Below are positions 1 to 64,000 of a stretch of 64,000 bases of DNA, in pieces. Each line of letters begins with the position of its first letter. Positions within the stretch are counted from its first letter, which is position 1. Made by a program: the position numbers and the translations under genes. The notes under the pieces were generated by a model, which was not told where the DNA came from, searched no databases, and worked only from the letters and a program-made list of their open reading frames with translations. Source of the DNA: an uncultured Gammaproteobacteria bacterium. Lineage in GTDB: Bacteria; Patescibacteriota; Microgenomatia; CAZXEC01. The stretch lies in contig CAZXEC010000001.1 of NCBI GenBank assembly GCA_964639595.1, forward strand, positions 326,903 through 390,902, written 5' to 3'.

Positions 1-1
1 G

Positions 2-670
2 TGGGGAATTTTTTCAGGTATCACCACTAACCCACTAATTTTTCGTGAAGTTGCCTCGACAGAACCGTTGGCATATTATCAAAAAATAGCTCACCTTTTC
101 CCAAATGTTCCGGTGTCTATCCAGTTGCTGGAAGGGGATGTAGAAACACTAGTCAAACAAGGTAAGGCTTTTGCCGGACTTGCCCCCAATGTCGTTGTTA
201 AAGTTCCCATGTTTGGAGATGGCCGAGGCTTGACTGTTTTGACAGCCTTGACTCAAGAAGGTATCAAAGTTAATGTGACCGGGCTGATGAGTGCAGAACA
301 ATTACTACTGGCGCTGATAGCTAGTCCCGGGCCTTCTTATGTTTCTCTTTTTTTTAACAGGATAAAAGATGGTGGAGGTAATCCCCAAAAAGAAATTAGC
401 AACGCCAGAGAGCTAATTGAAAAAATAGGGTCAGCGGCCAAAATTATTGTCGGCTCAATCCGCAAAGGTGATGATGTTAGAGAAGGTATGGTCGCTGGTG
501 GCCATATAGTTACCGTAACACCGAAGGTCCTTGCCGTGATGGTCAATCATCCCAAGTCTGTGGAATTTATCACCCAATCTCAATCAGCTTGGGATGAGAT
601 TATGGGTTTGCGCAGAAGTAGGCCTCAAACAAGAACTCTACACCAAAGAGCTCCACGTTCTAAAAAATGA
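2..670 (+). CDS. Transaldolase / fructose-6-phosphate aldolase family (TalC/Fsa-like), 5'-truncated at the window edge
   Basis: The frame is open from base 2 with no stop upstream of the listed TTG at 68. GIFSGITTNPLIF matches the transaldolase GVTTNP motif, and YVSLFFNRI matches YVSPFVGRI. The size is right for the ~220 aa Fsa subfamily. The C-terminus carries an unusual basic extension. Confidence 0.8.
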   Translation, partial: WGIFSGITTNPLIFREVASTEPLAYYQKIAHLFPNVPVSIQLLEGDVETLVKQGKAFAGLAPNVVVKVPMFGDGRGLTVLTALTQEGIKVNVTGLMSAEQLLLALIASPGPSYVSLFFNRIKDGGGNPQKEISNARELIEKIGSAAKIIVGSIRKGDDVREGMVAGGHIVTVTPKVLAVMVNHPKSVEFITQSQSAWDEIMGLRRSRPQTRTLHQRAPRSKK

Positions 671-711
671 ATCTCTTTTAGTTCGTTGCTGCCCAAGTAA
701 AGGTTGAATTT

Positions 712-1671
712 ATGAAATATATTATAGTGGGATTTGGTAATATTGGCCATAAAAGGCAGGCTATTTTAGGCCCTAGGTGTATTGCCACGGTTGACCCGGA
801 TCCCAGGACTAAAGCTGATTTTGCCGATTCATCACAAGTTCCAAGAAGCTTAATAGACGAATGCCGGGCGGTCATAGTGGCAGTGCCCCGCCAGCCTAAA
901 CTAGAACTGGTGGAATATTGGCTGTTGCGCAGCAAGCATGTGCTGGTGGAAAAACCTGTAGTCATTACCAAAACTCAAGCCAAGAGACTACAAAGTATAG
1001 CCAGAAAAAATAAGGTGATCTGGTATACGGCCTACAATCATCGGTTTGAGCCCAATATTGCCAGAATTAAAAAATTATTAGCCAAAAAAACCATTGGTAA
1101 ACTGTATCATGGCCAAATTGCTTATGGTTTTGGCAACGTGAAAGAACTTAAAAAAACCTGGCGGGAAACCGGCTACGGGGTTTTAGATGAAGTCGGTTGT
1201 CATTTGGTTGATTTTGCGCACTGGTTTTATGGGTATAGAGCGGAAGATTTTCGAGGGGAGAGATTTGGCAGTAATGAATTATCAGTCTGGGATTATTGTA
1301 CTTTTGGCACGACAGACGGTAAATTAATTGCAGAAGCCAGTTGGGTAACTTGGAAAAATTCTTTTTCCATAGAGTTTTTTGGCAGCTTGGGATCAATACA
1401 TCTGAGCGGATTGTGCAAATGGGGTACGAGTCGCTTGACTATTAGAACTAGGATTTTCCCCGCCGGAGTGCCCATAGAGAAAATTTTTGTCGAGAAAGGA
1501 CCGGACCAGACTTGGACAAAAGATCTGAAGTATTTTGAAAATCAGGTTAGGCAAAATAAAACAACGTATGATAACGATTTGGTCACCAGCCAAGCTTTAG
1601 TAAATATAGCCAAAAGCCTTGACCAGAAATTAAAAAACGAACAAGTGTATAAGAAACTTAAGGGATTATGA
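712..1671 (+). CDS. Gfo/Idh/MocA-family NAD(P)-dependent oxidoreductase, probably a sugar dehydrogenase
   Basis: N-terminal Rossmann motif IIVGFGNIGHKR and a 319 aa length; ATG start with an upstream AGGT. Confidence 0.65.
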   Translation: MKYIIVGFGNIGHKRQAILGPRCIATVDPDPRTKADFADSSQVPRSLIDECRAVIVAVPRQPKLELVEYWLLRSKHVLVEKPVVITKTQAKRLQSIARKNKVIWYTAYNHRFEPNIARIKKLLAKKTIGKLYHGQIAYGFGNVKELKKTWRETGYGVLDEVGCHLVDFAHWFYGYRAEDFRGERFGSNELSVWDYCTFGTTDGKLIAEASWVTWKNSFSIEFFGSLGSIHLSGLCKWGTSRLTIRTRIFPAGVPIEKIFVEKGPDQTWTKDLKYFENQVRQNKTTYDNDLVTSQALVNIAKSLDQKLKNEQVYKKLKGL

Positions 1672-2978
1672 ACAAAATTTCCAAAATAGCCTTTGTTGGC
1701 CTGTCTCATTTGGGACTGGTCACCTCCATCTGCACAGCATCCAAACATAGTAATGTAATTGGACTAGATACTGATGCTTTGCTGGTATCTTCCCTAAAAA
1801 AAGGAAAGCTTCCCGTGTATGAGCCTGGATTAGATAAATTGTTGGGAAAGGTAGAAAAAAGAATCAGTTTTTCAAATGATTTCTCTCAACTGGCATCATG
1901 TGATGTAGTTTTTTTTGCTCAAGATACGGCCACCGACGGCTCCGGGTCAGTAGATAAATTAAACAGGTTAGTTAGTTTGTCCCTGCCATATTTTAAGCCG
2001 CGCGCGCAACTTATTTTTATCAGTCAAGTGCCGGTGGGATATTACAGGCAACTGGTACGTGATATAAAAAAGAAAAAGCCGAAGTTGAAGTTTTCCCTTT
2101 ATCACTGGATTGATACATTAATTATGACCCAAGCCATAGCCAGCTTCTTGACACCATCCCGCATCATCATTGGCATGGCAGATCCAAAAAAGCCGGTCGA
2201 TGATAAATTAAAAATTATCCTGAATTGGTTTGACTGTCCGGTTTTTTACATGTCCTATGAGAGCGCTGAAGTTACTAAAGCGGCCATCAATCTATATCTG
2301 GCTACCAGTGTCACTTATGCCAACACAGTGGCTGACTATTGCGAAGCAGTGGGTGCCAATATTTATGAAATAATCCCGGCGCTGGCAACTGACAGGCGGA
2401 TAGGCCAATTTGCCTATATCAGGCCGGGTTTGAAAATTGCCGGAGGCCATCTGGAAAGAGATCTGCTCATGCTGTCAAGATTAGCAAAAAAAGCCCAGAT
2501 TAACTCCGGAGTAGTTGATTTTATTATTAAATATGACCGACGCAGATTTGGCTGGCTGAAGAAGCAGTTAAATAATCATTTGCTGTCAAAAACCAAAATG
2601 CCGAAAATCTGCATCTGGGGCTTATCATATAAACCCAACTCGGCATCACAAACTGGAGCGATATCGCAACTGGTAATAAAATACTTAAAAGGAAAAGCTG
2701 GCTTGGCAGTTTATGATCCCCAGGCCAAATTATTGGAAAATATTAATTGGGCTGTTCAATATCGCAACAAATGGCAGGCCCTGAAGAGGGCTGACTGTTT
2801 GATAATACTGACGCCTTGGGATGAATTTAAGACGGTCAAGATATCTAATATTGTCAAAAAAATGAAAGATAAATTAGTTATAGATCCAACAGGTTTATAT
2901 GCGGATCGGGAAAAAGAGTTAGATAAATTGCGCTATTTCTCATTAGGCTTCTCAAACCAGGATTTATCGATCTCATAG
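1668..2978 (+). CDS. Nucleotide-sugar dehydrogenase (UDP-glucose/GDP-mannose 6-dehydrogenase family)
   Basis: N-terminal KIAFVGLSHLGLV NAD-binding motif, a central dimerisation region, and a C-terminal GLSYKPNSASQTGA resembling GLAFKPNTDD. The start overlaps the upstream stop as ATGA. Confidence 0.8.
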   Translation: MNKISKIAFVGLSHLGLVTSICTASKHSNVIGLDTDALLVSSLKKGKLPVYEPGLDKLLGKVEKRISFSNDFSQLASCDVVFFAQDTATDGSGSVDKLNRLVSLSLPYFKPRAQLIFISQVPVGYYRQLVRDIKKKKPKLKFSLYHWIDTLIMTQAIASFLTPSRIIIGMADPKKPVDDKLKIILNWFDCPVFYMSYESAEVTKAAINLYLATSVTYANTVADYCEAVGANIYEIIPALATDRRIGQFAYIRPGLKIAGGHLERDLLMLSRLAKKAQINSGVVDFIIKYDRRRFGWLKKQLNNHLLSKTKMPKICIWGLSYKPNSASQTGAISQLVIKYLKGKAGLAVYDPQAKLLENINWAVQYRNKWQALKRADCLIILTPWDEFKTVKISNIVKKMKDKLVIDPTGLYADREKELDKLRYFSLGFSNQDLSIS

Positions 2979-4588
2979 ACTACGGCGTTATTATCAAAGG
3001 TCTTGATATGTGTGAGGGGCGGCCCCACTTGAGATGGATCAAACATGAACAACAAGTCTTGTTCCTGAATGTCACGATCAACTAACACGTAATCAACCCC
3101 GAATTCCTTAATTTGCCTTACGACCACCTCGTACCCGTAGCCGGAAGTGGTATGAGGAAAATATATTATTTCGCCGTCGGCATACCAGGCGTAGCCTTCT
3201 CTTCTGGTCATGATCTTGGGTCTGTTGATGGTGGTATAGTTTTTGATCCATTCGCCCTGTTCTTTAATTTGAGGGATTGAAGACAGCGATGGTACGCCGG
3301 GTTTTAGATCACCATATATTAAAGCGATGTTATTCTTGGCAATTACAAAAATGATAACTATTATCACCAAAGGCTGCCAGATTATCTTCATGGGTTTTGG
3401 TAAAAACATGCCAGCTACTTGCCAGATGGCATATACTCCCCATCCCTGCAAGATTAAAAGTACTGGCATGAGCCATAATACGTACCTGTCAACTACGCCT
3501 TGGGAGATCATCATCAGAAGAATAAATTGCGGTAGGATGTTGGCCATCAAATAAATAGTAAATTTGTCTTTGATGACAATTAATGAGGCTACTGCTCCGA
3601 TTAGAATAAGGTATATATAAAAACCCTGGAAAAATTGGGAGAGTAACCTCATATTAGCTAAAAATTTATCCCAGGCGCTGGAGATTAAAGCATCCCTACC
3701 TTTCCATAGCTTGGAAGATAGTGAGACTCCGTAAAATTCAGAGTTGAGATTGGGGTGGTCTATTGACCAGGCATCTTGGGCCAGGTTAGAAGACCCATCA
3801 GATGTCACCGTGGTCACATGAGCCGGACCAAAAGCCAGTGCTGCTTTTACTGGTGACAAAACCGGCCGCTCCGCTCTAATTGATAATGTCCCCAAGTATG
3901 GAAGTAAAACAATATTGAAAATAAGGAACATGATCACTAAATTACGAATAACCCGGACCCCTTTTGTTTTTACGATGAAGAGTTGATATATAAAAAAGAG
4001 AACAAGAAAGGTATAAAAAATAGATTGCGTCTCTTGCCTGGTCCAGTAGGTTAAACCAAAGAAAGTTGGCGCCAGCAGCAGATAAAACCACTTTTTGCTT
4101 GTCAGAGCCAAGTATCCCAGAAAAAAAGAGCAATAAAGAAAAAAAACATATTGGTGCTCTGTGAGGGCAACAATAGATGATGTATGAAAAATAGGAAACG
4201 TGGCAATCATTATTGACATGATGAGGCCTATCTTCCAGGATGCGTACCTGGCGAAAAATATGTAGGTGGCGATAGGAAGCAAGAAGCTAAAAATTGCCGG
4301 GACCAGTCTGGCGGCAAATTCCCAATTATTAAAAAAGCTATAGGTAATAGCCATAACTAATGGGTATCCCCCTGGCCAATAGAGATGAACAATTTTGTAA
4401 TACTCGCCTTGCAAAAACCTTTTGGCCATGGTGGCATAGATGGCATCATCGCTGTAGAAAATAAGTTCTTGGGATTTGATAGCTGCTAATTTAATATCAA
4501 AAATCCAGATCGCCATTGCCGCCACAACGACAAATGACAAAAACGGCAGGATATTTTTTCTGATAAATACTTTTCTTAAAAATAACAT
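2933..4588 (-). CDS. GT-C fold membrane glycosyltransferase, ArnT/PMT-like (GT39/GT83-like)
   Basis: More than 10 predicted TM helices. The first extracytoplasmic loop carries YSDDAIY, analogous to the DExxY of ArnT, followed by a W-PGGYPL motif. A ~150 aa soluble C-terminal domain follows. It is a paralog of 28724..30328. Confidence 0.6.
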   Translation of the reverse strand: MLFLRKVFIRKNILPFLSFVVVAAMAIWIFDIKLAAIKSQELIFYSDDAIYATMAKRFLQGEYYKIVHLYWPGGYPLVMAITYSFFNNWEFAARLVPAIFSFLLPIATYIFFARYASWKIGLIMSIMIATFPIFHTSSIVALTEHQYVFFLYCSFFLGYLALTSKKWFYLLLAPTFFGLTYWTRQETQSIFYTFLVLFFIYQLFIVKTKGVRVIRNLVIMFLIFNIVLLPYLGTLSIRAERPVLSPVKAALAFGPAHVTTVTSDGSSNLAQDAWSIDHPNLNSEFYGVSLSSKLWKGRDALISSAWDKFLANMRLLSQFFQGFYIYLILIGAVASLIVIKDKFTIYLMANILPQFILLMMISQGVVDRYVLWLMPVLLILQGWGVYAIWQVAGMFLPKPMKIIWQPLVIIVIIFVIAKNNIALIYGDLKPGVPSLSSIPQIKEQGEWIKNYTTINRPKIMTRREGYAWYADGEIIYFPHTTSGYGYEVVVRQIKEFGVDYVLVDRDIQEQDLLFMFDPSQVGPPLTHIKTFDNNAVVYEIDKSWFEKPNEK

Positions 4589-4594
4589 GGATGA

Positions 4595-5473
4595 CTATTT
4601 CTTATACAATTTAGGTTTGTAGCCGATCGATACGGTTTGCAGGCTGAAGAATCTCATCAGACTGGAATGGTCAAGCAAGGTTGCAATAAAAACAAGAGGC
4701 CGAACAATCGCATTATCCCAAATAAACCTGTAAATACCGTAGATATTTTTCCATTCCATAAAAAGATCCATATATCTAACCAGACGGGGGAAAATGATCA
4801 TTCCAGTTATTTTAATATTAACAAATCCGGCATTTTCCAACCATTTCTTTTGCTCCCAAGGGAAAAAAGACGGTTCATAACTAGTAACATTTTTCAAAAC
4901 TCTGTTAAAAAGCTCATTAATAAAATATGCCAACCACATATCTAATTTGTTATTAACTCCACTGATAAAAATACCTCCTGGTGTTAAGACCCTGAATGCT
5001 TCTTTCACTGCCTGTTCATTTTCCCTAATATGCTCGATAGTACCATAGCTAAAAACAATATCGAAATAATTGTCCGGAAATGGTAACTGGCGGACATCAC
5101 CTATCAAAAATTTAGCAGTGTCGGTTTTCGATCTAAAGTTCCTTTTGGCTAGTCTGATTACTGCCGGTGAAATGTCTATTCCGTAGTAATCACATCCTTG
5201 TGATAAAAACCAATCTGCCAGTGTAGTTGTACTCATGGCTTCATTGTAAAGATCATATTTTAGGACTTTGAGGCCTGTTTTATGTGGTAGGTAAATTTTA
5301 AGTAACCTTACAATTGATTGGACGAAATATAAATCAGATAGGGTTGGTTTGGTGATGTGTTTATGGGGGCTATTTTTGACAACCTCATCCCATCTTTTGG
5401 CCAGTGTCCTATTAACCTCGTCCCAGTTATTGAAAAAATCTGACTTATTGTAGGTGCCTGTTTTTTTTGTCAT
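4595..5473 (-). CDS. Class I SAM-dependent methyltransferase
   Basis: Motif I is DYYGIDISPAVIRLAK, and the later LTPGGIFIS matches the Methyltransf_11/25 pattern. Confidence 0.7.
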   Translation of the reverse strand: MTKKTGTYNKSDFFNNWDEVNRTLAKRWDEVVKNSPHKHITKPTLSDLYFVQSIVRLLKIYLPHKTGLKVLKYDLYNEAMSTTTLADWFLSQGCDYYGIDISPAVIRLAKRNFRSKTDTAKFLIGDVRQLPFPDNYFDIVFSYGTIEHIRENEQAVKEAFRVLTPGGIFISGVNNKLDMWLAYFINELFNRVLKNVTSYEPSFFPWEQKKWLENAGFVNIKITGMIIFPRLVRYMDLFMEWKNIYGIYRFIWDNAIVRPLVFIATLLDHSSLMRFFSLQTVSIGYKPKLYKK

Positions 5474-5480
5474 GAGGGTA

Positions 5481-6791
5481 TTATAGTAAGAGCTTGTTCA
5501 GCAGATCGTTTGGTGTTTCGGCTTGCCTGATGATTTTTATTTGTTGATTGGAGCTGACGAAAACCACAACTGGTCTAAGAATTGTAAACTGGTTTGAACG
5601 TGTTAGAGAATAAGCCCCGGCATCTAAAACTAAAACTATATCTCCCACTGCCATTTCGGGTAATTTCTGATCTGTTGCCAAAACATCGGCAGTATTGAGT
5701 GTGGGCCCGGCGATGTTGTAGCGACGGGTAGGTTTTCGATGGGCTTTATTGGCAATAATAAATCCCCGCCTAATAAAAAATATACTCTCTGGTACCAAAT
5801 TAATTCCACCATCTATAAAAATCCAATCCTTTTTGACAGCCACTACTCGAGTTACCAAGATGCCAGTATCAGAAACTAAAAATCTTCCCGGTTCCAACAC
5901 TAACTCTATTTCAGGTAGGTGATAATTATTGAGCATTTCCCTGAATTTAGTTCCGATTTTTTTACCAAATTCTTCAATCGACGGGGCTTTACTGTATTGA
6001 GATATTCCAGCCTTGTTCAAGATGATATTTTGCAGTGAATAATAATTAAGGCTCTGTAATCCGTATCCGCCGCCGATATTGATAGTTTTAATACTAAGTC
6101 CTAACTGGTCTCTAAGTCTGGCTGCTAAGGTAACTAATCTTTCGATGGACTTTTGGTAGTAGGATGGATCGGTAATCATTGAGCCAATATGGCTGGAGAT
6201 AGCCATCGGTTGCACATGAGAATAGGAAAGAGCCTTGCTATAAGCATCAACCGCTTGGGAAATGGGAATTCCGAATTTACTGATATAACCCTCGATAAAG
6301 CTTTTTAATATTGACATTTTTAACTCTGGATAAATTCTAAAGCTGATGTTGACCTTAATGTCTAATTTTTGGGCAATTTTGGCAACTCTTGCCAAAAGAT
6401 CTAAAGAGTCCACATTAAAAACTGCAACTCCTTTTTTAATGCAGAAGGCAATTTCCTGATCGTTCCAAGCCGGGCCATCAATAATCAATTCAGAAGCATC
6501 AAAGCCTGCTTTTTGAGCAAGGAGTACCTCTAGTGCCGAAGCTATTTCTCCTCTGCTGCCTTGGGATCTGAGAGTCTTGAGTATTTGAGGTTCAAAATTA
6601 GTTTTTACCGAATAGTAGATGCTAGTTTTTCTGTAATATTTTTGGAAAGCGGCAGATAGTGCGTGGTAATTATCAATTAATCTTTTTTCGCTAAACAAAA
6701 AAAATGGAGTACCGAATTTCTTGATCAGCTTGTCTAGCGGAACGCCATCGAATTTAACCTTATCCTGCACCAAATTAACACCGCTGATCAT
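5481..6791 (-). CDS. Fold-type III PLP-dependent decarboxylase (Orn/DAP/Arg decarboxylase family), substrate unknown
   Basis: N-terminal TPFFLFSEKRL resembles TPLYVYD. The PLP-lysine motif YYSVKTN, the Gly-rich NIGGGYG and the C-terminal LEPGRFLV are all present. Confidence 0.75.
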   Translation of the reverse strand: MISGVNLVQDKVKFDGVPLDKLIKKFGTPFFLFSEKRLIDNYHALSAAFQKYYRKTSIYYSVKTNFEPQILKTLRSQGSRGEIASALEVLLAQKAGFDASELIIDGPAWNDQEIAFCIKKGVAVFNVDSLDLLARVAKIAQKLDIKVNISFRIYPELKMSILKSFIEGYISKFGIPISQAVDAYSKALSYSHVQPMAISSHIGSMITDPSYYQKSIERLVTLAARLRDQLGLSIKTINIGGGYGLQSLNYYSLQNIILNKAGISQYSKAPSIEEFGKKIGTKFREMLNNYHLPEIELVLEPGRFLVSDTGILVTRVVAVKKDWIFIDGGINLVPESIFFIRRGFIIANKAHRKPTRRYNIAGPTLNTADVLATDQKLPEMAVGDIVLVLDAGAYSLTRSNQFTILRPVVVFVSSNQQIKIIRQAETPNDLLNKLLL

Positions 6792-6805
6792 AGAATGGTA
6801 TTATA

Positions 6806-7795
6806 TCAGCTCGTTTTTAAGTAAGCAATCAAACTTTTTATGCCCTGGGCATAATTAACCTTGGGTGAAAAGTTAAGCTCCTTGGTTGCTTTGGTGATAT
6901 CGTAGTTCCAATTGTTGGCAATGGTTTTGACTTTCATGACCGTAATTGGTGGCTCCCGATAAAACAATTTAGGCCATAATCGGTGGCCTTGTAGATAAAT
7001 AAACTCAATAATATATGCAGCCAGGAGTGCAATCCTCTTGGGAATGTTCAGTGGCGAATAGTCGCTTCCTAACTCCCTGGCAATTATCTCTGCCAGTGAT
7101 TTAATCTGAATAGGTTTTGCCCCAGCTATGATATATATTTGGTTTACCCCTGCTTGTTTGATGACATGCAAAAAAGCTTCCACTAGGTCATCAATATAGA
7201 TCAAATGCAGTAGGTTACACCCATTGCCAATGATAAAAAATTGCCTCTTTCTTATCAGGTTGACCATTTTCATCACCATTCCTGTTTTATTATCACCTGG
7301 TCCGTAGACGATGCATGGTCTGATGATAGTAAATGGTATATGGTATTTTTGGTAAAGTTGTCTGCAAGTTTCCTCCAATTTTATTTTGGAAATTCCATAA
7401 ATGTCCGTTGCCGCCAGAGGATGTTTTTCATCAGCCGGCAAATATTGTAGATCTCCCATTGCATATACAGAACTGGTGATAATCAGGTGCTCAAGTTGGG
7501 AATTTTGGGTAATGATTTTTAGTAAAGACTGACTGTTGGTCGATGGTATTTTGCCATCAGGATCCCATGGTGATCTTTCTGCAGCTAGATGAATCAATAT
7601 CTGGCAAGAATTGAGATTTTTGATGAAAGTTTGCGGTCGATTAATATCACCAGTGATTATTTTTACACCCTTGGCTAACATATTACTTGCCAAAGGGTGC
7701 CTGGCTAGGACAGAAATTTCGTAGCCTTCTTGAGTTAGCCTTTTGATTAGATGTTGCCCGATAAAGCCTGTCGCACCTGTAATAAATATTCTCAT
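6806..7795 (-). CDS. NAD-dependent epimerase/dehydratase (extended SDR family)
   Basis: MRIFITGATGFIGQHL Rossmann motif. The start is set at the internal Met; the track ORF extends 12 codons further to 7831. It does not look like gmd. Confidence 0.7.
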   Translation of the reverse strand: MRIFITGATGFIGQHLIKRLTQEGYEISVLARHPLASNMLAKGVKIITGDINRPQTFIKNLNSCQILIHLAAERSPWDPDGKIPSTNSQSLLKIITQNSQLEHLIITSSVYAMGDLQYLPADEKHPLAATDIYGISKIKLEETCRQLYQKYHIPFTIIRPCIVYGPGDNKTGMVMKMVNLIRKRQFFIIGNGCNLLHLIYIDDLVEAFLHVIKQAGVNQIYIIAGAKPIQIKSLAEIIARELGSDYSPLNIPKRIALLAAYIIEFIYLQGHRLWPKLFYREPPITVMKVKTIANNWNYDITKATKELNFSPKVNYAQGIKSLIAYLKTS

Positions 7796-7875
7796 AGAAA
7801 GGATCGGATAAACAGACGGTAGCATAGACAACTGTCACAAGCAAGTCAATCTGTTGTAAAATGTCTTAAAATAAG

Positions 7876-10029
7876 ATGTTTGGTAAACAAGCAAAACTCG
7901 CGTCTGGTAATCTGGCTTTGGTTATAATACTATTTTTGGCCGCCCTGGTGAGGTTTTACGGCCTTTTTCCCAATACTCTTCTTCATCCTGATGAACCGCA
8001 TTTGCTCGCGTCAGGACAGAAAATTGCCAAAAATGTTTTAACTAATTTTGATTTCTCTGCCGATGTCTCGCAGTATCCTTATAAATACGGTTCCTCCATG
8101 TATTATCTGCATGGTGCGCTGCAGACAGGTGCGTTATTAGGTATTTATGCTTTGCATTCCTTGTTGCCTCATTTGTTGGAAAATTTTCCGCAAAAATCAG
8201 ATCTTTTGACTTTCTTGACTGACACAGGACTATATAATTACCAAAATTTGCTTTTGACCGAATCGCGGCTGGTGACCGCTTTATTTGGTATAGGAACAGT
8301 GCTGTTGACTTTTTTGATCGGCAGGAGATTATTTGGCTATCCAGTGGGTATTCTGGCTGCGCTTATATTAACATTTGCACCACTGCATGTACGAGATTCC
8401 CACTATGCCACCGTTGATATTCCGCAATTATTTTTCATTCTCTTATCAGTATTTTGGCTAATTAAAGTTTTTCAGACAGGTAAAACTAGATTCTATTTAT
8501 TGGCAGGCTTGACCATTGGTTTTGCCACTTCTTTGAAGTATTTCCCCATTGCTGTGTTGCTTTACCCCTTGGCGCATTTTTTGGGTGCTGGCCGGCAAAA
8601 ATTATTAGACCAAAAATTTTGGCTGGGATGGGCTATGATGCCCATTGGTTTTTTGGTCAGTTCACCTACTCTACCTTTCCATTTTGGAGATTTTTTGAAT
8701 ACCCTCATTATTAGCAGTCAATGGTATGCCCCAGGGGTGGTTTCTGCCAAAATCCACTGGTGGCAGTTTTTCATTCCCCCTTATGTTCATCCTTTTCATT
8801 GGTCATTTGTATTTTTTATCGGATTTGGGGTGATGCCAACATTGTTGGCTATTTGGGGATTTATTATTGCTTGGAAACAGCATCCCCGACCGATGCTTTT
8901 CTTATCAGTAGTGCCGGTTGTTAATTTTATCTTCATCACTTTTTATCTTAAAGAAATTTATGAAAGATTATCTTTGCCCAGCCTGCCATTTTTAGCATTA
9001 TTTGCCGGTTATGGCTTATGGCAGCTGGTGCGATGCGTCAAGCCGGACAAGTTGAAAGCGGTGGTATTAACGATGACACTGGGAGTTGTTTTGTTTTATC
9101 CGGCTCAAGAATCGATCTCTGCCAGCTGGGCTTGTTCTCAGGAGATTACCGATTATCAAGCCCGGGATTGGATCAAGGATAATATCGCACCGGGATCTAC
9201 TTTTGGTTTTTCTCCGGGTATGCGCATTCCAGAAACTGGTACCAAGCCAGTCAGAATGGATGTGACATCGATGTTCTCTTGGCCAGAAGCAGAGGAAGCA
9301 GGTGTGAATTTGGTGTTTTTTAATTCCGGTTATTATAATTATTATCAGTATTGGGCGCTTGATTATTTTAGTCGTCCAGAAGATCTTCTTGCCAACAGTT
9401 TTGTGGGAGCGGCACTTCGCCAGTATCAAACACAATCCCAGCTGGTTAAAAAATTTGTCAAGCCTTACACCTGCATGGGTAATGATATTTACGCCTATAG
9501 GCTGGCAAAACTTTTACAGCCCGGCAGTCGCCATTTGATTTATCAAGACTCTTGGGAAAAAAGCAGCCAGGAATGGCGGTTGGTGGAATTTCCTGTTTTT
9601 GGTCAACAACAAGCTCTTTTGAGTACCAATTCTAATGATTTAGTGTTTACTTGGCAACGTGGCGCTGACAAGATGTGGGAAAAGAATAGCTATCCCACGC
9701 CGCGAGCAGTGGTTGGCCCCTTCCCGGTTACACCGGGCAAGATGTATTTTTTACAAGCTCGACTGTCATCAGGTAAAGAAATTCCTAAAGAAAAACGTGA
9801 TGGCTTCTTTAGAATAGATTTCTATAAACAGCGAAGTATTGGTAACAAGCCAGGTTTTGATGTTGCTTTATCTGGGCGCTATTGGGGTCAGGGAGAAAAA
9901 ACTGTCCAAACCCAAGCAGTTGCTCCACCTGGCGCTGTTTTTGCCACCCTGTCTTTTCAGACAACAATGGTAGAAGAAAAAGGTGATTTTCGCATAAGCC
10001 AAGTGCAATTTTTCCAAATGGAAGACTAA
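7876..10029 (+). CDS. GT-C membrane glycosyltransferase (PMT_2/ArnT-like) with a C-terminal CBM-like beta-sandwich domain
   Basis: LHPDEPHLL acidic loop motif, HVRDSHYATVDIPQLFF, and more than 10 TM helices. The ~200 aa C-terminus (WVK..FFRIDFYKQ..ATLSF..QVQFF) resembles a CBM4/9-type domain. Paralog of 10807..12996. Confidence 0.6.
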   Translation: MFGKQAKLASGNLALVIILFLAALVRFYGLFPNTLLHPDEPHLLASGQKIAKNVLTNFDFSADVSQYPYKYGSSMYYLHGALQTGALLGIYALHSLLPHLLENFPQKSDLLTFLTDTGLYNYQNLLLTESRLVTALFGIGTVLLTFLIGRRLFGYPVGILAALILTFAPLHVRDSHYATVDIPQLFFILLSVFWLIKVFQTGKTRFYLLAGLTIGFATSLKYFPIAVLLYPLAHFLGAGRQKLLDQKFWLGWAMMPIGFLVSSPTLPFHFGDFLNTLIISSQWYAPGVVSAKIHWWQFFIPPYVHPFHWSFVFFIGFGVMPTLLAIWGFIIAWKQHPRPMLFLSVVPVVNFIFITFYLKEIYERLSLPSLPFLALFAGYGLWQLVRCVKPDKLKAVVLTMTLGVVLFYPAQESISASWACSQEITDYQARDWIKDNIAPGSTFGFSPGMRIPETGTKPVRMDVTSMFSWPEAEEAGVNLVFFNSGYYNYYQYWALDYFSRPEDLLANSFVGAALRQYQTQSQLVKKFVKPYTCMGNDIYAYRLAKLLQPGSRHLIYQDSWEKSSQEWRLVEFPVFGQQQALLSTNSNDLVFTWQRGADKMWEKNSYPTPRAVVGPFPVTPGKMYFLQARLSSGKEIPKEKRDGFFRIDFYKQRSIGNKPGFDVALSGRYWGQGEKTVQTQAVAPPGAVFATLSFQTTMVEEKGDFRISQVQFFQMED

Positions 10030-10778
10030 TGTCTAATAAACTTGCAGTTTACGATCGAAATCAACATGAACAGGAGTTTTTTGATCAGCTGGCAAAAGAT
10101 AATTGTGAATACTGGGGTTGCCAAACAAAGGCCGGTTGCTATCGGATGGAGATGAGAGCGCAACTGGCCCAGCGATTCTTGGGGTTGTGTCCGGGGATGA
10201 AAATATTGGATCTAGGGTGCGGGTTAGGCGCCTTTACTCAATATTTGTTACCGTATGCTGCCACCATCTATGCTATTGATATTTCCTCTGCCACCATCGC
10301 CCAAGTTAAGATGAGAATTTCATCACTGAATGTTATCTTTTCTGTCCAAGATGCCCATCACTTAAGCTTTGCAGATAATTTTTTTGATGCGGTGGTAGGG
10401 AATGCGACCCTGCATCATCTGGATTTATCTTGCGCTTTGCTAGAAATTCAGCGAGTGGTCAAACCGCATGGTCAGATATTTTTTACCGAGCCAAATATGG
10501 CAAATCCACAAAATTGGCTTGAGAGACATGTTAGATTTATTGGTAAACTCATGCGCAACTCGCCGGATGAAACTGCTTTTTATCGCTGGCAATTGAAAAA
10601 AAAATTGAAGGCGGCAGGTTTTATCAATGTATCAGCTGAACCATTTGATTTTATCTATCCGGCGATCCCTGAAGCCTGGATTGGTCCGGTAAAAAAGATG
10701 TCGGATTTCTTAGAGAAAATTCCTTTGTTGAGAGAAATTGCCGGTTCACTGTTGATAACCGGACAAAAAGAGCGGTAA
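10029..10778 (+). CDS. Class I SAM-dependent methyltransferase
   Basis: ILDLGCGLGAF motif I and VKPHGQIFFTEPN. Confidence 0.75.
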   Translation: MSNKLAVYDRNQHEQEFFDQLAKDNCEYWGCQTKAGCYRMEMRAQLAQRFLGLCPGMKILDLGCGLGAFTQYLLPYAATIYAIDISSATIAQVKMRISSLNVIFSVQDAHHLSFADNFFDAVVGNATLHHLDLSCALLEIQRVVKPHGQIFFTEPNMANPQNWLERHVRFIGKLMRNSPDETAFYRWQLKKKLKAAGFINVSAEPFDFIYPAIPEAWIGPVKKMSDFLEKIPLLREIAGSLLITGQKER

Positions 10779-10806
10779 TAATTTACAAGAAGAGCAGGTC
10801 AATACA

Positions 10807-12996
10807 ATGGCAAAATTATCGAATGGAAAAAAGAAATTCTGGACCTTCCTAAAATACCACTGGATGCTGATTAGCATTCTTATTTTGGCTGGCATTCTCC
10901 GCCTTATCGGCCTTTTCCCGAATACTCTCTTACATCAAGACGAACCAGCTCTTTTGGGTCCTTCCCAAAAACTGCTGGAGCAAATCTTATTCCAAGCTAA
11001 TTTTGATCCCAACATTCCCCCCCAACCTTTCAAGTATGGCTCTTTTCTCTATTATCTGCATGCTCTAATTCATGGGGTAGTACTATCAGTTATCTATTTA
11101 TATGAACTGGCATTGCATAAGCTGACGATTTATTCTGCGATGTATAAAGACCAGGTTGATTATTGGCAATTTATTACTAATACGGGACTAGCCAATTATC
11201 GTGATGTCTTGTTATGGTTTGATCGGGCCTCCGGGGCGCTGTTTGGCGTTGCTAGCGTTTGGCTCACCTATTTGATAGGGAAGCAGCTGTTCTGTCAACG
11301 ACTGGGACTTTTGGCAGCATTACTTTTAGCAGTTAACCCCCTCCATGTTCGCGAATCTCATTATGCCACAGTTGACGTTCCCCAGCTATTTTTTATTTTG
11401 CTGTCTTTCCTGTTTTCATTTTTTGTGTTGAAGAAACCTAGTGTCAAGTGGTTTGCCTGGGCTGGTTTTATGGCGGGATTCACCACTTCCATAAAATATT
11501 TCCCCTTGGCACTGTTGCCGCTTTTTTTCTTTCATTTACTCAATATAAAAAAACCTCAAGATATCTATCAGATAGCGAGAAATTTAGTTGTTTCTCTTGT
11601 TTTTGTCTGGTTAGGTTTTTGGGCAGGATCGCCATATTTACCGTTTCATTTTAAAGAAGTTACAGAAATTTTACAGATACATGCTAATTACTACGGTTCA
11701 GATAAATATAATCAACCGAATCTGATCACCAATTTCCTGCCGACCAGTGCCCATTTCTTCCATATCGGGTTTCTGATTGATGAAGCTTATCTGGCCCTGC
11801 CACTTGCAGCTACCATAGTTGGAGTTGTGATGAGTATTTTATCTTTTGGCCGTTTGGCAATTACTCTTTTGGTTATTCCTCTGGTTAACTTTCTGATTAT
11901 TTTTGGCTATGTGGCTCCCATTTATGAGAGATTGCTTTTGCCTGGTATTCCCTTTATGGCCCTATTCAACGCTGTCTTTTTAGATAAAGCTCTTGGCTGG
12001 TTAAGATTGAAGTTTACCGTTACTGGTTTGGTGATGGGCTTGTTATTGATCGTAGCGACTATTGGGCCTTCACTTCAAAAGTCCCTGGCAGCCAGCCTAG
12101 CCTGTGGTCAACCAATTGCCGACTATGCGGCCCGTGATTGGATCAAACAGCATTTTGCTCTCGGAACCAGATTAGCTTATCAACCAGGGATACGCATCCC
12201 GGAAATTGGTCTGGATTTAATCCGATCAGAGATAGCAACCAGTTTTTCTTTAATGGAATTGCAAGAACAACCAGCCGAATATCTGATTATTACTTCGGGT
12301 TACTTAGATCGCTTTAAGGAATGGGCGGCTGATTTTCCAGTGACTCCGGTTGAGGAGATCAACAATCTCTATCCGGTTTTAGTTTTCCAAGAATACCAAA
12401 AAACAACCCAGCTAGTGCAGGAGTTTGTCAAACCATCCCTGTGTGTAGATAACCGGATTTACATTTTTAAATTATTTCCCATTTTAGGAAGAGTCAATAA
12501 TAAAATCAAGCAGTTTTCATTTATGGAAGCAGGCGAACTTTCAGATTGGCGCTTGGTATCTTGGCCAAGTAGCAGACAGCACGCGGTGATCAGTTTTGTT
12601 GCCAGAGGACATGATGGTGCCGGCGCCTTGCGTTATCATTTTCCTCACTCGAATCTGAATCCTACTGATTTAGTTGTTGCCGAACCGATTTTTTCTCCCA
12701 TGATGGAAATAACAGGGGGCGCCAGATACAGTGCTTCTGCCTGGGTAAAGCCTGAAGTGGTACTATCGGATAGTATCTCTGATGGCTTTGTCAGATTAGA
12801 TTTTTATGATCAGCTACAAGGGCAACCTATTGCGACTGCCTTGTCTTCAAGGGCTCGGCCAAATTCTCAATGGCAGGAATTAGTGGTAACAGCCACCGCT
12901 CCCAAAGGAGCCAGATTCGCCACTGTCGGATTTGGCAGTTTTAATCCGTATCAAGCGGGCAGTTTTTTGATTGATGAGGTAAAATTAGCTAATTAG
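10807..12996 (+). CDS. GT-C membrane glycosyltransferase (PMT_2/ArnT-like) with a C-terminal CBM-like domain; paralog of 7876..10029
   Basis: LHQDEPALL and HVRESHYATVDVPQLFF are conserved with the upstream paralog. The C-terminus reads AWVK..FVRLDFYDQ..ATVGF..IDEVKL. Confidence 0.6.
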   Translation: MAKLSNGKKKFWTFLKYHWMLISILILAGILRLIGLFPNTLLHQDEPALLGPSQKLLEQILFQANFDPNIPPQPFKYGSFLYYLHALIHGVVLSVIYLYELALHKLTIYSAMYKDQVDYWQFITNTGLANYRDVLLWFDRASGALFGVASVWLTYLIGKQLFCQRLGLLAALLLAVNPLHVRESHYATVDVPQLFFILLSFLFSFFVLKKPSVKWFAWAGFMAGFTTSIKYFPLALLPLFFFHLLNIKKPQDIYQIARNLVVSLVFVWLGFWAGSPYLPFHFKEVTEILQIHANYYGSDKYNQPNLITNFLPTSAHFFHIGFLIDEAYLALPLAATIVGVVMSILSFGRLAITLLVIPLVNFLIIFGYVAPIYERLLLPGIPFMALFNAVFLDKALGWLRLKFTVTGLVMGLLLIVATIGPSLQKSLAASLACGQPIADYAARDWIKQHFALGTRLAYQPGIRIPEIGLDLIRSEIATSFSLMELQEQPAEYLIITSGYLDRFKEWAADFPVTPVEEINNLYPVLVFQEYQKTTQLVQEFVKPSLCVDNRIYIFKLFPILGRVNNKIKQFSFMEAGELSDWRLVSWPSSRQHAVISFVARGHDGAGALRYHFPHSNLNPTDLVVAEPIFSPMMEITGGARYSASAWVKPEVVLSDSISDGFVRLDFYDQLQGQPIATALSSRARPNSQWQELVVTATAPKGARFATVGFGSFNPYQAGSFLIDEVKLAN

Positions 12997-13002
12997 AGAC
13001 TA

Positions 13003-13857
13003 ATGATTTCTATTATTGTCAGTACTAAAAATGAAGAAAAAAACCTGGAGAGGCTGCTTGCCAGTATTAAAAACCAGACCTACCAGGATTGGGAAGTTAT
13101 AGTGGTGGATAATAATTCTTCTGATCAAACCAAAGCAATTGCCCAGAAGTACACCCCTTTGGTTTTCAATTATGGTCCGGAAAGATCGGCCCAGAGAAAT
13201 TTTGGAGCAAAACAAGCCAGAGGCGAGTACGTCTTAATTTTAGATGCTGATATGGAACTGGAGGAAAATGTTTTGGCAGAGTGTGCAGAGGTAGTTGGCT
13301 CCGATAAATCCCGATTTAATCGGGATAAAATCGGAGTTGACAAAACTTCTACCTTAAAAGCCCTGATTGTTCCGGAAAGGTCGACATCGCAAAATTTTTG
13401 GGGCCGCTGCAAAGCGTACGAAAGGTCATTTTATGTGGGAGACGAGACCATTGAGGCGGCCCGTTTTTTCAACAGGCAAATTTTTGACCAACTGGGTGGT
13501 TATGACACTGCCATGACCGGGCCGGAAGATTATGACCTGTCGTATCGGGTCAGGCAAAAATATCAGATAGGGAGAATCGGCTCTTTTATCATTCATCATG
13601 AAGGAGCGCCTAGTTTATGGCAATTGATGAAGAAAAAGTTTTATTATGCTAAACATGCCAAGGCCTATTACGCAAAATACCCTGGTTTAAGATTATCCCA
13701 GGGCAACCTGCTGCTGCGTCCGGCTTTTATTAGAGGATGGATGAAACTGATTTCTCATCCGGTCTTGACCCTCGGTCTGGTGATCATGCGTAGTTGCGAG
13801 ACAGCAGGAGCCCTGGCGGGGTTTTTGCTAAGTGGTACAGTTAAGATGAAGAATTAA
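13003..13857 (+). CDS. Glycosyltransferase family 2
   Basis: ISIIVSTKNEEKNL..VIVVDNNSSD and a DAD (DXD) motif. Confidence 0.75.
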   Translation: MISIIVSTKNEEKNLERLLASIKNQTYQDWEVIVVDNNSSDQTKAIAQKYTPLVFNYGPERSAQRNFGAKQARGEYVLILDADMELEENVLAECAEVVGSDKSRFNRDKIGVDKTSTLKALIVPERSTSQNFWGRCKAYERSFYVGDETIEAARFFNRQIFDQLGGYDTAMTGPEDYDLSYRVRQKYQIGRIGSFIIHHEGAPSLWQLMKKKFYYAKHAKAYYAKYPGLRLSQGNLLLRPAFIRGWMKLISHPVLTLGLVIMRSCETAGALAGFLLSGTVKMKN

Positions 13858-14785
13858 GGAATTGTCTCAGTAATTGTCTCCTGAAGGTACTCGTATCATG
13901 GGGTACTAGCGGTGCGCTGGCTATTTCACCATCGTACTCGACGACAAATCGGGTCCATTCGTCAGCCGGCACTTCTCCATCTGGCCAAGCTAGCAGATCT
14001 TCAATTGGTACCGCCAGCATGACACTATTTTCTTTATGGTCAACAGCCTTTTTCCATGATTCAATCAGAACACTTGGGTCTGCTACTACTTCTGTGACAT
14101 GGATCCAGCAAGTATAGGCAAAGGGTTTTTCAGCGCCGATGGCCAGCAATCTGGTGGTGCCTGCTTTGGGCTCCAGACCAAACTCTTCCTTCAGACCTCG
14201 ATGAACCGTAGCAAAAGAACTGGCATCTTCAGGCTCCATTTGCTCCTCGAAGGAGAGAGAATATCTGCCTGGATGAAAATCTTGCCCTTGGGCCCGTAAG
14301 GAGATAATAACACTACGCTGGTATCGGTCGAAAATAGCTTCTTGGAATAGCACAATATTATGGGTAGAAATTCCCACCGGCACTTCTGTTTGCCTGAATC
14401 TGGTAATTTCTTCCCGGCTGCGCATATGCAAATCAGGGGCTGCCTGATCAATACCCCTGATGGTAAAGTAGTCGCTTATGCCCAGTGTAACTCTAAGATG
14501 ATCGGGTGTGGCGGCGATGCTTCTGACTGTGACTTTGGGGTCATTCCAGACATTGGGTCCTGTTCTTTCTTGGGTTTTGTTAAAAGCTTGGGCCAAACCC
14601 TGCCTCATCCATTCTGGCGCCTGGGCTACCAGTTCCGGGTGGCCGGAGACGGTCTTTGAATCTGGGCTTTGAAAAAATTCTACTTGTTCGGAAGATAAAC
14701 CCTGAGGCCAGGCAGCAATCTCGATGGTGGTGCCGATTTCCCTGAAAGGGTATTCCGGACGGTGACCTAAATCCTCTCTTGTCAT
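13841..14785 (-). CDS. Hypothetical protein, compositionally atypical (GC ~50%); possible degenerate Nudix box
   Basis: A 314 aa ORF fills an otherwise gene-free gap, with ATG at 14785 and a TATAAT -10 upstream on the minus strand. RGLKEEFGL resembles the Nudix REUxEExGU, but the preceding spacing is inexact. No other recognisable motifs. Confidence 0.45.
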   Translation of the reverse strand: MTREDLGHRPEYPFREIGTTIEIAAWPQGLSSEQVEFFQSPDSKTVSGHPELVAQAPEWMRQGLAQAFNKTQERTGPNVWNDPKVTVRSIAATPDHLRVTLGISDYFTIRGIDQAAPDLHMRSREEITRFRQTEVPVGISTHNIVLFQEAIFDRYQRSVIISLRAQGQDFHPGRYSLSFEEQMEPEDASSFATVHRGLKEEFGLEPKAGTTRLLAIGAEKPFAYTCWIHVTEVVADPSVLIESWKKAVDHKENSVMLAVPIEDLLAWPDGEVPADEWTRFVVEYDGEIASAPLVPHDTSTFRRQLLRQFLNSSS

Positions 14786-14818
14786 ACAAACGGCATTCTA
14801 ACATTATAGGTTTTGCAT

Positions 14819-14845
14819 GTCAACCCCGACCTAATCGGGGTTGAC
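14819..14845. promoter_or_regulatory. Perfect 11-bp inverted repeat (GTCAACCCCGA-cctaa-TCGGGGTTGAC) in a divergent intergenic region; candidate operator
   Basis: Read directly from the sequence. It lies between the divergent starts at 14785 (minus) and 14897 (plus). No T-run follows, so it is not an intrinsic terminator. Its outward ends read TTGAC. Confidence 0.4.
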
Positions 14846-14856
14846 TCATCCGTAGG

Positions 14857-15910
<1,054 letters not shown>

Positions 15911-15912
15911 AC

Positions 15913-17070
15913 ATGAAGAATTTTAAAAAAATGAGGGTGGTGATTGCCACTCATGAGGCCACCACTGGCCCTGCCCATGATGTGAGAGATTTTCTCAAAG
16001 ATAAAGTAGCAGAGCTGTTATTTATTGCCCACCCGCTGTTGTTTATTCCGGCAAATTATAAAAGGAGTTCCTATTATGAAAAATACTTGCCGGGTAAACC
16101 GGTTAAAAGATCTCAAGCCAGACATTGGCAAGGGCCTGAAGTAATGCTGTATGTGAAGGATCTGATCTATACCATCTTTTGGACCATTCGCAACGGCGGT
16201 GCCGATATTTTTATCGGCTCCGGCAACTTGAGCGCTTTTGCCGGAGTGATCTTAAAAAAATTAAGAGTAGTTGACAAAGTGGTTTTTTATTGCATTGATT
16301 ATGTGCCGGAAAGATTTGCCAACCCGCATGTTAACCGGCTGTACCATTGGGTGGACAGGCTGGCTTGCGCCGGTGCTGATATAACTTGGAACTTATCTCC
16401 CCGGATGGCCGATGGTAGAAATAGCAGGTGGGAAAGATCTCTGGGCAGGCAAGTGACCTTACCGATCGGTGTTCATTTTAACCGGATTCATCGGCTGCCT
16501 TTGGATCAAATCCATCATGCGGAAATTGTTTATTTGGGGACTCTTTTGGAAAAACAAGGTGTGCAGTTGGTGATTGGAGCGTTAACTAAAATTGCCAGCC
16601 AGATCCCCAATTTACATTTTCTGGTGATTGGCTCCGGGCCGTATGAAGAGCAGCTCAAAGAATTAACCAAGCAAAAAGGAGTTGAAGCGCTGGTGACATT
16701 TGCCGGATATGTTGAAGATCACCAGCAGGTGGAAGAGATGATGGCCAGAGGAGCAGTGGCAGTGGCTCTTTACAACAAAGAAGTAGATCAATTCAGCTAT
16801 TACGCCGACCCCAGCAAGGTGAAAAATTATTTAGCGGCCGGCCTACCGGTTATCATTACCGATGTACCATATATTGCCCAGGAGATTGTCCAAAAAAAAG
16901 CCGGAATAATAGTAGAATACCAGGAAGAACAAATGGTTGATGCCATACTTGGCTTGTTGAAAGATCCCAGAGAGTTAGCAAAGTATCGGCAGAATGCTGT
17001 TAATTTTGCGCGAGATTTTGATTGGGATGTACTGTTGACGAAAGCATTTGCCGAGCTGGTAAAAAACTAA
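15913..17070 (+). CDS. Glycosyltransferase family 4 (GT-B fold)
   Basis: C-terminal GT4 pattern VIGSGPYEEQLKEL...FAGYV...E...AAGLPVIITD. Confidence 0.7.
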   Translation: MKNFKKMRVVIATHEATTGPAHDVRDFLKDKVAELLFIAHPLLFIPANYKRSSYYEKYLPGKPVKRSQARHWQGPEVMLYVKDLIYTIFWTIRNGGADIFIGSGNLSAFAGVILKKLRVVDKVVFYCIDYVPERFANPHVNRLYHWVDRLACAGADITWNLSPRMADGRNSRWERSLGRQVTLPIGVHFNRIHRLPLDQIHHAEIVYLGTLLEKQGVQLVIGALTKIASQIPNLHFLVIGSGPYEEQLKELTKQKGVEALVTFAGYVEDHQQVEEMMARGAVAVALYNKEVDQFSYYADPSKVKNYLAAGLPVIITDVPYIAQEIVQKKAGIIVEYQEEQMVDAILGLLKDPRELAKYRQNAVNFARDFDWDVLLTKAFAELVKN

Positions 17071-17078
17071 AAATAGAT

Positions 17079-17837
17079 ATGACAAAAAGTAAAAAATTAA
17101 GTTCTACAAAATATCAAACAACATCGCCAACAAAAACAAACCATAACTTCTATCAGCAGATAAGGGATCTCTATGCAATGATAAAGCAAGCCCCGGATAC
17201 TGCCAATCAGGAGCTTAATCAGGAACATATCAGCCTGGCGCAGGACTATCGCCGGAACTTTTATAGCTATTTTGGCGGACTGAAACACTTTAAAAATAAA
17301 AATGTTTTGGAAATTGGTTGCGGTTATGGGGGAGACAGCGCTCTCATTGCCGAAGTGGCTAAAAAAGTAGTCGGTACTGATCTTAACAAGGATCAACGTT
17401 GGGAAATTTGGCAGAAAACCAATATGATATTTGCCAAAGAAAATGCCCAGAGTTTGTCATTTGCCAGCCAGAGTTTTGATGTAGTTTGTGCCCGTGATGT
17501 TTTGCATCATGTCGATTACCCATCACTGGCTATCAAAGAGATGGGTCGGGTTGTCAAAAAAGGCGGCAAGATAATTATTATTGAAGCCAACAGATACAAC
17601 CCCATATTTTATTTACATTTAACATGTCTTTTAGGGCATGATCATTTTACCCAAAACAAATTTATGGAGTTGGTCAGAAATAATTTTGACCAAGTGGAAT
17701 TTTTCTTTGTAGAAAGTCACTTCTTACCGATCAGAAACAAAATCTTCAGGTGGTGGTGGAATAGTGTTTGGAGTCTGGCTAACTTATTTCTGCCATCTTT
17801 TCTAAAATCATATAATGTAGCAGTAGCAACCAGATGA
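17079..17837 (+). CDS. Class I SAM-dependent methyltransferase
   Basis: VLEIGCGYGGDS motif I and VKKGGKIIIIEAN. The start is moved to the ATG at 17079; the track ORF begins inside the upstream gene. Confidence 0.7.
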   Translation: MTKSKKLSSTKYQTTSPTKTNHNFYQQIRDLYAMIKQAPDTANQELNQEHISLAQDYRRNFYSYFGGLKHFKNKNVLEIGCGYGGDSALIAEVAKKVVGTDLNKDQRWEIWQKTNMIFAKENAQSLSFASQSFDVVCARDVLHHVDYPSLAIKEMGRVVKKGGKIIIIEANRYNPIFYLHLTCLLGHDHFTQNKFMELVRNNFDQVEFFFVESHFLPIRNKIFRWWWNSVWSLANLFLPSFLKSYNVAVATR

Positions 17838-19636
17838 AAAAGAAATCTCTTTATTGTTTATCGATCCATTCCGGCCATGTGGCAGGTGCGGCCCTGTCTT
17901 GTGACGGGAAAATAGTCCAGTGTGTGTCAGAGGAGCGTTTCAACTGGCAAAAAAACTACCTGGGTTATCCCCGGCAAAGTATTGACTACGTCCTCACAGC
18001 CGCCGGCATCACAGCCGCCGATCTTGACTTGGTAGTTTTGCCTTCCAGATATGGGGCGCCTATTGTTTCCACCCAAGAAGTGCAAGCACAAATGGCCCTA
18101 ATATTATGGTTGTATAGACCAATTAATATTATCAGGCAACTGTGGGGAATCCTAGTGTATTACCTGCCGCCTTTATCAGGTATTGGCCGCCTGTTGTACA
18201 GGGTGATGGCCTATACCTTGGGCAGATATACTGCCAGCAAGGAAAAAAGTGTGATTGCCAAGCATTTACATATTCCCCGGGAGAAAATTATAGAATTGGA
18301 GCATCATTTCTCTCATGCTGCCACAGCTTACCTGGGCTCCCCTTTAAATAAGCAAACAGCCTTAGTTTTTACTTTGGACGGGGAAGGTGACTTGCTTTGT
18401 TCCAGCGTCTCAGTTGCCGAAGGCGGCAAAATTTGCCGAATTGCTGCAACTCCCCGGGAATACTCTTTGGGCTGGATGTATTATTACGTCACTAAATATT
18501 TTGGGATGAAGCCCAATGAGCATGAATATAAAGTCATGGGTCTGGCTCCTTATGCTAAAGATCGCGATGTTCAAAAAGTGTATGACCAGATCAAGGATAT
18601 TATTTATCTGAATCCTAAAAATAAACTTACTTTCAAGGCGAAATTCCATATGCAGAATATGGAATATTTTTTGAGGAAAAAAGTTTTCTGGGCTCGGTTT
18701 GATAATCTGGCCGGAGCCATCCAAAAACTTTTGGAAGATCGGGTAGTGGAGTGGATCAAAGAAGGCATTGCCGCCACCGGTATATCGACGGTAATTTTAT
18801 CCGGCGGGGTCTTCATGAATGTAAAAGCTAATCAAAAAATTGCCGAACTTGACGAGGTGAAGAAGATTTTTATTTTTCCCTCTTGCGGTGATGAGTCGCT
18901 GGCAATAGGAGCATGTTATGTTGGGTATCAAAGGTTGATCAAGCAGCAGGGCAGACAAGCCGATATTTGCCCCATTTCCGACTTATATCTGGGGCCAAGT
19001 TATTCTAACGAGGAGATTGAAAGGTTTTTAAAAAAAGAAAATTATTTTGCTAAATATACGATTGATAAACTGGAGAAAATCGAGGAGAGGGTTGCCCAGC
19101 TGCTGGCTCAAGGCCAGGTGGTTGGCCGCCTGTCAGGTAGAATGGAATGGGGGGCAAGGGCTTTGGGTAACAGATCGCTGTTGGCAAATCCCCAGGATCC
19201 GGATGTGGTGATGGTCTTAAATGAGCAGATGAAAGATCGTGATTTTTGGATGCCTTTTACTCCATCTGTTTTGGACAGATGTGCCCGCAACTATATTAAA
19301 AATCCCAAAAAGATATCTGCCCCATATATGATTATGACTTTTGATACAACCAAACTTGGTAAAAAAGACTTAAAGGCTGCTATTCATCCATATGATTTTA
19401 CTTGCCGGCCGCAAGTTTTAGAAAAATCATGGAACGTGAAATATTATAGCCTTATTGAAGCTTTTGAGAAGTTAACCGGCATTGGGGCGGTTTTGAATAC
19501 TTCGTTTAACCTACATGGTTTGCCAATAGTTTTAGGTCCCAGAGAAGCCATGTATGTTTTTGAAAATTCCGGCCTGGAATTTTTAGCCATGGAAAACTTC
19601 TTGGTTCGTAAATCTAGCCCAACACATGCCGAATAA
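17834..19636 (+). CDS. Carbamoyltransferase (NodU/CmcH/TobZ family), divergent N-terminus
   Basis: A 600 aa protein with the HH metal motif EHHFSHAATAY, a Kae1/YgjD-like N-domain and a C-terminal ...LNTSFN... motif. The start overlaps the upstream stop as ATGA. Confidence 0.75.
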   Translation: MKKKSLYCLSIHSGHVAGAALSCDGKIVQCVSEERFNWQKNYLGYPRQSIDYVLTAAGITAADLDLVVLPSRYGAPIVSTQEVQAQMALILWLYRPINIIRQLWGILVYYLPPLSGIGRLLYRVMAYTLGRYTASKEKSVIAKHLHIPREKIIELEHHFSHAATAYLGSPLNKQTALVFTLDGEGDLLCSSVSVAEGGKICRIAATPREYSLGWMYYYVTKYFGMKPNEHEYKVMGLAPYAKDRDVQKVYDQIKDIIYLNPKNKLTFKAKFHMQNMEYFLRKKVFWARFDNLAGAIQKLLEDRVVEWIKEGIAATGISTVILSGGVFMNVKANQKIAELDEVKKIFIFPSCGDESLAIGACYVGYQRLIKQQGRQADICPISDLYLGPSYSNEEIERFLKKENYFAKYTIDKLEKIEERVAQLLAQGQVVGRLSGRMEWGARALGNRSLLANPQDPDVVMVLNEQMKDRDFWMPFTPSVLDRCARNYIKNPKKISAPYMIMTFDTTKLGKKDLKAAIHPYDFTCRPQVLEKSWNVKYYSLIEAFEKLTGIGAVLNTSFNLHGLPIVLGPREAMYVFENSGLEFLAMENFLVRKSSPTHAE

Positions 19637-20669
19637 TGTCGTGGTTTCTGTAATAATTATCAACTGGAACGGGCAAAAAGATTTGTCCGGCTGCTTGACC
19701 TCCTTGAAAAAAGTGAAAGATGTAGAATTTGAGGTAATACTGGTTGATAATGGATCGACTGACCAAAGCGCAAAAGTTGCCCAAAAAATATTCCCGGATG
19801 TTCATGTTATTCGCAATCAGCATAATTTAGGCTATGCGCCGGCCAATAATCAGGGGTTGGCTGGCGCCAGGGGTGAATTCATCCTGTTTTTGAATAATGA
19901 CACCAAGGTCACGGATGATTTTTTGAAGATATTAGTCAGTATTCTTAAAGCCGATCCAAAAATTGCCGCTGTTCAGCCTAAAATTTATCTAATGGGTCGG
20001 GGCCAGATGTTGGATGCGGTCGGATCATTTTTAACCTGGACCGGATTTTTGGACCACTTTGGCTATGAGAGGCGCGATGGGCCCCAATATGCAAAACCAA
20101 GGGAAATATTTAGCGCCAAGGGAGCCTGCATGTTATTTCGCAAATCGGTCCTTGACCAAATAGGGAATTTTGATAATTTATTTTTTGCCTATTTTGAAGA
20201 GACTGACTTATGTTGGAGAGCTTGGTTGGCAGGGTATAGGGTATCTTATGTTCCGCAAGCTGTCATCTATCATAAAGGAGGAGCAACCGCCCACCGCTTG
20301 CCAGAGGCCATCAGTTTATATCATTCATACAAAAATAGAATCAGGACATTTATTAAAAATTTTGCAGTTGTCAATCTGGTCAGGGTTTTATTTGTCCATA
20401 GTCTTATTTGTACTTTTTTAGTGTTGGCTCATCTTTTGATGGGCAGGACCAGTCAGGCATTAGCTATTGTCAGGGCATACTGGTGGAATATCACGGTTTT
20501 GTCAGATACTCTCCAGGAGAGAACTCGCGTCCAGGCCTTGAGGCAAGTTGGCGATAAGCAGTTGTTTGGTCCTTTAGTCAGGCACAAAGGACTGGTACAA
20601 TATCTTAAAGAAGTTTATTTTTCTTTCTTTATTGCGCCAAAAATCAGGCAGGAAAAAATGGGATGGTAA
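19626..20669 (+). CDS. Glycosyltransferase family 2 (rhamnosyltransferase-like)
   Basis: VSVIIINWNGQKDL..VILVDNGSTD, NNDT, and a C-terminal hydrophobic region. Confidence 0.75.
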   Translation: MPNNVVVSVIIINWNGQKDLSGCLTSLKKVKDVEFEVILVDNGSTDQSAKVAQKIFPDVHVIRNQHNLGYAPANNQGLAGARGEFILFLNNDTKVTDDFLKILVSILKADPKIAAVQPKIYLMGRGQMLDAVGSFLTWTGFLDHFGYERRDGPQYAKPREIFSAKGACMLFRKSVLDQIGNFDNLFFAYFEETDLCWRAWLAGYRVSYVPQAVIYHKGGATAHRLPEAISLYHSYKNRIRTFIKNFAVVNLVRVLFVHSLICTFLVLAHLLMGRTSQALAIVRAYWWNITVLSDTLQERTRVQALRQVGDKQLFGPLVRHKGLVQYLKEVYFSFFIAPKIRQEKMGW

Positions 20670-20670
20670 A

Positions 20671-21810
20671 ATGAGGATTGGACTTGTTACCCACAATTAT
20701 CCAAGCGGCTTGCATGACCGCCAAAACGCCGGCATTTTTGTCCATGATTTGGCGCAGGCTTTAAAAAAAGGCGGACATGAAGTATTTGTATTGTGCCCTG
20801 ACAATGGGCGCCAAAAGCAGCCAGATAAAGTGCCGGTGACCTGGTTTTCTTGGAAAGGGCAGAGTAAAAAATTAGGAGATTTATCATTAAAAAATCCCAG
20901 TGACTGGGTTTATTTTTTTGATCTTTTTAGACAGGGGATAAAGAACATGACTCCGTTTATTAAAGATAATAAAATTGATTTTTGTGTAGCGATGTGGGCA
21001 TTCCCGGCCGGAGTTTTTTGCTACTTTGCCAAACGGAAATTAAAAGTGCCATATCTGACTTGGTGTTTGGGTTCAGATATCTATGTCTATGCCAAACTAC
21101 CAATTTTGAAACAGTTGATTGTCAAGATCCTTAAAAGTTCATCAGCGGTTTTTGCCGACGGCATAGATTTGGCCCAAACAACACAAAATTTATTTTCAGG
21201 TGTTTGCCAGTTTGTCCCATCTGCCACCAAATTACCAAACATGCCAGATCACCAAGCCGAATTTAGACATCCAAGCGCTTTGCATCTGATGTTTTTAGGC
21301 AGGATGGAACCTGTTAAAGGACCAGACGTGTTGATAGATGCAGCCTGCCTGATAAAAGATTTAGATTTTGAACTTCATTTGATGGGAGAAGGTGCACTGC
21401 TTGGTGCTCTTGAGCAACAAGTCACAACTTTTGGCCTGGCGGATAAGGTGATTTTCCATGGTAATGTAGCCGATCCTGCCAAAATCGAAGCTTATCTTAG
21501 CTCTGCTGATTGGTTGATAATCCCTTCCCGCTCTGATAGTATTCCTTTAGCCTTTTCCGAGGCTGCCAAAAATGGCACTCCTTTGCTGGTGGCTGCAGTT
21601 GGCGATATGGCCCAGTTAGTTAGACAATACCAAGTTGGTTTGACTTTTGGCAAAGGAGATGTCAAACAGTTAGCCAAACTACTTAGGGATATTATTAAAA
21701 ATAGGGGCAAAAGGGCCATATATGCAGCTAACACTCCCAAAGTATCCCTGTTGTTTAATATTGATACATCAGCCAAAAAATTGGCTGAAGAGGCAGAAAA
21801 ATGGTTATGA
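20671..21810 (+). CDS. Glycosyltransferase family 4/1 (GT-B fold)
   Basis: MRIGLVTHNYP..., and the C-terminal region FLGRMEPVKG...E..AAKNGTPLL. The start is set at the internal ATG just after the upstream stop. Confidence 0.65.
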   Translation: MRIGLVTHNYPSGLHDRQNAGIFVHDLAQALKKGGHEVFVLCPDNGRQKQPDKVPVTWFSWKGQSKKLGDLSLKNPSDWVYFFDLFRQGIKNMTPFIKDNKIDFCVAMWAFPAGVFCYFAKRKLKVPYLTWCLGSDIYVYAKLPILKQLIVKILKSSSAVFADGIDLAQTTQNLFSGVCQFVPSATKLPNMPDHQAEFRHPSALHLMFLGRMEPVKGPDVLIDAACLIKDLDFELHLMGEGALLGALEQQVTTFGLADKVIFHGNVADPAKIEAYLSSADWLIIPSRSDSIPLAFSEAAKNGTPLLVAAVGDMAQLVRQYQVGLTFGKGDVKQLAKLLRDIIKNRGKRAIYAANTPKVSLLFNIDTSAKKLAEEAEKWL

Positions 21811-23228
21811 ATAAAAGAAAAATTATTATTGTCGGGGCCGGTGTAGCTGGAGTGGAGTTGTATGATGAATTAAAAAGGCGGCCATCATTAGGATATGAGG
21901 TGGTTGGTTTTGTTGACGATGATCCCAAAAAACAAGGCAAAAAAATCAAAGGCTTACCACTGCTGGGTAACATCAGACAACTAGCGTCGATTGTTCATCA
22001 ATATAAGATTGAAGAGGTCTTGATTGCCATCCCATCTGCACAGGGGAGCCAAATCAGGGAAATTGTCACCCAGTGTCAAAATGCCCAGGTAATTTTTAGG
22101 ATTGTCCCCAGGATTTTGGAAATCATCCAAGGTAAAGTGCATATTGGGCAAGTCAGGCCGGTCAACGTGGAAGATCTCTTGGGTCGGGCCTTAAGACAGC
22201 ATGAACAAGCCCAAATTGCACCACTGATTAGAGGCAAAACAGTTTTAGTCACCGGCGCTGCCGGCTCAATTGGCTCGGAGCTATGCCGACAAATCCTCCA
22301 GTTTAACCCCAAAAAACTGATCATGGTGGATTGGTGGGAAAATGGTTTGTTTGAACTGGATCGGGAATTTTCCCAGAGCGCTTCTCACATCAGTCGTGAA
22401 TCAATTATCGCCAATATCCAAGACCTGCCGAAAGTTAATTGGATTTTTGGCAAGTTCCGGCCGCAAATTGTTTTTCATGCGGCAGCATTTAAACATGTAC
22501 CTTTGATGGAGCTGCATCCGGAGGAAGCTGTCAAAAACAACATTTGGGGAACCCAAGTTTGTGCACGGATAGCCGGGGAGCATAAAGTTGATAAATTTGT
22601 ATTTATTTCTACTGATAAAGCAGTCAACCCAGAGAGTGTAATGGGGGCAAGCAAATTGTTTGCTGAATTGATAGTAAGAGAATTGGGCCGAAAATATAGC
22701 ACCAAGTATATTACGGTCAGATTTGGCAATGTCCTGGGCAGTTATGGGTCAGTAGTTCCCATTTTTACCAAACAAATTGCCCGGGGCGGCCCTGTGACTG
22801 TAACTAATGCGGATATGGTCAGGTATTTTATGACGATAACCGAAGCAGCGCAATTGGTCTTACAATCAGCCCAACTGGGCAAGGGATCAGAAGTGTTTAT
22901 ACTGGACATGGGCGAGCCGGTCAGAATTTTGGAACTGGCTCGTTTGATGATCAGATTGGCTGGCTTTCAGCCAGATGATGAGATCCCAATAAAAATTATC
23001 GGCCGGCGTCCGGGCGAGAAATTAGTGGAAGAGCTTTTAACCGACCAGGAAAACGCCGCCAAAACCACCAATGACTATATTTTCATCTCCACCAATGGTA
23101 TAAATATTGATGATGGGGTGCTCTGGCACAGCTTTGACCGCTTAAAGAAATTATCTGATGCCCTAAACCGGCCAGGCATTTTAAAAGAACTGGGAGCGAT
23201 CTTGCCGGTGTTTAAGAAAAAACCATGA
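21801..23228 (+). CDS. Nucleotide-sugar 4,6-dehydratase of the PglF/CapD/WbpM family, with no TM segment
   Basis: N-terminal Rossmann-like IIIVGAGVAG, then a second SDR domain with GKTVLVTGAAGSIGSEL and ...STDKAVNP... The 475 aa length matches the soluble portion of PglF-type enzymes. Confidence 0.75.
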   Translation: MVMNKRKIIIVGAGVAGVELYDELKRRPSLGYEVVGFVDDDPKKQGKKIKGLPLLGNIRQLASIVHQYKIEEVLIAIPSAQGSQIREIVTQCQNAQVIFRIVPRILEIIQGKVHIGQVRPVNVEDLLGRALRQHEQAQIAPLIRGKTVLVTGAAGSIGSELCRQILQFNPKKLIMVDWWENGLFELDREFSQSASHISRESIIANIQDLPKVNWIFGKFRPQIVFHAAAFKHVPLMELHPEEAVKNNIWGTQVCARIAGEHKVDKFVFISTDKAVNPESVMGASKLFAELIVRELGRKYSTKYITVRFGNVLGSYGSVVPIFTKQIARGGPVTVTNADMVRYFMTITEAAQLVLQSAQLGKGSEVFILDMGEPVRILELARLMIRLAGFQPDDEIPIKIIGRRPGEKLVEELLTDQENAAKTTNDYIFISTNGINIDDGVLWHSFDRLKKLSDALNRPGILKELGAILPVFKKKP

Positions 23229-24310
23229 CTAAAAATATTCCATTTGCCAAACCGGGTATCACTCAAAAAGAAATCAGTGCAGTGACCCGCGTTCTCAAAG
23301 GCGGTTGGCTGACTATGGCTGATGAGACAGCCACTTTTGAAAAAGAATTTGCCAAATATGTTGGCGCCGGCCATGCCATTGCGGTCAACAGCTGCACCAG
23401 CGGTTTATTTCTGTCGCTTCTATCGCAAGGCGTGGGGCCTGGCGATGAAGTGATTGTGCCATCTTTTACTTTTGCCGCCTGTGCAAATGTAATAGTCCAT
23501 TGCGGGGCAACTCCGGTATTTGTAGATGTCCTGCCCAATGGTTTTACCATTGATCCGGATGATGTAAAGCGCAAGCAAACTAACAGAACTAAAGCAGTGA
23601 TGCCGGTCCATTATGGCGGAAATTGTGCTGCGACAAACTTTGATATTACCACCATTGAAGACAGTGCCCACAAAATTACTAAAAACTATCACTCTAAAAA
23701 CATCGTCTGCTATTCATTTTATGCCACCAAAAATTTAACGACCGGCGAAGGCGGGATGATTACTTGTGAAGATGATCGCGTTGCCGAGTGGCTGACTAAA
23801 GCCAGGCTTCATGGTCTGTCACATGACGCCTGGAAGCGTTATCTGCCGGGCAACAAATGGCATTATGAAGTTGAATTTGCCGGATACAAAACCAATACCA
23901 TTGATATGCTATCTGCCATGGGTCGCGTGCAATTGTCGCGGCTGGATCAGATGGAAGAACAGAGGCGAAACATTGTGACTTATTACAATAAATTACTAGG
24001 CCTCACCAACAAAGGCACCCACCTCTATCCCATTTTAGTAGAAAAAAGGGATGAGTTTATGGATTATATGAAAGACAATGACATTGGCTGTTCTTTCCAT
24101 TTCCTGCCACTGCACCAAACACCGGCCTATAAAGGCTACAAAACTCCCAGCTTGCCTGTAACAGAATTTATAGGCTATAGAGTAGTTACACTACCACTGC
24201 ACTCCACCTTATCTCTCAAGAACATAGAGTATGTCTGCCAAAAAGTATTACAATTTGGTAAATTTCAAAATGACCGATTTAGCTTATCCGTTTTGAGAGC
24301 TAAGCTATGA
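23225..24310 (+). CDS. DegT/DnrJ/EryC1/StrS-family PLP-dependent sugar aminotransferase
   Basis: N-terminal FAKPGITQKE..., with the PLP-lysine in SFYATKNLTTGEGG. Confidence 0.8.
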   Translation: MTKNIPFAKPGITQKEISAVTRVLKGGWLTMADETATFEKEFAKYVGAGHAIAVNSCTSGLFLSLLSQGVGPGDEVIVPSFTFAACANVIVHCGATPVFVDVLPNGFTIDPDDVKRKQTNRTKAVMPVHYGGNCAATNFDITTIEDSAHKITKNYHSKNIVCYSFYATKNLTTGEGGMITCEDDRVAEWLTKARLHGLSHDAWKRYLPGNKWHYEVEFAGYKTNTIDMLSAMGRVQLSRLDQMEEQRRNIVTYYNKLLGLTNKGTHLYPILVEKRDEFMDYMKDNDIGCSFHFLPLHQTPAYKGYKTPSLPVTEFIGYRVVTLPLHSTLSLKNIEYVCQKVLQFGKFQNDRFSLSVLRAKL

Positions 24311-25407
24311 AATACATTCCTGTCGCTGAACCATTCTTAGGTAAGGAAGAAGAGAAGTTGGTTTTAGAGGGTTTAAGGTCAGGTTGGATTTCTTCAATTG
24401 GTAAATATATCCCACAATTTGAGGAAGAATTTGCCAGATATTGTGGCGTTCGCTATGGCGTGACTTGTTCTAATGGAACTACTGCCCTGCATTTGGCTTT
24501 GGTTGCCTGTGATGTTGGACCGGGCGACGAAGTGATTGTGCCGTCGATGACCTTTGTGGCAACTGCCAACGCTGTTGTCTATACCGGAGCAAAACCAGTC
24601 TTGATTGATTCCGAACCAGATACTTGGAATATTGACCCGGAAAAAATTAAAGAGAAAATCACCAGGAGGACCAGAGCTATCATTCCCGTACATCTTTATG
24701 GGCATCCTGCTGATATGGGGCCGATTCTCTCAATTGCCCGGAAATACGGCCTTACGGTAATAGAAGATGCCGCAGAGGCCCACGGTGCCATGTACAAACA
24801 GAAAATGGTGGGATCTTTGAGTGATATGGCTTGCTTTTCCTTCTTCGGTAATAAAATTATCACTACCGGTGAAGGCGGAATGCTCATCACCAATAACAAA
24901 GCTCTGGCAGAAAAAGCCAAAATGCTCCGTGATCACGGTGTTTCCAAAAAAAGACGTTATTATCATCCTCATCTGGGATACAATTACAGAATGACCAATC
25001 TGCAGGCAGCATTGGGTTTGGCGCAGCTGGCAAAAATAGACAAAATTATTGCCGCCAAAAGGCAGCTTGCCCAAAAATACCAACAGTTTTTGTCGCCCGT
25101 TGCCCATAAGCTTGTTTTGCATCCGGAAGCCAAATGGGCTAAGAACGTTTTTTGGATGTACTCTGTCTTAGTTAAGCCAAGAAAGAATATCACCCGTGAT
25201 CGACTAGCCAAATATCTTAAAAGAGCTGGTATAGATTCACGACCATTCTTTTTCCCCATTCATAAACTAGCCAGATATAAGGTTGATGAGAGATTACCGG
25301 TGGCTGATTTTTTAGCAAGTGCTGGTTTAAATTTACCATCCAGTGTTAATCTGACAGAAGAACAAATAAAATACATCAGCCATAAGATTATCCAATTTTT
25401 AGGCTAG
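24307..25407 (+). CDS. DegT/DnrJ/EryC1/StrS-family PLP-dependent sugar aminotransferase (second copy)
   Basis: PLP-lysine in FSFFGNKIITTGEGG; ATGA overlap with the upstream gene. Confidence 0.8.
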   Translation: MKYIPVAEPFLGKEEEKLVLEGLRSGWISSIGKYIPQFEEEFARYCGVRYGVTCSNGTTALHLALVACDVGPGDEVIVPSMTFVATANAVVYTGAKPVLIDSEPDTWNIDPEKIKEKITRRTRAIIPVHLYGHPADMGPILSIARKYGLTVIEDAAEAHGAMYKQKMVGSLSDMACFSFFGNKIITTGEGGMLITNNKALAEKAKMLRDHGVSKKRRYYHPHLGYNYRMTNLQAALGLAQLAKIDKIIAAKRQLAQKYQQFLSPVAHKLVLHPEAKWAKNVFWMYSVLVKPRKNITRDRLAKYLKRAGIDSRPFFFPIHKLARYKVDERLPVADFLASAGLNLPSSVNLTEEQIKYISHKIIQFLG

Positions 25408-25424
25408 CAAAATCATCTTGCTTT

Positions 25425-26615
25425 ATGGACAGTCAGGTTAATGATGATTCTTCCCAAACAGTAAATCCTGCCAAAAAAGTGTTGCTAGTTATACTGGGAA
25501 TTTTACTAGCTGTTGTTATTGGTGAATTATCACTTCGTTTTATATATTTTTTGGCCGATAGGCAAATTCTAGGCTTACATCCACTCAAGAACACTATTGG
25601 CTGGCAAGATGATAAGAGGATTGGCAGAAGACTCCTCCCCAACCAGCAAGGATGGTTCGTCACCCCCACACAGGAATATTATACTTGGGTGACTGTCAAC
25701 TCCCAAGGCTGGAGGGATTCAGAACATCAATTTAATAAAGAGGATAAGGTTTTCAGGATAATACTGATAGGTGATTCTTTTGTGGAAAATTTCCAAGTCC
25801 CCCTAGCAGAGACTTTTTTTAAAATCGTCGAAAAAGAGATTAATTTAGCAAATCCTGGCCCAAAAGTAGAAATTATTGCCTTAGGTTTGGGAGATACAGG
25901 CACAGCCCAACAATTGCAGATTATAGAAAAGTACGCCAGCTTGTATCAGCCTGATTTGGTTGTTCAGCTTTTCTATATGGGCAATGATGTCAAGAATAAT
26001 TCGGCCAAACTGCAAGGCGATCCGCACCGTTTATATTTTAAATTACAAGATGGTCAACTTCAGGTAATACCTTTTACTACCAGGAGTAGTTTACTTCCGC
26101 AACGCCTACTGTCATTTGTCAAAAATAATTCAAATTTGGTTGAGTGGTTGCTTGATCAAAAAGGCCGGATTTTTACCAAGATTGATGCCTATCCTATTGA
26201 TTACCAGGTGTATAGCATAAGCTATTCTGACGAATTTCAGCAAGCCTGGGAAGTAACCAAAGCATTAATTAAAGAAGCCAGAAATCAGGTGGCAAATCAA
26301 GGTGCAGATTATTGGCTGGTGGCAATTCCTGCTCAAGAGCAGGTAGATAGGCAGTTTTGGCAAGACGCCATCTCTTTCTATCCCAAGGTGCAAAAAGCTG
26401 ATTTTGATCTTGCCAAGCCAGATAAAATCTTGAAGGAATTTTGCTCACAGGAAAATCTTAGCTGCTTATTCACAGCTGATATTTTTAAAGAAAAATTTGC
26501 TCAAAATAACCAACGGCTTTTTTACAAGCAAGATGGCCATTGGAACAGTAGCGGCAGCAGACTCATGGCAGATATTTTAATTAGCAATTTGAAAGACTAT
26601 TTCTCCAGCAGATAA
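25425..26615 (+). CDS. Membrane-anchored SGNH/GDSL-family hydrolase (AlgX/AlgJ-like candidate O-acyl esterase or transferase)
   Basis: N-terminal TM helix, GDSF block I (ILIGDSFVEN), and a DxxH block V (QDGHWN) near the C-terminus. Confidence 0.6.
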   Translation: MDSQVNDDSSQTVNPAKKVLLVILGILLAVVIGELSLRFIYFLADRQILGLHPLKNTIGWQDDKRIGRRLLPNQQGWFVTPTQEYYTWVTVNSQGWRDSEHQFNKEDKVFRIILIGDSFVENFQVPLAETFFKIVEKEINLANPGPKVEIIALGLGDTGTAQQLQIIEKYASLYQPDLVVQLFYMGNDVKNNSAKLQGDPHRLYFKLQDGQLQVIPFTTRSSLLPQRLLSFVKNNSNLVEWLLDQKGRIFTKIDAYPIDYQVYSISYSDEFQQAWEVTKALIKEARNQVANQGADYWLVAIPAQEQVDRQFWQDAISFYPKVQKADFDLAKPDKILKEFCSQENLSCLFTADIFKEKFAQNNQRLFYKQDGHWNSSGSRLMADILISNLKDYFSSR

Positions 26616-28303
26616 TTTTCCAAAACTAGCGCATCCAGACGGCTTTTGGTAAAAGTATCAAAAGCTTCACCGTAGGTGTTGACTATCGGCTCGCCTTTAA
26701 GATTGAAGGAAGTATTCAGAAGAACAGGGGTGCCGGTGGCCTGCCCGAACTTATTAACCAGTCTCCAGTAGCAGGGGTTGATATTTTTTTTGATAAATTG
26801 CGGCCTGGCTGTGCCGTCAACATGGGTGATCGCACCCAGCTGGGATCTTTTTTCCGGCTTGACCGGCACTACTGCCAGCATATATTCAACCAGTGATGGG
26901 GGATTTTGGCCTGTTTCAAAATAGTCGTGACCTTTCTCATTGATAACCACTGGCGCAAACGGCCGGAAACCTTCACGAAATTTTATTTTAGAGTTGACCA
27001 GCTCCTTCATTTTTTTGTCGCGAGGATCAGCCAAAATGCTGCGTGCTCCCAGCGCTCTGGGGCCCCATTCAAAACGACCCTTAACCCAACCGACGACCTT
27101 TTTATCAGTCAGCAGGTCAACCAGTCGATCTTCCAAGTTATCATCACTTAAAAATGTAGCTTTAATATTGTTTGAATCAATAAATTTTTTGATGTCTGCC
27201 AAATTGTTTTGTTGTCCCCAATAACAATGGTTTTGGACAAAAACCCTCTTGTGGCCTAGGATGTGATGGTAAACATATAAAGCTGCTCCCAAGGCGCCTC
27301 CTGAATCGCCGGCAGCAGGCTGAATAAAAATGTTGGCAAAACCAGCCTCTTGGAAAATTTTCCAGTTGGCCACCCCATTTAGGGCAACTCCACCAGCATA
27401 GCACAAGTTTTGCTCGCCAGTTTGCTGCTTGACGTATTTGGCAATTGCCAGCAGTTTTTCCTCCAGCACCTTCTGAACACTGGCGGCAATATTGGCATAA
27501 GCGGGAATTATTTGGTCGCTTTTTTCGCTTTGTTGAGGCGGGATGCCCAGTAGTCTGACCAATCTATCACTGAAAGCCAGTTTATCTGATTTGTAGTAAT
27601 CAAAATAAGATAAATCAATCTGGAATGATCCGTCGTTTGTCTGTGTTATTAATTTATTAATTTTATCATAGTATTCAGGCCGACCATAAGGAGCTAGTCC
27701 CATCACTTTATATTCACCTTCATTCACTTCAAATCCCAAATATTGGGTAAAAGCACTGTAAAAAAGTCCCAGAGAGTAAGGGAATTTGATTTCCCAATCC
27801 AGAGATAATTTGTTATCATGCGCCCTGCCAAATGAAGTAGTAGTCCATTCTCCCACGCCGTCGCAGGTTAACAGGGCGGCGCTGTCAAAGCCGGAAGCAT
27901 AATAGGCGCTGGCTGCGTGTGAGAGATGGTGACCGCAAAAAAGAATTTGCTGATCGGATATTTTTAGCTTTTTTATAATTTGTGATTTGATCCAAAGTTT
28001 GTTTTTCAGCCAGGTGGTATAAGTATTGATAAAAGTTTGTCGAGCCGATGGAGCTAGTGCTAAAGCTGATAGTGTAATCCTTTCAAATTTGATAAATGGT
28101 TTCTCGTAAAATACCACCCAATCAATATTTGGAGATGTTATGTTGGCAGTTTTCAAACAAAAGTCAATTGCGCATGAGGGAAAGCCGGAGTCATGTTTTT
28201 TTCTGGTAAATCTTTCTTCTTCAGCAGCTGCCAGCAATTGGCCATCCTTGAGAATGACAGCTGCGGCATCATGGTAATAACAGGAGATTCCTAAAATGGT
28301 CAT
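26597..28303 (-). CDS. Carbamoyltransferase (NodU/CmcH family), canonical
   Basis: ILGISCYYHDAAAVIL N-terminus, GHHLSHAASAY, and the C-terminal LLNTSFNLKGEPIV. Confidence 0.85.
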   Translation of the reverse strand: MTILGISCYYHDAAAVILKDGQLLAAAEEERFTRKKHDSGFPSCAIDFCLKTANITSPNIDWVVFYEKPFIKFERITLSALALAPSARQTFINTYTTWLKNKLWIKSQIIKKLKISDQQILFCGHHLSHAASAYYASGFDSAALLTCDGVGEWTTTSFGRAHDNKLSLDWEIKFPYSLGLFYSAFTQYLGFEVNEGEYKVMGLAPYGRPEYYDKINKLITQTNDGSFQIDLSYFDYYKSDKLAFSDRLVRLLGIPPQQSEKSDQIIPAYANIAASVQKVLEEKLLAIAKYVKQQTGEQNLCYAGGVALNGVANWKIFQEAGFANIFIQPAAGDSGGALGAALYVYHHILGHKRVFVQNHCYWGQQNNLADIKKFIDSNNIKATFLSDDNLEDRLVDLLTDKKVVGWVKGRFEWGPRALGARSILADPRDKKMKELVNSKIKFREGFRPFAPVVINEKGHDYFETGQNPPSLVEYMLAVVPVKPEKRSQLGAITHVDGTARPQFIKKNINPCYWRLVNKFGQATGTPVLLNTSFNLKGEPIVNTYGEAFDTFTKSRLDALVLENYLLEK

Positions 28304-28626
28304 CCTTGCCTTAATGCCTCATCAGCGGAGTCTGCCTTGATAGTAGTTTTTTGCCAAAAAGGAGATTTTTTTTGACAGAAGGGATCTGCCAAAGCTCGAT
28401 AAACGGTTCCAGTTATAGTAAAAAGCGTTAAATAAAAAATAGAAAAGATGATCATTATTTGGATATTCCCAATTACCTCGGCAATTCTTTTCCAGCTGGT
28501 GATAATTTTTTTCATAGCTGTAGTTAGAATAATGGATAGATCAATGGTGCCAAGGGGGACGATCCCACGCTGACCATCAGTAGCCCGATTAAAATCAACA
28601 CGCTCAACAAGGGGATCAGCCACCAT
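28300..28626 (-). CDS. Small hypothetical membrane protein; the start may be the internal Met at 28515
   Basis: One or two hydrophobic helices. The stop overlaps the carbamoyltransferase start as ATGA on the minus strand. No motif support. Confidence 0.3.
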   Translation of the reverse strand: MVADPLVERVDFNRATDGQRGIVPLGTIDLSIILTTAMKKIITSWKRIAEVIGNIQIMIIFSIFYLTLFTITGTVYRALADPFCQKKSPFWQKTTIKADSADEALRQG

Positions 28627-28723
28627 AATTTGCGCCTACACAAAAACTGCAATAATTCTTTTAAAATATTAATATGGGACATGTTAATATACTAGACGCT
28701 TATCTGGTCGCTTGCAACAGTTA

Positions 28724-30328
28724 TTAGTGTATAAATTTATATAGGTATGCTCTCTTATCATCGTTTCTGTAGACTATTTTCATATCAGGATAATCTTTAG
28801 GAGCTAGGTAAAGATTATCCAGCGCGCCAGCTATTTCCCCACGGGCGGCAACCAGATATTGCGCCTGCCAAAGCTGGGCATATTCCACTAGTTGTTCTAA
28901 AGTGGTAACTTGTGGCGTATAAATAACAAAACCCCTGCTATAAAAGACTAAGCCTTCATGGCTGGTCATAATTCTGGCGCCCCTGTCATTATCAAGCAGC
29001 CATTGGTCAATTTCTTGGATAGAGGATGTGTTGGCGGCTGTTTGATTGATAAAGAAAAAACGGTCATTATTAGGAATATAAATGAAACTTAAAGTTAAAA
29101 GTATGGCAAATATTGTTATCAAAAATCTATGCTGGAGTATTTTTAACGCTTTACCAATGCCTATTCCCAAAAATATCAAAAGAAGTGGAAATGACCATGC
29201 GATATACCGTTCTTTAATCCCTGGAGCATAAAAAGTGATTGCTGCAAACATGACCAGGTTGGCAAAAGCCAGTAGTGTCAAAACCGGCCTTCCGGTTTGC
29301 TTTATCACAGTCCATCCCATTCCTAATATAATCAGCAGCATTAAAAATGGTGAAAAATAACCGCTAATTAATTTTATATCCCCTAGAGATCTCTGTTTGG
29401 TACCTTCAAAGAAAAGTTCTCTTTGAATATGCTTTTTAAGTCCCGGATATGCCATGAATTCCGAATTAATATCAAAAGTCCTCAAGCTCCAGGCATCTTG
29501 CGCCCAAGTAGATGTTCCGGTTTTATTAAGATCAAAAGCAGTATAGATATTATAAATTGCCCCGAGTTTGGCTGAACTATAGTTTATCCCAAATCTACCA
29601 AACATGAGCAGGTTATAACTCAAAAAGAGCGGCAAGAACCCAGCTAGAATTGAGATGGCAATCAGGATAAGATGCTTCCGACTGATAAACTTACTGCACA
29701 GGTTGGAGATTAATGAAAAAATAATAAATAAGAAAAAACCTGCCAAAATAAACACCCCTTCATTTTTAGTCAAATACGCCAATGATATGGCTAGTCCTGC
29801 AATTATGGCCCAACAATAACTTTTTTGTGCGATAGCTTGCCAACACAAATAGATTCCCAGCCAGATAAAAAATGCCAAAACAATATCGGATAGGGGTCTG
29901 GATGCAAGGATAACCAGTGGCTTGAAGAAAATAACCAGCAAGCTGGCGATGGTTGCTTCAAGCAGATTACCGACCCTCTGTGCTAGGAGGAAAATTGGTA
30001 TAAATAATAAAGTTCCAAATATTAATGGGACTATCCTGACGCTGACAGCCCAATCATTGATGAATAAATTAGATAATGATATCGCAATCGGGAAAAACGG
30101 CGACCACATGGGATGAAGGATTTTTGTCCAATCTCCTTCTGACAAAAATCTGGCCATGTTCATATATACTGCATCGTCAGAAAATAAGGTGTATGGGTAG
30201 AAGTTGTTAGCAAGGATGCCTGTTATTATAGATGTTGCTGCAAGAGACAAAAATGTCGCTTCAAGCAGGTATTTTGAGAGAAAGGTTTTTTTTGATTTTG
30301 TATAAATGGATAGACTGGACAAGCTCAT
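28724..30328 (-). CDS. GT-C membrane glycosyltransferase, ArnT/PMT-like; paralog of 2933..4588
   Basis: LFSDDAVYMNMA acidic loop, HPMWSPFFP, and more than 10 TM helices. Confidence 0.6.
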   Translation of the reverse strand: MSLSSLSIYTKSKKTFLSKYLLEATFLSLAATSIITGILANNFYPYTLFSDDAVYMNMARFLSEGDWTKILHPMWSPFFPIAISLSNLFINDWAVSVRIVPLIFGTLLFIPIFLLAQRVGNLLEATIASLLVIFFKPLVILASRPLSDIVLAFFIWLGIYLCWQAIAQKSYCWAIIAGLAISLAYLTKNEGVFILAGFFLFIIFSLISNLCSKFISRKHLILIAISILAGFLPLFLSYNLLMFGRFGINYSSAKLGAIYNIYTAFDLNKTGTSTWAQDAWSLRTFDINSEFMAYPGLKKHIQRELFFEGTKQRSLGDIKLISGYFSPFLMLLIILGMGWTVIKQTGRPVLTLLAFANLVMFAAITFYAPGIKERYIAWSFPLLLIFLGIGIGKALKILQHRFLITIFAILLTLSFIYIPNNDRFFFINQTAANTSSIQEIDQWLLDNDRGARIMTSHEGLVFYSRGFVIYTPQVTTLEQLVEYAQLWQAQYLVAARGEIAGALDNLYLAPKDYPDMKIVYRNDDKRAYLYKFIH

Positions 30329-30379
30329 GTATGATTAGGTGGTAACATCAAATGAAAATTCCCTGCCCAGTTTACAACA

Positions 30380-31303
30380 ATGAAGTTAATCGTGCAAATA
30401 CCTTGCCATAATGAGGCAGCTACCATTGCCTGGGTTATCAAAGGAATTCCCAGATCCATCAGGGGCATTTCTAAGATAGAGGTTATGGTGATTGATGATG
30501 GTTCAACAGACCAAACCGTAAAAATTGCCAAGAAGGCTGGGGTAGACCACCTGATTTCTAATGAGAGAAAATTAGGTTTGGCTAAAACTTTTTATCTGGG
30601 GCTTGGAAAATGCTTAGAGAAAAATGCTGATATTATCGTTAATACAGATGGCGATAACCAATATGACCAATCACAGATCGTAAATCTGGTAAAACCAATA
30701 CTTGCACGCCAGGCTGATCTGGTGATCGGCAACCGGCAGGTAGAACGATTAAACTGGTTACCAAAAAGCAAAAAAATAGGCAATATTCTTGGCAGCTGGT
30801 TTATAAGAAAGTTAACTGGCACTCAAATAAGAGACGCTTCTAGCGGTTTTAGGGCGTTTTCGCGAGATTGCGCCAAAAATTTTATATCGTTATCCGATTA
30901 TACCTATACTCATGAGACTATTATACAAGCTTATGAGAATGGCCTAAATATAGTTGAAATACCAATCAATTTTCGACCAAGGATCAACGGCCAATCCAGA
31001 CTAATCAATAACACTTTCTGGCATATCCCTAGGTCTGCGCTGGTGATTATCAGGATGGTTTTACTGTACAAAGCTATTAAATTTTTTACTGTCATCGGCG
31101 TATCTACGATAGCAGTTGGGATACTTTTGGTAATCCGTTTTATGTATTATTTTGCAACCAGCGAAGGTAGGGGTCATATTCAGTCTTTAGTGCTTGCCTC
31201 TATTTTTATCAGCGTTGGTTTTAATATCTGGCTGCTGGGTATAATTACAGATGCTATTGCCATAAATCGTAAGTTAATAGAAAGAATAGTCAAAAAAAGA
31301 TAA
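30380..31303 (+). CDS. GT2 polyprenyl-phosphate glycosyltransferase (GtrB/ArnC/DPM1-like, with two C-terminal TM helices)
   Basis: GT2 core (VMVIDDGSTDQT; DGDNQYD) followed by two C-terminal TM helices. This is the classic architecture of lipid-phosphate sugar donor synthases. Confidence 0.7.
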   Translation: MKLIVQIPCHNEAATIAWVIKGIPRSIRGISKIEVMVIDDGSTDQTVKIAKKAGVDHLISNERKLGLAKTFYLGLGKCLEKNADIIVNTDGDNQYDQSQIVNLVKPILARQADLVIGNRQVERLNWLPKSKKIGNILGSWFIRKLTGTQIRDASSGFRAFSRDCAKNFISLSDYTYTHETIIQAYENGLNIVEIPINFRPRINGQSRLINNTFWHIPRSALVIIRMVLLYKAIKFFTVIGVSTIAVGILLVIRFMYYFATSEGRGHIQSLVLASIFISVGFNIWLLGIITDAIAINRKLIERIVKKR

Positions 31304-31304
31304 T

Positions 31305-31919
31305 ATGATTGCCGGAAATTATGAGGATAAGTACCATGCCAAAAATCCTATTTCCAGACTACTGGTCGCAAATTTCTTAAAAGATTTTCATAAGTGTCTG
31401 ACGCAAGTTAATAACCCACAAACGATCGCCGAGTTGGGGGCAGGAGAAGGATATTTAACAGAAATCATTTCAAATCGTTTCCCCCGGGCAAAAATTATCG
31501 CCTCTGATCTGTCGATTAATATTTTAAAGATTGCCGAAAAAAATACTATGGCTGGAAATGTCCATTTTGAACAGCAAGAGATTTCCCGTTTATCTTATAA
31601 AGATAATAGTTGCGACTTGATTATCTGCTGTGAAGTATTGGAGCATGTCAAAAATCCCCAAAAGGCTCTCCAGGAGATTCACAGAGTAGGTAGAGGTTTT
31701 TTTATTTTGAGTGTGCCCCATGAACCATTATGGAGAATACTTAATATGGCAAGAGGTAAATATTGGCATGATTTAGGTAATACTCCAGGGCATATCAATC
31801 ACTGGACAAAAAATGATTTTGCCCAAGCTTTGGCTGGAGGCGGTTTTGATATTATACAGATGTTTAAGCCGCTTCCCTGGATAATGGTTCTGGCAGCCAA
31901 AAAGAAAGTAGCTGTTTGA
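31305..31919 (+). CDS. Class I SAM-dependent methyltransferase
   Basis: IAELGAGEGYLT motif I, and CCEVLEHVKNPQKAL. Confidence 0.7.
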   Translation: MIAGNYEDKYHAKNPISRLLVANFLKDFHKCLTQVNNPQTIAELGAGEGYLTEIISNRFPRAKIIASDLSINILKIAEKNTMAGNVHFEQQEISRLSYKDNSCDLIICCEVLEHVKNPQKALQEIHRVGRGFFILSVPHEPLWRILNMARGKYWHDLGNTPGHINHWTKNDFAQALAGGGFDIIQMFKPLPWIMVLAAKKKVAV

Positions 31920-31970
31920 CATAAGGAGGGTTTTCTAATATCCTCTAGCACAGAAGAGAGCATAGTAGCT

Positions 31971-32678
31971 ATGGCCAAAATTCAAGCATCAGTTGTGCTG
32001 CCTACCTATAACGAATCAGGCAATATTATTGGCTTGATAGAGGAGATCAAAAAAGAGTTAACTGCCAAAAGGATTAGTTATGAGATTGTGGTGGTAGACG
32101 ACGATAGCCCTGATAAAACCGGACTTTTGGCTCAGAAATACTTTGCTAAAATTCCTGACGTTAGGGTTATTATTCGCAAGAATGCTAGGGGTTTAGCTAG
32201 CGCTATTCGTCGCGGGATTGAACAATCTGTCGGAGATATCATTGTGGTGATGGATACTGATTTTAACCACGAGCCAAGACTTATTCCCCGTTTGGTGGAA
32301 AAATGTGGCAGATATGACATGGTAGTTGGCTCCAGATTTGTTAAAGGCGGCGGGATGACTAATAAGACGAGAGAAACACTAAGTCGGTTATTTAATATTC
32401 TGATTAGAATAATTTTGGGTAGCCCGGTTCACGACAATTTGAGCGGATTTTTTGCCATAAAAACTAAAGAGCTGGATAAGATCAATTTTGATCAGGTATT
32501 TTGGGGCTACGGTGATTATTTTATCAGGCTGATTTATTTTATAAAAAAGCAAGGCAATACATTTTTCGAGATACCTTCTTATTATAAAGAACGGGAATAC
32601 GGTAGTAGTAAATCTCAATTTTTGCAGATGTTTAGGGATTACTTGGCTTCTACCTTGGCACTTCGGTTTGGGAATTAG
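31971..32678 (+). CDS. GT2, dolichyl/polyprenyl-phosphate mannose synthase (DPM1/Ppm1)-like, soluble
   Basis: SVVLPTYNESGNI..IVVVDDDSPDKT and a DTD motif; 235 aa with no TM segment. Confidence 0.7.
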   Translation: MAKIQASVVLPTYNESGNIIGLIEEIKKELTAKRISYEIVVVDDDSPDKTGLLAQKYFAKIPDVRVIIRKNARGLASAIRRGIEQSVGDIIVVMDTDFNHEPRLIPRLVEKCGRYDMVVGSRFVKGGGMTNKTRETLSRLFNILIRIILGSPVHDNLSGFFAIKTKELDKINFDQVFWGYGDYFIRLIYFIKKQGNTFFEIPSYYKEREYGSSKSQFLQMFRDYLASTLALRFGN

Positions 32679-32680
32679 AA

Positions 32681-33274
32681 ATGATAACCTCCGCAAAATA
32701 TACAGATTTATTTCAAATTACTAATCTTCACATACAGGGCCTGTCAGGAGATTTCCTGCCGTCTCTGGGTAGCAAATTTTTACAAACGATGTATGAAGGT
32801 ATTATTGGTAAACCGGGCGTCTATATTTTTGTTGATAAGGCAAAAGCAAGAATTTTAGGTTTTATTATTGGTACATCAGATATGGATTATTTTTTTAAAC
32901 AAGCCATTAAGAATAATTTTATTAAGTTGTCGTTGTTACTGATTCTCCAAATCCTTAGAAATCCCTTGCTAATAAAAAAAATTACCGAAACTTTTTTTTA
33001 TCCCAAGAAAGATATTGGACCAAAAGCAGAGCTAGTGGTGCTTGTTGTTGATAAAGCTCATCAAGGACAGGGTATTGGTAAGAAATTAATAAACTCTCTG
33101 GAGCAAGAGTTTACCAAAAGAAGCATCACTAGATATAAGTTAACTGTCCATGCGGACAAATATGCTGTCTTGTTTTACAAACACTTGGGTATGAGGCGAA
33201 TTTCATCGTTTCAGCTGTATGATAAAATGTGGTACGTATATGAAAAAAATATCAAGAAAAAGAGCAGTCATTGA
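32681..33274 (+). CDS. GNAT-family N-acetyltransferase
   Basis: LVVLVVDKAHQGQGIGKKLI matches the GNAT motif A (Q/RxxGxG). Confidence 0.55.
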   Translation: MITSAKYTDLFQITNLHIQGLSGDFLPSLGSKFLQTMYEGIIGKPGVYIFVDKAKARILGFIIGTSDMDYFFKQAIKNNFIKLSLLLILQILRNPLLIKKITETFFYPKKDIGPKAELVVLVVDKAHQGQGIGKKLINSLEQEFTKRSITRYKLTVHADKYAVLFYKHLGMRRISSFQLYDKMWYVYEKNIKKKSSH

Positions 33275-34070
33275 TTACCTGACGCCGCTTTTGACCTATG
33301 CTCCGGCCGGTTGGGCTCTTGTCCGTGCCAATGAAATAAGAGCCCTAGAGCGCATTAAAGTCTTTCAAGCTCCGGTTCTAGATGTGGGATGCGGTGACGG
33401 ATTGGTAGCCAGTGTCATGCTGCAAAAAAAGAACAAGTTCGAGGTGGGGATTGATATTTTTGATAGAGAAGTAAAAAAAGCCCAGAAGCTTGGTATTTAT
33501 AAGCACTGTCTGGTAGCTAGCATATATAGTCTGCCTTTTCCAAATTCGAGTTTTGCGACAGTTTTTTCTAATTCTGTTATAGAACATATCAGAGATCTCG
33601 ACAGGGCGCTTGATGAGATCAATCGAGTGTTAACACCAGACGGCCGAATGGTCATCACTGTACCTTCGGTGTATTTGGCTAGATATTTATTAGGTACAGC
33701 TGTACTCTCTTTTTTGAAATTGGATTTCTTGGCAAAAATTTATGGGAATTTTTTCAATAAGCTGTTCAAACATTACAACGTTTACGATCATGACCAGTGG
33801 GCAAAAATTCTACAGGTGCACGATTTAAGACTGGTTGACCATTTCTATTATCATACGCCATCCATAGTCAAAGTGCACGAGATATTATCTTTGCTGGCTT
33901 TTCCTATTCATATTTTGAAACCGCTTGTAGGATATTGGGTGGTATTCCCCAAGATCAGAAGATGGCTGATCGTGCCTTGGGTCAGACAGCTATTATGGAG
34001 ATTTTATATTGATGATTGCCAAAAAGACCAAGGAGGCTCACTACTGTTGGTAGCTCAAAAAACAAAATGA
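33240..34070 (+). CDS. Class I SAM-dependent methyltransferase
   Basis: VLDVGCGDGLVAS motif I and VLTPDGRMVITVP. The start is set at an internal ATG. Confidence 0.7.
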   Translation: MKKISRKRAVIDYLTPLLTYAPAGWALVRANEIRALERIKVFQAPVLDVGCGDGLVASVMLQKKNKFEVGIDIFDREVKKAQKLGIYKHCLVASIYSLPFPNSSFATVFSNSVIEHIRDLDRALDEINRVLTPDGRMVITVPSVYLARYLLGTAVLSFLKLDFLAKIYGNFFNKLFKHYNVYDHDQWAKILQVHDLRLVDHFYYHTPSIVKVHEILSLLAFPIHILKPLVGYWVVFPKIRRWLIVPWVRQLLWRFYIDDCQKDQGGSLLLVAQKTK

Positions 34071-34861
34071 AAAACGATGCGGTAGCTAAATTATGGCAGG
34101 AGCGTGGTCTTAAATACCATGATACCCTGCAATCAGTCTGTTTTGCTAATCTGCCAGACCAGCTCAATACCCTGATCCATAATTGGCAACTAAACCAAAT
34201 CTATGATTTTTTATCTGATTTTACTAGAGATTCAACTGCCCAGGTGCTGGATGTTGGGTGTGGTTGGGGCAGGATTGCTAAGCCTTTATCTGAAAGGTTT
34301 CACCACTGGCAAATGATAGGTGCGGATCCAGCTCCCGCCATGGTAGAACTATTTAATAAAAACTTGGCAGGTCATGGGCAAGCTATGATTGGATCTTTAC
34401 CGAAACTTAAATTTGCTGATCAATCTTTTGATGTTGTTATTATTGTGACTGCTTTAATGTATTTGAGCAGTGATGCAGAGAGGCACCAAGCAGCCAGAGA
34501 GATCAGCAGGTTGCTGAAAGTCGGTGGCAGATGTATCGTAATTGAAAATAATCGACTGGGCTGGCACATCTCAACTGGCTTTGGAATATCTCAAATATGG
34601 GAAAGAAAAACACCGCCTACTGGTGGCTATATTTTTTCCTCATCAGAGATTTTTGATTTATTCTCATCAGTTAATCTGGTGGTGAAGAAGATCACGGGCA
34701 TGCCGACAACGACTGCTTTCTTGCCAGTCATGATAGTATTTTGCCGAATTGCGCCTTTTTTAGTAGGTCAGATCGGAAAATTAATGCTGCTGATTGACAA
34801 CATGCTGGGGGCCTTCACCAAGATCTCACTGTATCAAGCTCACCACTTTGTTAAGGAATAG
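34067..34861 (+). CDS. Class I SAM-dependent methyltransferase
   Basis: VLDVGCGWGRIA motif I and LKVGGRCIVIEN. The start is set at the ATG overlapping the upstream stop (ATGA). Confidence 0.7.
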   Translation: MKNDAVAKLWQERGLKYHDTLQSVCFANLPDQLNTLIHNWQLNQIYDFLSDFTRDSTAQVLDVGCGWGRIAKPLSERFHHWQMIGADPAPAMVELFNKNLAGHGQAMIGSLPKLKFADQSFDVVIIVTALMYLSSDAERHQAAREISRLLKVGGRCIVIENNRLGWHISTGFGISQIWERKTPPTGGYIFSSSEIFDLFSSVNLVVKKITGMPTTTAFLPVMIVFCRIAPFLVGQIGKLMLLIDNMLGAFTKISLYQAHHFVKE

Positions 34862-34864
34862 TCA

Positions 34865-37600
34865 ATGCCGAAGGTAAAAATGAACAAGTTAGATAAACAG
34901 GTCAATAAATCTATAACTTCCCAAAATAAACCTCTGAGGGCTAAAAGCCCTCGGTTTCTCTTTCGAGAAAGCGGTTTGATCACTGCCAAGAATCCATGGT
35001 TTGCGCAAAGTTTGAATCAATTTCTCAAAATAGCTTTGCTACTTTTTGCGGTAGTTTTTTTAGCCTTTTGGCAAACACTGCAGATGTATTTCTGGAAAGA
35101 TGACAGCGCTTTGATGTTTAAAGCCCAAAATCCGCAAGTTGAAGCAGGTTTTTGGGGCAGGGGAATGTTTGGAGAAGGCCCATATAGGCATATACTTGAA
35201 CCATTTGTTTTTTTATACCCAATTTTAGGTCTGGAGCCTACAGGATATTTTGCAGCAGGAATAATTTTCTATTTTCTGGCTGCTTTGTCAGTTTTCTACT
35301 TAGCTAAAGTTATTTTTCAAGATCTTCGATCTGCCATTTTGGCGGCGCTTGTTTTTTCCGCAGGTTATATCGGCTCAGAAACGATCTTTGGCTTGACCAA
35401 TTCACTACAAACCAGTCGGGGTATTGCTATGGCTGCTCTAATGATGGCAGTGTATATCCGCTTTTTGAGAGAAAAACAGATCGTTCTCTACCTCATTTCT
35501 TTACTGTTGTTTTTCTTTACTTTGGATACTGTTTATATCAGATCACATGGCCTGATTTTTACGGTCGTAGCTGCTGATTTATTATTTTCCGGATTTCCGT
35601 TAGATAAAAAAAAGATATTATGGTTTGCGTTAAGAGTTGTCCCATTCCTGGCGATTTTCTACCGTATATATCTGGCGACCGTCTCTGTTAATTTTGCCGC
35701 TTCTGGGGCCCTATCAAATATCTTACAGGGCGATTTTACTCCCGTCACCTCACCGATTATTTCCTTGGGCAATTTATTTTTGCCGGAGCCATGGCTTGAA
35801 GTGGGTAACCAGTGGCTAAAAGCTATTTTCGGCTTTAATGCCAGTTGGTCATTATCAGGTTTGCTGGCAGGTATTCTGTTGTTGATATTGCTGGTGATCT
35901 TAGTTCTATATAATTTTGCCAAGAAAAATAATTACTGGAAGATTACCACGTTTTCATTTGTTTGGATTATTGCCAACGTTTTGTTGTATTTTAGTTTTGA
36001 TACTAAACAAGTCTTAGGATCGTCCCATAGGTATTATTCATATTCATCTGTCGGCTGGGCTATTTTAGTTGCGACAGCTGCTCAAACTGTAGGATATTTA
36101 TTCAAGAGATATCAATTACTGCCCACATATCTGATCATTACCGTGTGCATAGTTTATCTGGCCATAGGCAATCAAATCCAATATGATATTGTGACAAAAA
36201 GGTCACAGCCAGCCAGAAGATTTTTTAATACTCTTAAAAATACCTTGGCTGATATTCCTAAAGGATCACTGGTTTATTTTGACGTGCATCATGATGTGCG
36301 AGTTCAGAGCGAGTTCGGCGATTTTTTTGGTGCGGGATCTATGCCGGAAACTACAGTGCTGGCTATCTATTATGGTCGCGATCGATATGATTTTGAATTG
36401 ACTTATGATTTCAGCCAGGTTGTTAAAGAGCTGTCCCAAAAATCGATCAGTTCAAAACAACTATTCACTTTTTTTTATGACCGCAGTGGACTGGTCAACA
36501 CCACTGATCAAGCCAGACGAGTTTTGTCAGAGGGTTTTAGTAAAAGTATTCCGATTGAGCAGTTATCTGCCAGTACGCAGTTTAATTATAAAGATCATAT
36601 TTTGTCTACCAAGACCAAATTTGAACCAACCCAGACTGGAACCGATCATGTAGATCCGCGGATTGATATCAATTTTAACAGAGAGATAAATTCTATTGCC
36701 GGTGCAACTTTAGAGTTTGATATGGCACTGACCCCGCTTATGCCGAATGGAGTAGTGTTCCCATATGGAGAAAGCCGGTCATCTTTTAGTATATCCGATA
36801 GTCAATTATTACAAACTTTGATGTATTTGAAAGACAGATTAGAGTTTAGAAGATCAGCCCAAGTTATCAGCATGTCTTTTTGGCAGGATCAAGTTCCTCA
36901 AAATTTGAATGATGGCCGTCTTGATACAACTTGGTTGGCTCACCGGGGAGCTTGGAACAGTTGGGTCCAAAAAACATCCATGCAAGCCGAATATGTCATG
37001 GTTGATTTAGGGATGATCAAGTCGGTAGGCAGGCTGATTTGGACCAATGGTCATACAACAAGAACACCTACTCATTATCTTATTTATACTTCAATCAATG
37101 GCGAAAATTGGCAGACGGCTGGTGATATTAAGTTAGAGAGCGCACTGCCCAGCAATCAAGTTTCGGTTGATGATTTCCCAGAAAGGCTTGCGAGGTTTGT
37201 TAAGATGGAGATTATTGATTCATCAGGAGGAGATGCTCCCCAACTGGCAGAGATTGAAGTGGTGGCTGGCAAATATAAAAATATAGATTTAAATTTAGCT
37301 CATAAACTATCAATTTCCCCGTTTGCTTCCATCGGAGATTTATCGCAATGGTCTTTGGCGCTGGCCTGGGCTGCTGACAATATAAGTGCGCAGATATGGT
37401 GGAAATCCAACAAAGATCTATCTTGGAATCAAACTAGCTACCAAGACTTTCCTGTAATTGCTGATGGCAGATTTTACCACTATCGCCTCGATATACCAGC
37501 CGGCGGAACTGTTTTGGAAGCAGTTAGACTGGATAAGATTTCTATACCGGTTGAGGTAAAAATCAAAAATGTTAAAATGCTGACCGATCCGCTTCCATGA
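34865..37600 (+). CDS. Large GT-C-like membrane glycosyltransferase fused to a C-terminal F5/8 type C (discoidin) domain; paralog A1
   Basis: About 11 TM helices, with YFWKDDSALMF (a DD motif) in the first loop. A long soluble region contains the F5/8-C hallmark DGRLDTTW...W...VDLG...IW.NGHTTRTPTHY..TSINGENW...AEIEVV. Confidence 0.6.
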   Translation: MPKVKMNKLDKQVNKSITSQNKPLRAKSPRFLFRESGLITAKNPWFAQSLNQFLKIALLLFAVVFLAFWQTLQMYFWKDDSALMFKAQNPQVEAGFWGRGMFGEGPYRHILEPFVFLYPILGLEPTGYFAAGIIFYFLAALSVFYLAKVIFQDLRSAILAALVFSAGYIGSETIFGLTNSLQTSRGIAMAALMMAVYIRFLREKQIVLYLISLLLFFFTLDTVYIRSHGLIFTVVAADLLFSGFPLDKKKILWFALRVVPFLAIFYRIYLATVSVNFAASGALSNILQGDFTPVTSPIISLGNLFLPEPWLEVGNQWLKAIFGFNASWSLSGLLAGILLLILLVILVLYNFAKKNNYWKITTFSFVWIIANVLLYFSFDTKQVLGSSHRYYSYSSVGWAILVATAAQTVGYLFKRYQLLPTYLIITVCIVYLAIGNQIQYDIVTKRSQPARRFFNTLKNTLADIPKGSLVYFDVHHDVRVQSEFGDFFGAGSMPETTVLAIYYGRDRYDFELTYDFSQVVKELSQKSISSKQLFTFFYDRSGLVNTTDQARRVLSEGFSKSIPIEQLSASTQFNYKDHILSTKTKFEPTQTGTDHVDPRIDINFNREINSIAGATLEFDMALTPLMPNGVVFPYGESRSSFSISDSQLLQTLMYLKDRLEFRRSAQVISMSFWQDQVPQNLNDGRLDTTWLAHRGAWNSWVQKTSMQAEYVMVDLGMIKSVGRLIWTNGHTTRTPTHYLIYTSINGENWQTAGDIKLESALPSNQVSVDDFPERLARFVKMEIIDSSGGDAPQLAEIEVVAGKYKNIDLNLAHKLSISPFASIGDLSQWSLALAWAADNISAQIWWKSNKDLSWNQTSYQDFPVIADGRFYHYRLDIPAGGTVLEAVRLDKISIPVEVKIKNVKMLTDPLP

Positions 37601-40455
37601 AATATAAAGCCTTGCTTGTTTTGCTTTTGGCATTGGTAGTGTTTCTTACTTATGGTACAACTCTTAAGATGTATTTCTGGGAGGATGATAATGGCTATAT
37701 TTTCAAACTACAGAACCCTTATGTTGAGGCAGGTCCCTATGGTCCTGACCTTATTGGGTCGGGACCATATAAATACCAAGCCACTTTTGCTTTTCCGTTC
37801 TACCAATTTTTTCAATTAAACCCGGTAGGATATTTTGCCTATGGACTAGTGATGTATTTTTTGGCATCACTTTCAGTATATTTCCTGGCAGTAAATTTTT
37901 TACGCAATAGGCGATCAGCTTACATGGCGGCTTTGATTTTTGCATCTGGATTAGTTGGAGCAGAGAGCTTATTCCGCATCACCAATACTTATCAGACTAG
38001 TGCTGCAATTATTCTGGCTAGTCTTTCGTTCGGCTATCTTTTTAGAAATCTTTATTATGGCGGAGTATCCAATTATTTGCTGTCAGTTTTATTTTTCCTG
38101 CTGGCTGTTGAACTTGTTCAAATCAGGTCCCATGGATTAGTATTTTCAGCTGTAATGGCAATTTTGCTATTCTCGCAATTTTGGAAAAATATTAAACAGT
38201 TACCCATTACCGCGATTAAAATCTTTCCATTTCTGTTTATTTTTAATAAATACTATCTTTACTTAGGTAGCAGTAATAGTACGGTTGGGTCTGAAGGATC
38301 AAGGTTTATCGGTGACCTCCTTTATAATGGGCATTTCGAATATGTTTTTACTATTCTTTCAATTTTTTCCAATTTATTGCTGCCAGATCTAGTAGTTGTG
38401 GAAATCAACAGGATTTTATCAGCCAAGTTACCCTTTGTTGACGGTAAACTTTTCCTTGCCAGTTTGCTGATAATCATATTTTGGCTATTTTTATATTTTG
38501 AAAAATTAATCTTTTCGTCATCCCGAAAAGTTTTTGCATTGATTTTATCGATTAGTCTTTTTTGGTATGTTATATGTTTTTTGGCCCAGTTTAATAATTA
38601 CCAGTTTTTTCAGGACCAATTTAATATGGTACAGGTCTTGATTGGTGGACTGTTTTTTATTAACGTAGCGTATCTGGTGTTGCTTAGTGTTTACAAAAAT
38701 GATGATGCTGGGAAAAAAATAGTATTTTGTATCCTCTGGGTAGGTTTTTCATTTTTGGCTTTTTTGGTACATTCTCCACTGAATGTTTTGTCTAGCACCC
38801 ATCGCTACTTATCTGTATCTTTGGTGGGGTGGTCGATTTTCTTGGCTTTTTTGCTGACCTTGATTGTTAAGTTTGCTAGGCAAAAGATAAGCAGGAGGAC
38901 TTTTTTTAACAGATTGCTGCTGGCAGGAAATAAATTTACAATTTTAGGTTTAGGGTTTATTTTGACTACCAATATTTGGCTTAATTCTAGTCTGCAGACT
39001 AGAATAGTTGACGACCGTAGTATTCCAACTGCCGACTTTTTCTCATCACTGCAGAAGGTTTTACCGAAAGTAAGCAAAGGCGATGTGTTCTTTTTTAATG
39101 TCCAAAATGATGATTTAATGAGTAGTCGATTTAAAAATTTTTTTGCTGTTGCTTCTATGCCGCCAACCACCGCTTTGGCCATCTATTATCGCCTAGATAG
39201 GTATGATATTAAATTATTGCCAATTTTTGATGAACTGGCTAGTCTTGTTGCTGCGGGTCAGGCCGGCCTTCATCAGATTCATACTTTTTCTTATGATCGT
39301 CATGGCCTTTTGGACACTACTGGCACAACAACTGCCGCTCTTGGCTTTGGCGGACAAACCCAATTAAAAATTAATACCACCAGCCAAACCCAATACAAAA
39401 AAATAAACGAGGTAATTGTTGGTTACACACCGCCCTTGATAATTAATCTAGAAAAACCAATTATCGCTGCGTCCCCCCTAGAGGTAACTTTGTCAGTAAA
39501 ATTAGATGTTGATTATGGCGTATCTTATGGTCAATATCATCAAACTAATAAGATGGATGATTTATCACAGCTGGTCGAATTAAAAAATATCCAGACAAGA
39601 CCGTTATCTAATTTAGATCGACAGCTGATCTTTAATTATTTAATCGCCAAAAAAGACTATCAAAAGAATTCTAAAGCGCAATCGTCAAGCAGCTGGAAAT
39701 ACCATGAAATAGACAACATTAACGATGGCAGGCAAGAGACTGACTGGCTGTCCCATGTAGGCAAGTGGCATGAATTGCCGTATGAGGAAATAGTAATTGA
39801 TTTGGGAAAGATAAAAAATATTTCCAGAGTAGTTTGGGTTAATGGCTATCCTCAAAGAACTCCAACAGTATATCAAATCGAAGTGTCGGCGGATCGGACC
39901 AACTGGCCCCGACTCAATCGGGGCTGGCAAAAAGTGGTAAGTATCAACCAAACTGCCATGTCTCTTGGGGCAATAAAGCAAGATAACTTTGCCCCTCATT
40001 TTGCCAGATACGTCAAGATGGCAATTTCGGCAACAGCCGGAGACTCTCCTCAAATTGCCGAGATGGAAGTGGTAGAAGAGAAATTTAGGCAGGTTGACTT
40101 AGACCGGGCAAAAGAACTAGCTACGACGCCTTTTATGTTGGGTAATCAGGAAGATTTTATCCTGGCTGATAGTTTTGCCAGAAACGGCCACCACAGCGCT
40201 AAAATTTATTGGAAGTCGCCAGAGGATTCGGATTGGAAGAATACCCAGTCAACCTCTGCAGCAGTTTATGCAGATAGTAAGTGGCATGACTATTCTGTGA
40301 TAATTCCTGTTGATGGAGCAAGGCGTATTAGCCAGATCAAAATTGATAATCTGATGTTTCCTGCACGAGCCCATCTGACTGGCATCTCCTTTAGATATTT
40401 AACTTTGTCAGATTTAATAAGCAGAGGACTGATCCGTCAATTTAATGACAACTAG
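37597..40455 (+). CDS. Large GT-C-like membrane glycosyltransferase with C-terminal discoidin domain; paralog A2 (divergent)
   Basis: MYFWEDDNGYIF loop motif. The F5/8-C block reads DGRQETDW...IDLG...VW.NGYPQRTPTVY...AEMEVV. ATGA overlap with A1. Confidence 0.6.
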   Translation: MKYKALLVLLLALVVFLTYGTTLKMYFWEDDNGYIFKLQNPYVEAGPYGPDLIGSGPYKYQATFAFPFYQFFQLNPVGYFAYGLVMYFLASLSVYFLAVNFLRNRRSAYMAALIFASGLVGAESLFRITNTYQTSAAIILASLSFGYLFRNLYYGGVSNYLLSVLFFLLAVELVQIRSHGLVFSAVMAILLFSQFWKNIKQLPITAIKIFPFLFIFNKYYLYLGSSNSTVGSEGSRFIGDLLYNGHFEYVFTILSIFSNLLLPDLVVVEINRILSAKLPFVDGKLFLASLLIIIFWLFLYFEKLIFSSSRKVFALILSISLFWYVICFLAQFNNYQFFQDQFNMVQVLIGGLFFINVAYLVLLSVYKNDDAGKKIVFCILWVGFSFLAFLVHSPLNVLSSTHRYLSVSLVGWSIFLAFLLTLIVKFARQKISRRTFFNRLLLAGNKFTILGLGFILTTNIWLNSSLQTRIVDDRSIPTADFFSSLQKVLPKVSKGDVFFFNVQNDDLMSSRFKNFFAVASMPPTTALAIYYRLDRYDIKLLPIFDELASLVAAGQAGLHQIHTFSYDRHGLLDTTGTTTAALGFGGQTQLKINTTSQTQYKKINEVIVGYTPPLIINLEKPIIAASPLEVTLSVKLDVDYGVSYGQYHQTNKMDDLSQLVELKNIQTRPLSNLDRQLIFNYLIAKKDYQKNSKAQSSSSWKYHEIDNINDGRQETDWLSHVGKWHELPYEEIVIDLGKIKNISRVVWVNGYPQRTPTVYQIEVSADRTNWPRLNRGWQKVVSINQTAMSLGAIKQDNFAPHFARYVKMAISATAGDSPQIAEMEVVEEKFRQVDLDRAKELATTPFMLGNQEDFILADSFARNGHHSAKIYWKSPEDSDWKNTQSTSAAVYADSKWHDYSVIIPVDGARRISQIKIDNLMFPARAHLTGISFRYLTLSDLISRGLIRQFNDN

Positions 40456-40462
40456 CAGGAGT

Positions 40463-41569
40463 TTAATGATCAGCCGAGTTATTGCTTGCCACTGTTTGTT
40501 GATAAGGGATAATAGCGCTGGATACTGGTTGACCGATAATTTCACTGTAACGTTGTTTGCCTTTGATGTAATACTGCCATAGAATGCTAAAAGGTGATAA
40601 TTCTTTCTCGGCAATACCGATGGGCACATTTCTGTGGAAACGCCGGTAGTTAATAGTGTTCTTTAGCCGCTTTGCAAAAGACAGATGAGCCAGTATAACC
40701 GACCAAACAAAATAGATATCTCCGGAGAGCGTATAGTAGACAGCGCTAACCAAGTCCAGTAAGAATCGTGCTGGTAGCACCCATATCAAACTGGTCAGGG
40801 TCATATTACGGGCAGCCAACAGTAGCGCGTTGCGGTGAACGTAGAAGATTCGTTTTTGTAGTTCTCTTTTTGATCTGCGGGATGAACCAGCCCCTTTGTG
40901 ATAGATAAGAGATCTAGGTACAAAGACAATGCGATAACCGGCATCTTTGAGTCTCCAACATAAATCGGTCTCTTCATGATAGAAAAAAAAATCTGTAGGC
41001 AACAGGCCATATTTAAGACCAATATCGCGCCGGAGCAAAAAAGCAGCACCAGAGGCCCAAAAAATATCAACCTCATCATCATATTGTCCTATGTCTTCCT
41101 CCAGGGAAAAACCAACCCGGCCTCTGGCATAAGGATATCCCAGTCGATCAATAAAACCACCGGCAGCTCCGGCGTAATCAAAGAAATTTTTGTTATAGAG
41201 AGAATGAATTTTACCCTGACAAACAGCAATTTTGGGATCAGACAGAGCAGCAGCAATTAAAGGTTCCAGCCAGTTGGGATCGACCTCGGTGTCATTATTG
41301 AGCAGGACGACAAATGGTGTTTTTATCTCGCGAATAATAATGTTATTTGCCCCGGCAAAACCTAAATTTTGCCCCAAAGCCCTCCAGGTAATTCTCGGAT
41401 CAGCAAATTCTGCCTGCAGGCTTGCCAGCTCATTTTCTTGCGAACCATTATCTATCACAATAACATTGAAGTGTTGGTAATTGGTTTTAAGAACTGAATT
41501 TAAGCAAATTCTGGTATCGGCAAGGCCATTAAAGTTGATAATAATAATGGAAACAGCAGCAGGCTTCAT
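40463..41569 (-). CDS. Glycosyltransferase family 2 (rhamnosyltransferase-like)
   Basis: VSIIIINFNGLADT..VIVIDNGSQ, and NNDT. Resembles 19626..20669. Confidence 0.75.
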   Translation of the reverse strand: MKPAAVSIIIINFNGLADTRICLNSVLKTNYQHFNVIVIDNGSQENELASLQAEFADPRITWRALGQNLGFAGANNIIIREIKTPFVVLLNNDTEVDPNWLEPLIAAALSDPKIAVCQGKIHSLYNKNFFDYAGAAGGFIDRLGYPYARGRVGFSLEEDIGQYDDEVDIFWASGAAFLLRRDIGLKYGLLPTDFFFYHEETDLCWRLKDAGYRIVFVPRSLIYHKGAGSSRRSKRELQKRIFYVHRNALLLAARNMTLTSLIWVLPARFLLDLVSAVYYTLSGDIYFVWSVILAHLSFAKRLKNTINYRRFHRNVPIGIAEKELSPFSILWQYYIKGKQRYSEIIGQPVSSAIIPYQQTVASNNSADH

Positions 41570-42233
41570 ATAGGATTTTTACATATAGCGATCAAATCTA
41601 TGGCTTGAGAGGTTTTGGTATTGATGGAATAATCATTCTCGCCAATATGATAAGTTTTGTTACCCTTATGAAGAATACTGCGTGTTAAATATGTTACAAT
41701 ATCACCAGCAAATTGCCTGATTGGCCGGGGTAGTAATTTCCTCAAGTTGAAGATGTCGCCTTTGAGTATTTTCAACACCATCTTTTTCCTGGCTTCTCCA
41801 TAAGTTGTAACTGTGGCATTCCCCCAAAGGCCATAAATAAACACCTCTTGAAAAAAGGCAGAAAGGAGCTGATACCATTCATCTGGTGTATATTCCTTGT
41901 AATGATAAGGATTTTCATTATAAGATTGGGTAATAGCGTTAGGTGTGGAGAAAATAGCCACACCATTTTTTGTAAGAGAGACCTCACTTTATCAAAAAAT
42001 ACTTGTGCATTGGGGAAATGCTCTATTGTTTGTAGGGCAATTATTACTTCAAATAGCGTATCAAAACTGCTTTGAATAAATTCCCACCATTCAAATTGTA
42101 AATTACCAGGTTGTCCTTTAAGACGCTTTGCTGCCTTGATAGCCAGTTGGGTAAAAGTGGGCATCAGAGCAGTATTATTGATGTCGGTTCTTTCCGCACT
42201 GATAGTGTAAAAAAATTGTTCAGGCCCAAGCAT
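41566..42233 (-). pseudogene. Frameshifted, 5'-truncated remnant of a class I SAM methyltransferase
   Basis: Two overlapping minus-strand ORFs sit in different frames (41772..42233 and 41566..41961). The upstream one carries FDTLFEVIIALQTIEHFPNAQVFFDKV, matching the post-motif-II region of an MTase. The downstream frame continues with TKNGVAIFSTPN (GG-like). No GxGxG motif I is present and there is no room for one upstream. Confidence 0.45.
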
Positions 42234-42315
42234 GTTAGGAGAATTATAGCATAGAGATGTTTTGCAGGTTTGAAAAATGTTAGCTGTGATGGTAGATTAG
42301 GTGATAGCTACTAGG

Positions 42316-44988
42316 ATGCACATCAATAATGCAGAGAAAATAGCCAGAGCTCTTGCTTTCTTATCTGCTCTGGGGAAGATAGGCAAATCTTGGATTGCTG
42401 GCCATCAATTGTTAAGCGTGGCAATACTGCTTGCCTTTTTGGTATTTTTGGCATACGGCCAGACCCTAGAGATGTATTTTTGGAAAGACGACAGCGCTTT
42501 AATGTTTAAGGCCCAGCACCCGCAAGAAGATGCCGGTTTTTGGGGAAAAGGGATTTTTGGCGAAGGCCCATATCGTCATATTGCCGAGCCCTTTGTCGTG
42601 TTATATTCGATATTCGGTCTTGAGCCGACCGGCTATTTCGTCATCGGCTTAATATTTTACCTCTTGGCAGCATTTTCAGTTTATTTTCTAGCATTGACGC
42701 TTTTTAGAAAAAAGTTACCCGCCCTGCTGGCTGCCTCGTTATTTGCTGCCGGCTACATTGCTTCAGATAGCATTTATGGATTAACCAATTCTTTGCAGAC
42801 CAGCCGCGGTATTGTGATGTTATCCTGGCTGGTTATTTTCTTTGCACGTTATCTTAGAGAAAATAAATTCCTGTTCTATATTGCCTCACTTCTTTTGTTT
42901 TTCTTCACTCTGGATACGGTTTTTATCCGTTCACACGGTGTCATATTTGTGATAGTAGCAGCCGATATTTTTTTTACCTACCAAGGATTGTCCAGAAAAT
43001 GGCTAAGCGGCATCTTGTGGCGCCAACTGCCATTTTTGCTTATTTTCTACAAAATATATCTTGAGACAAACCAGCATAGTTTGTCGGCAGGCCAGTCGCT
43101 ATTTAGCTTATTACAGGGTGATTTCACCATAGTTATGTCAGGGCTGGTTTCTTTTGGCAATTTATTGGTGCCAGAAGTATTTCTACAACAGTTAGGTAAA
43201 TTATTTAATGTCAATTCCACTCAACCATTGGCAGAAATGATTTCCGGCGTGGTGTTTGCTGGTATTTTGATAGCCTCTATTATTATCTTTAGATTAAAAA
43301 AACAGGACGAGAATGTTCGCCTGCTACTTTTTTGTATTGCCTGGATTGTCGGTAATGTAGTATTGTATTTTGCTTTTGATGCTAAGCAAGTTTTGGGATC
43401 AACCCACAGGTACTATGCTTATTCGGCTGTAGGATTTGCTCTGCTGGTGGGTTTATTATCTTATAGTTTGTCCAAGATGTTTTTGGGTAATTCTTTACTA
43501 AAAACATTGCTGCCGGTCGTTATTGTCGGCTGTTTTATATTAACCTATCTGGTAATTGAACGCGGGGTCCAGCGTTCAATTATTAACAAGCAGGCCCAAC
43601 CTGCCAAAGTTTTCTTTAAGACCCTGAAAACTGCAGTACCGCATTTACCAAAAGGGGCAATAGTATATTTTGATGTTGCCAACAGTGCCCAAGTGCAAAA
43701 TCAATTTGCCCAGTTTTTTGGTGCCGGTTCCATGCCGGAGAGTACGGTTATTGCCATCTATTATGGGCTTGATCGTTATGATTTGATACTGACTTATTCT
43801 TTTGATGATATCGCAAAAAAATTGCGGGATCAGACGATCACACTGGATAAGATTTATACATTTTACTATGATGGCATACGACTCCATGACACTACCAAAA
43901 GCGCCCGCCAACAACTGACTACTTTCCAAGAGGTTGACCTACCTTTAACATCAATCGGTGCTAATGTGCCGATCAGTTTAGAGCCCGACATGATGATTGC
44001 TACACAGCTTACCAGGGATGGCGATAAGACAATAGGGGAAAATCCGGAAATTATCATCACTTTTGATAAAAAAGCACCATCGGTAACACCACAAATACTG
44101 GAGGTGACCATGGCCCTGACTGTAAAATCACTATCAGATGCGCTTTTGCCATACCAAGATAGCAGTGCTAGTCAAGAGGTTAATGTAGGAGACACAGAAC
44201 AGGTTTTCGCATATTTGATAAATCAATCAGAGTACTTGCGTACGGTTTCTATACATACTACCAGTTCTTGGCAAGACCAAATTACCGCTAATTTGGCAGA
44301 TGGCAGAATTGAAACCAATTGGATGGTCAACAGGGTATCCTGGAATGAATGGGTACATGGCGATAAACAAAAAGAACAGTCAATAGTTCTTGATCTGGGT
44401 AGTCCAAAAAATATCAGTAAAATTATTTGGACTAATGGCCATACTGTCAGAACTCCTACCAGCTATTCCATTTTTACTTCACTAGACCAAGGCGACTGGC
44501 AGGCAGCCAAAACAATATCAGCTGGCCCAGTTCGCGCCACTAACGCTGTTTGGCAGGACGATTTCTTACCGCGTCGGGCACGTTTTGTCAAAATCAACAT
44601 TACCCAAAGCTCGGGGGGCGATTCTCCCCAGGTGGCTGAATTGGCGGTAGTTGAAGATCAATTTAAAAATGTTGACTCAACTGTTGCCAGTCAACTGGCC
44701 AAAACACCTTTTTCAGCAATTAGTAATCAGACTCAATGGGGCCAGGCATGGCGCTATATCAGCCAAAACGGACAACTGCGCTGGCGATGGAAAAAGGATA
44801 AGGATTCTGGCTGGGACACGGTAAATTATCAGTACTTTCCCATCTTTGTTGATAGACAATTTCACACGTATAACCTAGCGATTCCAGCTGGCGGTTTGTA
44901 TTTGGATCAGGTGATGATTGATAATTTCAATTTTCCAGCGACTGTTTTTATTCAATCTGTTAAAATAGCCAACCAACAGCGGTATTGA
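42316..44988 (+). CDS. Large GT-C-like membrane glycosyltransferase with C-terminal discoidin domain; paralog A3
   Basis: The N-terminus is ~65% identical to A1 (YFWKDDSALMFKAQHPQ...GEGPYRHI). The F5/8-C block reads DGRIETNW...LDLG...IW.NGHTVRTPTSY...AELAVV. Alternative GTG start at 42301. Confidence 0.6.
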   Translation: MHINNAEKIARALAFLSALGKIGKSWIAGHQLLSVAILLAFLVFLAYGQTLEMYFWKDDSALMFKAQHPQEDAGFWGKGIFGEGPYRHIAEPFVVLYSIFGLEPTGYFVIGLIFYLLAAFSVYFLALTLFRKKLPALLAASLFAAGYIASDSIYGLTNSLQTSRGIVMLSWLVIFFARYLRENKFLFYIASLLLFFFTLDTVFIRSHGVIFVIVAADIFFTYQGLSRKWLSGILWRQLPFLLIFYKIYLETNQHSLSAGQSLFSLLQGDFTIVMSGLVSFGNLLVPEVFLQQLGKLFNVNSTQPLAEMISGVVFAGILIASIIIFRLKKQDENVRLLLFCIAWIVGNVVLYFAFDAKQVLGSTHRYYAYSAVGFALLVGLLSYSLSKMFLGNSLLKTLLPVVIVGCFILTYLVIERGVQRSIINKQAQPAKVFFKTLKTAVPHLPKGAIVYFDVANSAQVQNQFAQFFGAGSMPESTVIAIYYGLDRYDLILTYSFDDIAKKLRDQTITLDKIYTFYYDGIRLHDTTKSARQQLTTFQEVDLPLTSIGANVPISLEPDMMIATQLTRDGDKTIGENPEIIITFDKKAPSVTPQILEVTMALTVKSLSDALLPYQDSSASQEVNVGDTEQVFAYLINQSEYLRTVSIHTTSSWQDQITANLADGRIETNWMVNRVSWNEWVHGDKQKEQSIVLDLGSPKNISKIIWTNGHTVRTPTSYSIFTSLDQGDWQAAKTISAGPVRATNAVWQDDFLPRRARFVKINITQSSGGDSPQVAELAVVEDQFKNVDSTVASQLAKTPFSAISNQTQWGQAWRYISQNGQLRWRWKKDKDSGWDTVNYQYFPIFVDRQFHTYNLAIPAGGLYLDQVMIDNFNFPATVFIQSVKIANQQRY

Positions 44989-45076
44989 ATTGAGACTTCG
45001 GCAAGGATTAAAAGCAAAAGTCTTGGCTGGCTTAGGCTATAATAGTTAAATCAGGAGTCTAACTGGTTAAACACTG

Positions 45077-48046
45077 ATGAATCTAAAACATACCATTGTC
45101 TTGGCCGTTTTTGCTTTACCAGCTTTAGTTTGGTGGTTTGCACCTGGCTATGTAGTTGATGGAACTGACATCACCTTTCCATTGAATCCCCAGATTGCTC
45201 TTCAGAGATCATTCTATGCTTGGGATAACATTGATAATGCCGGTAGTTACCAAACCGCGATTCAGCTCAACCTAGCCAGACAACCCATTCACTTATTCTT
45301 GAGCTTTCTACAGATAACTGGTTTATCTATTGGTGATATTTCCAAGATATGGTATTTCACATTACTCTTCTTATCCGGAGTTGCTTTCTATTTTTTTATT
45401 GATCAATTGAGGCAATGGATTACCGCCTACAAGATACATCCTCTGTTTTGCGCCCTGTTTTATATGTATAACCCATATTTTATGCAACTAATTTCTGATC
45501 AGGCCATAATGCTCACCTACGTCTCTGTGCCACTTCTTGCCGGATTTTGTCTGCATGCTCTACGAAGGAGAAAAATATTTCCCGATATGCTTTGGATTGG
45601 AATGACTTGGTTCTTTTATTCTCCTGTTAACCCTAACTCCTTTGCTTCAGGCCTGTTGCTTTGGATGATGATTCTAATTGTAGCCAGCTATCATCTTTGG
45701 CGAAGCGCAAACCAAGAAACAATCCGATTCGCAAAAATTTTCTACATCGTCCTGGCTGCCACCACCATTGTTGTTAATGCTCGTGTTATCTTACCTTATT
45801 ACCAGTATTTGTCTAGTGATTTGGCAATTATCCAACAGACTTCCAAAGATTGGCTATCCGGTGTGAGCAAAAATACGACTTTTCCCAAAAGCGCACAGTT
45901 GATCGGAGCGTGGGATTGGTTTGAAAATTTTAATGGTGAAGCTTATGCGCCTTATGCTGCTTGGTATCAGGAGTTTTTTGTCAAGCTACTGGGAGTCTTA
46001 CTCCCTCTCTTGGTGGTGTTGGCGATAGTAATTGCCAGAGATAAATTTACTTGGTTTTTCGCAGGAGTAGCAGTGGCCGGTGTTATTCTTTCTACTGGTA
46101 CCCATCCTCCTTTCGGGTTTGTCTATCAGTTTCTATATGATCATGTTCCTGGGTTTTGGATTTTTCGCTCCCCCTGGTACAAGTTTAGTTTTTGGGTAGT
46201 TTTCTCATATGCTTTTTTCTTTGGCAAATTTACCACCAGCATAATTCAAAAACTGGGATCAAAACAAGTTAGGTTGGTTGATGTTTTAGTTTGGAATAAA
46301 AGAGCTTTGACCTACGCATTAGTTTATGGCGGAATTATCTGGTATGTAATTCTTTACTCCTGGCCTTTGTTTAATGGTTGGAGATTTACCAGGCCAGAAG
46401 AAAGGAAGGGTAATCTGCCGGCTACACAAGTAAAAATACCTGCTTATGTTTTTCAGACAGCAGATTTCATTAATAAACAACAAGAGGAGGGATCCATTAT
46501 ATTTTTGCCGCAAGTTGAACTTAATTATTCCATATATTTTTGGGGATATGGTAATTTGCAACCGCCGCTATTTTACTTACTGAATAAAAACCAGATTATA
46601 TATCTACCATTTGATAACCAAGTGGCCATCACGCAAAACTTATTGCAATTTAAGAAATATTTCTATCATGACTTACAATATCAAGCCCAAAAATTTGCTA
46701 ATTTAACATCAGCAAAATTTATAATTTTGCAAAAGGATTTTAATTATCAGCCATTTAAAGTTAATGAGGACAAACAATTCTTTCAAACTCGGCTAGACTC
46801 CAGTCGAATTTTTGAAAAAATTGCCAGTTTTGATGAATGGATTATCTACAAGAATCCTCAAGCTCTACCACCACTTTATGGAAATAGGTTTATTGTAGTG
46901 CCAGACAAACTGCCCAGCTTAGCAAATATTACCGCCGATGGGTTAGTCTACGCTCACCAAAATCAGCTACCATCGGATACTGTTAACGCCATAAAAACCA
47001 ATAGTCAGAATGTAGATCTATCTCAATTTCAACTGGCGGGAGATCAACTTATTAAATCTTTCCAGTTTGATAATCCCCAAGTAGCTGTTGTTGAGTCTAT
47101 TAAAACAAGTGAAACAAAACTATTGGTGAACGATAGCCCGTATACAATATCTGCTGATAATAAAGTTGATGTTGCCAGGCTACCTGTAGGTAATAACACA
47201 GTCTCAATCCCTGTCCGGCTATCAGAGAATATGGTAAAAAATCCTAATTTTAATTCAGGCCTCGATAACTGGGAATTGGCCAACTTATCTGAAGATATTA
47301 GCGCTAATATGAAAAAACACTTCCAGGCGGCACCAGGGCAGTTTACCCTATATTCAAGCGGAAAGAACTTGGGGATTTTCCAATATGTCAAAAAGGACGA
47401 TAAGACGCAAGTATATTCGATTTCGTTTGAATTTAACAAACAAGATCGCTCTGCCTCTAGGGTAGTATTATATGATGATATTCAGGGTGAGTTGGTAGCT
47501 GATGTTTTGCCATCTGGCAATATCTGGCAATCTTACCAAAAGCTGATCAAACTAGACCCGACAACAAAGAAATTTTCCATCAACTTCTTTGCCGCTACTG
47601 GACAAGAGTCAACGATTTTAGTTAGGAATGTCCGAATAAGAAAGGTCATAACGCCAATTATCTCATTGCAATTCTATCCACAATCTCAATGGGATAGTAT
47701 ACAAAAACTAGCCAGCCAGCCAGCCCCCGAGATAACAATCAACAGCCAAGATAAGACTGCAGTTGATTTTAATGTTCAATCTGATGGACCTATCTATTTA
47801 GTTTTCAACCAAACGTACCATCCGCTATGGAGACTATCTGGTAATTACCCTGATTATGCTGACCATTTTGTAGCCAATGGCTTTAGTAATGGATATTATC
47901 TAGCTAAAGCTGGGAATTATCACCTCAAACTGGAATTTGTTGGGCAGGCTAATTTGATTTTGGGCTGGCAGATTACGATTGTAGGCAGTTTTGCTTTACT
48001 TGCTATTTATCTAGTGCAAGCCGTAAAATCAAAACACATTATATAG
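45077..48046 (+). CDS. Giant YfhO/AftD(DUF3367)-like GT-C membrane protein; paralog B1
   Basis: N-terminal TM helix then DGTDITFPLNP. About 12 TM helices and a large extracytoplasmic region. The C-terminal hallmark YHPLWRLSGNYPDYADHFVANGFSNGYYLAKAGNYHLKLEF..(TM) resembles the YfhO C-terminus. Confidence 0.6.
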   Translation: MNLKHTIVLAVFALPALVWWFAPGYVVDGTDITFPLNPQIALQRSFYAWDNIDNAGSYQTAIQLNLARQPIHLFLSFLQITGLSIGDISKIWYFTLLFLSGVAFYFFIDQLRQWITAYKIHPLFCALFYMYNPYFMQLISDQAIMLTYVSVPLLAGFCLHALRRRKIFPDMLWIGMTWFFYSPVNPNSFASGLLLWMMILIVASYHLWRSANQETIRFAKIFYIVLAATTIVVNARVILPYYQYLSSDLAIIQQTSKDWLSGVSKNTTFPKSAQLIGAWDWFENFNGEAYAPYAAWYQEFFVKLLGVLLPLLVVLAIVIARDKFTWFFAGVAVAGVILSTGTHPPFGFVYQFLYDHVPGFWIFRSPWYKFSFWVVFSYAFFFGKFTTSIIQKLGSKQVRLVDVLVWNKRALTYALVYGGIIWYVILYSWPLFNGWRFTRPEERKGNLPATQVKIPAYVFQTADFINKQQEEGSIIFLPQVELNYSIYFWGYGNLQPPLFYLLNKNQIIYLPFDNQVAITQNLLQFKKYFYHDLQYQAQKFANLTSAKFIILQKDFNYQPFKVNEDKQFFQTRLDSSRIFEKIASFDEWIIYKNPQALPPLYGNRFIVVPDKLPSLANITADGLVYAHQNQLPSDTVNAIKTNSQNVDLSQFQLAGDQLIKSFQFDNPQVAVVESIKTSETKLLVNDSPYTISADNKVDVARLPVGNNTVSIPVRLSENMVKNPNFNSGLDNWELANLSEDISANMKKHFQAAPGQFTLYSSGKNLGIFQYVKKDDKTQVYSISFEFNKQDRSASRVVLYDDIQGELVADVLPSGNIWQSYQKLIKLDPTTKKFSINFFAATGQESTILVRNVRIRKVITPIISLQFYPQSQWDSIQKLASQPAPEITINSQDKTAVDFNVQSDGPIYLVFNQTYHPLWRLSGNYPDYADHFVANGFSNGYYLAKAGNYHLKLEFVGQANLILGWQITIVGSFALLAIYLVQAVKSKHII

Positions 48047-48062
48047 TAAGTTCGTTTTCCAG

Positions 48063-48105
48063 CCAGGTGTCAGCCCTGGTTTTGTGTATTTTGGCAGTAG
48101 CTGCC
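48063..48105 (+). terminator. Weak hairpin plus T-run after B1, followed by a second short hairpin
   Basis: CCAGG-tgtcagc-CCTGG-TTTTGTGTATTTTGG, then GGCAG-tag-CTGCC. This is the only sizeable intergenic gap in the B array. Confidence 0.25.
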
Positions 48106-48138
48106 CCATGTTGGATGTATTAATTGACCATAGAAAAT

Positions 48139-51100
48139 ATGAGAAAAGTTTTTAATCAAATCAGAAGATTTTGGGAGCTGGTTATCGTTTTTCTTTTCGG
48201 ACTGACGCCCGTTTTATGGTACAAGGGTGAAAGCTTGATCAATGGCGTTGATACTAATTTCCCCCTTGATCCTCTATCGTGGTGGCAAAGACGGTTTTTT
48301 GTCTGGGATGATACATTATATGGCGGGTCTGACTGGTCTTCTAATTTGGCTGGCATCTTCTTTCATGGTCTGCAAGTATTCTTTTATGAGGTGATCAGAT
48401 TTTCCCTGCAAAATACTGAAAAAGCCACCACTGTTTTCTGGTTTACCCTAATTTGTTTATCTATTTATATTCTTTTCAGAACTTTTCAAAAATCCCATTC
48501 TGGTCTTGTCAGAATTGTTCCGGTCGCCTTGTATGCCTATAATGTTTATTTATTTAACACTTGGGAAAATATTAAAGTTACTAATTTATCATTGATGGCA
48601 GCCCTGCCTCTGGCTCTTGCCGTAGTCAACCTATTTTTCAAAAACAGACTGTCGTTAATTGTTTGCCTGGTGCTACTTGGCGGAATATCGCTCATAGGTT
48701 CTGGAATGGGGATTAATCCTGCCTATCTGGCAGTATATTTGTCAACGTTAGTTGCCTTTGGCGTTTATATGGCTTTGGCAAACCACTATCAGAAGAGATG
48801 GGTGGTTGCATATGCAGCCATGTTTGTAGCAGCCGTATTAATAATTAATGCCTATTGGATTTTACCGCTCACCTTTAATCTGTTTGGTTGGGGGGGGACA
48901 CCGTTGCTTTCAGAGATAGGCCAGATTAATGCTGTGGATTGGATAGATGGACTGTCAGCTCACACTTCAATTTTTAATTTATTCAGGTTGTTGGGGGCAT
49001 GGGATTGGTATGGAGAAAGCTCGCCTGGCGTGCCGTATATACCTTATGCTTATAATTATTTCTCCAACCCAGTTTTTATATTTTTTGGCATCCTTATACC
49101 AATTTTGGGATTTTCATCTCTGCTGTTTTCAAGGCTAAGACGGGAAATAGTGTTTTTCAATCTGCTAGTATTAATCGGACTGTTTTTGTCAGCTGGAACC
49201 CATCCCCCAACTGGCAGATTTTTTAAAGTCTTATTAGATGCAGTGCCCTTCTTCTCATTTTTTAGGAGTCCTTGGTATATCTTTACTCCCATAGTTCTTT
49301 TGGGCTTGGCCATGTCGATTGGTTTACTTTTTGATCAACTTCTATATACGGCTAAGGGCAAATTTTGGCAGTGGAGACTGATTAAGCTTCCCCAAAGAAT
49401 AGCTTTATCTTTATTGATGTTGGTTTTTGTAATCTTTAATGTTTTATATTGCTATCCTTTGGTTAGCGGTGAGGTTTTTCGAGCCGGGACTCCGGGAAGT
49501 GTGCTAGTTAACATTCCCAATTATGTACTGGACACTCGAGATTTTTTGAATAGTCTTCCCAAAGACAAACGGATCATTTCTCTGCCATATACAACAAGTG
49601 AACATTTCAATTGGGAATATAAGGGGATCGCTTCCATATTAAATTTGCTCGCTCCTGTTAACGTGCTGACTTATAATTTTGCCAGTGCCAAAAATGACGC
49701 CATAGGCATACTGACTGATGAACTTTATAGAGCTATCCACTTTGGTGAAGTAGAAAATATTAAAAAACTGGCAGGACCGTTAAATGTGGAGTATTTGTAC
49801 AACAAAAATGATACCACTGACTTTGACAGTTCACCTCTATCACATCAAGTAGCCCAACAGATAGCAGATGCACCATTGCCTGCCAGTTTTGGTTTGTGGG
49901 ATTTTTGGAAGATTAAAGATCAATTTGTCTGGCCAAGGATTTTTGTTCCATCAAAAACAATATTTTCAGCAGAAGACGATGTTGGGCTGGTGAAAGATCT
50001 CTTGAGCATGACTGATGGATATCAGCCAAAACTTATCGCAAAAAGTAAATTAGACAAGCTAGCCAATGGCTGGATTAAGGCTTACCGTCAAGATGAGAGA
50101 ATAAGCTATTTATCACCAGATTTTAAAAATCGGGGGGTTTTTGAATATAGTAATTTGGAATTTAATCAAAATTTGGCAGTTTTTGATGTTAAGGTACCCA
50201 GAGATGGTCAATATCAACTCTATGTGGAGAAAGACCAGTTGGGAAGCTATGGCCTAGGATCGGGAAAACCCTGGGATATAATAATAGATAAGTATACCCT
50301 CTTAGAGAAGATGTATAAACTTAAAGTAGAAAAGTCAGATGTTAGATTTTTAGCACTGGAAAAATTTTTTCTATCAGAAGGTGGGCATACGATATCGATT
50401 AATCTGCCCAATAATTTCAATTATTTTGAAAATTATAAATTCGAAAGAATTGTCTTATCAACTGGTGAACTGGTTGGCCAATCAAAGGAAGAGTTTGAAA
50501 AGATGCCTTTTGCTAAGGTCAATTTAACGGTACGCTTAGGTGTTAGCCTTCCTGATATTAATTCAAAATCAATGTATCAAATTAGTTTGTTTGACCCAAC
50601 CCAGACAGCCTTGTCACGGGTGGTGATTGTTTCACAACAAATTCCCGAAAGAAATGTCATGTACTATCAGGTATCTACCAAGGACTATATCAGTTGGCCT
50701 TATACCAGACTCGTGATCAGACCGCTTTATTATCCGTCTATCTTAAATGTTGCTATTGATGATAATGGTAACAATATGCAATTTTTATCAAATCCAGCCA
50801 AAGAAATACAAGTGCATAGGATATTCACGAATAGCGTGATTTTAAAACCTGTCGGTGATGAATTGACAACGTCGCATGACTTGCCCCAAAATCCGCAAGT
50901 TAAATATGAGAAGCTGTCTCCAACTAAATATTTGGTGTCTATTGATAACGTTGACAGAAATACACCATTGGTTCTACAAGATAAGTTTTCACCGTCCTGG
51001 AAAGTCTACAGGAATGACGACAATGGCTATAATCTTTGGGCAACATGGGGCAAAAAGCCGATTTTGGAGAATAACCACCAGATTGCTAATGGTTACGGCA

Positions 51101-51267
51101 ATGTGTGGTGGCTACAAACCCCGGGATCATATGATTTAATCATAGAATATTGGCCACAAAGGCTTTTCTATCTGGGTTTCTTCATCAGTACATTAGTTTT
51201 TATTTTAGGATGTCTGATTGTTATCAGAGCAATTTTAATTACTAAATATGGCAGACAACTGGACTAA
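48139..51267 (+). CDS. Giant YfhO/AftD-like GT-C membrane protein; paralog B2
   Basis: INGVDTNFPLDP N-motif. The C-terminal block reads FSPSWKVYRNDDNG...HQIANGYGNVWWLQTPGSYDLIIEYWP..(TM). The start is set at the ATG 15 nt inside the listed TTG. Confidence 0.6.
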   Translation: MRKVFNQIRRFWELVIVFLFGLTPVLWYKGESLINGVDTNFPLDPLSWWQRRFFVWDDTLYGGSDWSSNLAGIFFHGLQVFFYEVIRFSLQNTEKATTVFWFTLICLSIYILFRTFQKSHSGLVRIVPVALYAYNVYLFNTWENIKVTNLSLMAALPLALAVVNLFFKNRLSLIVCLVLLGGISLIGSGMGINPAYLAVYLSTLVAFGVYMALANHYQKRWVVAYAAMFVAAVLIINAYWILPLTFNLFGWGGTPLLSEIGQINAVDWIDGLSAHTSIFNLFRLLGAWDWYGESSPGVPYIPYAYNYFSNPVFIFFGILIPILGFSSLLFSRLRREIVFFNLLVLIGLFLSAGTHPPTGRFFKVLLDAVPFFSFFRSPWYIFTPIVLLGLAMSIGLLFDQLLYTAKGKFWQWRLIKLPQRIALSLLMLVFVIFNVLYCYPLVSGEVFRAGTPGSVLVNIPNYVLDTRDFLNSLPKDKRIISLPYTTSEHFNWEYKGIASILNLLAPVNVLTYNFASAKNDAIGILTDELYRAIHFGEVENIKKLAGPLNVEYLYNKNDTTDFDSSPLSHQVAQQIADAPLPASFGLWDFWKIKDQFVWPRIFVPSKTIFSAEDDVGLVKDLLSMTDGYQPKLIAKSKLDKLANGWIKAYRQDERISYLSPDFKNRGVFEYSNLEFNQNLAVFDVKVPRDGQYQLYVEKDQLGSYGLGSGKPWDIIIDKYTLLEKMYKLKVEKSDVRFLALEKFFLSEGGHTISINLPNNFNYFENYKFERIVLSTGELVGQSKEEFEKMPFAKVNLTVRLGVSLPDINSKSMYQISLFDPTQTALSRVVIVSQQIPERNVMYYQVSTKDYISWPYTRLVIRPLYYPSILNVAIDDNGNNMQFLSNPAKEIQVHRIFTNSVILKPVGDELTTSHDLPQNPQVKYEKLSPTKYLVSIDNVDRNTPLVLQDKFSPSWKVYRNDDNGYNLWATWGKKPILENNHQIANGYGNVWWLQTPGSYDLIIEYWPQRLFYLGFFISTLVFILGCLIVIRAILITKYGRQLD

Positions 51268-51607
51268 ACAGATCGTAAAAAATTTTAAGAGAAAACAGCC
51301 AGAATTGTTGTTTCTGACAATGGTGGCTGTCCTATTATTATCGTTGCAGCAGACTGATTATTTTTTACCATTTATCAGATTAAACTTGCTTTTAAGCACT
51401 TTTATTATCTACAGTTTAGCTATTTTTGTTCTTAAAATTAATCAACAATTTACAGTTATCTTAGGTCTGGTAGCCTTAGCTCTGTCATTCCCGAATTTTC
51501 TATTCCACTATGTATCATGGGCTGAACGGATTTCACTTTATGCTTATGGATTCTTTCTACTGGGTATCCTTCAAACTATGATTACTCATAAAAATAATGC
51601 TAAATAG
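51248..51607 (+). CDS. Small 3-4 TM membrane protein (hypothetical; a GtrA-like flippase role is speculative)
   Basis: 119 aa and hydrophobic, sitting between YfhO-like genes. Overlaps the end of B2 by 20 nt; an alternative internal Met start exists. No GtrA signature motif could be confirmed. Confidence 0.3.
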   Translation: MADNWTKQIVKNFKRKQPELLFLTMVAVLLLSLQQTDYFLPFIRLNLLLSTFIIYSLAIFVLKINQQFTVILGLVALALSFPNFLFHYVSWAERISLYAYGFFLLGILQTMITHKNNAK

Positions 51608-51770
51608 ACTAGCCAATTTTTGCCTACTGGTCAGTTTCACATTATTGCTGGTGGCTTTTGCATCTATTCTTGGCAACCATCCAGGATTTGCTAATCAGGT
51701 AGTTGAGAAAAGCTATCTAGTTTTATTAAGTGCTATTGTGTTGAAGTTTGCATTAAATTTTTTGTTATGA
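51597..51770 (+). CDS. Unlisted small two-helix hydrophobic ORF (~57 aa), translationally coupled on both sides
   Basis: The ATG overlaps the TAG of the upstream gene (ATGCTAAATAG). The product MLNRLANFCLLVSFTLLLVAFASILG...YLVLLSAIVLKFALNFLL ends in a TGA that overlaps the B3 start (TTATGA). It falls below the ORF-track length cutoff. Coordinates are approximate (±3). Confidence 0.3.
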   Translation: MLNRLANFCLLVSFTLLLVAFASILGNHPGFANQVVEKSYLVLLSAIVLKFALNFLL

Positions 51771-54439
51771 AGCTATCAGGCCAAAGTGCTGCTATTTCAT
51801 TACTGGCGATATTGTCCATTTTGGTGTTTCATAGTTTTTTGACTACTAACCCTTTATCTTTTGGTGATGCACCCTTTTTTACCCAACTCAATTTGAAAGA
51901 GTTTTTCAATCCACCCATTAGTTGGGGTGCCAGAAATGAGAATTTCGGTGGGTTTGAAGCGGCCCGTTTATGGATTTATCCGCTACTGGTGCTGTCAAGC
52001 CTTTTTGGGATGCTGAATTTGGATAGCACTATTGCCATCAGGATAATTTTTTATATTCCGGCTGTGGGTTTCGCGCTGTATGGATCTTGGTTGTTATCAG
52101 GTGTGTTTGTCAGTCAAATGTGGGCTAAATTCGCAGTTGCCACGTTTTATACTATTAATACCTACTTTTTATTATTAATTGACGGCGGGCAAGTCGGAGT
52201 GGCTTTGGCTTATGGCGTATTCCCCTTGGCGGTGTTCACTTTATTTTATACAGCAAAAAGCTGGACCGTAACAGGTAATCTATTGGCGATTATCGCCTGG
52301 TCTTTGGTGACAGCAGCTGATTTGAGAGCATCTGTTTTATTGCCGATTGTGGCGATTTTGATTTGTTTGGTAAAAAACACTTCTTACCTAACAAGAACTA
52401 TTTTGGTTATCTTAGCATCAGGGATGGTAGTTATGCTGCTCAATTCATATTGGCTGCTGGCTCTATTTTTTACTAATTCAGGTATTCCTGCCCAAGATGT
52501 TGTTTCGCCTGCTCAGATTGCTGCTGTCAGCTTTACTAAACTAGCAAATTCATATCTGGTGCTTCAACCACACTGGTTTATTAATGAATTTGGTCAAATC
52601 ACACCTGTTCTGCCCAGTTTTTTGATTATACCGGCAGTAGCATTTTGGGGACTTTTTTACAAAAATCGGCAGACCATGCTTTTATCTTTTATCGCAATAG
52701 CATTTATTTTTTTGGCCAAAGGAGCCAACGATCCAGCGGGTAATTGGTATTTATGGATGTTTGATCGTATTCCCGGTTTTGGCATATTCCGTGATTCAAC
52801 TAAATTTTTTGTAGCGGAAATGATCTTTTACTCATTGCTTTTGGGGGTCAGTTTAGAACGACTCATAGTCAGTAAAAGTAAAATGCTGCTGGTTGTTATT
52901 GTGTTGTTGGCTGTCTATTTTGCCGGCATCATCTTCCCAGTTATAACCAACCAACTAAGTGGTAATTTGGGCCCAGGTGTCTATCCTGAATCATATCACC
53001 AACTTCAGCAATACCAAGCAGATGATGATTTTTACCGTCTGCTCTATTTTCCTTCCAAACCGTCTTATGCGCCAGAAAGTTTAGATCATCCTGCTTTATG
53101 GGCCAATTCCCTGTATCTTAAACGCCCATTCGGTATTCTTATTGATGGAGTTTATGATAAATTTTATTTTTTGCACCAGCCATTCTTTAAACAACTCTTG
53201 GATTTATCGGGCGTCAAGTATGTTTTCTTTGCGCCTGATCCGTATCGCAAGATTTGGACTGGTCAGAAGGTTGCCGAAAGACAGCAATTCCTGGATTTTG
53301 TTGACACTCTCACTTTGGGTAGGAAGATTGAATTCGACGACTACCCGATTTATCAGACTCAACGTCATTCTCCTCATTTTTTTGCTGCTGACCAGGCTTT
53401 AGCTATTTTAGGCGGCGATGATTTTTATTTCTGGATATCTAAACTGGCAGATTTCCGCCTGTCTAATGTTCCCATTTTGTTTTTGGAAGATGGCCAAACA
53501 ACGACAGCTGATCTGGAGAGAATAAACCCCGATTCTTTGAAATTGATATTTTGGTCCAAATCAGCACCAGACCTCACGTTTTCATTAATACCCAAAGATC
53601 ACCTGACCAGTTTATCAGATAATTATTTTTCTCAATGGGCTCACCTTACTGCAAACCAAATTTTAGAATGGCGGGATACAGCCAATAAGCATGGTATTGT
53701 CAATTATGATTTCAATTTTGGTAAGGGGATTGCCTGGTCTGATATTCGCGATCAGGTGATAAAACTCAAAATTAATGCAACAGATCCTGGACGATATAAA
53801 TTGTACGCCAGAGCTCTATCGGCAACAGATAGCGCCAGTTTGTCATTCCAGTTGGATAACTATTACCCGACAACTATAGAGACCACACCTGCTCGTTTTT
53901 CCTGGTATGATTTAGGCGAGTACAACTTGAATCAAGGACACCATGATATCCAAATCAAAAATAGTGGTGGTTTCTGGGCTGTCAACAGTTTGATTTTAAT
54001 TGATAAGCAAACTTTTGATCAACTGGAGCAACAAGCTAAAGTATTGACAGAAAAATTCCCACCCATTTACCTGGATAGTACTTCTCCTATCCAGACCTTG
54101 TCCAATTTGATCCGCTATCAACCTTTTGTCAGTCCCCCCTATAAGACTCAAAACCCGGCTACTTATCAGGTTCAAGTTGATAATCTTGACGCTCCCTACT
54201 GGCTAATCTTTACAGATTCATATAACGATGGTTGGCAGGCAAGATATTCCAACAATACTAGCCCAAGTTTGCCGTTTTATAGCTTTATCAACGGATTTTA
54301 TATCGATCAAAATTCAGATAGCGCAACCATAGATTTTGCGCCTCAAAAATGGACTAATATTGGGACTGGTGTTGCTACTGCTACATTGATTATGGCACTT
54401 GGGTTATTATTGTATTTGATCAGGCAGAGGGAAAAATAA
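51767..54439 (+). CDS. Giant YfhO/AftD-like GT-C membrane protein; paralog B3
   Basis: About 12 TM helices. The C-terminal block reads YWLIFTDSYNDGWQARYSNN...FINGFYIDQNSDSATIDFAPQ..(TM). Confidence 0.6.
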   Translation: MKLSGQSAAISLLAILSILVFHSFLTTNPLSFGDAPFFTQLNLKEFFNPPISWGARNENFGGFEAARLWIYPLLVLSSLFGMLNLDSTIAIRIIFYIPAVGFALYGSWLLSGVFVSQMWAKFAVATFYTINTYFLLLIDGGQVGVALAYGVFPLAVFTLFYTAKSWTVTGNLLAIIAWSLVTAADLRASVLLPIVAILICLVKNTSYLTRTILVILASGMVVMLLNSYWLLALFFTNSGIPAQDVVSPAQIAAVSFTKLANSYLVLQPHWFINEFGQITPVLPSFLIIPAVAFWGLFYKNRQTMLLSFIAIAFIFLAKGANDPAGNWYLWMFDRIPGFGIFRDSTKFFVAEMIFYSLLLGVSLERLIVSKSKMLLVVIVLLAVYFAGIIFPVITNQLSGNLGPGVYPESYHQLQQYQADDDFYRLLYFPSKPSYAPESLDHPALWANSLYLKRPFGILIDGVYDKFYFLHQPFFKQLLDLSGVKYVFFAPDPYRKIWTGQKVAERQQFLDFVDTLTLGRKIEFDDYPIYQTQRHSPHFFAADQALAILGGDDFYFWISKLADFRLSNVPILFLEDGQTTTADLERINPDSLKLIFWSKSAPDLTFSLIPKDHLTSLSDNYFSQWAHLTANQILEWRDTANKHGIVNYDFNFGKGIAWSDIRDQVIKLKINATDPGRYKLYARALSATDSASLSFQLDNYYPTTIETTPARFSWYDLGEYNLNQGHHDIQIKNSGGFWAVNSLILIDKQTFDQLEQQAKVLTEKFPPIYLDSTSPIQTLSNLIRYQPFVSPPYKTQNPATYQVQVDNLDAPYWLIFTDSYNDGWQARYSNNTSPSLPFYSFINGFYIDQNSDSATIDFAPQKWTNIGTGVATATLIMALGLLLYLIRQREK

Positions 54440-54442
54440 ACC

Positions 54443-55696
54443 ATGGATAGCATATGGAACTTAGTCAAACTATTATCTTCAACAACTGCCAGGCATACTT
54501 TTTATACTTTGACCGGTAACAGCGCCAACGTATTGGCGGTTTTAATTTTCACTAAAATTGCCACATCGCAACTATCGATCTCTGATTATGGTACGCTTGC
54601 TGTTTGTTTGGCGCTGTTTACCCTTTTTTTAGATGTCTTTGATTTAGGATTGTCAACTGCTGTCGTGAGACTGACTGCTGCCAATAGAGGTAATCAGCTG
54701 GGGCTGGTCAACCTTGTTGCCTCCGGCGGCCTGCTGCGGATATTATCTGGCACCTTACTTTTTATATTTGCACTAGTCAGCGCCAGATATTTTGCTGCTA
54801 TCCTGCTGCATGATGAAGCCAAGTCATATTTAATAGTTTTAGCTGCATTAGGGGCAGTAGCACTACTGTGGCAGAATTTTATTGCCAGTATTCTGCAGGG
54901 GCTGGAGCAGTTTTTAAAAAACAGCTTATTGGCAGTTGCCCTTGGTTCAACTAGGCTATTGGGCCTGTTGCTGTTGATTTTCTATTTACCTAGCGTATCG
55001 TTATTCGCAGCCATTTTTGTACTATCGCCTGTGGTACCTGCTGTTATTGGTATGTTCTTGTTGCCGCTTTTCCCGCTAATTGGTAAAGTAGATATTTCAG
55101 CAATTGGGTCAATCGTGAAATTCTCCCGTTGGATGATGTTGTTTGGTATTTTTGCGGCCATTGGATCCAGACTGGATATTCTAATGCTATCGTCAACGAT
55201 GTCAACTTACCAAGCAGGAGTGTACGGGGCGGCGGCCCGTTTGATTACTGTTTTTATCTTGATCACCACCAGTTTTGGCACGGTGTTAGTACCGCGTTTT
55301 TCTCGGATTACTGTTCTGGAACTGCCGGCCCTTATTAAAAAGACTATGCCGGGCGTTGGTGTATTAATTATATTGATGCTCATATCTATGATCTTGGCTC
55401 CTTTAGTTGTGCCCCTGTTTGTGACATACGGGCAGTCCATCCCAATTTTTCAACTGCTGGTTTTAGCCTACTTGCCGTTTGTTTTATCATTGCCAGCCAT
55501 GGCAGCCCTCTATACCTTAAATGCACCGCAGGTTATGGCATTGGTGGCGTTTTGCCAGTTGGTAATAGTAGTTTTTTTCAATTGGCTACTAATTCCGCCA
55601 TTGGCAGAAATTGGAGTTATCATCAGTTTAGGGATATCTCATCTGATGGCTCTAGTAATTGCCTGGACGTATATTATTATCAAGATAAAAGGCTGA
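54443..55696 (+). CDS. Wzx-like polysaccharide flippase (MOP/PST superfamily)
   Basis: 417 aa with about 12 TM helices. N-terminal ...TGNSANVLAVLIFTKIATSQLSISDYG... pattern and an internal repeat organisation. Confidence 0.65.
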   Translation: MDSIWNLVKLLSSTTARHTFYTLTGNSANVLAVLIFTKIATSQLSISDYGTLAVCLALFTLFLDVFDLGLSTAVVRLTAANRGNQLGLVNLVASGGLLRILSGTLLFIFALVSARYFAAILLHDEAKSYLIVLAALGAVALLWQNFIASILQGLEQFLKNSLLAVALGSTRLLGLLLLIFYLPSVSLFAAIFVLSPVVPAVIGMFLLPLFPLIGKVDISAIGSIVKFSRWMMLFGIFAAIGSRLDILMLSSTMSTYQAGVYGAAARLITVFILITTSFGTVLVPRFSRITVLELPALIKKTMPGVGVLIILMLISMILAPLVVPLFVTYGQSIPIFQLLVLAYLPFVLSLPAMAALYTLNAPQVMALVAFCQLVIVVFFNWLLIPPLAEIGVIISLGISHLMALVIAWTYIIIKIKG

Positions 55697-55697
55697 T

Positions 55698-56501
55698 ATG
55701 AAATTAGTTGCCCATTGTCTAGTTTGTAATGAAGAAAATTTTATTTGGTATGCGATACAATCTGTGATTGGGTTGGTAGATCAAGTTATAGTTTGGGATA
55801 CCGGGTCATCAGATCAAACCTGCCAGATAATTGAAAATATTCAAAATAGCAAAATTAAGTTTGCCCAAAAAGGCCAAGCCGACGCCAGAAGACTATCTAA
55901 TCTTAGGCAAGAGATGCTCGAGAGGACCAGTGCCGACTGGATTTGGATATTAGACGGTGATGAAATTTGGACACAACAAGGCTTATCAGAGGTCAAAAAT
56001 ATCATTGAAAATTATTCAGATAAATATTTTTTGATGGTACATCGGGCGAAAACATTAGTGGGGGATGTTTACCATTATTTGGGAGAAGACAGTGGACGTT
56101 ATCGCATTGCCCATGCTCAAGGCCATTTAAATATTAGACTGATCAATACCAAGATCGCTGGTCTCCATGTTGCTGGAGATTATCCCAATGAAGCCTATCA
56201 AGACAAAAACGGTCTCGCTATTCAAAATTTTCCGCCTGATCAGATTTATTTTGCAACTGTACCTTATTTCCATGCCAGTTTCCTGAAAAGGTCATCTGTC
56301 GATTGGCAGGCGGGTAAAAGAAAAATCAGGTATGAACTGGGAAATGAGCTGGCAAAAGACGATTTACCGGAAGTTTTTTGGCAACCTATTCCCGGTTTTA
56401 TTCCTGGGCCACCAAAAAGCAGGTCTTGGGAATTTATAGCCAAGTCGATCTTGGCAGCTCCGGCCAGGTTTATTAAAGGGCAGATAGGTAAAATAAGATG
56501 A
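55698..56501 (+). CDS. Glycosyltransferase family 2-like
   Basis: LVCNEENFI..VIVWDTGSSDQT and DGDE (DXD). Confidence 0.55.
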   Translation: MKLVAHCLVCNEENFIWYAIQSVIGLVDQVIVWDTGSSDQTCQIIENIQNSKIKFAQKGQADARRLSNLRQEMLERTSADWIWILDGDEIWTQQGLSEVKNIIENYSDKYFLMVHRAKTLVGDVYHYLGEDSGRYRIAHAQGHLNIRLINTKIAGLHVAGDYPNEAYQDKNGLAIQNFPPDQIYFATVPYFHASFLKRSSVDWQAGKRKIRYELGNELAKDDLPEVFWQPIPGFIPGPPKSRSWEFIAKSILAAPARFIKGQIGKIR

Positions 56502-57322
56502 AGACTTGTTTTATTTGCCAGGGTGAAAATTGGAAAAGTTTAGGTGTCAACCAAGGGAGACAAATTCTTCAATGTATAAAATGTGGCCTTGGGTCAACCA
56601 AGGGAGAATTTGTTGGGCTATATAAGCAGTACCACCGGGATAGTGCCTATCAGCAGTTTGAGGACCGCTTTATAAATATTTTTAATAAAAGGTATAATTT
56701 TGTCGCTAAATATAAAAAGGGCGGATCTGTTTTAGATGTTGGTTCATCTACAGGGACATTTTTGAAAATATTTCAAGAACATGGATGGCGCACCAAAGGA
56801 GTAGAGTCTTCGGAAAAAGCTTGTCAACTAGCTAGGTCAGCTGGGCTGGATGTTATCAACCAGGAATTTGAGCAAATTGATTTTGATCAAGATTTTGATG
56901 TAGTTTGCGCAAGTCACATCTTAGAGCATGTCGCAGATCCTGGGATATTTCTAGCTAAGGTGAAACAGATTCTTAAAATAGATGGCCTGCTGCTTTTGGA
57001 TCTACCCAATTTTAGCAGTTTGTCAGCTAGACTATTGGGTAGCAGGTGGTATTATATTTTACCGAATGAACATAGATGGCATTTTACAAAAAAAAGCCTT
57101 TCGATCCTGCTCGATCAAACAGGTTTTGAGATCTTAGAAGCCCGGACTGCTTCTGGGATCTTTGACTATGATAGCCCGTGGATGGAAATATGGCAGGCTG
57201 CAAGAACTTTCAAGAAAAGATTGCTTGGGGATGTTATAACTATCATGCCATCTTGGATAGTTACTATGCTTAATCTGGGCACGTCCTTGACAATAATAGC
57301 CAGAAAGAAGGCTAAAAGATGA
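56498..57322 (+). CDS. Class I SAM-dependent methyltransferase with an N-terminal Cys4 zinc ribbon
   Basis: CFICQG...CIKCG, then VLDVGSSTGTF motif I, and later LDLPNF. Confidence 0.7.
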   Translation: MKTCFICQGENWKSLGVNQGRQILQCIKCGLGSTKGEFVGLYKQYHRDSAYQQFEDRFINIFNKRYNFVAKYKKGGSVLDVGSSTGTFLKIFQEHGWRTKGVESSEKACQLARSAGLDVINQEFEQIDFDQDFDVVCASHILEHVADPGIFLAKVKQILKIDGLLLLDLPNFSSLSARLLGSRWYYILPNEHRWHFTKKSLSILLDQTGFEILEARTASGIFDYDSPWMEIWQAARTFKKRLLGDVITIMPSWIVTMLNLGTSLTIIARKKAKR

Positions 57323-58710
57323 TCGTTATCCCCCTGTTGGCTTTAATTGTTGCACATCTGTTCATCTTGGTCAACGTAAAATTTACGGCTTGGCCGGAGA
57401 TGTTGGCCTATCCTTATTTGATGTCTCACGGATTTCTGCCGTACCGTGATATAGTGTTCCCGTATTTCCCGCTACTGCCAAATCTGTTGACCATCGTCTA
57501 TAACTCTTTTGGCCAAAGCGTTAGTGTTTTGCAGTTTACTACCTGGATAACAATTTTAACTGTCGACCTGCTGGTTTTTTATCTGACTTTTTTGGTGTTT
57601 GGGAAAAAATATCTAGCCCTTTTGGGTATGGCAATGTTTATTTTGTGGCAGCCATATTTTGACGGCAATGCGATGTGGTTTGATTTGGCTTTGGCCCCTT
57701 TGGTTTTAGGTGGTGCTATTTTACAACTGCAATTTAACAATAAAAAACAGTTAGTATTTTTGTTGCTGTCAGGAATTTGTTGGGGATTGGCAGTAGCTGT
57801 TAAACAACAAGCCATAGTGTTTTTGCTGGCGGCCGTGTTGTTTTTGCTAACAGACACTGATAAAAAAATGCGTAGTTTACTATTATTGATGGCAGGTTTT
57901 GCTCTGCCGCTTTTATTAACTTTAGCGCCTTTGTTTAGTGCAAGCATCCTAGATGAATTCTGGAACTGGGCAGTGGTTGTGCCAATTTTTGTCATGTCGC
58001 GCATAGCGGGATATGCCAATCTTCCTGACGTGGAGCAGGTGGCCACTTTAGCAATGGTGCTGATGCCGGTCTGGTTATTGCTAGCCAGAATTGTTGATTT
58101 TGCCAAAACTAATCGTGCTATTTTTTTATTATTGTTGCTATTTTTGGCCAGCCTGACTAATTCGTTGCCAAGATTCTCTTTGCTCCGTTTTCAAACAATA
58201 CTAGTGTTGGCCATCCCTTTGTTTATTTGGTGGATTGATAGCCATTATGCCCGTCATAAAAAAATAGTAGTTGGGCTACTGATTGCGGCATTGGGAATAA
58301 GTCTTTGGTCGCAGCAGTGGTTTTATCGCTTCAACTGGGGCCAGTCGATTAGATTCTTTGAAGAAGAAACCTTAGTCGGGTCACAATACTTATCAAGTCA
58401 TACTAATCAGCAAGACAAAATTTATCTTTTTAATGTTTCATCCGTCTGGTATGTATTATCGAATCGTCTTCCCATCAAGCCATGGGTAGATAATTTTCCG
58501 TGGTATTTCGAAGTACCAGGTATGCAGGACCAGGTCATCGCCAGCTTTACCAGCCAACTGCCCAAAGTTGTTTTATATAAATATCCTGCTGCCGGTAATC
58601 CATATCAGCCAGGTACGTACCAACCGGACAAGCTGATCAAATATCTCGTTGAACATTATATCCAGCAGCAAGAAATAGCCCCAGGAGTTTGGTGGTGGGA
58701 GAGAAAATGA
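57319..58710 (+). CDS. Polytopic membrane protein, GT-C-like (DUF2029/GT87-like)
   Basis: About 12 TM helices. The early loop reads GFLPYRDIVFPYFPL, which resembles the conserved PYRDF..YPP loop of the GT87/DUF2029 family. Confidence 0.45.
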   Translation: MIVIPLLALIVAHLFILVNVKFTAWPEMLAYPYLMSHGFLPYRDIVFPYFPLLPNLLTIVYNSFGQSVSVLQFTTWITILTVDLLVFYLTFLVFGKKYLALLGMAMFILWQPYFDGNAMWFDLALAPLVLGGAILQLQFNNKKQLVFLLLSGICWGLAVAVKQQAIVFLLAAVLFLLTDTDKKMRSLLLLMAGFALPLLLTLAPLFSASILDEFWNWAVVVPIFVMSRIAGYANLPDVEQVATLAMVLMPVWLLLARIVDFAKTNRAIFLLLLLFLASLTNSLPRFSLLRFQTILVLAIPLFIWWIDSHYARHKKIVVGLLIAALGISLWSQQWFYRFNWGQSIRFFEEETLVGSQYLSSHTNQQDKIYLFNVSSVWYVLSNRLPIKPWVDNFPWYFEVPGMQDQVIASFTSQLPKVVLYKYPAAGNPYQPGTYQPDKLIKYLVEHYIQQQEIAPGVWWWERK

Positions 58711-58729
58711 TCAAGAAGCGTATCGAATT

Positions 58730-59740
58730 ATGAAAATCGCATTTTTAAATATTAGCCAGAGTCTTGTTCAAAGAGGCGCTGAAACATTCGTCCGTGAATT
58801 ATCAACGAGGCTGGCTCAAGACCACCAAGTAACTGTTGTCAGTGGTCACAAAATTCCACCGGGCAGATGGCCTATTATATGGAGATTTTTCATTGATGGG
58901 CATGGATTGTATATTTTATGGTTCACTTTATCTAAAATTCCACTGTTATGGAAGGAAAAATTTGATGTTGTTGTTCCTCTCAATGGCGGCTGGCAATCGC
59001 TGTTGGTGCGCGTCCTTACCCTGCTTTATGGCGGCAAGATGATTATATCAGGACAGTCTGGGAAAGGTTGGGATGATAGAGTTAATTTGTGGTTTTTTCC
59101 AAGTCGCTTCGTGGCCTTGTCTTCTTCTTTGTCTAAATGGGCCAAAAGGATAAATCCATTTACTGAAGTTTCTTATATACCCAACGGCGTTGATCTTGTT
59201 CGTTTTACTCCTGAAGGGGCAAAGGCCAAAGTTAGCCTCAATGGCCCAATTTTCTTGTGCGTTGGCGCACTTACCCATGAAAAAAGAATTGATTTGGCAA
59301 TTCGCGCAGTTTATAAACTTGCCAAGGGCAGTTTATTGGTAATAGGCCAGGGGAAAGATGAGAAGCAGCTGTCTTTATTAGGACAGCAACTTTTAGGGAA
59401 TAGGTTTAAGATTGTTAGCGCTGATTTTGAACAAATGCCTAACTGGTACAGGGCCGCTCACATTTTCACCTTGCCGTCGCCCTCATATAGAGCATTTGAA
59501 ATAGTTCTAGTTGAGGCGATGGCCTGTAATTTACCGGTGGTGGTCAATGATGACCCAATCCGTCGAGAAATTGTCCAGGAAGCTGGTTTATTTGTTAATC
59601 CTGATAAAATAGAGGCATATGCCAAGGCTTTGGACCAGGCTCTGGCAAGAAGTTGGTATAATAAACCCAGGATACAGGCAGAAAAATTCTCTTGGGATAA
59701 AATTACCCAGCAATATCTACAACTTTTTCAAGACCAATGA
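58730..59740 (+). CDS. Glycosyltransferase family 4 (GT-B fold)
   Basis: ...FEIVLVEAMACNLPVVVND... EX7E-type region. Confidence 0.7.
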   Translation: MKIAFLNISQSLVQRGAETFVRELSTRLAQDHQVTVVSGHKIPPGRWPIIWRFFIDGHGLYILWFTLSKIPLLWKEKFDVVVPLNGGWQSLLVRVLTLLYGGKMIISGQSGKGWDDRVNLWFFPSRFVALSSSLSKWAKRINPFTEVSYIPNGVDLVRFTPEGAKAKVSLNGPIFLCVGALTHEKRIDLAIRAVYKLAKGSLLVIGQGKDEKQLSLLGQQLLGNRFKIVSADFEQMPNWYRAAHIFTLPSPSYRAFEIVLVEAMACNLPVVVNDDPIRREIVQEAGLFVNPDKIEAYAKALDQALARSWYNKPRIQAEKFSWDKITQQYLQLFQDQ

Positions 59741-61179
59741 GACGGCAGATCTTTTTTCTGGGGGGCCTTATTACCAGCTTCTTGTTAGTTTGGCCAACTT
59801 TAAGCTCATATTTTGCTCAGGATGATTTTTTCCATTTTAGACTTGCCCAAGAACATTCACTGCTATCATTATTCCAGTTACCCGAAGGCTATTGGTTTTA
59901 TAGACCAATCGCTAGGGAACTTTATAATTGGCTGACCTTTAATTTATTTGGGTTAACACCGCTACCATATCATTTATTAATCTATGCTTTATATTTATTG
60001 AACGCGGGATTAGCCGCTCTTATTATTAAGTATATAACAAAAAAAACCCAAACAGCAGGCCTGATGTTTTTGCTGATTACATCATCCGGAGTTATCAATG
60101 TAGATTCTTATTACTTGGCATCTAATGAAATTTTAATGTCGTCAATCTTCATGTTGACCGCATTATATTTTTATTTAAGGTTCACTGACAAAAAAACTTG
60201 GAAATTGTATGCCGCTGGTTTAGTTTTTTATTTAGCAGCCCTGTTTTGTCAAGAAGTGGCGCTGGTCTTCCCCTTGATTTTATTAGCCATAGAGCTTTAT
60301 GCTACCAAACCGCTTGATTTCAGGGCTTTAGCATGCAGGCTTTCCCCGTTTGCTATCCTGGCTGCTTTTTTGGTGATAATTGATGTTTGGGTGATAGGTC
60401 TGCCGCCGGATCAGCAGTACCGGACTGTTTTTACTCCCAAAACTTTTCTCAATTCAATTTTTTGGTACAGTTTGTGGGGGATGGGCATATCGGAAATATT
60501 GGTCGATTTTGTCAAAGATTTCAAATTTTCCCCAGATTTTTTGATCTGGTATGCTAATTATTTAAAAATTGCCATGGGGATGCTTGTTATATTTATGGCA
60601 ATTCTAGTTAGCCTTTTTTTGCATGATATTAAAAAATTACCGTATAGACTGATGATATTGTTGATGGCTCTCTATGTGATATCGCTTTTACCATTTTTAC
60701 TTTTACCAGATCATAAGCAAAGTTACTATTTATCATTTGGGCAGATTTGGCTTTACGGACTTTTTGCGATTATTTTTAGTCAAGCTTTAGCCAGTCCGCG
60801 CATGCGAGTAACAATCGTGATTGGACTTGCTGCTTTTTTCTTGACTAACTTTGCCACTAGTCGCCTAAACGATAAAACTTATTGGGCTGCCAAAAGAGCT
60901 AAAGCTGCTCAAGCTTTATTGGAAAATATCCAAAAGCAGTATCCACAAGTTGCGGCCAGTTCAACTTTTTATTTCATCAGCAATAAGTCTTACCCGGATT
61001 TTGCACAATCTTGGGGGAGTTCTTCACAGCAAGCTGCATTGATTCTATCAGGAGCAGATGCCTTAAAAGTTGTCTATAATGACAGGTCCATCTCGGCCTT
61101 GTTCGATAATGCTGGTAGCTTACCAAGAAGCATCGACCATGATAAAGTATTAACAGTAGAGGCCGTTTTCCCTTACTAA
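59737..61179 (+). CDS. GT-C-like membrane glycosyltransferase related to the A1-A3 N-terminal domain, without the discoidin domain
   Basis: YFAQDDFFHF...YRPIAREL...GLTPLPYHLL parallels YFWKDDSALMF...YRHILEPF...GLEPTGYF in A1. About 11 TM helices. Confidence 0.5.
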   Translation: MRRQIFFLGGLITSFLLVWPTLSSYFAQDDFFHFRLAQEHSLLSLFQLPEGYWFYRPIARELYNWLTFNLFGLTPLPYHLLIYALYLLNAGLAALIIKYITKKTQTAGLMFLLITSSGVINVDSYYLASNEILMSSIFMLTALYFYLRFTDKKTWKLYAAGLVFYLAALFCQEVALVFPLILLAIELYATKPLDFRALACRLSPFAILAAFLVIIDVWVIGLPPDQQYRTVFTPKTFLNSIFWYSLWGMGISEILVDFVKDFKFSPDFLIWYANYLKIAMGMLVIFMAILVSLFLHDIKKLPYRLMILLMALYVISLLPFLLLPDHKQSYYLSFGQIWLYGLFAIIFSQALASPRMRVTIVIGLAAFFLTNFATSRLNDKTYWAAKRAKAAQALLENIQKQYPQVAASSTFYFISNKSYPDFAQSWGSSSQQAALILSGADALKVVYNDRSISALFDNAGSLPRSIDHDKVLTVEAVFPY

Positions 61180-61180
61180 T

Positions 61181-62023
61181 ATGACTGTATCGGTGATAAT
61201 CCCCGCGTTTAATGAGCAGGATACGATTGTCAGATGCCTGTTCAGCTTAAAAGATCAGACTTTTCCACCCTTGGAAATTATTGTGGTGGATGATGGATCA
61301 AATGATGATACTTTCTCTCAAATGCAGAAACTTAAAGACAGCCTGGTCTACTTAAAAATACTGCAGCAGGCACATCAAGGTCCTGCCAAAGCCCGCAATT
61401 TGGCAGCCAGTTATGCCCAGGGGGATATTCTGGTATTTGTTGATGCCGACATGGAGTTTGACCGGCATTTTTTAGAAATGCTGACCAGCCCAATTATAAA
61501 TGGCACGAGCCAGGGGACTTGGACGAAGGAAGAAAAAGTGGCCAACTGGGATAATCTTTGGGCCAGAATGTGGAATTTAAATGAGGGCTGGCCAGAAAAA
61601 AGCAGGATTGCCGTTAATGCGTCAGACAAGGGGACTGACTTTCGGGCAATTGTCAAAAGTGAATTTGACAGAGTCGGCGGCTTTGATGATATCGGCTACA
61701 CAGATGTTTACACCTTAGCTAGAAAGCTGGGCTATCAGCCGCAAGCAGCTCCAGGTGCTATCTGCTATCACTATAATCCAGACAGCCTGACAGAGGTTTG
61801 GGTACAAGCCAGATGGATTGGAAAAAACGAATTTATTTCCGGTAATTTTATCAGGCGGATTTGGTCTCTTTGGCGTTATGGGATAGTCAACTCTTTGCTG
61901 GTGGCATTTACAAAATCAATTATTACTATTCAGCCGGCTTTTGTGCCTTTTAAATTAACCTATGATTTAGGCATCTGGTGTTCTGTAGTTTTGTCATTTT
62001 GGGGGGAGCCGAAAATAAAATGA
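61181..62023 (+). CDS. Glycosyltransferase family 2
   Basis: VSVIIPAFNEQDTI..IIVVDDGSNDDT, and DADMEF (DXD). Confidence 0.75.
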   Translation: MTVSVIIPAFNEQDTIVRCLFSLKDQTFPPLEIIVVDDGSNDDTFSQMQKLKDSLVYLKILQQAHQGPAKARNLAASYAQGDILVFVDADMEFDRHFLEMLTSPIINGTSQGTWTKEEKVANWDNLWARMWNLNEGWPEKSRIAVNASDKGTDFRAIVKSEFDRVGGFDDIGYTDVYTLARKLGYQPQAAPGAICYHYNPDSLTEVWVQARWIGKNEFISGNFIRRIWSLWRYGIVNSLLVAFTKSIITIQPAFVPFKLTYDLGIWCSVVLSFWGEPKIK

Positions 62024-63444
62024 TTGCTCAAATAAAAACACATTGGCTGATTCTGTCAGTGTTGGCACTGGCTGTGGTATTGAGGCTCATCAACATTAAC
62101 CAGTCTGTCTGGTTGGACGAAGCAATTAATATCATGGCTGTTAAAAATTATGATGTGGGATTTTTGATCACGGATTATAGCATAGGAGATCTGCATCCGC
62201 CTCTATATCATCTCTTACTCAAAAACTGGACACAAATTTTTGGATATTCAGAAATTGCCGTCAGGTTGTTATCAGTAGTTTTCGGTACCATATCAGTTTT
62301 TTTGATATATAGTTTAGGGCAGCTGATCTTTGATAAAAAAACAGCGCTGATTTCGGCGTTTCTCTTGGCTATCTCTGGTCTGCATATTTATTATTCCCAA
62401 GAAGCCAGGATGTATGCTTTGGCTGCCATGCTGGTGCTTTTTTCCATGACCGGATTTGTGCAAATTTTGGGCCGGTTTTCTGACAAACTATTTGCCTGGG
62501 TATTTTATATTGTTTCCACTGTTTTGGTGCTGTATGCTGATTATCTGCCGTATTTCCTGTTTGCAACGTATAATCTTTATGTCGTTTTTAACAAAGCCAG
62601 TTTAGGCAAGAAATGGTTGCTGGCTTGGTGTTTGAGTCAAGCAGTCATCGTCCTATCCCTATTGCCCTGGCTGTCTGTTTTTGTTAAACAACTCTCCACT
62701 GGTTTACAAGCAGCACAAAATGTACCGGAATGGGGTCAGGTAGTAGGTGCAGCATCACTAAAAGCGCTGGCTTTGGTACCGCTTAAATTTATTATTGGTC
62801 GAGTCACAATCGACGATAAAATTATCTATACTATTTTGGCAGCCTCCGTAATTCTAGTGTGCAGTTTTATATCTATCAGAACTCTTCGAGATTGGCCCAA
62901 AACTAAATTATTATGGTATTGGTTGGTAATTCCAGCACTTTTGGCGTATTTGGTAGCTTTTTGGATTCCTATTTTTACCTATTTCAGATTCTTATTTGTA
63001 TTGCCGGCGTTTATCTTGCTTATTTCCAAGGGGATATCAATGTTTCCCCAAAAAGCCCAAACAATATTAACAGTAACAACAACTGCCATTTTTTTTGTAT
63101 CATCATTGTTTTATTTAGCGACCCCCAGATTTTGGAGGGAAAATTGGCGGGACGCTGTATCTTATGTTAAAGGCGCTCAAGTTGACAGGAGCGCGGTGGT
63201 TTTCGTCACCGATTACCAAACTGCCCCCTATCAATATTATGGGGCGCCGGTTACTTATTATGGACCAGTCGGCTGGCAAAATCGTGACTTCGACCAGATT
63301 TTCCTGATGCGCTATGTCCAGCCCATATTTGATCCCCAGGATAAATTAAGGCAAAATATAGAAAAGGCTGACTATTCTAAAGTCGAAGAAGTTGATTTTA
63401 ACGGAGTGACGATCTGGCGCTATGTTAAAGTCAGAAAATTATGA
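62020..63444 (+). CDS. GT-C membrane glycosyltransferase, ArnT/GT39-like
   Basis: WLDEAINIMA (DE loop) and DLHPPLYHLL; more than 10 TM helices. The start is set at the ATG overlapping the upstream stop. Confidence 0.65.
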   Translation: MIAQIKTHWLILSVLALAVVLRLININQSVWLDEAINIMAVKNYDVGFLITDYSIGDLHPPLYHLLLKNWTQIFGYSEIAVRLLSVVFGTISVFLIYSLGQLIFDKKTALISAFLLAISGLHIYYSQEARMYALAAMLVLFSMTGFVQILGRFSDKLFAWVFYIVSTVLVLYADYLPYFLFATYNLYVVFNKASLGKKWLLAWCLSQAVIVLSLLPWLSVFVKQLSTGLQAAQNVPEWGQVVGAASLKALALVPLKFIIGRVTIDDKIIYTILAASVILVCSFISIRTLRDWPKTKLLWYWLVIPALLAYLVAFWIPIFTYFRFLFVLPAFILLISKGISMFPQKAQTILTVTTTAIFFVSSLFYLATPRFWRENWRDAVSYVKGAQVDRSAVVFVTDYQTAPYQYYGAPVTYYGPVGWQNRDFDQIFLMRYVQPIFDPQDKLRQNIEKADYSKVEEVDFNGVTIWRYVKVRKL

Positions 63445-64000
63445 AGATAGGTATTGATGTATCACAAATAATTTATGGTACCGGTGTATCGAACTACACT
63501 AAAAATCTGGTCACATCACTGATTGCTCAAGATGATGCTAACCAATACGTGCTGTTTGGCTCTTCATTGAGACAATTCGGGCAGTTTTCCAAATTAATTC
63601 CCTCTAAAACTAACATTACTGCCAAATTCTACCCTTTTCCACCCAGAGTCTTGGATTTGATTTGGAATCAATTGCATATTATCCCTGTTGAAAACCTGAT
63701 TGGGCCAGTTGATATTTTTCATTCATCTGACTGGACTCAACCTCCCACCAAGAGAGCTGGCAAAATTACCACCATCCACGACTTGTCACCACTGGTGGTA
63801 CCGGAGCTGACACCACCATCGACACTTAAGACGCACAGAAGAAGGCTGCAGTGGGTCAAAAAAGAAGCAGATTTGGTGATTGCTGTATCGGAGGCTACCA
63901 AGAGTGATATTGTCAAATATTTATCAATTCCTCCAGAGAGAATTAGAGTCATCCATGAAGCTCCTGACCCGGTATTTAGTCCTGTTGGCAACACCCAGGT
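63441..64000 (+). CDS. Glycosyltransferase family 4 N-terminal domain, 3'-truncated at the window edge
   Basis: Open frame from the ATG at 63441 (ATGA overlap with the upstream stop) to the end of the window: MKIGIDVSQIIYGTGVSNYTKNL... It is absent from the ORF track because it has no stop. Confidence 0.6.
   Translation, partial: MKIGIDVSQIIYGTGVSNYTKNLVTSLIAQDDANQYVLFGSSLRQFGQFSKLIPSKTNITAKFYPFPPRVLDLIWNQLHIIPVENLIGPVDIFHSSDWTQPPTKRAGKITTIHDLSPLVVPELTPPSTLKTHRRRLQWVKKEADLVIAVSEATKSDIVKYLSIPPERIRVIHEAPDPVFSPVGNTQ

What the first reader, a model, noticed from the sequence alone, without database searches (positions are those of the whole stretch)
7876..12996. Paralog pair of PMT/ArnT-like GT-C enzymes with C-terminal CBM-like beta-sandwich domains, separated by a methyltransferase
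Both proteins (717 and 729 aa) share LH(P/Q)DEP and HVR(D/E)SHYATVD(I/V)PQLFF. Each ends in a ~180 aa soluble domain whose pattern resembles CBM4/9-type carbohydrate-binding modules: (A)WVK... F(F/V)R(I/L)DFY(K/D)Q ... A(T/TV)(L/G)(S/F)F ... (I/L)(S/D)(Q/E)V(Q/K)(F/L). This is a second way lectin-like domains are appended to GT-C enzymes in this locus. A methyltransferase (10029..10778) lies between them, with a 1-nt stop/start overlap.
Basis: partly seen in the sequence, partly recalled or inferred. Interest (0 to 1): 0.55.

Follow-up and report, generated by a model that had tools for sequence, protein, structure and literature searches.

The report
Membrane glycosyltransferase pair with sugar-binding tails
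Two related membrane sugar-transferring enzymes in an uncultured Daviesbacteria genome each end in a divergent carbohydrate-binding module, and they sit with a methyltransferase in a strain-variable slot of a large surface-sugar gene cluster; this is a new variant of a design already known from mycobacterial and enterobacterial enzymes.

Summary
ORFs 7876-10029 (A, 717 aa) and 10807-12996 (B, 729 aa) are full-length paralogues (35% identity, E 7e-109). A class-I SAM methyltransferase (10029-10778) lies between them, and its ATG shares one base with A's TAA stop.

The N-terminal ~420 residues are a GT-C fold with a PMT_2/ArnT-like core and an intact H-x-D-E loop. The last ~165 residues are a beta jelly roll homologous to Pfam CBM_4_9. 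Pfam does not detect this in A or B directly. Four independent lines show it: transitive profile hits, 12 of 46 relatives hitting CBM_4_9, hhalign probability 98.3%, and Foldseek hits to CBM22/16/4/6/70.

New findings:
- The architecture defines a large uncharacterised family. All three named members are Microgenomates (CPR).
- The gene pair lies in a replaced cassette. Flanking genes are 75-90% identical to a related contig, but the GT-C-CBM genes only 36-41%.
- Methyltransferase adjacency is enriched (odds ratio 3.2).
- GT-C-CBM tandem pairs arose at least twice.
- Some relatives are fused to a DPM1/ArnC-type GT2, which implies a polyprenyl-phosphate-sugar donor.

GT-C enzymes with an acceptor-binding CBM are already known (EmbA/B/C, AftD, GT136 ORF12), so this is a new variant of a known kind. 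Carbohydrate binding, donor and acceptor are inferred, not tested.

The parts
7876..10029 (+). Gene A: GT-C glycosyltransferase with C-terminal CBM (717 aa)
   Evidence: ORF; Pfam PMT_2/PMT; AF2 model pLDDT 93; Foldseek GT-C hits
7876..9135 (+). A, residues 1-420: polytopic GT-C membrane core
   Evidence: Helical bundle in the model; Pmt1/ArnT profile hits at positions 118-393
7981..7998 (+). A, L36-P41 (LHPDEP): first extracytoplasmic loop with the putative catalytic D39-E40
   Evidence: Among 90 family members H is kept in 75, D in 79 and E in 86; the position corresponds to the DE/acidic motif of GT-C enzymes (established knowledge)
9148..9510 (+). A, residues ~425-545: alpha/beta extracytoplasmic domain after the last TM helix
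   Evidence: Secondary structure of the model; 38.5% identical between A and B
9523..10026 (+). A, residues ~550-717: divergent CBM_4_9-type beta jelly roll
   Evidence: domain HMM E 2.5e-39 at residues 551-716
10029..10778 (+). Class-I SAM-dependent methyltransferase; its start overlaps A's stop by 1 nt; no TM segment or signal peptide evident in the sequence
   Evidence: Pfam Methyltransf_11 E 1.4e-22; overlap TAATG; methyltransferase adjacency enriched in 33 related loci
10807..12996 (+). Gene B: GT-C glycosyltransferase with C-terminal CBM (729 aa); positional and closest counterpart of the single-copy gene P0002 in L001
10930..10947 (+). B, L42-P47 (LHQDEP): catalytic loop, D45-E46
12496..12990 (+). 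B, residues ~564-728: CBM_4_9-type jelly roll
   Evidence: Domain HMM E 2.4e-44; family-level evidence as for A
13003..13857 (+). GT2 glycosyltransferase 6 nt downstream of B; 75.5% identical to the GT2 that follows P0002 in L001
7814..7976 (+). Conserved 5' segment (intergenic region plus the first ~33 codons of A), 83% identical to the 5' end of P0002 in L001; contains a weak promoter-like site at 7834-7862
   Evidence: blastn; promoter scan
7977..13023 (+). Variable cassette (body of A, methyltransferase, B) that replaces about 2.07 kb in L001
   Evidence: No DNA similarity except the catalytic-motif patches; proteins 36-41% identical against 75-90% for the flanks
4593..7813 (-). Inserted module absent from L001: methyltransferase, LysA-like PLP decarboxylase, NAD epimerase

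Best explanation
A and B are two paralogous extracytoplasmic GT-C glycosyltransferases of a Candidatus Daviesbacteria (Patescibacteria/CPR) cell-surface glycan locus. Shown: each has a PMT_2/ArnT-like polytopic core with an intact H-x-D-E first loop, then an alpha/beta domain, then a C-terminal beta jelly roll that is a divergent homologue of CBM_4_9 modules. Inferred mechanism: a cytoplasmic DPM1/ArnC-type GT2 loads a sugar onto a polyprenyl phosphate, and the lipid-linked sugar is flipped across the membrane. Each GT-C then transfers it to a growing surface glycan outside the cell. The tethered CBM holds or selects that acceptor polymer, as in EmbC, AftD and the GT136 enzyme ORF12. The two paralogues most likely add different residues or linkages, or recognise different acceptor epitopes, because their CBMs are the most diverged part (25% identity). 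The methyltransferase, translationally coupled to A, probably O-methylates a sugar of the same glycan on the cytoplasmic side. The three genes form a cassette that has been exchanged between otherwise closely related genomes, so they probably specify a strain-variable (serotype-like) feature of the glycan.
For: GT-C identity. Intact near-invariant residues in both copies. CBM_4_9 homology. Extracytoplasmic position of the C-terminal region is inferred from near-full-length structural alignment (640-740 alignment columns) with STT3/AglB/ArnT, whose C-terminal domains are extracytoplasmic. Lipid-phosphate-sugar donor: relatives P0004, P0083 and L096 are fused to a GT2 closest to dolichol-P-mannose synthase 5mlz (8e-13), ArnC and GtrB, and the window encodes two such GT2s at 30380-31303 and 31971-32678. 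Glycan locus context. Cassette: flanks are 83-84.5% identical at DNA level and 75-90% at protein level to L001, but the GT-C-CBM genes only 36-41%, with sharp breakpoints. Methyltransferase link: 17 of 54 adjacent slots against 18 of 145 others, OR 3.2, p 0.002, and the same GT-C-CBM | MT | GT-C-CBM order in L081. Precedent for an acceptor-binding CBM on GT-C enzymes: PMC11127046 and bioRxiv 10.1101/2019.12.22.885152.
Against: No ligand, donor or acceptor was tested. Pfam CBM_4_9 does not hit A or B themselves. Structural matches to CBMs have modest TM-scores (0.4-0.5), and the high-confidence model also matches non-lectin jelly rolls such as Eph LBD, MAM and Cry. No GtrA-type flippase was found in the window, and the polyprenyl-P-type GT2s are about 17 kb away; the adjacent GT2 looks like an ordinary polysaccharide GT2. 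The adjacent methyltransferases are not one orthologous group. The loci in the enrichment test are not phylogenetically independent. In GT136 ORF12 the CBM was dispensable under the conditions tested.
Confidence: 0.62

Rival explanations
1. A and B are bacterial protein O-mannosyltransferases (true GT39 enzymes, as the public annotation says). They glycosylate secreted or S-layer proteins, and the C-terminal jelly roll binds the protein or glycoprotein substrate rather than a polysaccharide.
For: NCBI names them 'glycosyltransferase family 39 protein'. Pfam PMT is above threshold. The best PDB sequence hit is Pmt1. The DE motif is typical of PMTs. The jelly roll also resembles the protein-binding Eph LBD and MAM domains.
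Against: The NCBIfam Pmt equivalog scores 28 bits against a cut-off of 800. The Pfam match covers only about 120-145 residues of the core. ArnT and STT3 are equally close or closer structurally. The C-terminal domain is specifically homologous to CBM_4_9. The context is a polysaccharide-type locus with a Wzx-like flippase, many GTs and sugar-nucleotide enzymes.
Confidence: 0.15
2. The C-terminal beta-sandwich has lost sugar binding. It serves as a structural spacer or ruler, or as a protein-protein interaction or dimerisation module. For example, it could mediate an A-B heterodimer like Pmt1-Pmt2 or EmbA-EmbB.
For: A and B fall below Pfam's CBM_4_9 threshold. One CBM-like domain of AftD is thought not to bind sugar. 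The conserved R-x-D-F-Y strand aligns with a generic core strand of CBM_4_9. Tandem pairs recur.
Against: The domain is conserved across hundreds of representatives with polar/aromatic near-invariant residues (R646, D648, Y650, Y624). Most family members occur as single genes, so a heterodimer cannot be the general role. Homologous modules in other proteins occur in typical glycan-binding architectures such as GH5+CBM_4_9 and tandem CBM arrays.
Confidence: 0.15
3. The pair is a recent, redundant tandem duplication with no functional differentiation, or one copy is decaying.
For: Adjacent paralogues on the same strand.
Against: They share only 35% identity. B is closer to P0002 of another genome (42%) than to A. 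Both keep nearly all invariant residues. DNA similarity between the copies is limited to the catalytic-motif patch.
Confidence: 0.03

Closest known systems
GT136 ORF12 of Citrobacter youngae O1/O2 (three-component periplasmic pentofuranosylation; Kelly et al. 2024, PMC11127046)
   Same: A polytopic GT-C core followed by a C-terminal beta-rich CBM that binds the unmodified acceptor polysaccharide. It uses a polyprenyl-phosphate monosaccharide donor made by a dedicated synthase. It is a serotype-determining add-on to a glycan locus.
   Different: A different GT-C sequence family: here the core is PMT_2/ArnT-like, and no sequence comparison with GT136 was possible. The CBM here is CBM_4_9-type, with an extra alpha/beta domain before it. 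The host is a CPR bacterium without LPS. No dedicated small flippase was found nearby. The genes occur as a pair with an intervening methyltransferase.
Mycobacterial arabinosyltransferases EmbA/B/C and AftD
   Same: GT-C enzymes with extracytoplasmic CBM-type beta-sandwiches that bind the acceptor glycan. EmbA-EmbB act as a paralogue heterodimer. They appear among the Foldseek hits. An AftD-like GT-C is also present in this window at 48124-51267.
   Different: Emb and AftD are much larger (over 1000 aa) with two or three CBMs of other types, and AftD has C-terminal TM helices. A and B do not match the AftD Pfam model. The Foldseek E-values for Emb (4e-6 to 1e-3) are weaker than for STT3 and ArnT.
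Protein O-mannosyltransferases (GT39; Pmt1/Pmt2, Pmt4, bacterial Pmt)
   Same: The best sequence-level relatives of the membrane core (Pmt1 1e-8). They share the DE motif in loop 1. They carry a lectin-like domain (MIR beta-trefoil in eukaryotes) on the extracytoplasmic side. They work as paralogue heterodimers.
   Different: A and B have no MIR domain. Their lectin-like domain is a C-terminal jelly roll rather than an insert in loop 5. The NCBIfam Pmt equivalog is far below threshold (28 against 800 bits). The context suggests a glycan rather than a protein acceptor.
ArnT (GT83) and Gtr-type O-antigen glucosyltransferases
   Same: The PMT_2 superfamily core (ArnT 3e-5 by profile, 2e-7 by Foldseek). 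They use an undecaprenyl-phosphate monosaccharide donor supplied by an ArnC/GtrB-type GT2. Gtr enzymes are serotype-converting.
   Different: ArnT and Gtr enzymes lack a CBM. ArnT's acceptor is lipid A, which CPR bacteria are not expected to make.
CBM_4_9 modules (CAZy CBM4, 9, 16, 22) of glycoside hydrolases
   Same: Homologous beta jelly roll (hhalign 98.3%). They share the C-terminal signature W..(V/I)....AP.ga.....f.......f..DD(v/i).
   Different: Here the module is attached to a membrane glycosyltransferase rather than a hydrolase. It is too divergent for the Pfam model to detect in A and B. The ligand is unknown.

Membership tests
GT-C superfamily (GT-C-A fold) | Polytopic membrane domain with the GT-C helix arrangement | tested here: met
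   AF2 model pLDDT 93, pTM 0.93. Foldseek hits to STT3, AglB, ArnT, ALG12, PglB, Pmt4 and Emb at E 4e-9 to 1e-5.
GT-C superfamily (GT-C-A fold) | Acidic catalytic motif in the first extracytoplasmic loop | tested here: met
   H37-x-D39-E40 in A and H43-x-D45-E46 in B. E is conserved in 86 of 90 and D in 79 of 90 family members.
GT-C superfamily (GT-C-A fold) | Polyprenyl-phosphate-linked sugar donor | not testable with these tools
   Indirect only: relatives are fused to a DPM1/ArnC/GtrB-type GT2, and two such GT2s lie in the window.
GT39 / protein O-mannosyltransferase | Pfam PMT or PMT_2 above the gathering score | tested here: met
   A: PMT_2 55.9 bits (cut-off 26.1), PMT 51.5 bits (cut-off 22.7). 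B: 53.3 and 37.7 bits. Only the central part of the models is covered.
GT39 / protein O-mannosyltransferase | NCBIfam equivalog NF058602 (bacterial Pmt) above its cut-off | tested here: not met
   28 bits against a cut-off of 800.
GT39 / protein O-mannosyltransferase | MIR beta-trefoil domain in loop 5 (eukaryotic PMTs) | tested here: not met
   No MIR hit in Pfam, and the model shows no such insert.
GT39 / protein O-mannosyltransferase | Ser/Thr protein acceptor | not testable with these tools
   -
GT83 / ArnT | Full-length sequence and fold similarity to ArnT | tested here: inconclusive
   Profile hit to 5ezm at E 3.4e-5 over positions 123-393. Foldseek E 1.9e-7, TM 0.36-0.46. No NCBIfam ArnT hit.
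Pfam CBM_4_9 (PF02018; CAZy CBM4/9/16/22) | Direct match of the Pfam model | tested here: not met
   No hit in A, B or their last 179-198 residues, even at E up to 1.
Pfam CBM_4_9 (PF02018; CAZy CBM4/9/16/22) | Homology at family or profile level | tested here: met
   12 of 46 family C-terminal domains hit CBM_4_9, best E 1.2e-5. hhalign 98.3%, E 1.6e-14 over 133 columns. Profile hits to CBM_4_9 tandem arrays. The profile hits CBM22 of 2w5f at E 6e-4.
Pfam CBM_4_9 (PF02018; CAZy CBM4/9/16/22) | Beta jelly-roll sandwich fold | tested here: met
   All-beta models. Foldseek top hits CBM70, CBM22, CBM16, CBM4-2 and CBM6.
Pfam CBM_4_9 (PF02018; CAZy CBM4/9/16/22) | Carbohydrate binding | not testable with these tools
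No binding data exist.
Three-component extracytoplasmic glycosylation system (GtrA/GtrB/Gtr-type; GT136 system) | GT-C transferase | tested here: met
   See above.
Three-component extracytoplasmic glycosylation system (GtrA/GtrB/Gtr-type; GT136 system) | Polyprenyl-phosphate sugar synthase encoded with it | tested here: inconclusive
   Present in the window at 30380-31303 and 31971-32678, but about 17 kb away. The adjacent GT2 (13003-13857) is of generic polysaccharide type. Direct fusions exist in relatives.
Three-component extracytoplasmic glycosylation system (GtrA/GtrB/Gtr-type; GT136 system) | Dedicated small flippase (GtrA-like) | tested here: not met
   No Pfam hit in four small ORFs tested: 28300-28626, 41566-41961, 51248-51607 and 41772-42233. 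Only a Wzx-like MOP protein was found, at 54443-55696.

The most novel reading that the evidence does not exclude
GT-C-CBM tandem pairs with an intervening methyltransferase form a functional unit. The two paralogues would work as an obligate heterodimer, as Pmt1-Pmt2 and EmbA-EmbB do, and their CBMs would read a methylated glycan epitope produced by the coupled methyltransferase, as the Wzt CBM reads the methyl cap of O9a antigen. The exchangeable cassette would then set a strain-specific surface glycan that governs host attachment or phage susceptibility of these episymbiotic CPR bacteria.
Probability: 0.15. Interest if true: 0.65.

Novelty: new variant of a known kind. Interest (0 to 1): 0.42.

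Why it matters
CPR/Patescibacteria have tiny genomes and live attached to host cells, yet this 64-kb window devotes about eleven polytopic GT-C-like enzymes to extracytoplasmic glycan assembly. Recognising the C-terminal domain as a CBM_4_9 homologue gives a testable handle on what these enzymes bind, because an isolated soluble domain can be used in glycan arrays. It also adds a large PMT_2-type family to the short list of GT-C enzymes with acceptor-binding modules (Emb, AftD, GT136). The cassette-like replacement suggests serotype-style surface variation in an uncultured lineage. The practical annotation point is that 'glycosyltransferase family 39 protein' is probably misleading for this family.

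Tried and rejected
- The word-indexed search with the C-terminal-domain alignment found only 2 proteins. The exhaustive profile search was needed.
With A1 it used a generic GT-C motif and returned mostly CBM-less GT-Cs; only L003 was full-length.
- The cluster look-up gave few names, so the taxonomic range rests on three named members.
- The weak NCBIfam hit of B to a GTA/phage head spike fibre domain (E 0.013) was treated as generic jelly-roll similarity.
- I looked for repeats or mobile-element marks around the cassette and for terminators. None exceeded chance.
- I looked for a GtrA-like flippase and found none.
- I tested whether the adjacent GT2 (13003-13857) is the fused-type donor synthase. 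It is not the best match.
- I considered a recent tandem duplication and rejected it.
- Model coordinates are not exposed to scripts, so conserved residues could not be mapped onto the CBM surface or measured against the active site.

Full report
**1. Observation**

A and B align over their whole length at 35% identity, E 7e-109. The quoted motifs are present, except that 'WVK' occurs only in B. The stop/start overlap is TAATG, with TAA at 10027-10029 and ATG at 10029-10031. The gaps are -1 nt (A to methyltransferase), 28 nt (methyltransferase to B) and 6 nt (B to the next GT2). No intrinsic-terminator signal exceeds chance, so an operon A-MT-B-GT2 is likely; this is an inference. The proteins are identical to records named 'glycosyltransferase family 39 protein [Candidatus Daviesbacteria bacterium]' on a 458-kb contig.

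**2. The membrane part**

- Pfam PMT_2 and PMT match residues ~120-265 above their gathering scores.
- NCBIfam's bacterial Pmt equivalog is far below threshold, at 28 against 800 bits.
- Single sequences find nothing in the PDB. A 90-member family profile hits yeast Pmt1 (1e-8), ArnT (3e-5) and Pmt4.
- An AlphaFold2 model of A built on that alignment is very confident (pLDDT 93, pTM 0.93). Its best structural neighbours are STT3/AglB, ArnT, ALG12, PglB, Pmt4 and EmbA/B/C.
- The first-loop motif H-x-D-E, the invariant R131 (R140 in B), S175, D181 and the other near-invariant residues are retained in both A and B, so both look catalytically competent.

A and B are therefore GT-C enzymes with a PMT_2/ArnT-like core. 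They are not demonstrable orthologues of protein O-mannosyltransferases.

**3. The C-terminal part**

After the last TM helix (~residue 420) the model shows an alpha/beta domain (~425-545) and then a beta-sandwich (~550-717). Pfam finds nothing there in A or B. Four independent lines identify it as a divergent CBM_4_9-type module:

- **(a) Exhaustive profile search.** A six-sequence domain profile returned 571 proteins at E ≤ 1e-3. Most are 700-770 aa with the domain at the C-terminus. The list also includes giant proteins with 3-9 tandem copies. All eight of those tested are Pfam CBM_4_9 proteins, and the profile's matches fall in their repeat arrays.
- **(b) Individual scans.** Of 46 family C-terminal domains scanned one by one, 12 hit CBM_4_9 (best E 1.2e-5). 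Three hit the related CBM_4_9_1. No unrelated family is hit by more than one member.
- **(c) Profile-profile comparison.** hhalign against Pfam-delimited CBM_4_9 segments gives 98.3% probability, E 1.6e-14 over 133 columns.
- **(d) Structures.** The profile hits the CBM22-bearing xylanase Xyn10B (2w5f) at E 6e-4 to 2e-3. Foldseek of a domain-only model ranks CBM70, CBM22, CBM16, CBM4-2 and CBM6 at the top, with E 3e-5 to 1e-3 and TM 0.4-0.5.

The high-confidence full-length model additionally matches the Eph-LBD, MAM and Cry jelly rolls. The fold is therefore secure, but sugar binding is an inference from homology. Near-invariant residues in the domain are Y624, R646, D648, F649, Y650, S666 and P684 in A numbering. 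In the window, only A and B carry this domain.

**4. The family and its context**

Among the 150 best profile hits plus the six seed sequences, 90 share the GT-C + CBM architecture. Named members come from Candidatus Daviesbacteria, Roizmanbacteria and Levyibacteriota, all Microgenomates/CPR. Wider taxonomy could not be established.

Some relatives (P0004, P0083, L096) are fused at the N-terminus to a GT2. That GT2's best matches are dolichol-phosphate mannose synthase (5mlz, 8e-13), ArnC, GtrB and AglJ. This Rosetta-stone link implies a polyprenyl-phosphate monosaccharide donor. The window encodes two GT2s of that type, at 30380-31303 and 31971-32678. The GT2 next to B is of a generic polysaccharide type. 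No GtrA-like flippase was found, but a Wzx-like MOP protein is present.

The window as a whole is a large glycan locus. It holds sugar-nucleotide enzymes, GT2 and GT4 transferases, carbamoyltransferases, many methyltransferases and about eleven polytopic GT-C-like proteins. Three of these carry F5/8-type-C domains and one is AftD-like.

**5. A variable cassette**

A contig from another metagenome (L001, carrying P0002) is collinear with the window.

| Window segment | Relation to L001 |
|---|---|
| 1-4592 | 84.5% identical DNA; flanking proteins 75-90% identical |
| 13024-23011 | 83% identical DNA; flanking proteins 75-90% identical |
| 7814-7976 (upstream region plus first ~33 codons of A) | 83% identical to the 5' end of P0002 |
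| 7977-13023 (body of A, methyltransferase, B) | Replaces about 2.07 kb; no DNA similarity apart from short catalytic-motif patches |
| 4593-7813 (methyltransferase, LysA-like PLP decarboxylase, epimerase) | No counterpart |

L001 has one GT-C-CBM gene where the window has A, the methyltransferase and B. That gene is only 41% identical to B and 36% to A.

B is nearer to P0002 than to A in every domain and shares its position next to the GT2. A branches more deeply. The pair is therefore not a recent duplication. It is part of an exchanged, divergent allele of a slot in a conserved locus, the pattern seen in serotype-determining regions. No repeats or mobile-element marks flank it.

**6. Recurrence of the arrangement**

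A degenerate DNA pattern for DGF-x-R-x-DFY retrieved metagenomic loci, 33 of which carry true GT-C-CBM genes.

- A class-I methyltransferase is the immediate neighbour in 15 of the 33 loci. That is 17 of 54 adjacent slots against 18 of 145 other genes (odds ratio 3.2, Fisher p 0.002). The loci are not independent and the methyltransferases are not one orthologous group.
- L081 repeats the exact order GT-C-CBM | MT | GT-C-CBM on one strand. L140 has two adjacent GT-C-CBM genes.
- In a tree, the first genes of the L081 and L140 pairs cluster together. Their second genes fall in a separate sub-clade, far from the clade that holds A, B and P0002. Tandem pairs therefore arose at least twice, and one of them is old.

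**7. Mechanism and comparison**

The best-supported reading is an extracytoplasmic glycan-modifying or glycan-elongating GT-C. Its tethered CBM binds the acceptor polymer. Its donor is a polyprenyl-phosphate sugar. Methylation of the same glycan is encoded alongside.

This design is already documented for EmbA/B/C and AftD, and for the GT136 enzyme ORF12, whose C-terminal CBM binds the unmodified O-polysaccharide within a three-component system.

What differs here:
- the GT-C family (PMT_2-type);
- the CBM type (CBM_4_9);
- the additional alpha/beta domain;
- the CPR host;
- the paired genes with a coupled methyltransferase;
- the cassette behaviour.

Hence 'new variant of a known kind'.

The main rivals cannot be excluded without experiments. 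They are a true protein O-mannosyltransferase, and a C-terminal domain that does not bind sugar and serves instead as a spacer or dimerisation module. A redundant recent duplication is contradicted by the data.

**8. Verdict**

The finding is a sound annotation advance with some added biology: a large unrecognised family, a variable cassette, and recurrent pairing with methyltransferases. The underlying principle is known and function is untested. Interest is 0.42.

Noticed in passing
window 4593-7813 (minus strand): A methyltransferase (4595-5473), a LysA-like PLP-dependent decarboxylase (5481-6791; 277 bits against the lysA cut-off of 298) and an NAD epimerase (6806-7831) form a block. It is absent from the otherwise collinear contig L001 and lies directly beside the variable GT-C-CBM cassette.
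   Followed up: partly
window 34865-54439: Six large polytopic proteins (890-1047 aa) lie in a row. Three are paralogues with F5/8-type-C (discoidin) domains (34865, 37597, 42301; 31-44% identical). One is an AftD-like GT-C (48124-51267), and 45077-48046 is its homologue. 51767-54439 has no family hit. With the five PMT_2-type genes this makes about eleven GT-C-like membrane proteins in 64 kb of a CPR genome.
   Followed up: partly
relatives P0095-P0225 (alignment A3/A4), beyond the end of the CBM: 54 of 90 family members carry a 20-50-aa tail after the CBM. The tail has a conserved ending such as ..IPYI.PTIP...LYPNS(I/F)L or ..L(F/Y)P(F/Y)S.GNL. A and B lack it. Its function is unknown.
   Followed up: no
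P0004, P0083, L096 816-4205: These are fusion proteins of about 1120 aa: an unassigned ~150-aa N-terminal region, then a DPM1/ArnC/GtrB-type GT2, then GT-C and CBM. In effect a donor synthase and the transferase sit in one polypeptide.
   Followed up: partly
window 13841-14785 (minus strand): A 314-aa ORF with no Pfam or NCBIfam hit is 75% conserved and syntenic in L001. It sits between the GT2 and an epimerase.
   Followed up: no
window 17834-19636 and 26597-28303: Two NodU/CmcH-type carbamoyltransferases lie in the same locus, which suggests carbamoylated sugars. At least eight class-I methyltransferases are spread over the window.
   Followed up: no
proteins P0122, P0140, P0162, P0180 and others: The domain profile also finds giant proteins of 1000-4250 aa with 3-9 tandem CBM_4_9 copies. 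One has an LPXTG anchor, and one has a peptidase M15 domain plus FG-GAP repeats. Their origin and their relation to the GT-C family were not examined.
   Followed up: no
L081 1494-6657; L140 1283-5544: Independent tandem pairs of GT-C-CBM genes occur in a distant clade. L081 has an intervening methyltransferase, exactly as in the window. The first genes of the two pairs cluster together, and the second genes fall in a separate sub-clade.
   Followed up: partly

Follow-up and report, generated by a model that had tools for sequence, protein, structure and literature searches.

Two predicted class III carbamoyltransferases of separate clades in a CPR glycan-assembly island

Members of the carbamoyltransferase family act on amines and nucleobases as well as on secondary metabolites. 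The solved O-carbamoyltransferases TobZ (the tobramycin 6''-O-carbamoyltransferase), GdmN, NovN and VtdB each combine a Kae1-like with a YrdC-like domain and share a His2Asp2 metal site, a general-base histidine and the residues R418/K443/S530 (TobZ numbering). NodU and NolO, the Nod-factor O-carbamoyltransferases, share their Pfam family with these enzymes, and their acceptor is an oligosaccharide. In the saxitoxin (sxt) clusters of cyanobacteria, sxtI, sxtJ, sxtK and sxtL are consecutive genes. In Pseudomonas aeruginosa, the putative carbamoyltransferase WapO (PA5005) is linked, together with CarB, to carbamoylation of the LPS core (PMC13552734).

The window analyzed here, a 64-kb stretch (64,000 nucleotides) of a Candidatus Daviesbacteria (CPR) genome, encodes two proteins of this family, CT-A and CT-B (Table 1). 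A preliminary description had reported two NodU/CmcH-type carbamoyltransferases on opposite strands of a surface-glycan locus, one canonical and the other divergent. Its coordinates, strands and quoted motifs proved exact, and its surface-glycan locus was borne out in that glycan-assembly genes make up the whole 64 kb around the two genes.

Table 1 Features of the window that bear on CT-A and CT-B
Feature	Position	Strand	Remarks	Evidence
GT4 glycosyltransferase	15913..17070	+	directly upstream part of CT-A operon	Pfam
Class I SAM methyltransferase	17079 (probable ATG start)..17837	+	directly upstream of CT-A	Pfam
CT-A, class III carbamoyltransferase, A-type clade	17834..19636	+	600 aa	ORF, Pfam, residue mapping, AF2, Foldseek
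GT2	19626..20669	+		Pfam
GT4	20632..21810	+		Pfam
PglF-like 4,6-dehydratase	21801..23228	+		Pfam
DegT-type aminotransferase	23225..24310	+		Pfam
DegT-type aminotransferase	24307..25407	+		Pfam
Membrane-anchored SGNH/GDSL (AlgX-like) protein	25425..26615	+	396 aa	Pfam ALGX; NCBIfam LA_2486
CT-B, class III carbamoyltransferase, SxtI-like B-type clade	26597..28303	-	568 aa	ORF, Pfam, PDB matches, residue table, clade profile
SxtJ-like membrane protein	28300..28515	-	71 aa, one TM helix	sequence reading, iterative profile search, hhalign
DUF5989 small membrane protein	28524..28682	-	52 aa, one TM helix	ORF; Pfam PF19451
PMT_2-type GT-C glycosyltransferase	28724..30328	-	534 aa	Pfam PMT/PMT_2
GNAT acetyltransferase	32681..33274		within island	

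Family membership, catalytic residues and fold

Both proteins matched the carbamoyltransferase models of Pfam end to end, with values for Carbam_trans_N (PF02543) and Carbam_trans_C (PF16861) of 2e-43 and 2.3e-56 for CT-A and of 1.4e-81 and 2.1e-67 for CT-B. Among the solved O-carbamoyltransferases, CT-B matched NovN (1.8e-92), GdmN (1.6e-91) and TobZ (6e-77), and CT-A matched TobZ (3.4e-56) and VtdB (7xb6; 1.6e-54). These family matches far exceed chance. The two proteins are 31% identical to one another over their full length (E 8e-78). In the ORF translations CT-A carries CLSIHSGHVAGAAL and EHHFSHAATAY, the HH motif already credited to it, and CT-B carries ILGISCYYHDAAA and GHHLSHAASAY. By these matches, CT-A and CT-B are full-length members of the class III (TobZ/NodU/CmcH-type) carbamoyltransferase family, each with a Kae1-like and a YrdC-like domain. 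NCBI already lists both proteins. The label NodU/CmcH-type is apt for the class III family but not in the sense of NodU orthology, as the NCBIfam NodU equivalog aligned with the C-terminal part only and gave 85 bits for CT-A and 140 bits for CT-B against a cut-off of 1000.

Residue roles were taken from the TobZ and GdmN positions described in PMC9633730. Mapped in this way, the predicted general base of CT-A is H15, its metal ligands are H157, H161, D182 and D353, and R442, K467 and S557 would form the carbamoyl-phosphate/ATP site. The corresponding predictions for CT-B are H11 (in an HD motif), H125, H129, D148 and D333, together with R416, K441, S532 and Y66, the equivalent of GdmN Y82. All 29 catalytic or near-catalytic positions checked are retained in both proteins, including H14, H114, H118, D137, D338, R418, K443, M473 and S530 in TobZ numbering and H27, H133, H137, D156 and D333 in GdmN numbering. 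Across 120 A-type and 119 B-type homologues there is no variation at the core catalytic and ligand positions, and the other checked positions are close to invariant. The preliminary description had proposed an alignment to TobZ and had named the loss of catalytic residues from one copy as grounds for rejecting it. In that alignment the general-base histidine, the metal site and the R418/K443/S530 set were intact in both copies, with no catalytic residue lost from either.

In the AF2 model of CT-A (pLDDT 87.3, pTM 0.87), the N-domain is Kae1-like, with a long helical hairpin at about residues 88-145, and the C-domain is YrdC-like. Foldseek superimposed the model on VtdB, TobZ, GdmN and NovN with TM scores of 0.77-0.81. 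Neither CT-A nor CT-B would appear to be a pseudo-enzyme.

Gene neighborhoods and clades of the two enzymes

CT-A begins within the stop of the methyltransferase gene (ATGA) and runs 11 nt into the GT2 gene at its other end, an arrangement that predicts translational coupling of CT-A to the methyltransferase and glycosyltransferase genes. The upstream GT4 and methyltransferase form a single fusion protein in relatives (631 aa in locus L088 and 632 aa in locus L087). A 23-bp indel was examined at this gene pair. The A-type genes of L001, L002, L003 and L008 likewise have a GT4 homologue upstream, and GT4/GT2 neighbors of A-type genes were found in other phyla. Downstream of CT-A, the stretch of GT2, GT4, dehydratase and aminotransferase genes is found with identical synteny in L088. 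The amino or deoxy sugars that these genes are predicted to produce and transfer are candidate acceptors.

CT-B is the last gene of a minus-strand unit that begins with the PMT-like gene and continues through the DUF5989 and SxtJ-like genes, the stop of the latter overlapping the CT-B start (ATGA). The DUF5989 protein matched PF19451 with E 2.4e-17 (63.2 bits, cut-off 27); its family consists of small ORFs found in company with SxtJ and SxtI-like carbamoyltransferases. The SxtJ-like protein of 71 residues gave no match in a direct Pfam/NCBIfam scan. It is the counterpart of the C-terminal half of SxtJ family proteins, its long relatives carry the name 'SxtJ family membrane protein' (PF19588), and hhalign aligned the short CPR forms with database SxtJ proteins at a probability of 96% (E 4.2e-9, template columns 71-139 of 141). 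A 108-residue ORF (28300..28626) in the mechanical listing is this gene with an artefactual extension at its N-terminus. Orthologues of 70 residues were called in L083 and L084, and in L084, a locus of a complete Daviesbacteria genome, the order DUF5989, 70-residue protein, carbamoyltransferase is repeated. The SGNH gene is convergent with CT-B, the 3' ends overlapping by 19 nt, and is syntenic in L088. Its product matched Pfam ALGX (3.4e-9, 37.2 bits, cut-off 26.5) and, below the cut-off, the SGNH/GDSL model LA_2486 of NCBIfam (7.6e-10). The TM segment spans residues 12-45, and the homologues keep Ser118 (21/21), Asn187/Asp188 (18/21) and His372 (20/21).

Beside 20 strong B-type genes, an iterative profile search found the SxtJ-like protein in every case; a DUF5989 gene lies beside 16 of them and an SGNH gene within 4 kb of 13. 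The corresponding figures beside 63 A-type genes are 1 for small membrane ORFs and 4 for the SGNH protein. CT-B belongs to an SxtI/J/K/L-like cassette that the preliminary description had missed. The fourth member, the SGNH protein, recurs with B-type carbamoyltransferases and can be compared to SxtL, a GDSL lipase.

The two clades are bimodal by profile score (A-type genes 490-990 versus 220-350, B-type genes 580-1118 versus 316-402), and CT-B scored 1030 bits with the subB profile versus 388 with subA. A-type proteins are widespread, with members in CPR, DPANN, Omnitrophota, Rokubacteria and other groups, and their conservation between phyla (36-59% identity) implies purifying selection. Sequence comparison shows CT-A to be a typical member of an old, uncharacterized, multi-phylum clade rather than a degenerate copy, and places CT-A and CT-B in two old, separate branches of the family. 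Hence the contrast of a canonical and a divergent copy survives in that CT-A is the more divergent, but not as the local divergence of a duplicate. Similarly, the 'divergent N-terminus' is in part the A-type norm, in which GH-N/T/L replaces YHD. Among 28 clade-discriminating columns are E184/D186 (GdmN pocket loop 2) and M225/H230 (loop 3), and A-type proteins have about 32 extra residues ahead of HHxxH, folded into a helical hairpin where GdmN has its helix 1. As these fixed differences sit in predicted acceptor-pocket elements, they fit a different acceptor for CT-A, in keeping with the shifted substrate suggested for it.

Two copies in one locus had been called unusual. Most A-type loci are indeed without a second carbamoyltransferase within 10 kb, but the word overstates the case, as pairs or triplets recur in unrelated lineages (CPR, Woesearchaeota, Nanoarchaeia, Acidobacteria, Nitrospira). 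The pair in this island is a plausible, if fairly ordinary, sign of surface sugars carbamoylated at two different positions.

Proposed function and alternative readings

We favor, with a probability of roughly 0.6, the reading that both proteins are active ATP- and carbamoyl-phosphate-dependent class III enzymes that modify different acceptor positions on the glycan of the island. If the mechanism of TobZ and GdmN applies, the YrdC-like C-domain would bind carbamoyl phosphate and ATP to form carbamoyl-AMP, which would then be handed to the Kae1-like N-domain. There the His2Asp2-bound metal and the general base (H15 or H11) would activate the nucleophilic group of the acceptor, most probably the hydroxyl of a sugar, for attack on the carbamoyl carbon. 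It is the gene context that points to sugar O-carbamoylation, and either a hydroxyl or an amine may be the acceptor. CT-A would act within its operon of glycosyltransferase, methyltransferase, dehydratase and aminotransferase genes by means of a remodeled acceptor pocket. CT-B would work with, or at least be co-inherited with, DUF5989, the truncated SxtJ and the SGNH protein, and, as two of these partners are small membrane proteins and the third is membrane-anchored, it may, more speculatively, act at the membrane, in which case its target would probably be a nascent glycan or one linked to a lipid. The 64-kb window has no gene for a source of carbamoyl phosphate (CarAB, carbamate kinase or OTCase), and, CPR genomes being metabolically reduced, supply of the donor is presumed.

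An amine acceptor would make one or both enzymes N-carbamoyltransferases that convert the amino group of an amino sugar, the product of the adjacent PglF-like dehydratase and two DegT enzymes, to a ureido group. The CT-A operon has the dehydratase and two aminotransferases with no adjoining hexapeptide/PglD-type N-acetyltransferase, and the A-type gene of L087 has DegT aminotransferase and dehydratase genes directly after it. TsaD, of the same superfamily, acts on adenine N6 and offers an N-carbamoylating precedent. A lysine-to-homocitrulline carbamoyltransferase, described in PMC13174530, offers another. However, every matching solved relative is an O-carbamoyltransferase, the island has a GNAT acetyltransferase, and the sequences hold nothing that separates O- from N-acceptors; we consider this reading unlikely. 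Slightly less probable still is that the CT-B cassette is a self-contained module acting on a lipid or small metabolite and merely co-located with the glycan genes. The cassette lies on the strand opposite to the CT-A operon and occurs in many phyla, also in the saxitoxin cluster with its alkaloid acceptor. Against this, in all five CPR loci examined (the window, L083, L084, L085/86 and L088) it lies amid genes for GT2, methyltransferase and PMT_2-type GT-C enzymes, four of the five have a PMT_2-like GT-C gene directly next to it (besides the window, PMT_2/TMEM260-like genes flank B-type genes in L083, L084 and L088), and secondary-metabolite genes are absent from the 64-kb window.

Single carbamoylation would result if one copy, most plausibly CT-A, were catalytically dead or had a non-carbamoyl activity. 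CT-A is annotated as a 'hypothetical protein' in NCBI, its Pfam and PDB scores are below those of CT-B, and V16 replaces the residue after the catalytic histidine that is mostly N in its own clade and D in the B clade, TobZ and GdmN. We nevertheless give this little credence, given metal, base and carbamoyl-phosphate/ATP-site residues that are all kept and invariant over 120 clade members, a confident full-length TobZ-like model and the purifying selection on the clade. The preliminary description had also named Kae1/TsaD paralogy as fatal to its reading, and weak sub-threshold matches to TsaD and HypF models, together with a phage family member that carbamoylates 5hmC (PMC8670742), could be taken to indicate tRNA t6A or nucleic-acid carbamoyltransferases. 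The TsaD models, however, scored about 20 bits where their cut-offs are 208-296, both proteins have a fused YrdC-like C-domain, and the CT-A model fits TsaD/Kae1 over the N-domain only (TM about 0.37, versus about 0.8 for the O-carbamoyltransferases). The phage enzyme is equally far from both clades (122 and 102 bits), and the 64-kb window has no thymidylate-synthase-like hydroxymethylase. We regard this last alternative as effectively refuted.

Comparison with known systems

The solved TobZ-type enzymes have secondary-metabolite acceptors, whereas the CT-A and CT-B genes lie in a glycan island. CT-A is only about 25% identical to them by Foldseek and differs in its hairpin, about 32 residues longer, and in other pocket-loop residues; CT-B is closer, as its NovN match indicates. 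GdmN and NovN have 680-700 residues and a C-terminal dimerization domain, which the shorter CT-A and CT-B lack. NodU acts on an oligosaccharide but is not orthologous to either protein.

The cyanobacterial SxtI-SxtJ-SxtK-SxtL set comprises the same four gene types as CT-B with its DUF5989, SxtJ-like and SGNH/GDSL neighbors, a likeness that for the DUF5989 gene presumes SxtK to be a DUF5989 protein. Other sxt genes are absent. SxtJ has about 130-140 residues, whereas the CPR form retains the C-terminal half only, and order and strand also differ, the small genes lying upstream of CT-B and the SGNH gene being convergent. P. aeruginosa has CarAB, whereas the window has no such source. By description, WapO resembles CT-A and CT-B in that its gene lies in a surface-glycan operon and its proposed role is to decorate a sugar with the use of carbamoyl phosphate (PMC13552734).

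Two class III carbamoyltransferases

The preliminary description placed two carbamoyltransferases on opposite strands, and both open reading frames have exactly the boundaries listed in the table, CT-A on the plus strand and CT-B on the minus strand. Each matched the Pfam domains Carbam_trans_N (PF02543) and Carbam_trans_C (PF16861) with scores far above the gathering cut-offs, CT-A covering profile positions 10-345 of 346 and 1-170 of 170, and CT-B positions 2-346 of 346 and 2-170 of 170. The proteins are 31% identical over their full length. A search of PDB sequences matched both to the solved O-carbamoyltransferases TobZ, GdmN, NovN and VtdB, the best match being NovN for CT-B (1.8e-92, with GdmN likewise around 1e-92) and TobZ for CT-A (3.4e-56); all the solved, characterised enzymes score nearer CT-B than CT-A. 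CT-A and CT-B add to a known enzyme kind and neither is new to the databases: identical proteins are in NCBI from a 458-kb contig of a Candidatus Daviesbacteria MAG, where CT-B is named 'carbamoyltransferase'. CT-A is named only 'hypothetical protein HY388_00915' and its database homologues are labelled 'carbamoyltransferase C-terminal domain-containing protein'. The annotation models under-recognise the N-domain of the CT-A clade (A-type) despite its full-length PF02543 match.

Positions of the features discussed in the window
Feature	Positions	Strand	Remarks
CT-A	17834..19636	+	600 aa; A-type clade
CT-B	26597..28303	-	568 aa; B-type clade
SGNH/AlgX-like protein	25425..26615	+	396 aa; ALGX 37.2 bits (cut-off 26.5)
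SxtJ-like protein	28300..28515	-	71 aa, single-pass membrane; stop overlaps CT-B start (ATGA)
DUF5989 protein	28524..28682	-	52 aa, single-pass membrane; PF19451 63.2 bits (cut-off 27)
PMT_2-type GT-C	2933..4588		551 aa; weak match
PMT_2-type GT-C	7876..10029
PMT_2-type GT-C	10807..12996
PMT_2-type GT-C	28724..30328
PMT_2-type GT-C	61978..63444
Class I methyltransferase	4595..5473	-
Orn/DAP/Arg-decarboxylase family	5481..6791	-	PLP-dependent
Discoidin protein	34865..37600	+	~900 aa
Discoidin protein	37597..40455	+	~900 aa
Discoidin protein	42301..44988	+	~900 aa
Large protein	45077..48046		no Pfam match
AftD-like GT-C	48124..51267
Large protein	51767..54439		no Pfam match
ORF	13841..14785	-	no Pfam match at E<=1e-4
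ORF	41772..42233	-	no Pfam match at E<=1e-4
ORF	57319..58710	+	no Pfam match at E<=1e-4
ORF	59737..61179	+	no Pfam match at E<=1e-4

Catalytic residues were mapped on an alignment of 120 CT-A-type and 119 CT-B-type homologues. TobZ numbering in the PDB matches is offset by 6, as confirmed with the S530A variant (3VF4) and via W408, G421 and R423 (PMC8670742). The iron ligands of GdmN are H133, H137, D156 and D333 and its general base is H27; Y82 is also listed (PMC9633730). The His2Asp2 metal site (TobZ H114/H118/D137/D338) corresponds to CT-A H157/H161/D182/D353 and CT-B H125/H129/D148/D333, and is invariant in both homologue sets. The general-base histidine (TobZ H14) is CT-A H15, kept in 119 of 120 A-type homologues, and CT-B H11, kept in all 119 B-type homologues. 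At the carbamoyl-phosphate/ATP site the counterparts of TobZ R418/K443/S530 are R442/K467/S557 in CT-A and R416/K441/S532 in CT-B, and these, like CT-A M499 and CT-B M475, are invariant or nearly so within their clades. Both proteins carry the GxRALGxRS and NTSFN motifs of the YrdC domain, and in the PDB match CT-B Y66 aligns with GdmN Y82. The AlphaFold2 model of CT-A (pLDDT 87.3, pTM 0.87) superposed over its full length on VtdB, TobZ, GdmN and NovN with TM scores of 0.77-0.81 (Foldseek; entries 7xb6, 3ven, 7vx0 and 9s2t).

As the catalytic residues are kept, CT-A has a TobZ-like fold and the scores on TsaD, HypF and NodU models are low, both proteins are by family bona fide class III carbamoyltransferases, of predicted activity, and neither is a pseudo-enzyme, a TsaD paralogue or a NodU orthologue. 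The preliminary description held that loss of the catalytic residues from one copy, or assignment of both to the Kae1/TsaD tRNA-modification paralogues, would overturn it. All mapped residues are present in both copies, and their full conservation rules out CT-A as a pseudo-enzyme. Kae1/TsaD paralogy is ruled out by the fused YrdC-like domain, by the NCBIfam scores (18-20 bits on TIGR00329 and TIGR03723, with cut-offs of 208-296, and about 20 bits on the HypF models, with cut-offs above 200) and by fold coverage, TsaD/Kae1 structures matching only the N-domain of the CT-A model (TM about 0.37). On the NodU equivalog model NF041651 CT-A scored 84.9 bits and CT-B 139.9 bits, both below the cut-off of 1000. 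A recent duplication, which would make one gene a young copy of the other, is ruled out by the 31% identity and by the placement of the proteins in separate clades with bimodal profile scores. CT-A shares the motifs GHN, RD..MPF and NTSFN.HG.PI with the phage 5hmC carbamoyltransferase and hence a specific kinship was considered; this is ruled out, as the phage enzyme is about 26% identical to CT-A and CT-B alike and scores 122 bits on the A-type profile and 102 bits on the B-type profile.

TobZ and GdmN form carbamoyl-AMP and then transfer the carbamoyl group. By homology, the YrdC-like domain of each of the two enzymes would convert ATP and carbamoyl phosphate to carbamoyl-AMP, and the Kae1-like domain would carry out transfer via its metal centre and the general-base histidine.

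A-type and B-type clades

The preliminary description contrasted a canonical copy with a divergent one. CT-A does differ, but it is not a degenerate copy: the two proteins belong to two old clades, called here A-type and B-type. Scanning of species-representative genomes with the CT-A-type alignment gave relatives of 36-50% identity in CPR, Pacearchaeota and Woesearchaeota (DPANN), Omnitrophota, Rokubacteria, Gammaproteobacteria, Acidobacteria, Planctomycetes, Nitrosopumilaceae and others, and the clade is enriched in CPR/DPANN glycan loci. Clade profiles were built from the two homologue sets and scored on the carbamoyltransferase genes of all fetched comparison loci (L numbers below). A-type genes reached 490-990 bits with the A profile, against 220-350 with the B profile; for B-type genes the values were 580-1118 bits (B profile) and 316-402 (A profile). 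Genes that fit neither clade are a minority and include haloarchaeal genes, two genes in L057 and one of 574 aa in L001. Such third-type genes occur in some CPR/DPANN glycan loci without SxtJ or DUF5989 partners.

At 28 alignment columns the clades differ although each is at least 90% fixed, and several of these columns fall in the acceptor-pocket elements defined for GdmN. E184 and D186 (DxEGD in A-type, DGVGE in B-type) lie in pocket loop 2, and M225 and H230 in loop 3. In loop 1, the position after the general base holds D in 119 of 119 B-type proteins, N (mostly), T or L in A-type proteins, and V16 in CT-A. A-type proteins also have about 32 extra residues before the HHxxH motif (median 156 versus 124); in the CT-A model these build an extended hairpin of two helices (H88-110 and H112-145) where GdmN has pocket helix 1. 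The surroundings of the carbamoyl-phosphate/ATP site supply further discriminating features: R432 (aligned with TobZ W408), H561 (A) versus K536 (B), GARALG (A) versus GPRALG (B) and RDFWMPF (A) versus REGFRPF (B). Conserved chemistry together with a remodelled acceptor pocket supports the suggestion, made at the outset, that CT-A may have a shifted substrate, although the shift itself is something we infer. No characterised member of the A-type clade was found. An A-type product may be, for example, a carbamoylated nucleotide-activated or lipid-linked amino or deoxy sugar, possibly giving a ureido sugar.

The view that two such genes in one locus are unusual held in part. The arrangement is a minority one, a second carbamoyltransferase lying within 10 kb in only a few of about 60 A-type loci from species representatives. 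However, it recurs in Acidobacteria, Nanoarchaeia, Nitrospira, Woesearchaeota and CPR, and thus is not a singular oddity. A+B pairs are found in L045 (Acidobacteria), L059 (Nanoarchaeia) and L073 (Nitrospira); L057, from a Woesearchaeota MAG, packs three carbamoyltransferase genes into 14 kb (4139..5824, 9995..11704 and 16039..17724), and L001 (CPR) has a tandem pair at 8271..9995 and 10001..11773, in which a third-type gene accompanies an A-type one. In Microgenomates, A and B matches apparently share a contig in at least five cases, as contigs of equal length suggest.

The CT-B partner set

Two small genes lie upstream of CT-B. A 108-aa ORF (28300..28626, minus strand) is an artefact: it overlaps the DUF5989 gene in another frame and extends the real 71-aa SxtJ-like gene. 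L085 and L086 show the same over-call, annotated there as a 111-aa gene. When every ORF of the fetched loci was searched with an iterated profile, relatives of the 71-aa protein turned up next to B-type carbamoyltransferases in many phyla; those of CPR have 70 aa, and those elsewhere 130-150 aa with extra N-terminal helices. A database search with the SxtJ-like alignment returned 'SxtJ family membrane protein' (PF19588), and an independent profile-profile comparison of four short CPR forms with 18 database SxtJ proteins gave a 96% probability (E 4.2e-9) over the C-terminal half of SxtJ only. As direct scans of the 71-aa ORF against Pfam and NCBIfam gave no match and the profile-profile match is confined to that half, we call the protein a putative truncated SxtJ-like relative and not a full-length SxtJ member. 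The SGNH protein gene is convergent with CT-B, the two overlapping by 19 nt; its product is anchored in the membrane by its N-terminus, and the catalytic Ser118, Asn187/Asp188 and His372 are conserved.

Partners were counted within 3-4 kb of each gene, for 20 strong B-type and 63 A-type genes. An SxtJ-like gene accompanied all 20 of the B-type genes and 1 of the A-type genes, a DUF5989 gene 16 and 1, respectively, and an SGNH gene 13 and 4. The sole A-type gene with both small ORFs, that of L073, adjoins a B cassette, and CT-A has no DUF5989 or SxtJ-like gene within 3 kb. In L002 the A-type gene has a DUF5989 gene some 10 kb downstream. The order DUF5989, 70-aa ORF, carbamoyltransferase is also found in a complete Daviesbacteria genome (L084). 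CT-B is accordingly assigned to the SxtI-like clade and has that clade's partner set. SxtK we take to be a DUF5989 protein, and the SxtJ/SxtK(DUF5989)/GDSL partnership marks one clade only. The literature library searched contained no paper on DUF5989 or on PDB entries 7XB6 and 8HIU.

As the partners are membrane-anchored and strictly co-inherited with B-type enzymes, we speculate that CT-B acts at the membrane. The partner set may couple cytoplasmic carbamoyl activation to glycan modification or later trimming at or beyond the membrane, and the CPR version, with its half-length SxtJ, may be a minimal form of this device. The joint reading, that A-type enzymes are a new acceptor class and, separately, that the DUF5989, SxtJ and SGNH partners of B-type enzymes form a membrane device, is improbable as a whole, at roughly 15%.

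The glycan island, acceptor and carbamoyl donor

A Pfam scan of every ORF of at least 150 aa showed the window to be one large glycan island with GT2 and GT4 glycosyltransferases, an AftD-like GT-C, a Wzx-type flippase, sugar genes (UDP-sugar dehydrogenase, epimerases, dehydratases, a PglF-like dehydratase and two DegT aminotransferases), about 10 class I methyltransferases and one GNAT. Scans for tRNAs and Rfam families were both empty, and the window has an ordinary base composition. Synteny is complete in the nearest relative, L088 (89% and 88% identity). CT-A lies in a plus-strand operon with the order GT4, methyltransferase, CT-A, GT2, GT4, PglF-like, DegT, DegT, SGNH. At either end it is translationally coupled to its neighbour: the start overlaps the methyltransferase stop (ATGA) and the 3' end overlaps the GT2 start by 11 nt. 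The order in the minus-strand CT-B unit is PMT-like, DUF5989, SxtJ-like, CT-B. GT4 and GT2 homologues also adjoin A-type genes in other CPR and in Omnitrophota.

The GT4 and SAM methyltransferase are a single fusion of about 631 aa in L088 (8109..10004) and L087 (5056..6954). A frameshift or pseudogene at the corresponding window junction (17022..17090) is ruled out, as a 23-bp insertion at about 17067 gives a clean TAA stop (17068-17070) and a new ATG (17079), leaving two intact genes; the TTG at 17022 listed for the methyltransferase is probably not its real start.

Several other features of the island recur. Five genes encode PMT_2-type GT-C proteins (ArnT/PMT-like), and a PMT_2/TMEM260-like gene directly adjoins the B-type cassette in the window and in CPR loci L083, L084 and L088. 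Between the 551-aa ORF with the weak PMT_2 match and the 550-565-aa proteins without Pfam matches encoded after the A-type genes of L001 and L002, tblastn gave no match, and their homology was rejected. Three paralogous F5/8-type-C (discoidin) proteins, the domain being C-terminal and their only Pfam match, adjoin large proteins without Pfam matches and the AftD-like GT-C; similar proteins lie near other CPR carbamoyltransferase loci (L002 725..3322, L084 548..2638 and L085 2177..4249). The adjoining decarboxylase-family and methyltransferase genes, a pair that recurs in CPR locus L001 (327..2385), hint at an amino-acid-derived or polyamine-like glycan substituent.

The operon structure points to a glycan as the putative acceptor of CT-A and CT-B and, as amino-sugar genes adjoin, an N-carbamoyl (ureido) product is possible alongside an O-carbamoyl one. 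Should both enzymes prove active, this ultrasmall CPR bacterium would bear carbamoyl groups at two positions on its envelope glycans or glycoproteins. Such a decoration is cheap and uncharged, forms hydrogen bonds and could influence attachment to a host or recognition by phages. A metabolically reduced cell would then be investing ATP and carbamoyl phosphate in its surface, and it becomes a question where the carbamoyl phosphate originates. The Pfam scan found no source of it among window ORFs of at least 150 aa. An OTCase-fold gene (PF02729 plus PF00185) lies at 3327..4259 of L002, inside a CPR glycan cluster with an A-type carbamoyltransferase, and could either supply carbamoyl phosphate locally or be a further consumer of it; the window has no comparable gene. 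Some CPR (Saccharibacteria) are reported to have an arginine deiminase system (PMC8764695).

Carbamoyltransferases in a glycan locus will not surprise a specialist. What is added here is the resolution of an A-type enzyme with a remodelled pocket from an SxtI-like B-type enzyme with its cassette, and the corrected small genes upstream of CT-B. Two large uncharacterised clades are thereby separated within a biotechnologically useful enzyme family, and a partner set confined to one of them gives a clean comparative handle on the roles of the small membrane proteins. This clade-specific SxtJ/DUF5989/SGNH association and donor supply in CPR are reasonable leads. For glycan carbamoylation by CT-A and CT-B the precedent, itself proposed, is WapO with CarB in carbamoylation of the P. 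aeruginosa LPS core (PMC13552734).

Follow-up and report, generated by a model that had tools for sequence, protein, structure and literature searches.

Three lectin-bearing membrane proteins of an uncultured bacterium are probable GT-C-fold glycosyltransferases

Introduction

The Emb proteins are polytopic GT-C glycosyltransferases with 13 transmembrane helices. [quoted passage not shown] AftD has three CBMs, five more C-terminal helices that re-enter the membrane and a bound acyl carrier protein (bioRxiv 10.1101/2019.12.22.885152). The GT-C motif is defined as a DxD/DDx acidic pair in an extracytoplasmic loop, with hydrophobic residues after it (PMC5836110, PMC3044687), and the GT-C/PMT clan shares a conserved arginine before TM10 that binds the phosphate of the donor, e.g. 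R375 in PglB and R459 in STT3B (PMC7801869). In the CsbB-YfhO, GtrB-GtrA-Gtr and PgfS-PgfM systems, a GT2 polyprenyl-phosphate sugar synthase is combined with a GT-C enzyme acting outside (PMC5836110, PMC11127046).

We analysed three paralogous genes, A1, A2 and A3, in a window of 64,000 nucleotides (the whole stretch of DNA under study; Table 1). A sequence-only reading had taken their products for GT-C transferases joined to a discoidin lectin, which the predicted fold, the conservation of motifs and the matches to Pfam PF00754 support. A1-A3 resemble EmbA, EmbB and EmbC in being polytopic GT-C-fold proteins (with 13 transmembrane helices in A2, as in Emb), in carrying a DDx motif and a C-terminal lectin-like CBM, and in being encoded by paralogs lying side by side. 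They differ from them in that sequence similarity was not detected, that the acidic pair of Emb lies in another loop by numbering (E2), that the Emb CBM belongs to a fold family other than CBM32, and that Emb uses decaprenyl-phosphate arabinose, in Actinobacteria. Because lectin-bearing GT-C enzymes (EmbC, AftD) are already known, the description of such a fusion as unusual was overstated.

Table 1. Position of the genes and domains discussed, in window coordinates
Feature	Coordinates	Strand	Description
A1	34865..37600	+	911 aa; predicted GT-C-fold membrane domain and four-part extracytoplasmic region
A1 membrane domain	34994..36244	+	aa 44-460; 11 transmembrane helices, N-terminus inside (predicted)
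A1 D79-D80	35099..35104	+	proposed catalytic acidic pair, start of first outer-loop helix
A1 R389-Y390	36029..36034	+	invariant pair, outer loop directly before TM10; proposed donor-phosphate binding
A1 alpha/beta domain and first beta-sandwich	36245..36754	+	aa 461-556 mixed alpha/beta, aa 557-630 beta-sandwich (model)
A1 discoidin/CBM32 domain	36857..37267	+	aa 665-801
A1 C-terminal beta-sandwich	37268..37585	+	aa 802-907 (model)
A2	37597..40455	+	952 aa; divergent paralog, layout as A1; start overlaps A1 stop by 4 nt
A2 D30-D31 (DD motif)	37684..37689	+	invariant in family alignment
A2 two additional transmembrane helices	38443..38592	+	aa 283-332; model helices 283-306 and 310-332; alignment insertion
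A2 discoidin/CBM32 domain	39673..40077	+	aa 693-827
A3	42316..44988	+	890 aa from ATG; A1-type paralog; alternative GTG start at 42301
A3 D58-D59 (DD motif)	42487..42492	+	from sequence
A3 discoidin/CBM32 domain	44245..44655	+	about aa 644-780; Pfam E 1.4e-10; alignment to A1
GT2, 307 aa	30380..31303	+	candidate polyprenyl-phosphate sugar synthase (donor supply)
GT2, 235 aa	31971..32678	+	second candidate polyprenyl-phosphate sugar synthase
GT2 glycosyltransferase, 368 aa	40463..41569	-	between A2 and A3; Pfam Glycos_transf_2 E 1.3e-23
Methyltransferase pseudogene	41566..42233	-	45 aa deletion of SAM-binding motif and frameshift
Two AftD-like GT-C genes, 989 and 1047 aa	45077..51267	+	directly downstream of A3

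Results

Three intact paralogs

A1, A2 and A3 are intact open reading frames encoding paralogs of 890-952 aa. An earlier size range of 895-952 aa was right as to the frames, its lower value depending on the upstream GTG of A3; the exact 895-aa product is absent from records, which hold a near-identical 890-aa version (P0005). Pairwise BLASTP gave 44% identity between A1 and A3 (over 888 aa) and 31% between A2 and either of them (over 940 aa with A1), in agreement with the view that A2 is divergent. The identity between A1 and A3 rises to 61.5% over aa 56-260 and to 71.6% over aa 56-150, so that about 65% was a fair figure for their N-termini. Their first loop is even 82% identical, and gene conversion was considered as the cause; this was rejected because, at identical residues, the third codon positions agree in only 50%.

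In a second genome the order of the three genes is kept, their orthologues there being 78-83% identical, and the A3 orthologue in locus L007 is about 79% identical. Since each paralog has an intact, syntenic orthologue, the pattern is far beyond chance, and chance or pseudogene paralogs are ruled out. The conserved unit is the overlapping pair of an A1-type and an A2-type gene, A3 being a lineage-specific extra copy that arose later from the A1 type by duplication. A scan for promoters and terminators was uninformative, with counts near the shuffled expectation.

A predicted GT-C bundle with a conserved putative active site

AF2 models, used since crude hydropathy counting was too noisy alone, place 11 transmembrane helices in A1 and 13 in A2, both within the 8-13 of GT-C enzymes; the extra pair of A2 is absent from A1 and A3, and A3 likewise has 11. 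The models are structurally similar to solved GT-C enzymes, the nearest folds including Pmt2 of the Pmt1-Pmt2 complex (6p2r), and the N-domain thus has GT-C relatives at the level of predicted structure. By sequence, the membrane domain had no match when the full proteins were compared with Pfam and NCBIfam; the A1 and A2 membrane domains, taken alone, had none in Pfam at E <= 10, and a profile of the N-terminal half of the family found 0 PDB sequences at E <= 10. Chaining motif equivalence through a PMT protein of the window gave nothing useful. As no named GT-C sequence model reaches significance, the GT-C assignment rests on the predicted structures and on one moderate profile-profile match. 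A1-A3 are members of an undescribed GT-C-fold family, these sequence searches having matched neither a Pfam or NCBIfam model nor a solved structure.

The motif MYFW(K/E)DD, of the DxD/DDx type, is found in all three proteins immediately past the first membrane helix, where the sequence-only reading had placed a conserved acidic motif. That reading had also named loss of the acidic pair in orthologs as evidence against itself; the pair is kept, the position of A1 D79 being D in 56 of 58 relatives and E in the other 2, and that of D80 being D in 58/58. D79-D80 align with the first-loop DD of PMT_2 paralogs, and by analogy with the hallmarks of GT-C enzymes (PMC7801869) we propose that they take part in catalysis. 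R389 is conserved in 59/59 relatives and Y390 in 58/59, both in the TM9-TM10 loop. Their pre-TM10 position matches that of the clan arginine, which would suit a role in binding the donor phosphate, the likeness to PglB R375 and STT3B R459 being one of topology, not of geometry.

A CBM32/discoidin module within a four-part extracytoplasmic region

Pfam F5_F8_type_C (PF00754) is matched by A1, A2 and A3 with 45.3, 45.7 and 41.9 bits (gathering cut-off 28.2), and the modelled domain, a beta-sandwich jelly roll, is superimposable on solved CBM32 modules, as expected from the earlier assignment. The signature motifs proposed for it hold in part: DGRxxTxW is common to the three proteins, VDLG is exact in A1 only (IDLG in A2, LDLG in A3), NGHTxRTPTxY is found in A1 and A3 (NGYPQRTPTVY in A2), and AE(I/M)EVV in A1 and A2 (AELAVV in A3). 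The NG(H/Y)xxRTPT and GDxPQ stretches are conserved among the three domains, that of A2 having 6 aa indels in two stretches (after DGRxxTxW and before a conserved WQ). The domain, first described as C-terminal, is present, but it is not terminal, about 105 aa of a further beta-sandwich lying behind it. Pfam had no match for the alpha/beta domain and first beta-sandwich or for the C-terminal beta-sandwich; A1-A3 diverge most from one another in the first beta-sandwich (14-20% identity).

A sequence comparison of the discoidin domain with the PDB gave only weak matches to neuropilin b1 (E about 1e-3), and its identity to family 32 modules (such as those of C. perfringens GH84C and NanJ) is only 17-21%. 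The solved CBM32 matches stand alone or are borne by glycoside hydrolases, lyases, sialidases or peptidases, whereas in A1-A3 the module is carried by a putative membrane glycosyltransferase. F5/8 type C domains can bind lipids or proteins as well as carbohydrate.

A1-A3 also differ from AftD (PDB 6w98), the CBMs of which are of other types, in carrying a single CBM32 and in lacking the C-terminal re-entry (TM12-16), their models ending in a soluble beta-sandwich. Pfam GT-C_AftD (PF11847) has no match in A1-A3, unlike the neighbour at 48124-51267 (E 5.7e-9).

Gene context and distribution

A1-A3 lie in an island of about a dozen GT-C genes. The two AftD-like genes are 26% identical to each other, and in related loci the next gene after the A1-type/A2-type pair encodes about 990 aa. 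DprE1-like genes are seen in the relative L009. A further PMT_2-type GT-C was considered at 59737-61179 and found no support. The 368-aa GT2 is conserved in the syntenic locus (its L007 orthologue is 85% identical), and the methyltransferase pseudogene was recognised by tblastn with the intact 267 aa L007 orthologue and from translations.

The best NCBIfam models of the 307-aa GT2 were AglJ, dolichyl-P hexose transferase and PpgS, and those of the 235-aa GT2 were ArnC, PgfS and AglJ, all below the curated cut-offs. The former is the closest match in the window to the GT2s lying directly upstream of family members elsewhere. In relatives, genes resembling polyprenyl-phosphate sugar synthases adjoin family members or are fused with them, as in the logic of CsbB-YfhO, GtrB-GtrA-Gtr and PgfS-PgfM. 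A1-A3 depart from these systems in that no small GtrA-like flippase is evident beside their genes, that the GT-C partner there belongs to another sequence family, and that their own ectodomain is much larger and lectin-bearing.

Clustered at 50% identity, the family numbers 287 clusters or more with scores of E <= 1e-30, and it has roughly 570 representatives. Three matches come from named genomes, two of which are candidate-phyla-radiation metagenome-assembled genomes. Samples in which the organism is present include SRR4343435 and SRR12113384. No paper on the family came up in literature searches that combined GT-C with discoidin, CBM32, candidate phyla radiation or Patescibacteria.

Discussion

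We consider it likely that A1-A3 are GT-C-fold glycosyltransferases that transfer a sugar from a lipid donor, at the outer face of the membrane, to an outside glycan held by the CBM32 stalk. What the analysis shows is the fold, the motifs and how well they are conserved, the pattern of topology, the arrangement of domains, the surrounding genes and the distribution of the family. We infer the catalysis, the type of donor, the acceptor and the residue roles as follows. The three proteins would sit in the cytoplasmic membrane with the N-terminus inside and the active site on the outer face. D79-D80, where the first outer loop begins, may act as base and/or metal ligand, Y107 and R/K108 (which open the second loop helix) together with R226 and H228 may complete the active site, and R389-Y390, ahead of TM10, may bind the donor phosphate. 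As donor we envisage a polyprenyl-phosphate sugar that the DPM1/ArnC-like 307-aa and 235-aa GT2s would make inside and that would then be flipped out. The acceptor would be an extracellular glycan (surface polysaccharide or glycan of a glycoprotein), held by the stalk of alpha/beta domain, beta-sandwich, CBM32/discoidin domain and second beta-sandwich, in the way that arabinan is held by the EmbC and AftD CBMs.

We also considered the possibility that an A1-type and an A2-type protein form an obligate heteromeric enzyme like Pmt1-Pmt2 or EmbA-EmbB, instead of working as independent transferases of separate specificity, with A3 as an alternative partner. The tandem of the two types, overlapping by 4 nt, is found again and again, at four loci in all (the window, L007, L006 and an ENA contig with P0003 and P0014), the types consistently differ by two transmembrane helices and by a C-terminal tail motif, and Pmt2 is among the nearest solved folds. 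Yet neither type has lost any of the putative catalytic residues, and several relatives are single-copy (L008, L009). We regard such an obligate pairing as a tentative proposal, somewhat unlikely as it stands. Because it is about assembly and not about chemistry, it is compatible with the lipid-donor transferase reading preferred here. A wider version of it, which we hold to be unlikely, would make the heteromer and its AftD-like and PMT_2-like neighbours an extracytoplasmic, lipid-donor assembly line for a complex, methylated, carbamoylated surface polysaccharide of candidate-phyla-radiation bacteria; such a line would parallel the mycobacterial arabinan machinery independently and would establish a new CAZy GT family, in which CBM32 serves as acceptor clamp or ruler.

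If A1-A3 were instead PMT-like protein O-glycosyltransferases, Ser/Thr residues of secreted or surface proteins (S-layer, pili) would receive the sugar from a polyprenyl-phosphate donor; the discoidin domain would stand in for the lectin-like MIR domain of PMT, and the chemistry would be unchanged, the acceptor being different. Compared with PMT (GT39) and PMT_2/ArnT (GT83), A1-A3 have no Pfam PMT or PMT_2 match (PF02366, PF13231) at E <= 0.1, weak PMT_2 matches being found in only 4 of 59 relatives, and they possess a soluble region of about 450 aa. The lectin of PMT is a beta-trefoil MIR domain inserted in a luminal loop, whereas A1-A3 carry a CBM32-type lectin in C-terminal position; Pfam found no MIR domain in A1-A3, and their models contain no loop-inserted beta-trefoil. 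We judge this identity unlikely.

That A1-A3 are not transferases at all, but membrane-anchored lectins, scaffolds or glycan-handling proteins (polymerase- or ligase-like, or sensors) retaining a GT-C-like bundle, would fit with the lack of a significant match to curated GT-C sequence models, yet it is very improbable in view of the acidic pair and the Arg/Tyr pair, near-invariant across relatives of 24-33% identity as in a working active site, and of the donor-synthase-like GT2 genes repeatedly coupled to or fused with family members.

The finding is useful, not surprising, and it overturns nothing, as enzymes and lectins of these classes, and the fusion of the two, were already established. 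It defines a sizeable, unnamed GT-C family in which a clear signature of a putative active site is combined with an integral CBM32, and it makes CBM32 one of the few acceptor-binding modules known in fusion with GT-C enzymes. Glycobiology gains targets from it: a soluble lectin domain for glycan arrays, point mutants and a gene pair that can be co-expressed. Very little is known of the surface chemistry of the uncultured candidate-phyla-radiation bacteria, whose cell surfaces probably serve in attaching to hosts. A1-A3 probably help to build the surface glycan of the organism that hosts them.

Three intact paralogs and their predicted fold

The three reading frames proposed by the sequence-only reading, A1, A2 and A3, are real and intact. 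The 895 aa assigned to A3 are reached from an alternative GTG start at 42301, but the near-identical protein on record (P0005) has 890 aa and the exact 895 aa product is absent. By BLASTP, A1 and A3 are 44% identical over 888 residues, whereas A2 is divergent, as had been claimed, with 31% identity to both A1 (940 residues) and A3 (611 residues). A1 and A3 share 61.5% identity over aa 56-260, which makes the 65% given for their N-termini a fair estimate. Each of the three paralogs contains MYFW(K/E)DD and DGRxxTxW, and the remaining discoidin motifs quoted are exact in one or two of them and slightly changed in the others.

Pfam F5_F8_type_C was found above its gathering score in each protein (E 1e-10 to 1e-12). 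The membrane half and the other soluble parts had no match in Pfam or NCBIfam, and a membrane-half profile had none among sequences of solved structures. In a profile-profile comparison, the family matched the window's six PMT_2-type GT-C proteins with 79.6% probability (E 1.5e-5), and its DD pair fell on their first-loop DD.

AlphaFold2 models built on family alignments (A1, pLDDT 84.4 and pTM 0.71; A2, pLDDT 89.0 and pTM 0.85) had a common order: helical membrane domain, long stalk helix, mixed alpha/beta domain, beta-sandwich, helix, discoidin jelly roll and final beta-sandwich. The membrane part of A1 matched the GT-C enzymes Pmt4 (18.7), Pmt2 (18.4), STT3B (17.7), ALG12 (17.4), AglB (16.0), AftA (15.7), PglB (15.4), AftB (14.0), ArnT (13.6) and AftD (13.3), and that of A2 matched Pmt4 (20.3), Pmt2 (17.8), STT3B (17.7), AftA (16.3), ArnT (16.3), AglB (16.2) and PglB (15.8). 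In Foldseek, mycobacterial AftD was the top whole-chain match (E 4e-8), and CBM32 modules came next (TM-score 0.82). Owing to these matches, the reading survived on both points of fold, the jelly roll being present and the N-domain having GT-C relatives.

Conserved residues of the outer loops

The models contain 11 hydrophobic helices in A1 and 13 in A2; the two additional transmembrane helices (aa 283-332) distinguish the A2-type subfamily from the A1/A3 type. In A1, the inside is marked by the N-tail, with 11 K/R among 49 residues, and by short loops rich in K/R (242-250, 353-357 and 413-418), which places the first loop (74-124), loops 224-229, 271-329 and 379-393 and the entire C-terminal region outside. 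The first 43 residues of this cytoplasmic K/R-rich tail are disordered (pLDDT below 50); the tail is missing from A2 and 30 residues shorter in the A1 orthologue of the related genome L007. A2-type proteins end in a conserved tail, L(S/T)LxELxxRGLI(K/R)xFxxN (aa 935-952), modelled as a short helix.

Conservation was assessed on 59 family representatives (24-43% identity to A1, most 24-33%). At D79 (A1 numbering), 56 representatives have Asp and two have Glu, and D80 is Asp in 58/58. No variation was seen at Y107, R226 or R389. Lys is kept at position 86 in 55 representatives and Tyr at position 390 in 58, and position 108 is basic (R or K) in 56. Every one of these positions lies in an outer loop. 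The GT-C/PMT clan has three published hallmarks (PMC7801869): the loop following TM1 holds a DD/DE pair (ArnT D55/E56, Pmt1 D77/E78, Emb D281/D282), the second helix of that loop begins with a basic residue (ArnT K85), and a strictly conserved Arg, accompanied by a Tyr, precedes TM10 and binds the donor phosphate (PglB R375, STT3B R459). We infer that suitable residues occupy the corresponding three positions in this family, the correspondence being judged by topology and not by superposition.

Distribution and evolution of the family

A word-indexed search retrieved only 21 relatives, and an exhaustive membrane-half profile search 2240 representatives at E <= 1e-3 (571 at <= 1e-10, 287 at <= 1e-30), mostly of 800-950 aa. 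Among 59 sampled members, 48 have F5_F8_type_C, four match PMT_2 weakly, four weakly match the third CBM of AftD, and two carry an N-terminal GT2 domain. Genome matches were MAGs of Candidatus Daviesbacteria and Candidatus Woesebacteria, and one labelled 'uncultured Gammaproteobacteria' (L006, CAYTZB010000001.1), where an A1-type and an A2-type gene lie in tandem, their products sharing 34% and 28% identity with those of the window. Since the only other named matches are Daviesbacteria and Woesebacteria, this label may be wrong.

L007 has the gene order of the window (A1, A2, GT2(-), methyltransferase(-), A3, AftD-like gene), with orthologues of A1, A2 and A3 78%, 83% and 79% identical and neighbouring genes 70-91%. 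L006 and one ENA contig likewise have an A1-type gene with an A2-type gene overlapping its end; on the contig, a gene of roughly 990 aa directly follows the pair and the third copy is absent. The pair is therefore the conserved unit, to which one lineage has added A3 and the two genes beside it on the minus strand. The window's methyltransferase neighbour is decayed: compared with its intact L007 orthologue (267 aa, 16589-17392), it has lost 45 residues including the SAM-binding VLEIGCGAGYG, and it is frameshifted, its reading frames overlapping at 41772-41961.

The first outer loops of A1 and A3 are 82% identical. Recent gene conversion as the source is ruled out by the third codon positions of the conserved residues, which are only 50% identical, and the identity thus reflects selection. 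Paralog conservation is lowest in the first beta-sandwich and linker (12-27%); the discoidin domains are 40-46% identical, that of A2 having 6 aa indels at two places between conserved blocks, with NG(H/Y)xxRTPT and GDxPQ kept in the paralogs.

Genomic context

The window is a glycan island with nucleotide-sugar enzymes, two DegT aminotransferases, GT2 and GT4 genes, a Wzx-like flippase, ten intact methyltransferase genes and the decayed one. Polytopic genes of GT-C-like type are unusually dense in these 64 kb: in addition to A1-A3, there are six of PMT_2 type and two or three resembling AftD. The two carbamoyltransferases, the many SAM methyltransferases, a GNAT and an AlgX-like SGNH protein indicate that the glycan is probably heavily O-methylated, carbamoylated and acylated.

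Features of the window discussed in the text
Feature	Position	Strand	Remark
A1	34865-37600	+	911 aa
A1 N-tail, aa 1-43	34865..34993
A2	37597-40455	+	952 aa; 4 nt overlap with A1 stop
A2 extra helices	38443..38592
A2 C-terminal tail	40399..40452
A3	42316-44988	+	890 aa
Decayed methyltransferase	41566..42233	-
PMT_2-type	2933-4588	-
PMT_2-type	7876-10029
PMT_2-type	10807-12996
PMT_2-type	28724-30328	-
PMT_2-type	57319-58710
PMT_2-type	61978-63444
AftD-like	45077-48046		clear
AftD-like	48124-51267		clear
AftD-like	51767-54439		weakly related
Carbamoyltransferase	17834..19636	+
Carbamoyltransferase	26597..28303	-
Methyltransferase	4595-5473		intact, example
Methyltransferase	10029-10778		intact, example
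Methyltransferase	17022-17837		intact, example
Methyltransferase	31305-31919		intact, example
Methyltransferase	33219-34070		intact, example
Methyltransferase	34016-34861		intact, example
Methyltransferase	56498-57322		intact, example
GNAT	32681-33274
AlgX-like SGNH protein	25425-26615
GT2	30380-31303		2-4 kb upstream of A1
GT2	31971-32678		2-4 kb upstream of A1

In two loci of distant relatives, start/stop coupling joins the family gene to a GT2 immediately upstream, about 250 aa long and resembling AglJ, DPM and PpgS (L008, 7249-8001 with 8001-10688; L009, 7190-7996 with 8001-10814), and in the representatives P0128 and P0165 such a GT2 is fused to the N-terminus. Adjacency and fusion tie donor synthesis to the GT-C protein in Rosetta-stone fashion, and the arrangement follows the gene logic of known extracytoplasmic glycosylation systems that pair a GT2 with a GT-C (PMC5836110, PMC11127046). 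The two window GT2s scored highest against polyprenyl-phosphate sugar synthases (AglJ, dolichyl-P hexose transferase, ArnC, PpgS and PgfS), below curated cut-offs. A few genes downstream of the L009 family member, a gene running off the locus (18184..18814) encodes FAD_binding_4 and ALO, the two domains combined in decaprenylphosphoryl-ribose oxidases of DprE1 type, which hints at pentofuranose donors in that organism; none was seen in the window.

Discussion

Fold, motif and Pfam evidence bear out the core of the sequence-only reading, a GT-C-like membrane domain joined to a discoidin lectin. Calling that fusion unusual was an overstatement: in EmbC a lectin-like CBM holds the glycan acceptor (PMC3044687), and three CBMs are proposed to do likewise in AftD (bioRxiv 10.1101/2019.12.22.885152). 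Lectin-bearing GT-C enzymes are thus established, and the sole novelty is a module of CBM32 type in the acceptor-holding role. No publication describing GT-C enzymes with discoidin/CBM32 domains came up in full-text searches, and none of the sources examined names these proteins.

A1-A3 fail the sequence tests for PMT, PMT_2 and AftD membership and, unlike PMT and AftD respectively, have no MIR domain and no C-terminal membrane re-entry. We therefore class them as a separate, undescribed GT-C family. The best-supported interpretation is that A1-A3 are polyprenyl-phosphate-sugar-dependent GT-C transferases acting at the outer face of the membrane. The beta-sandwich modules of the stalk, CBM32 among them, would hold a glycan acceptor, putatively a polysaccharide or a protein-linked glycan, and the A1-type/A2-type pair might form a heteromer.
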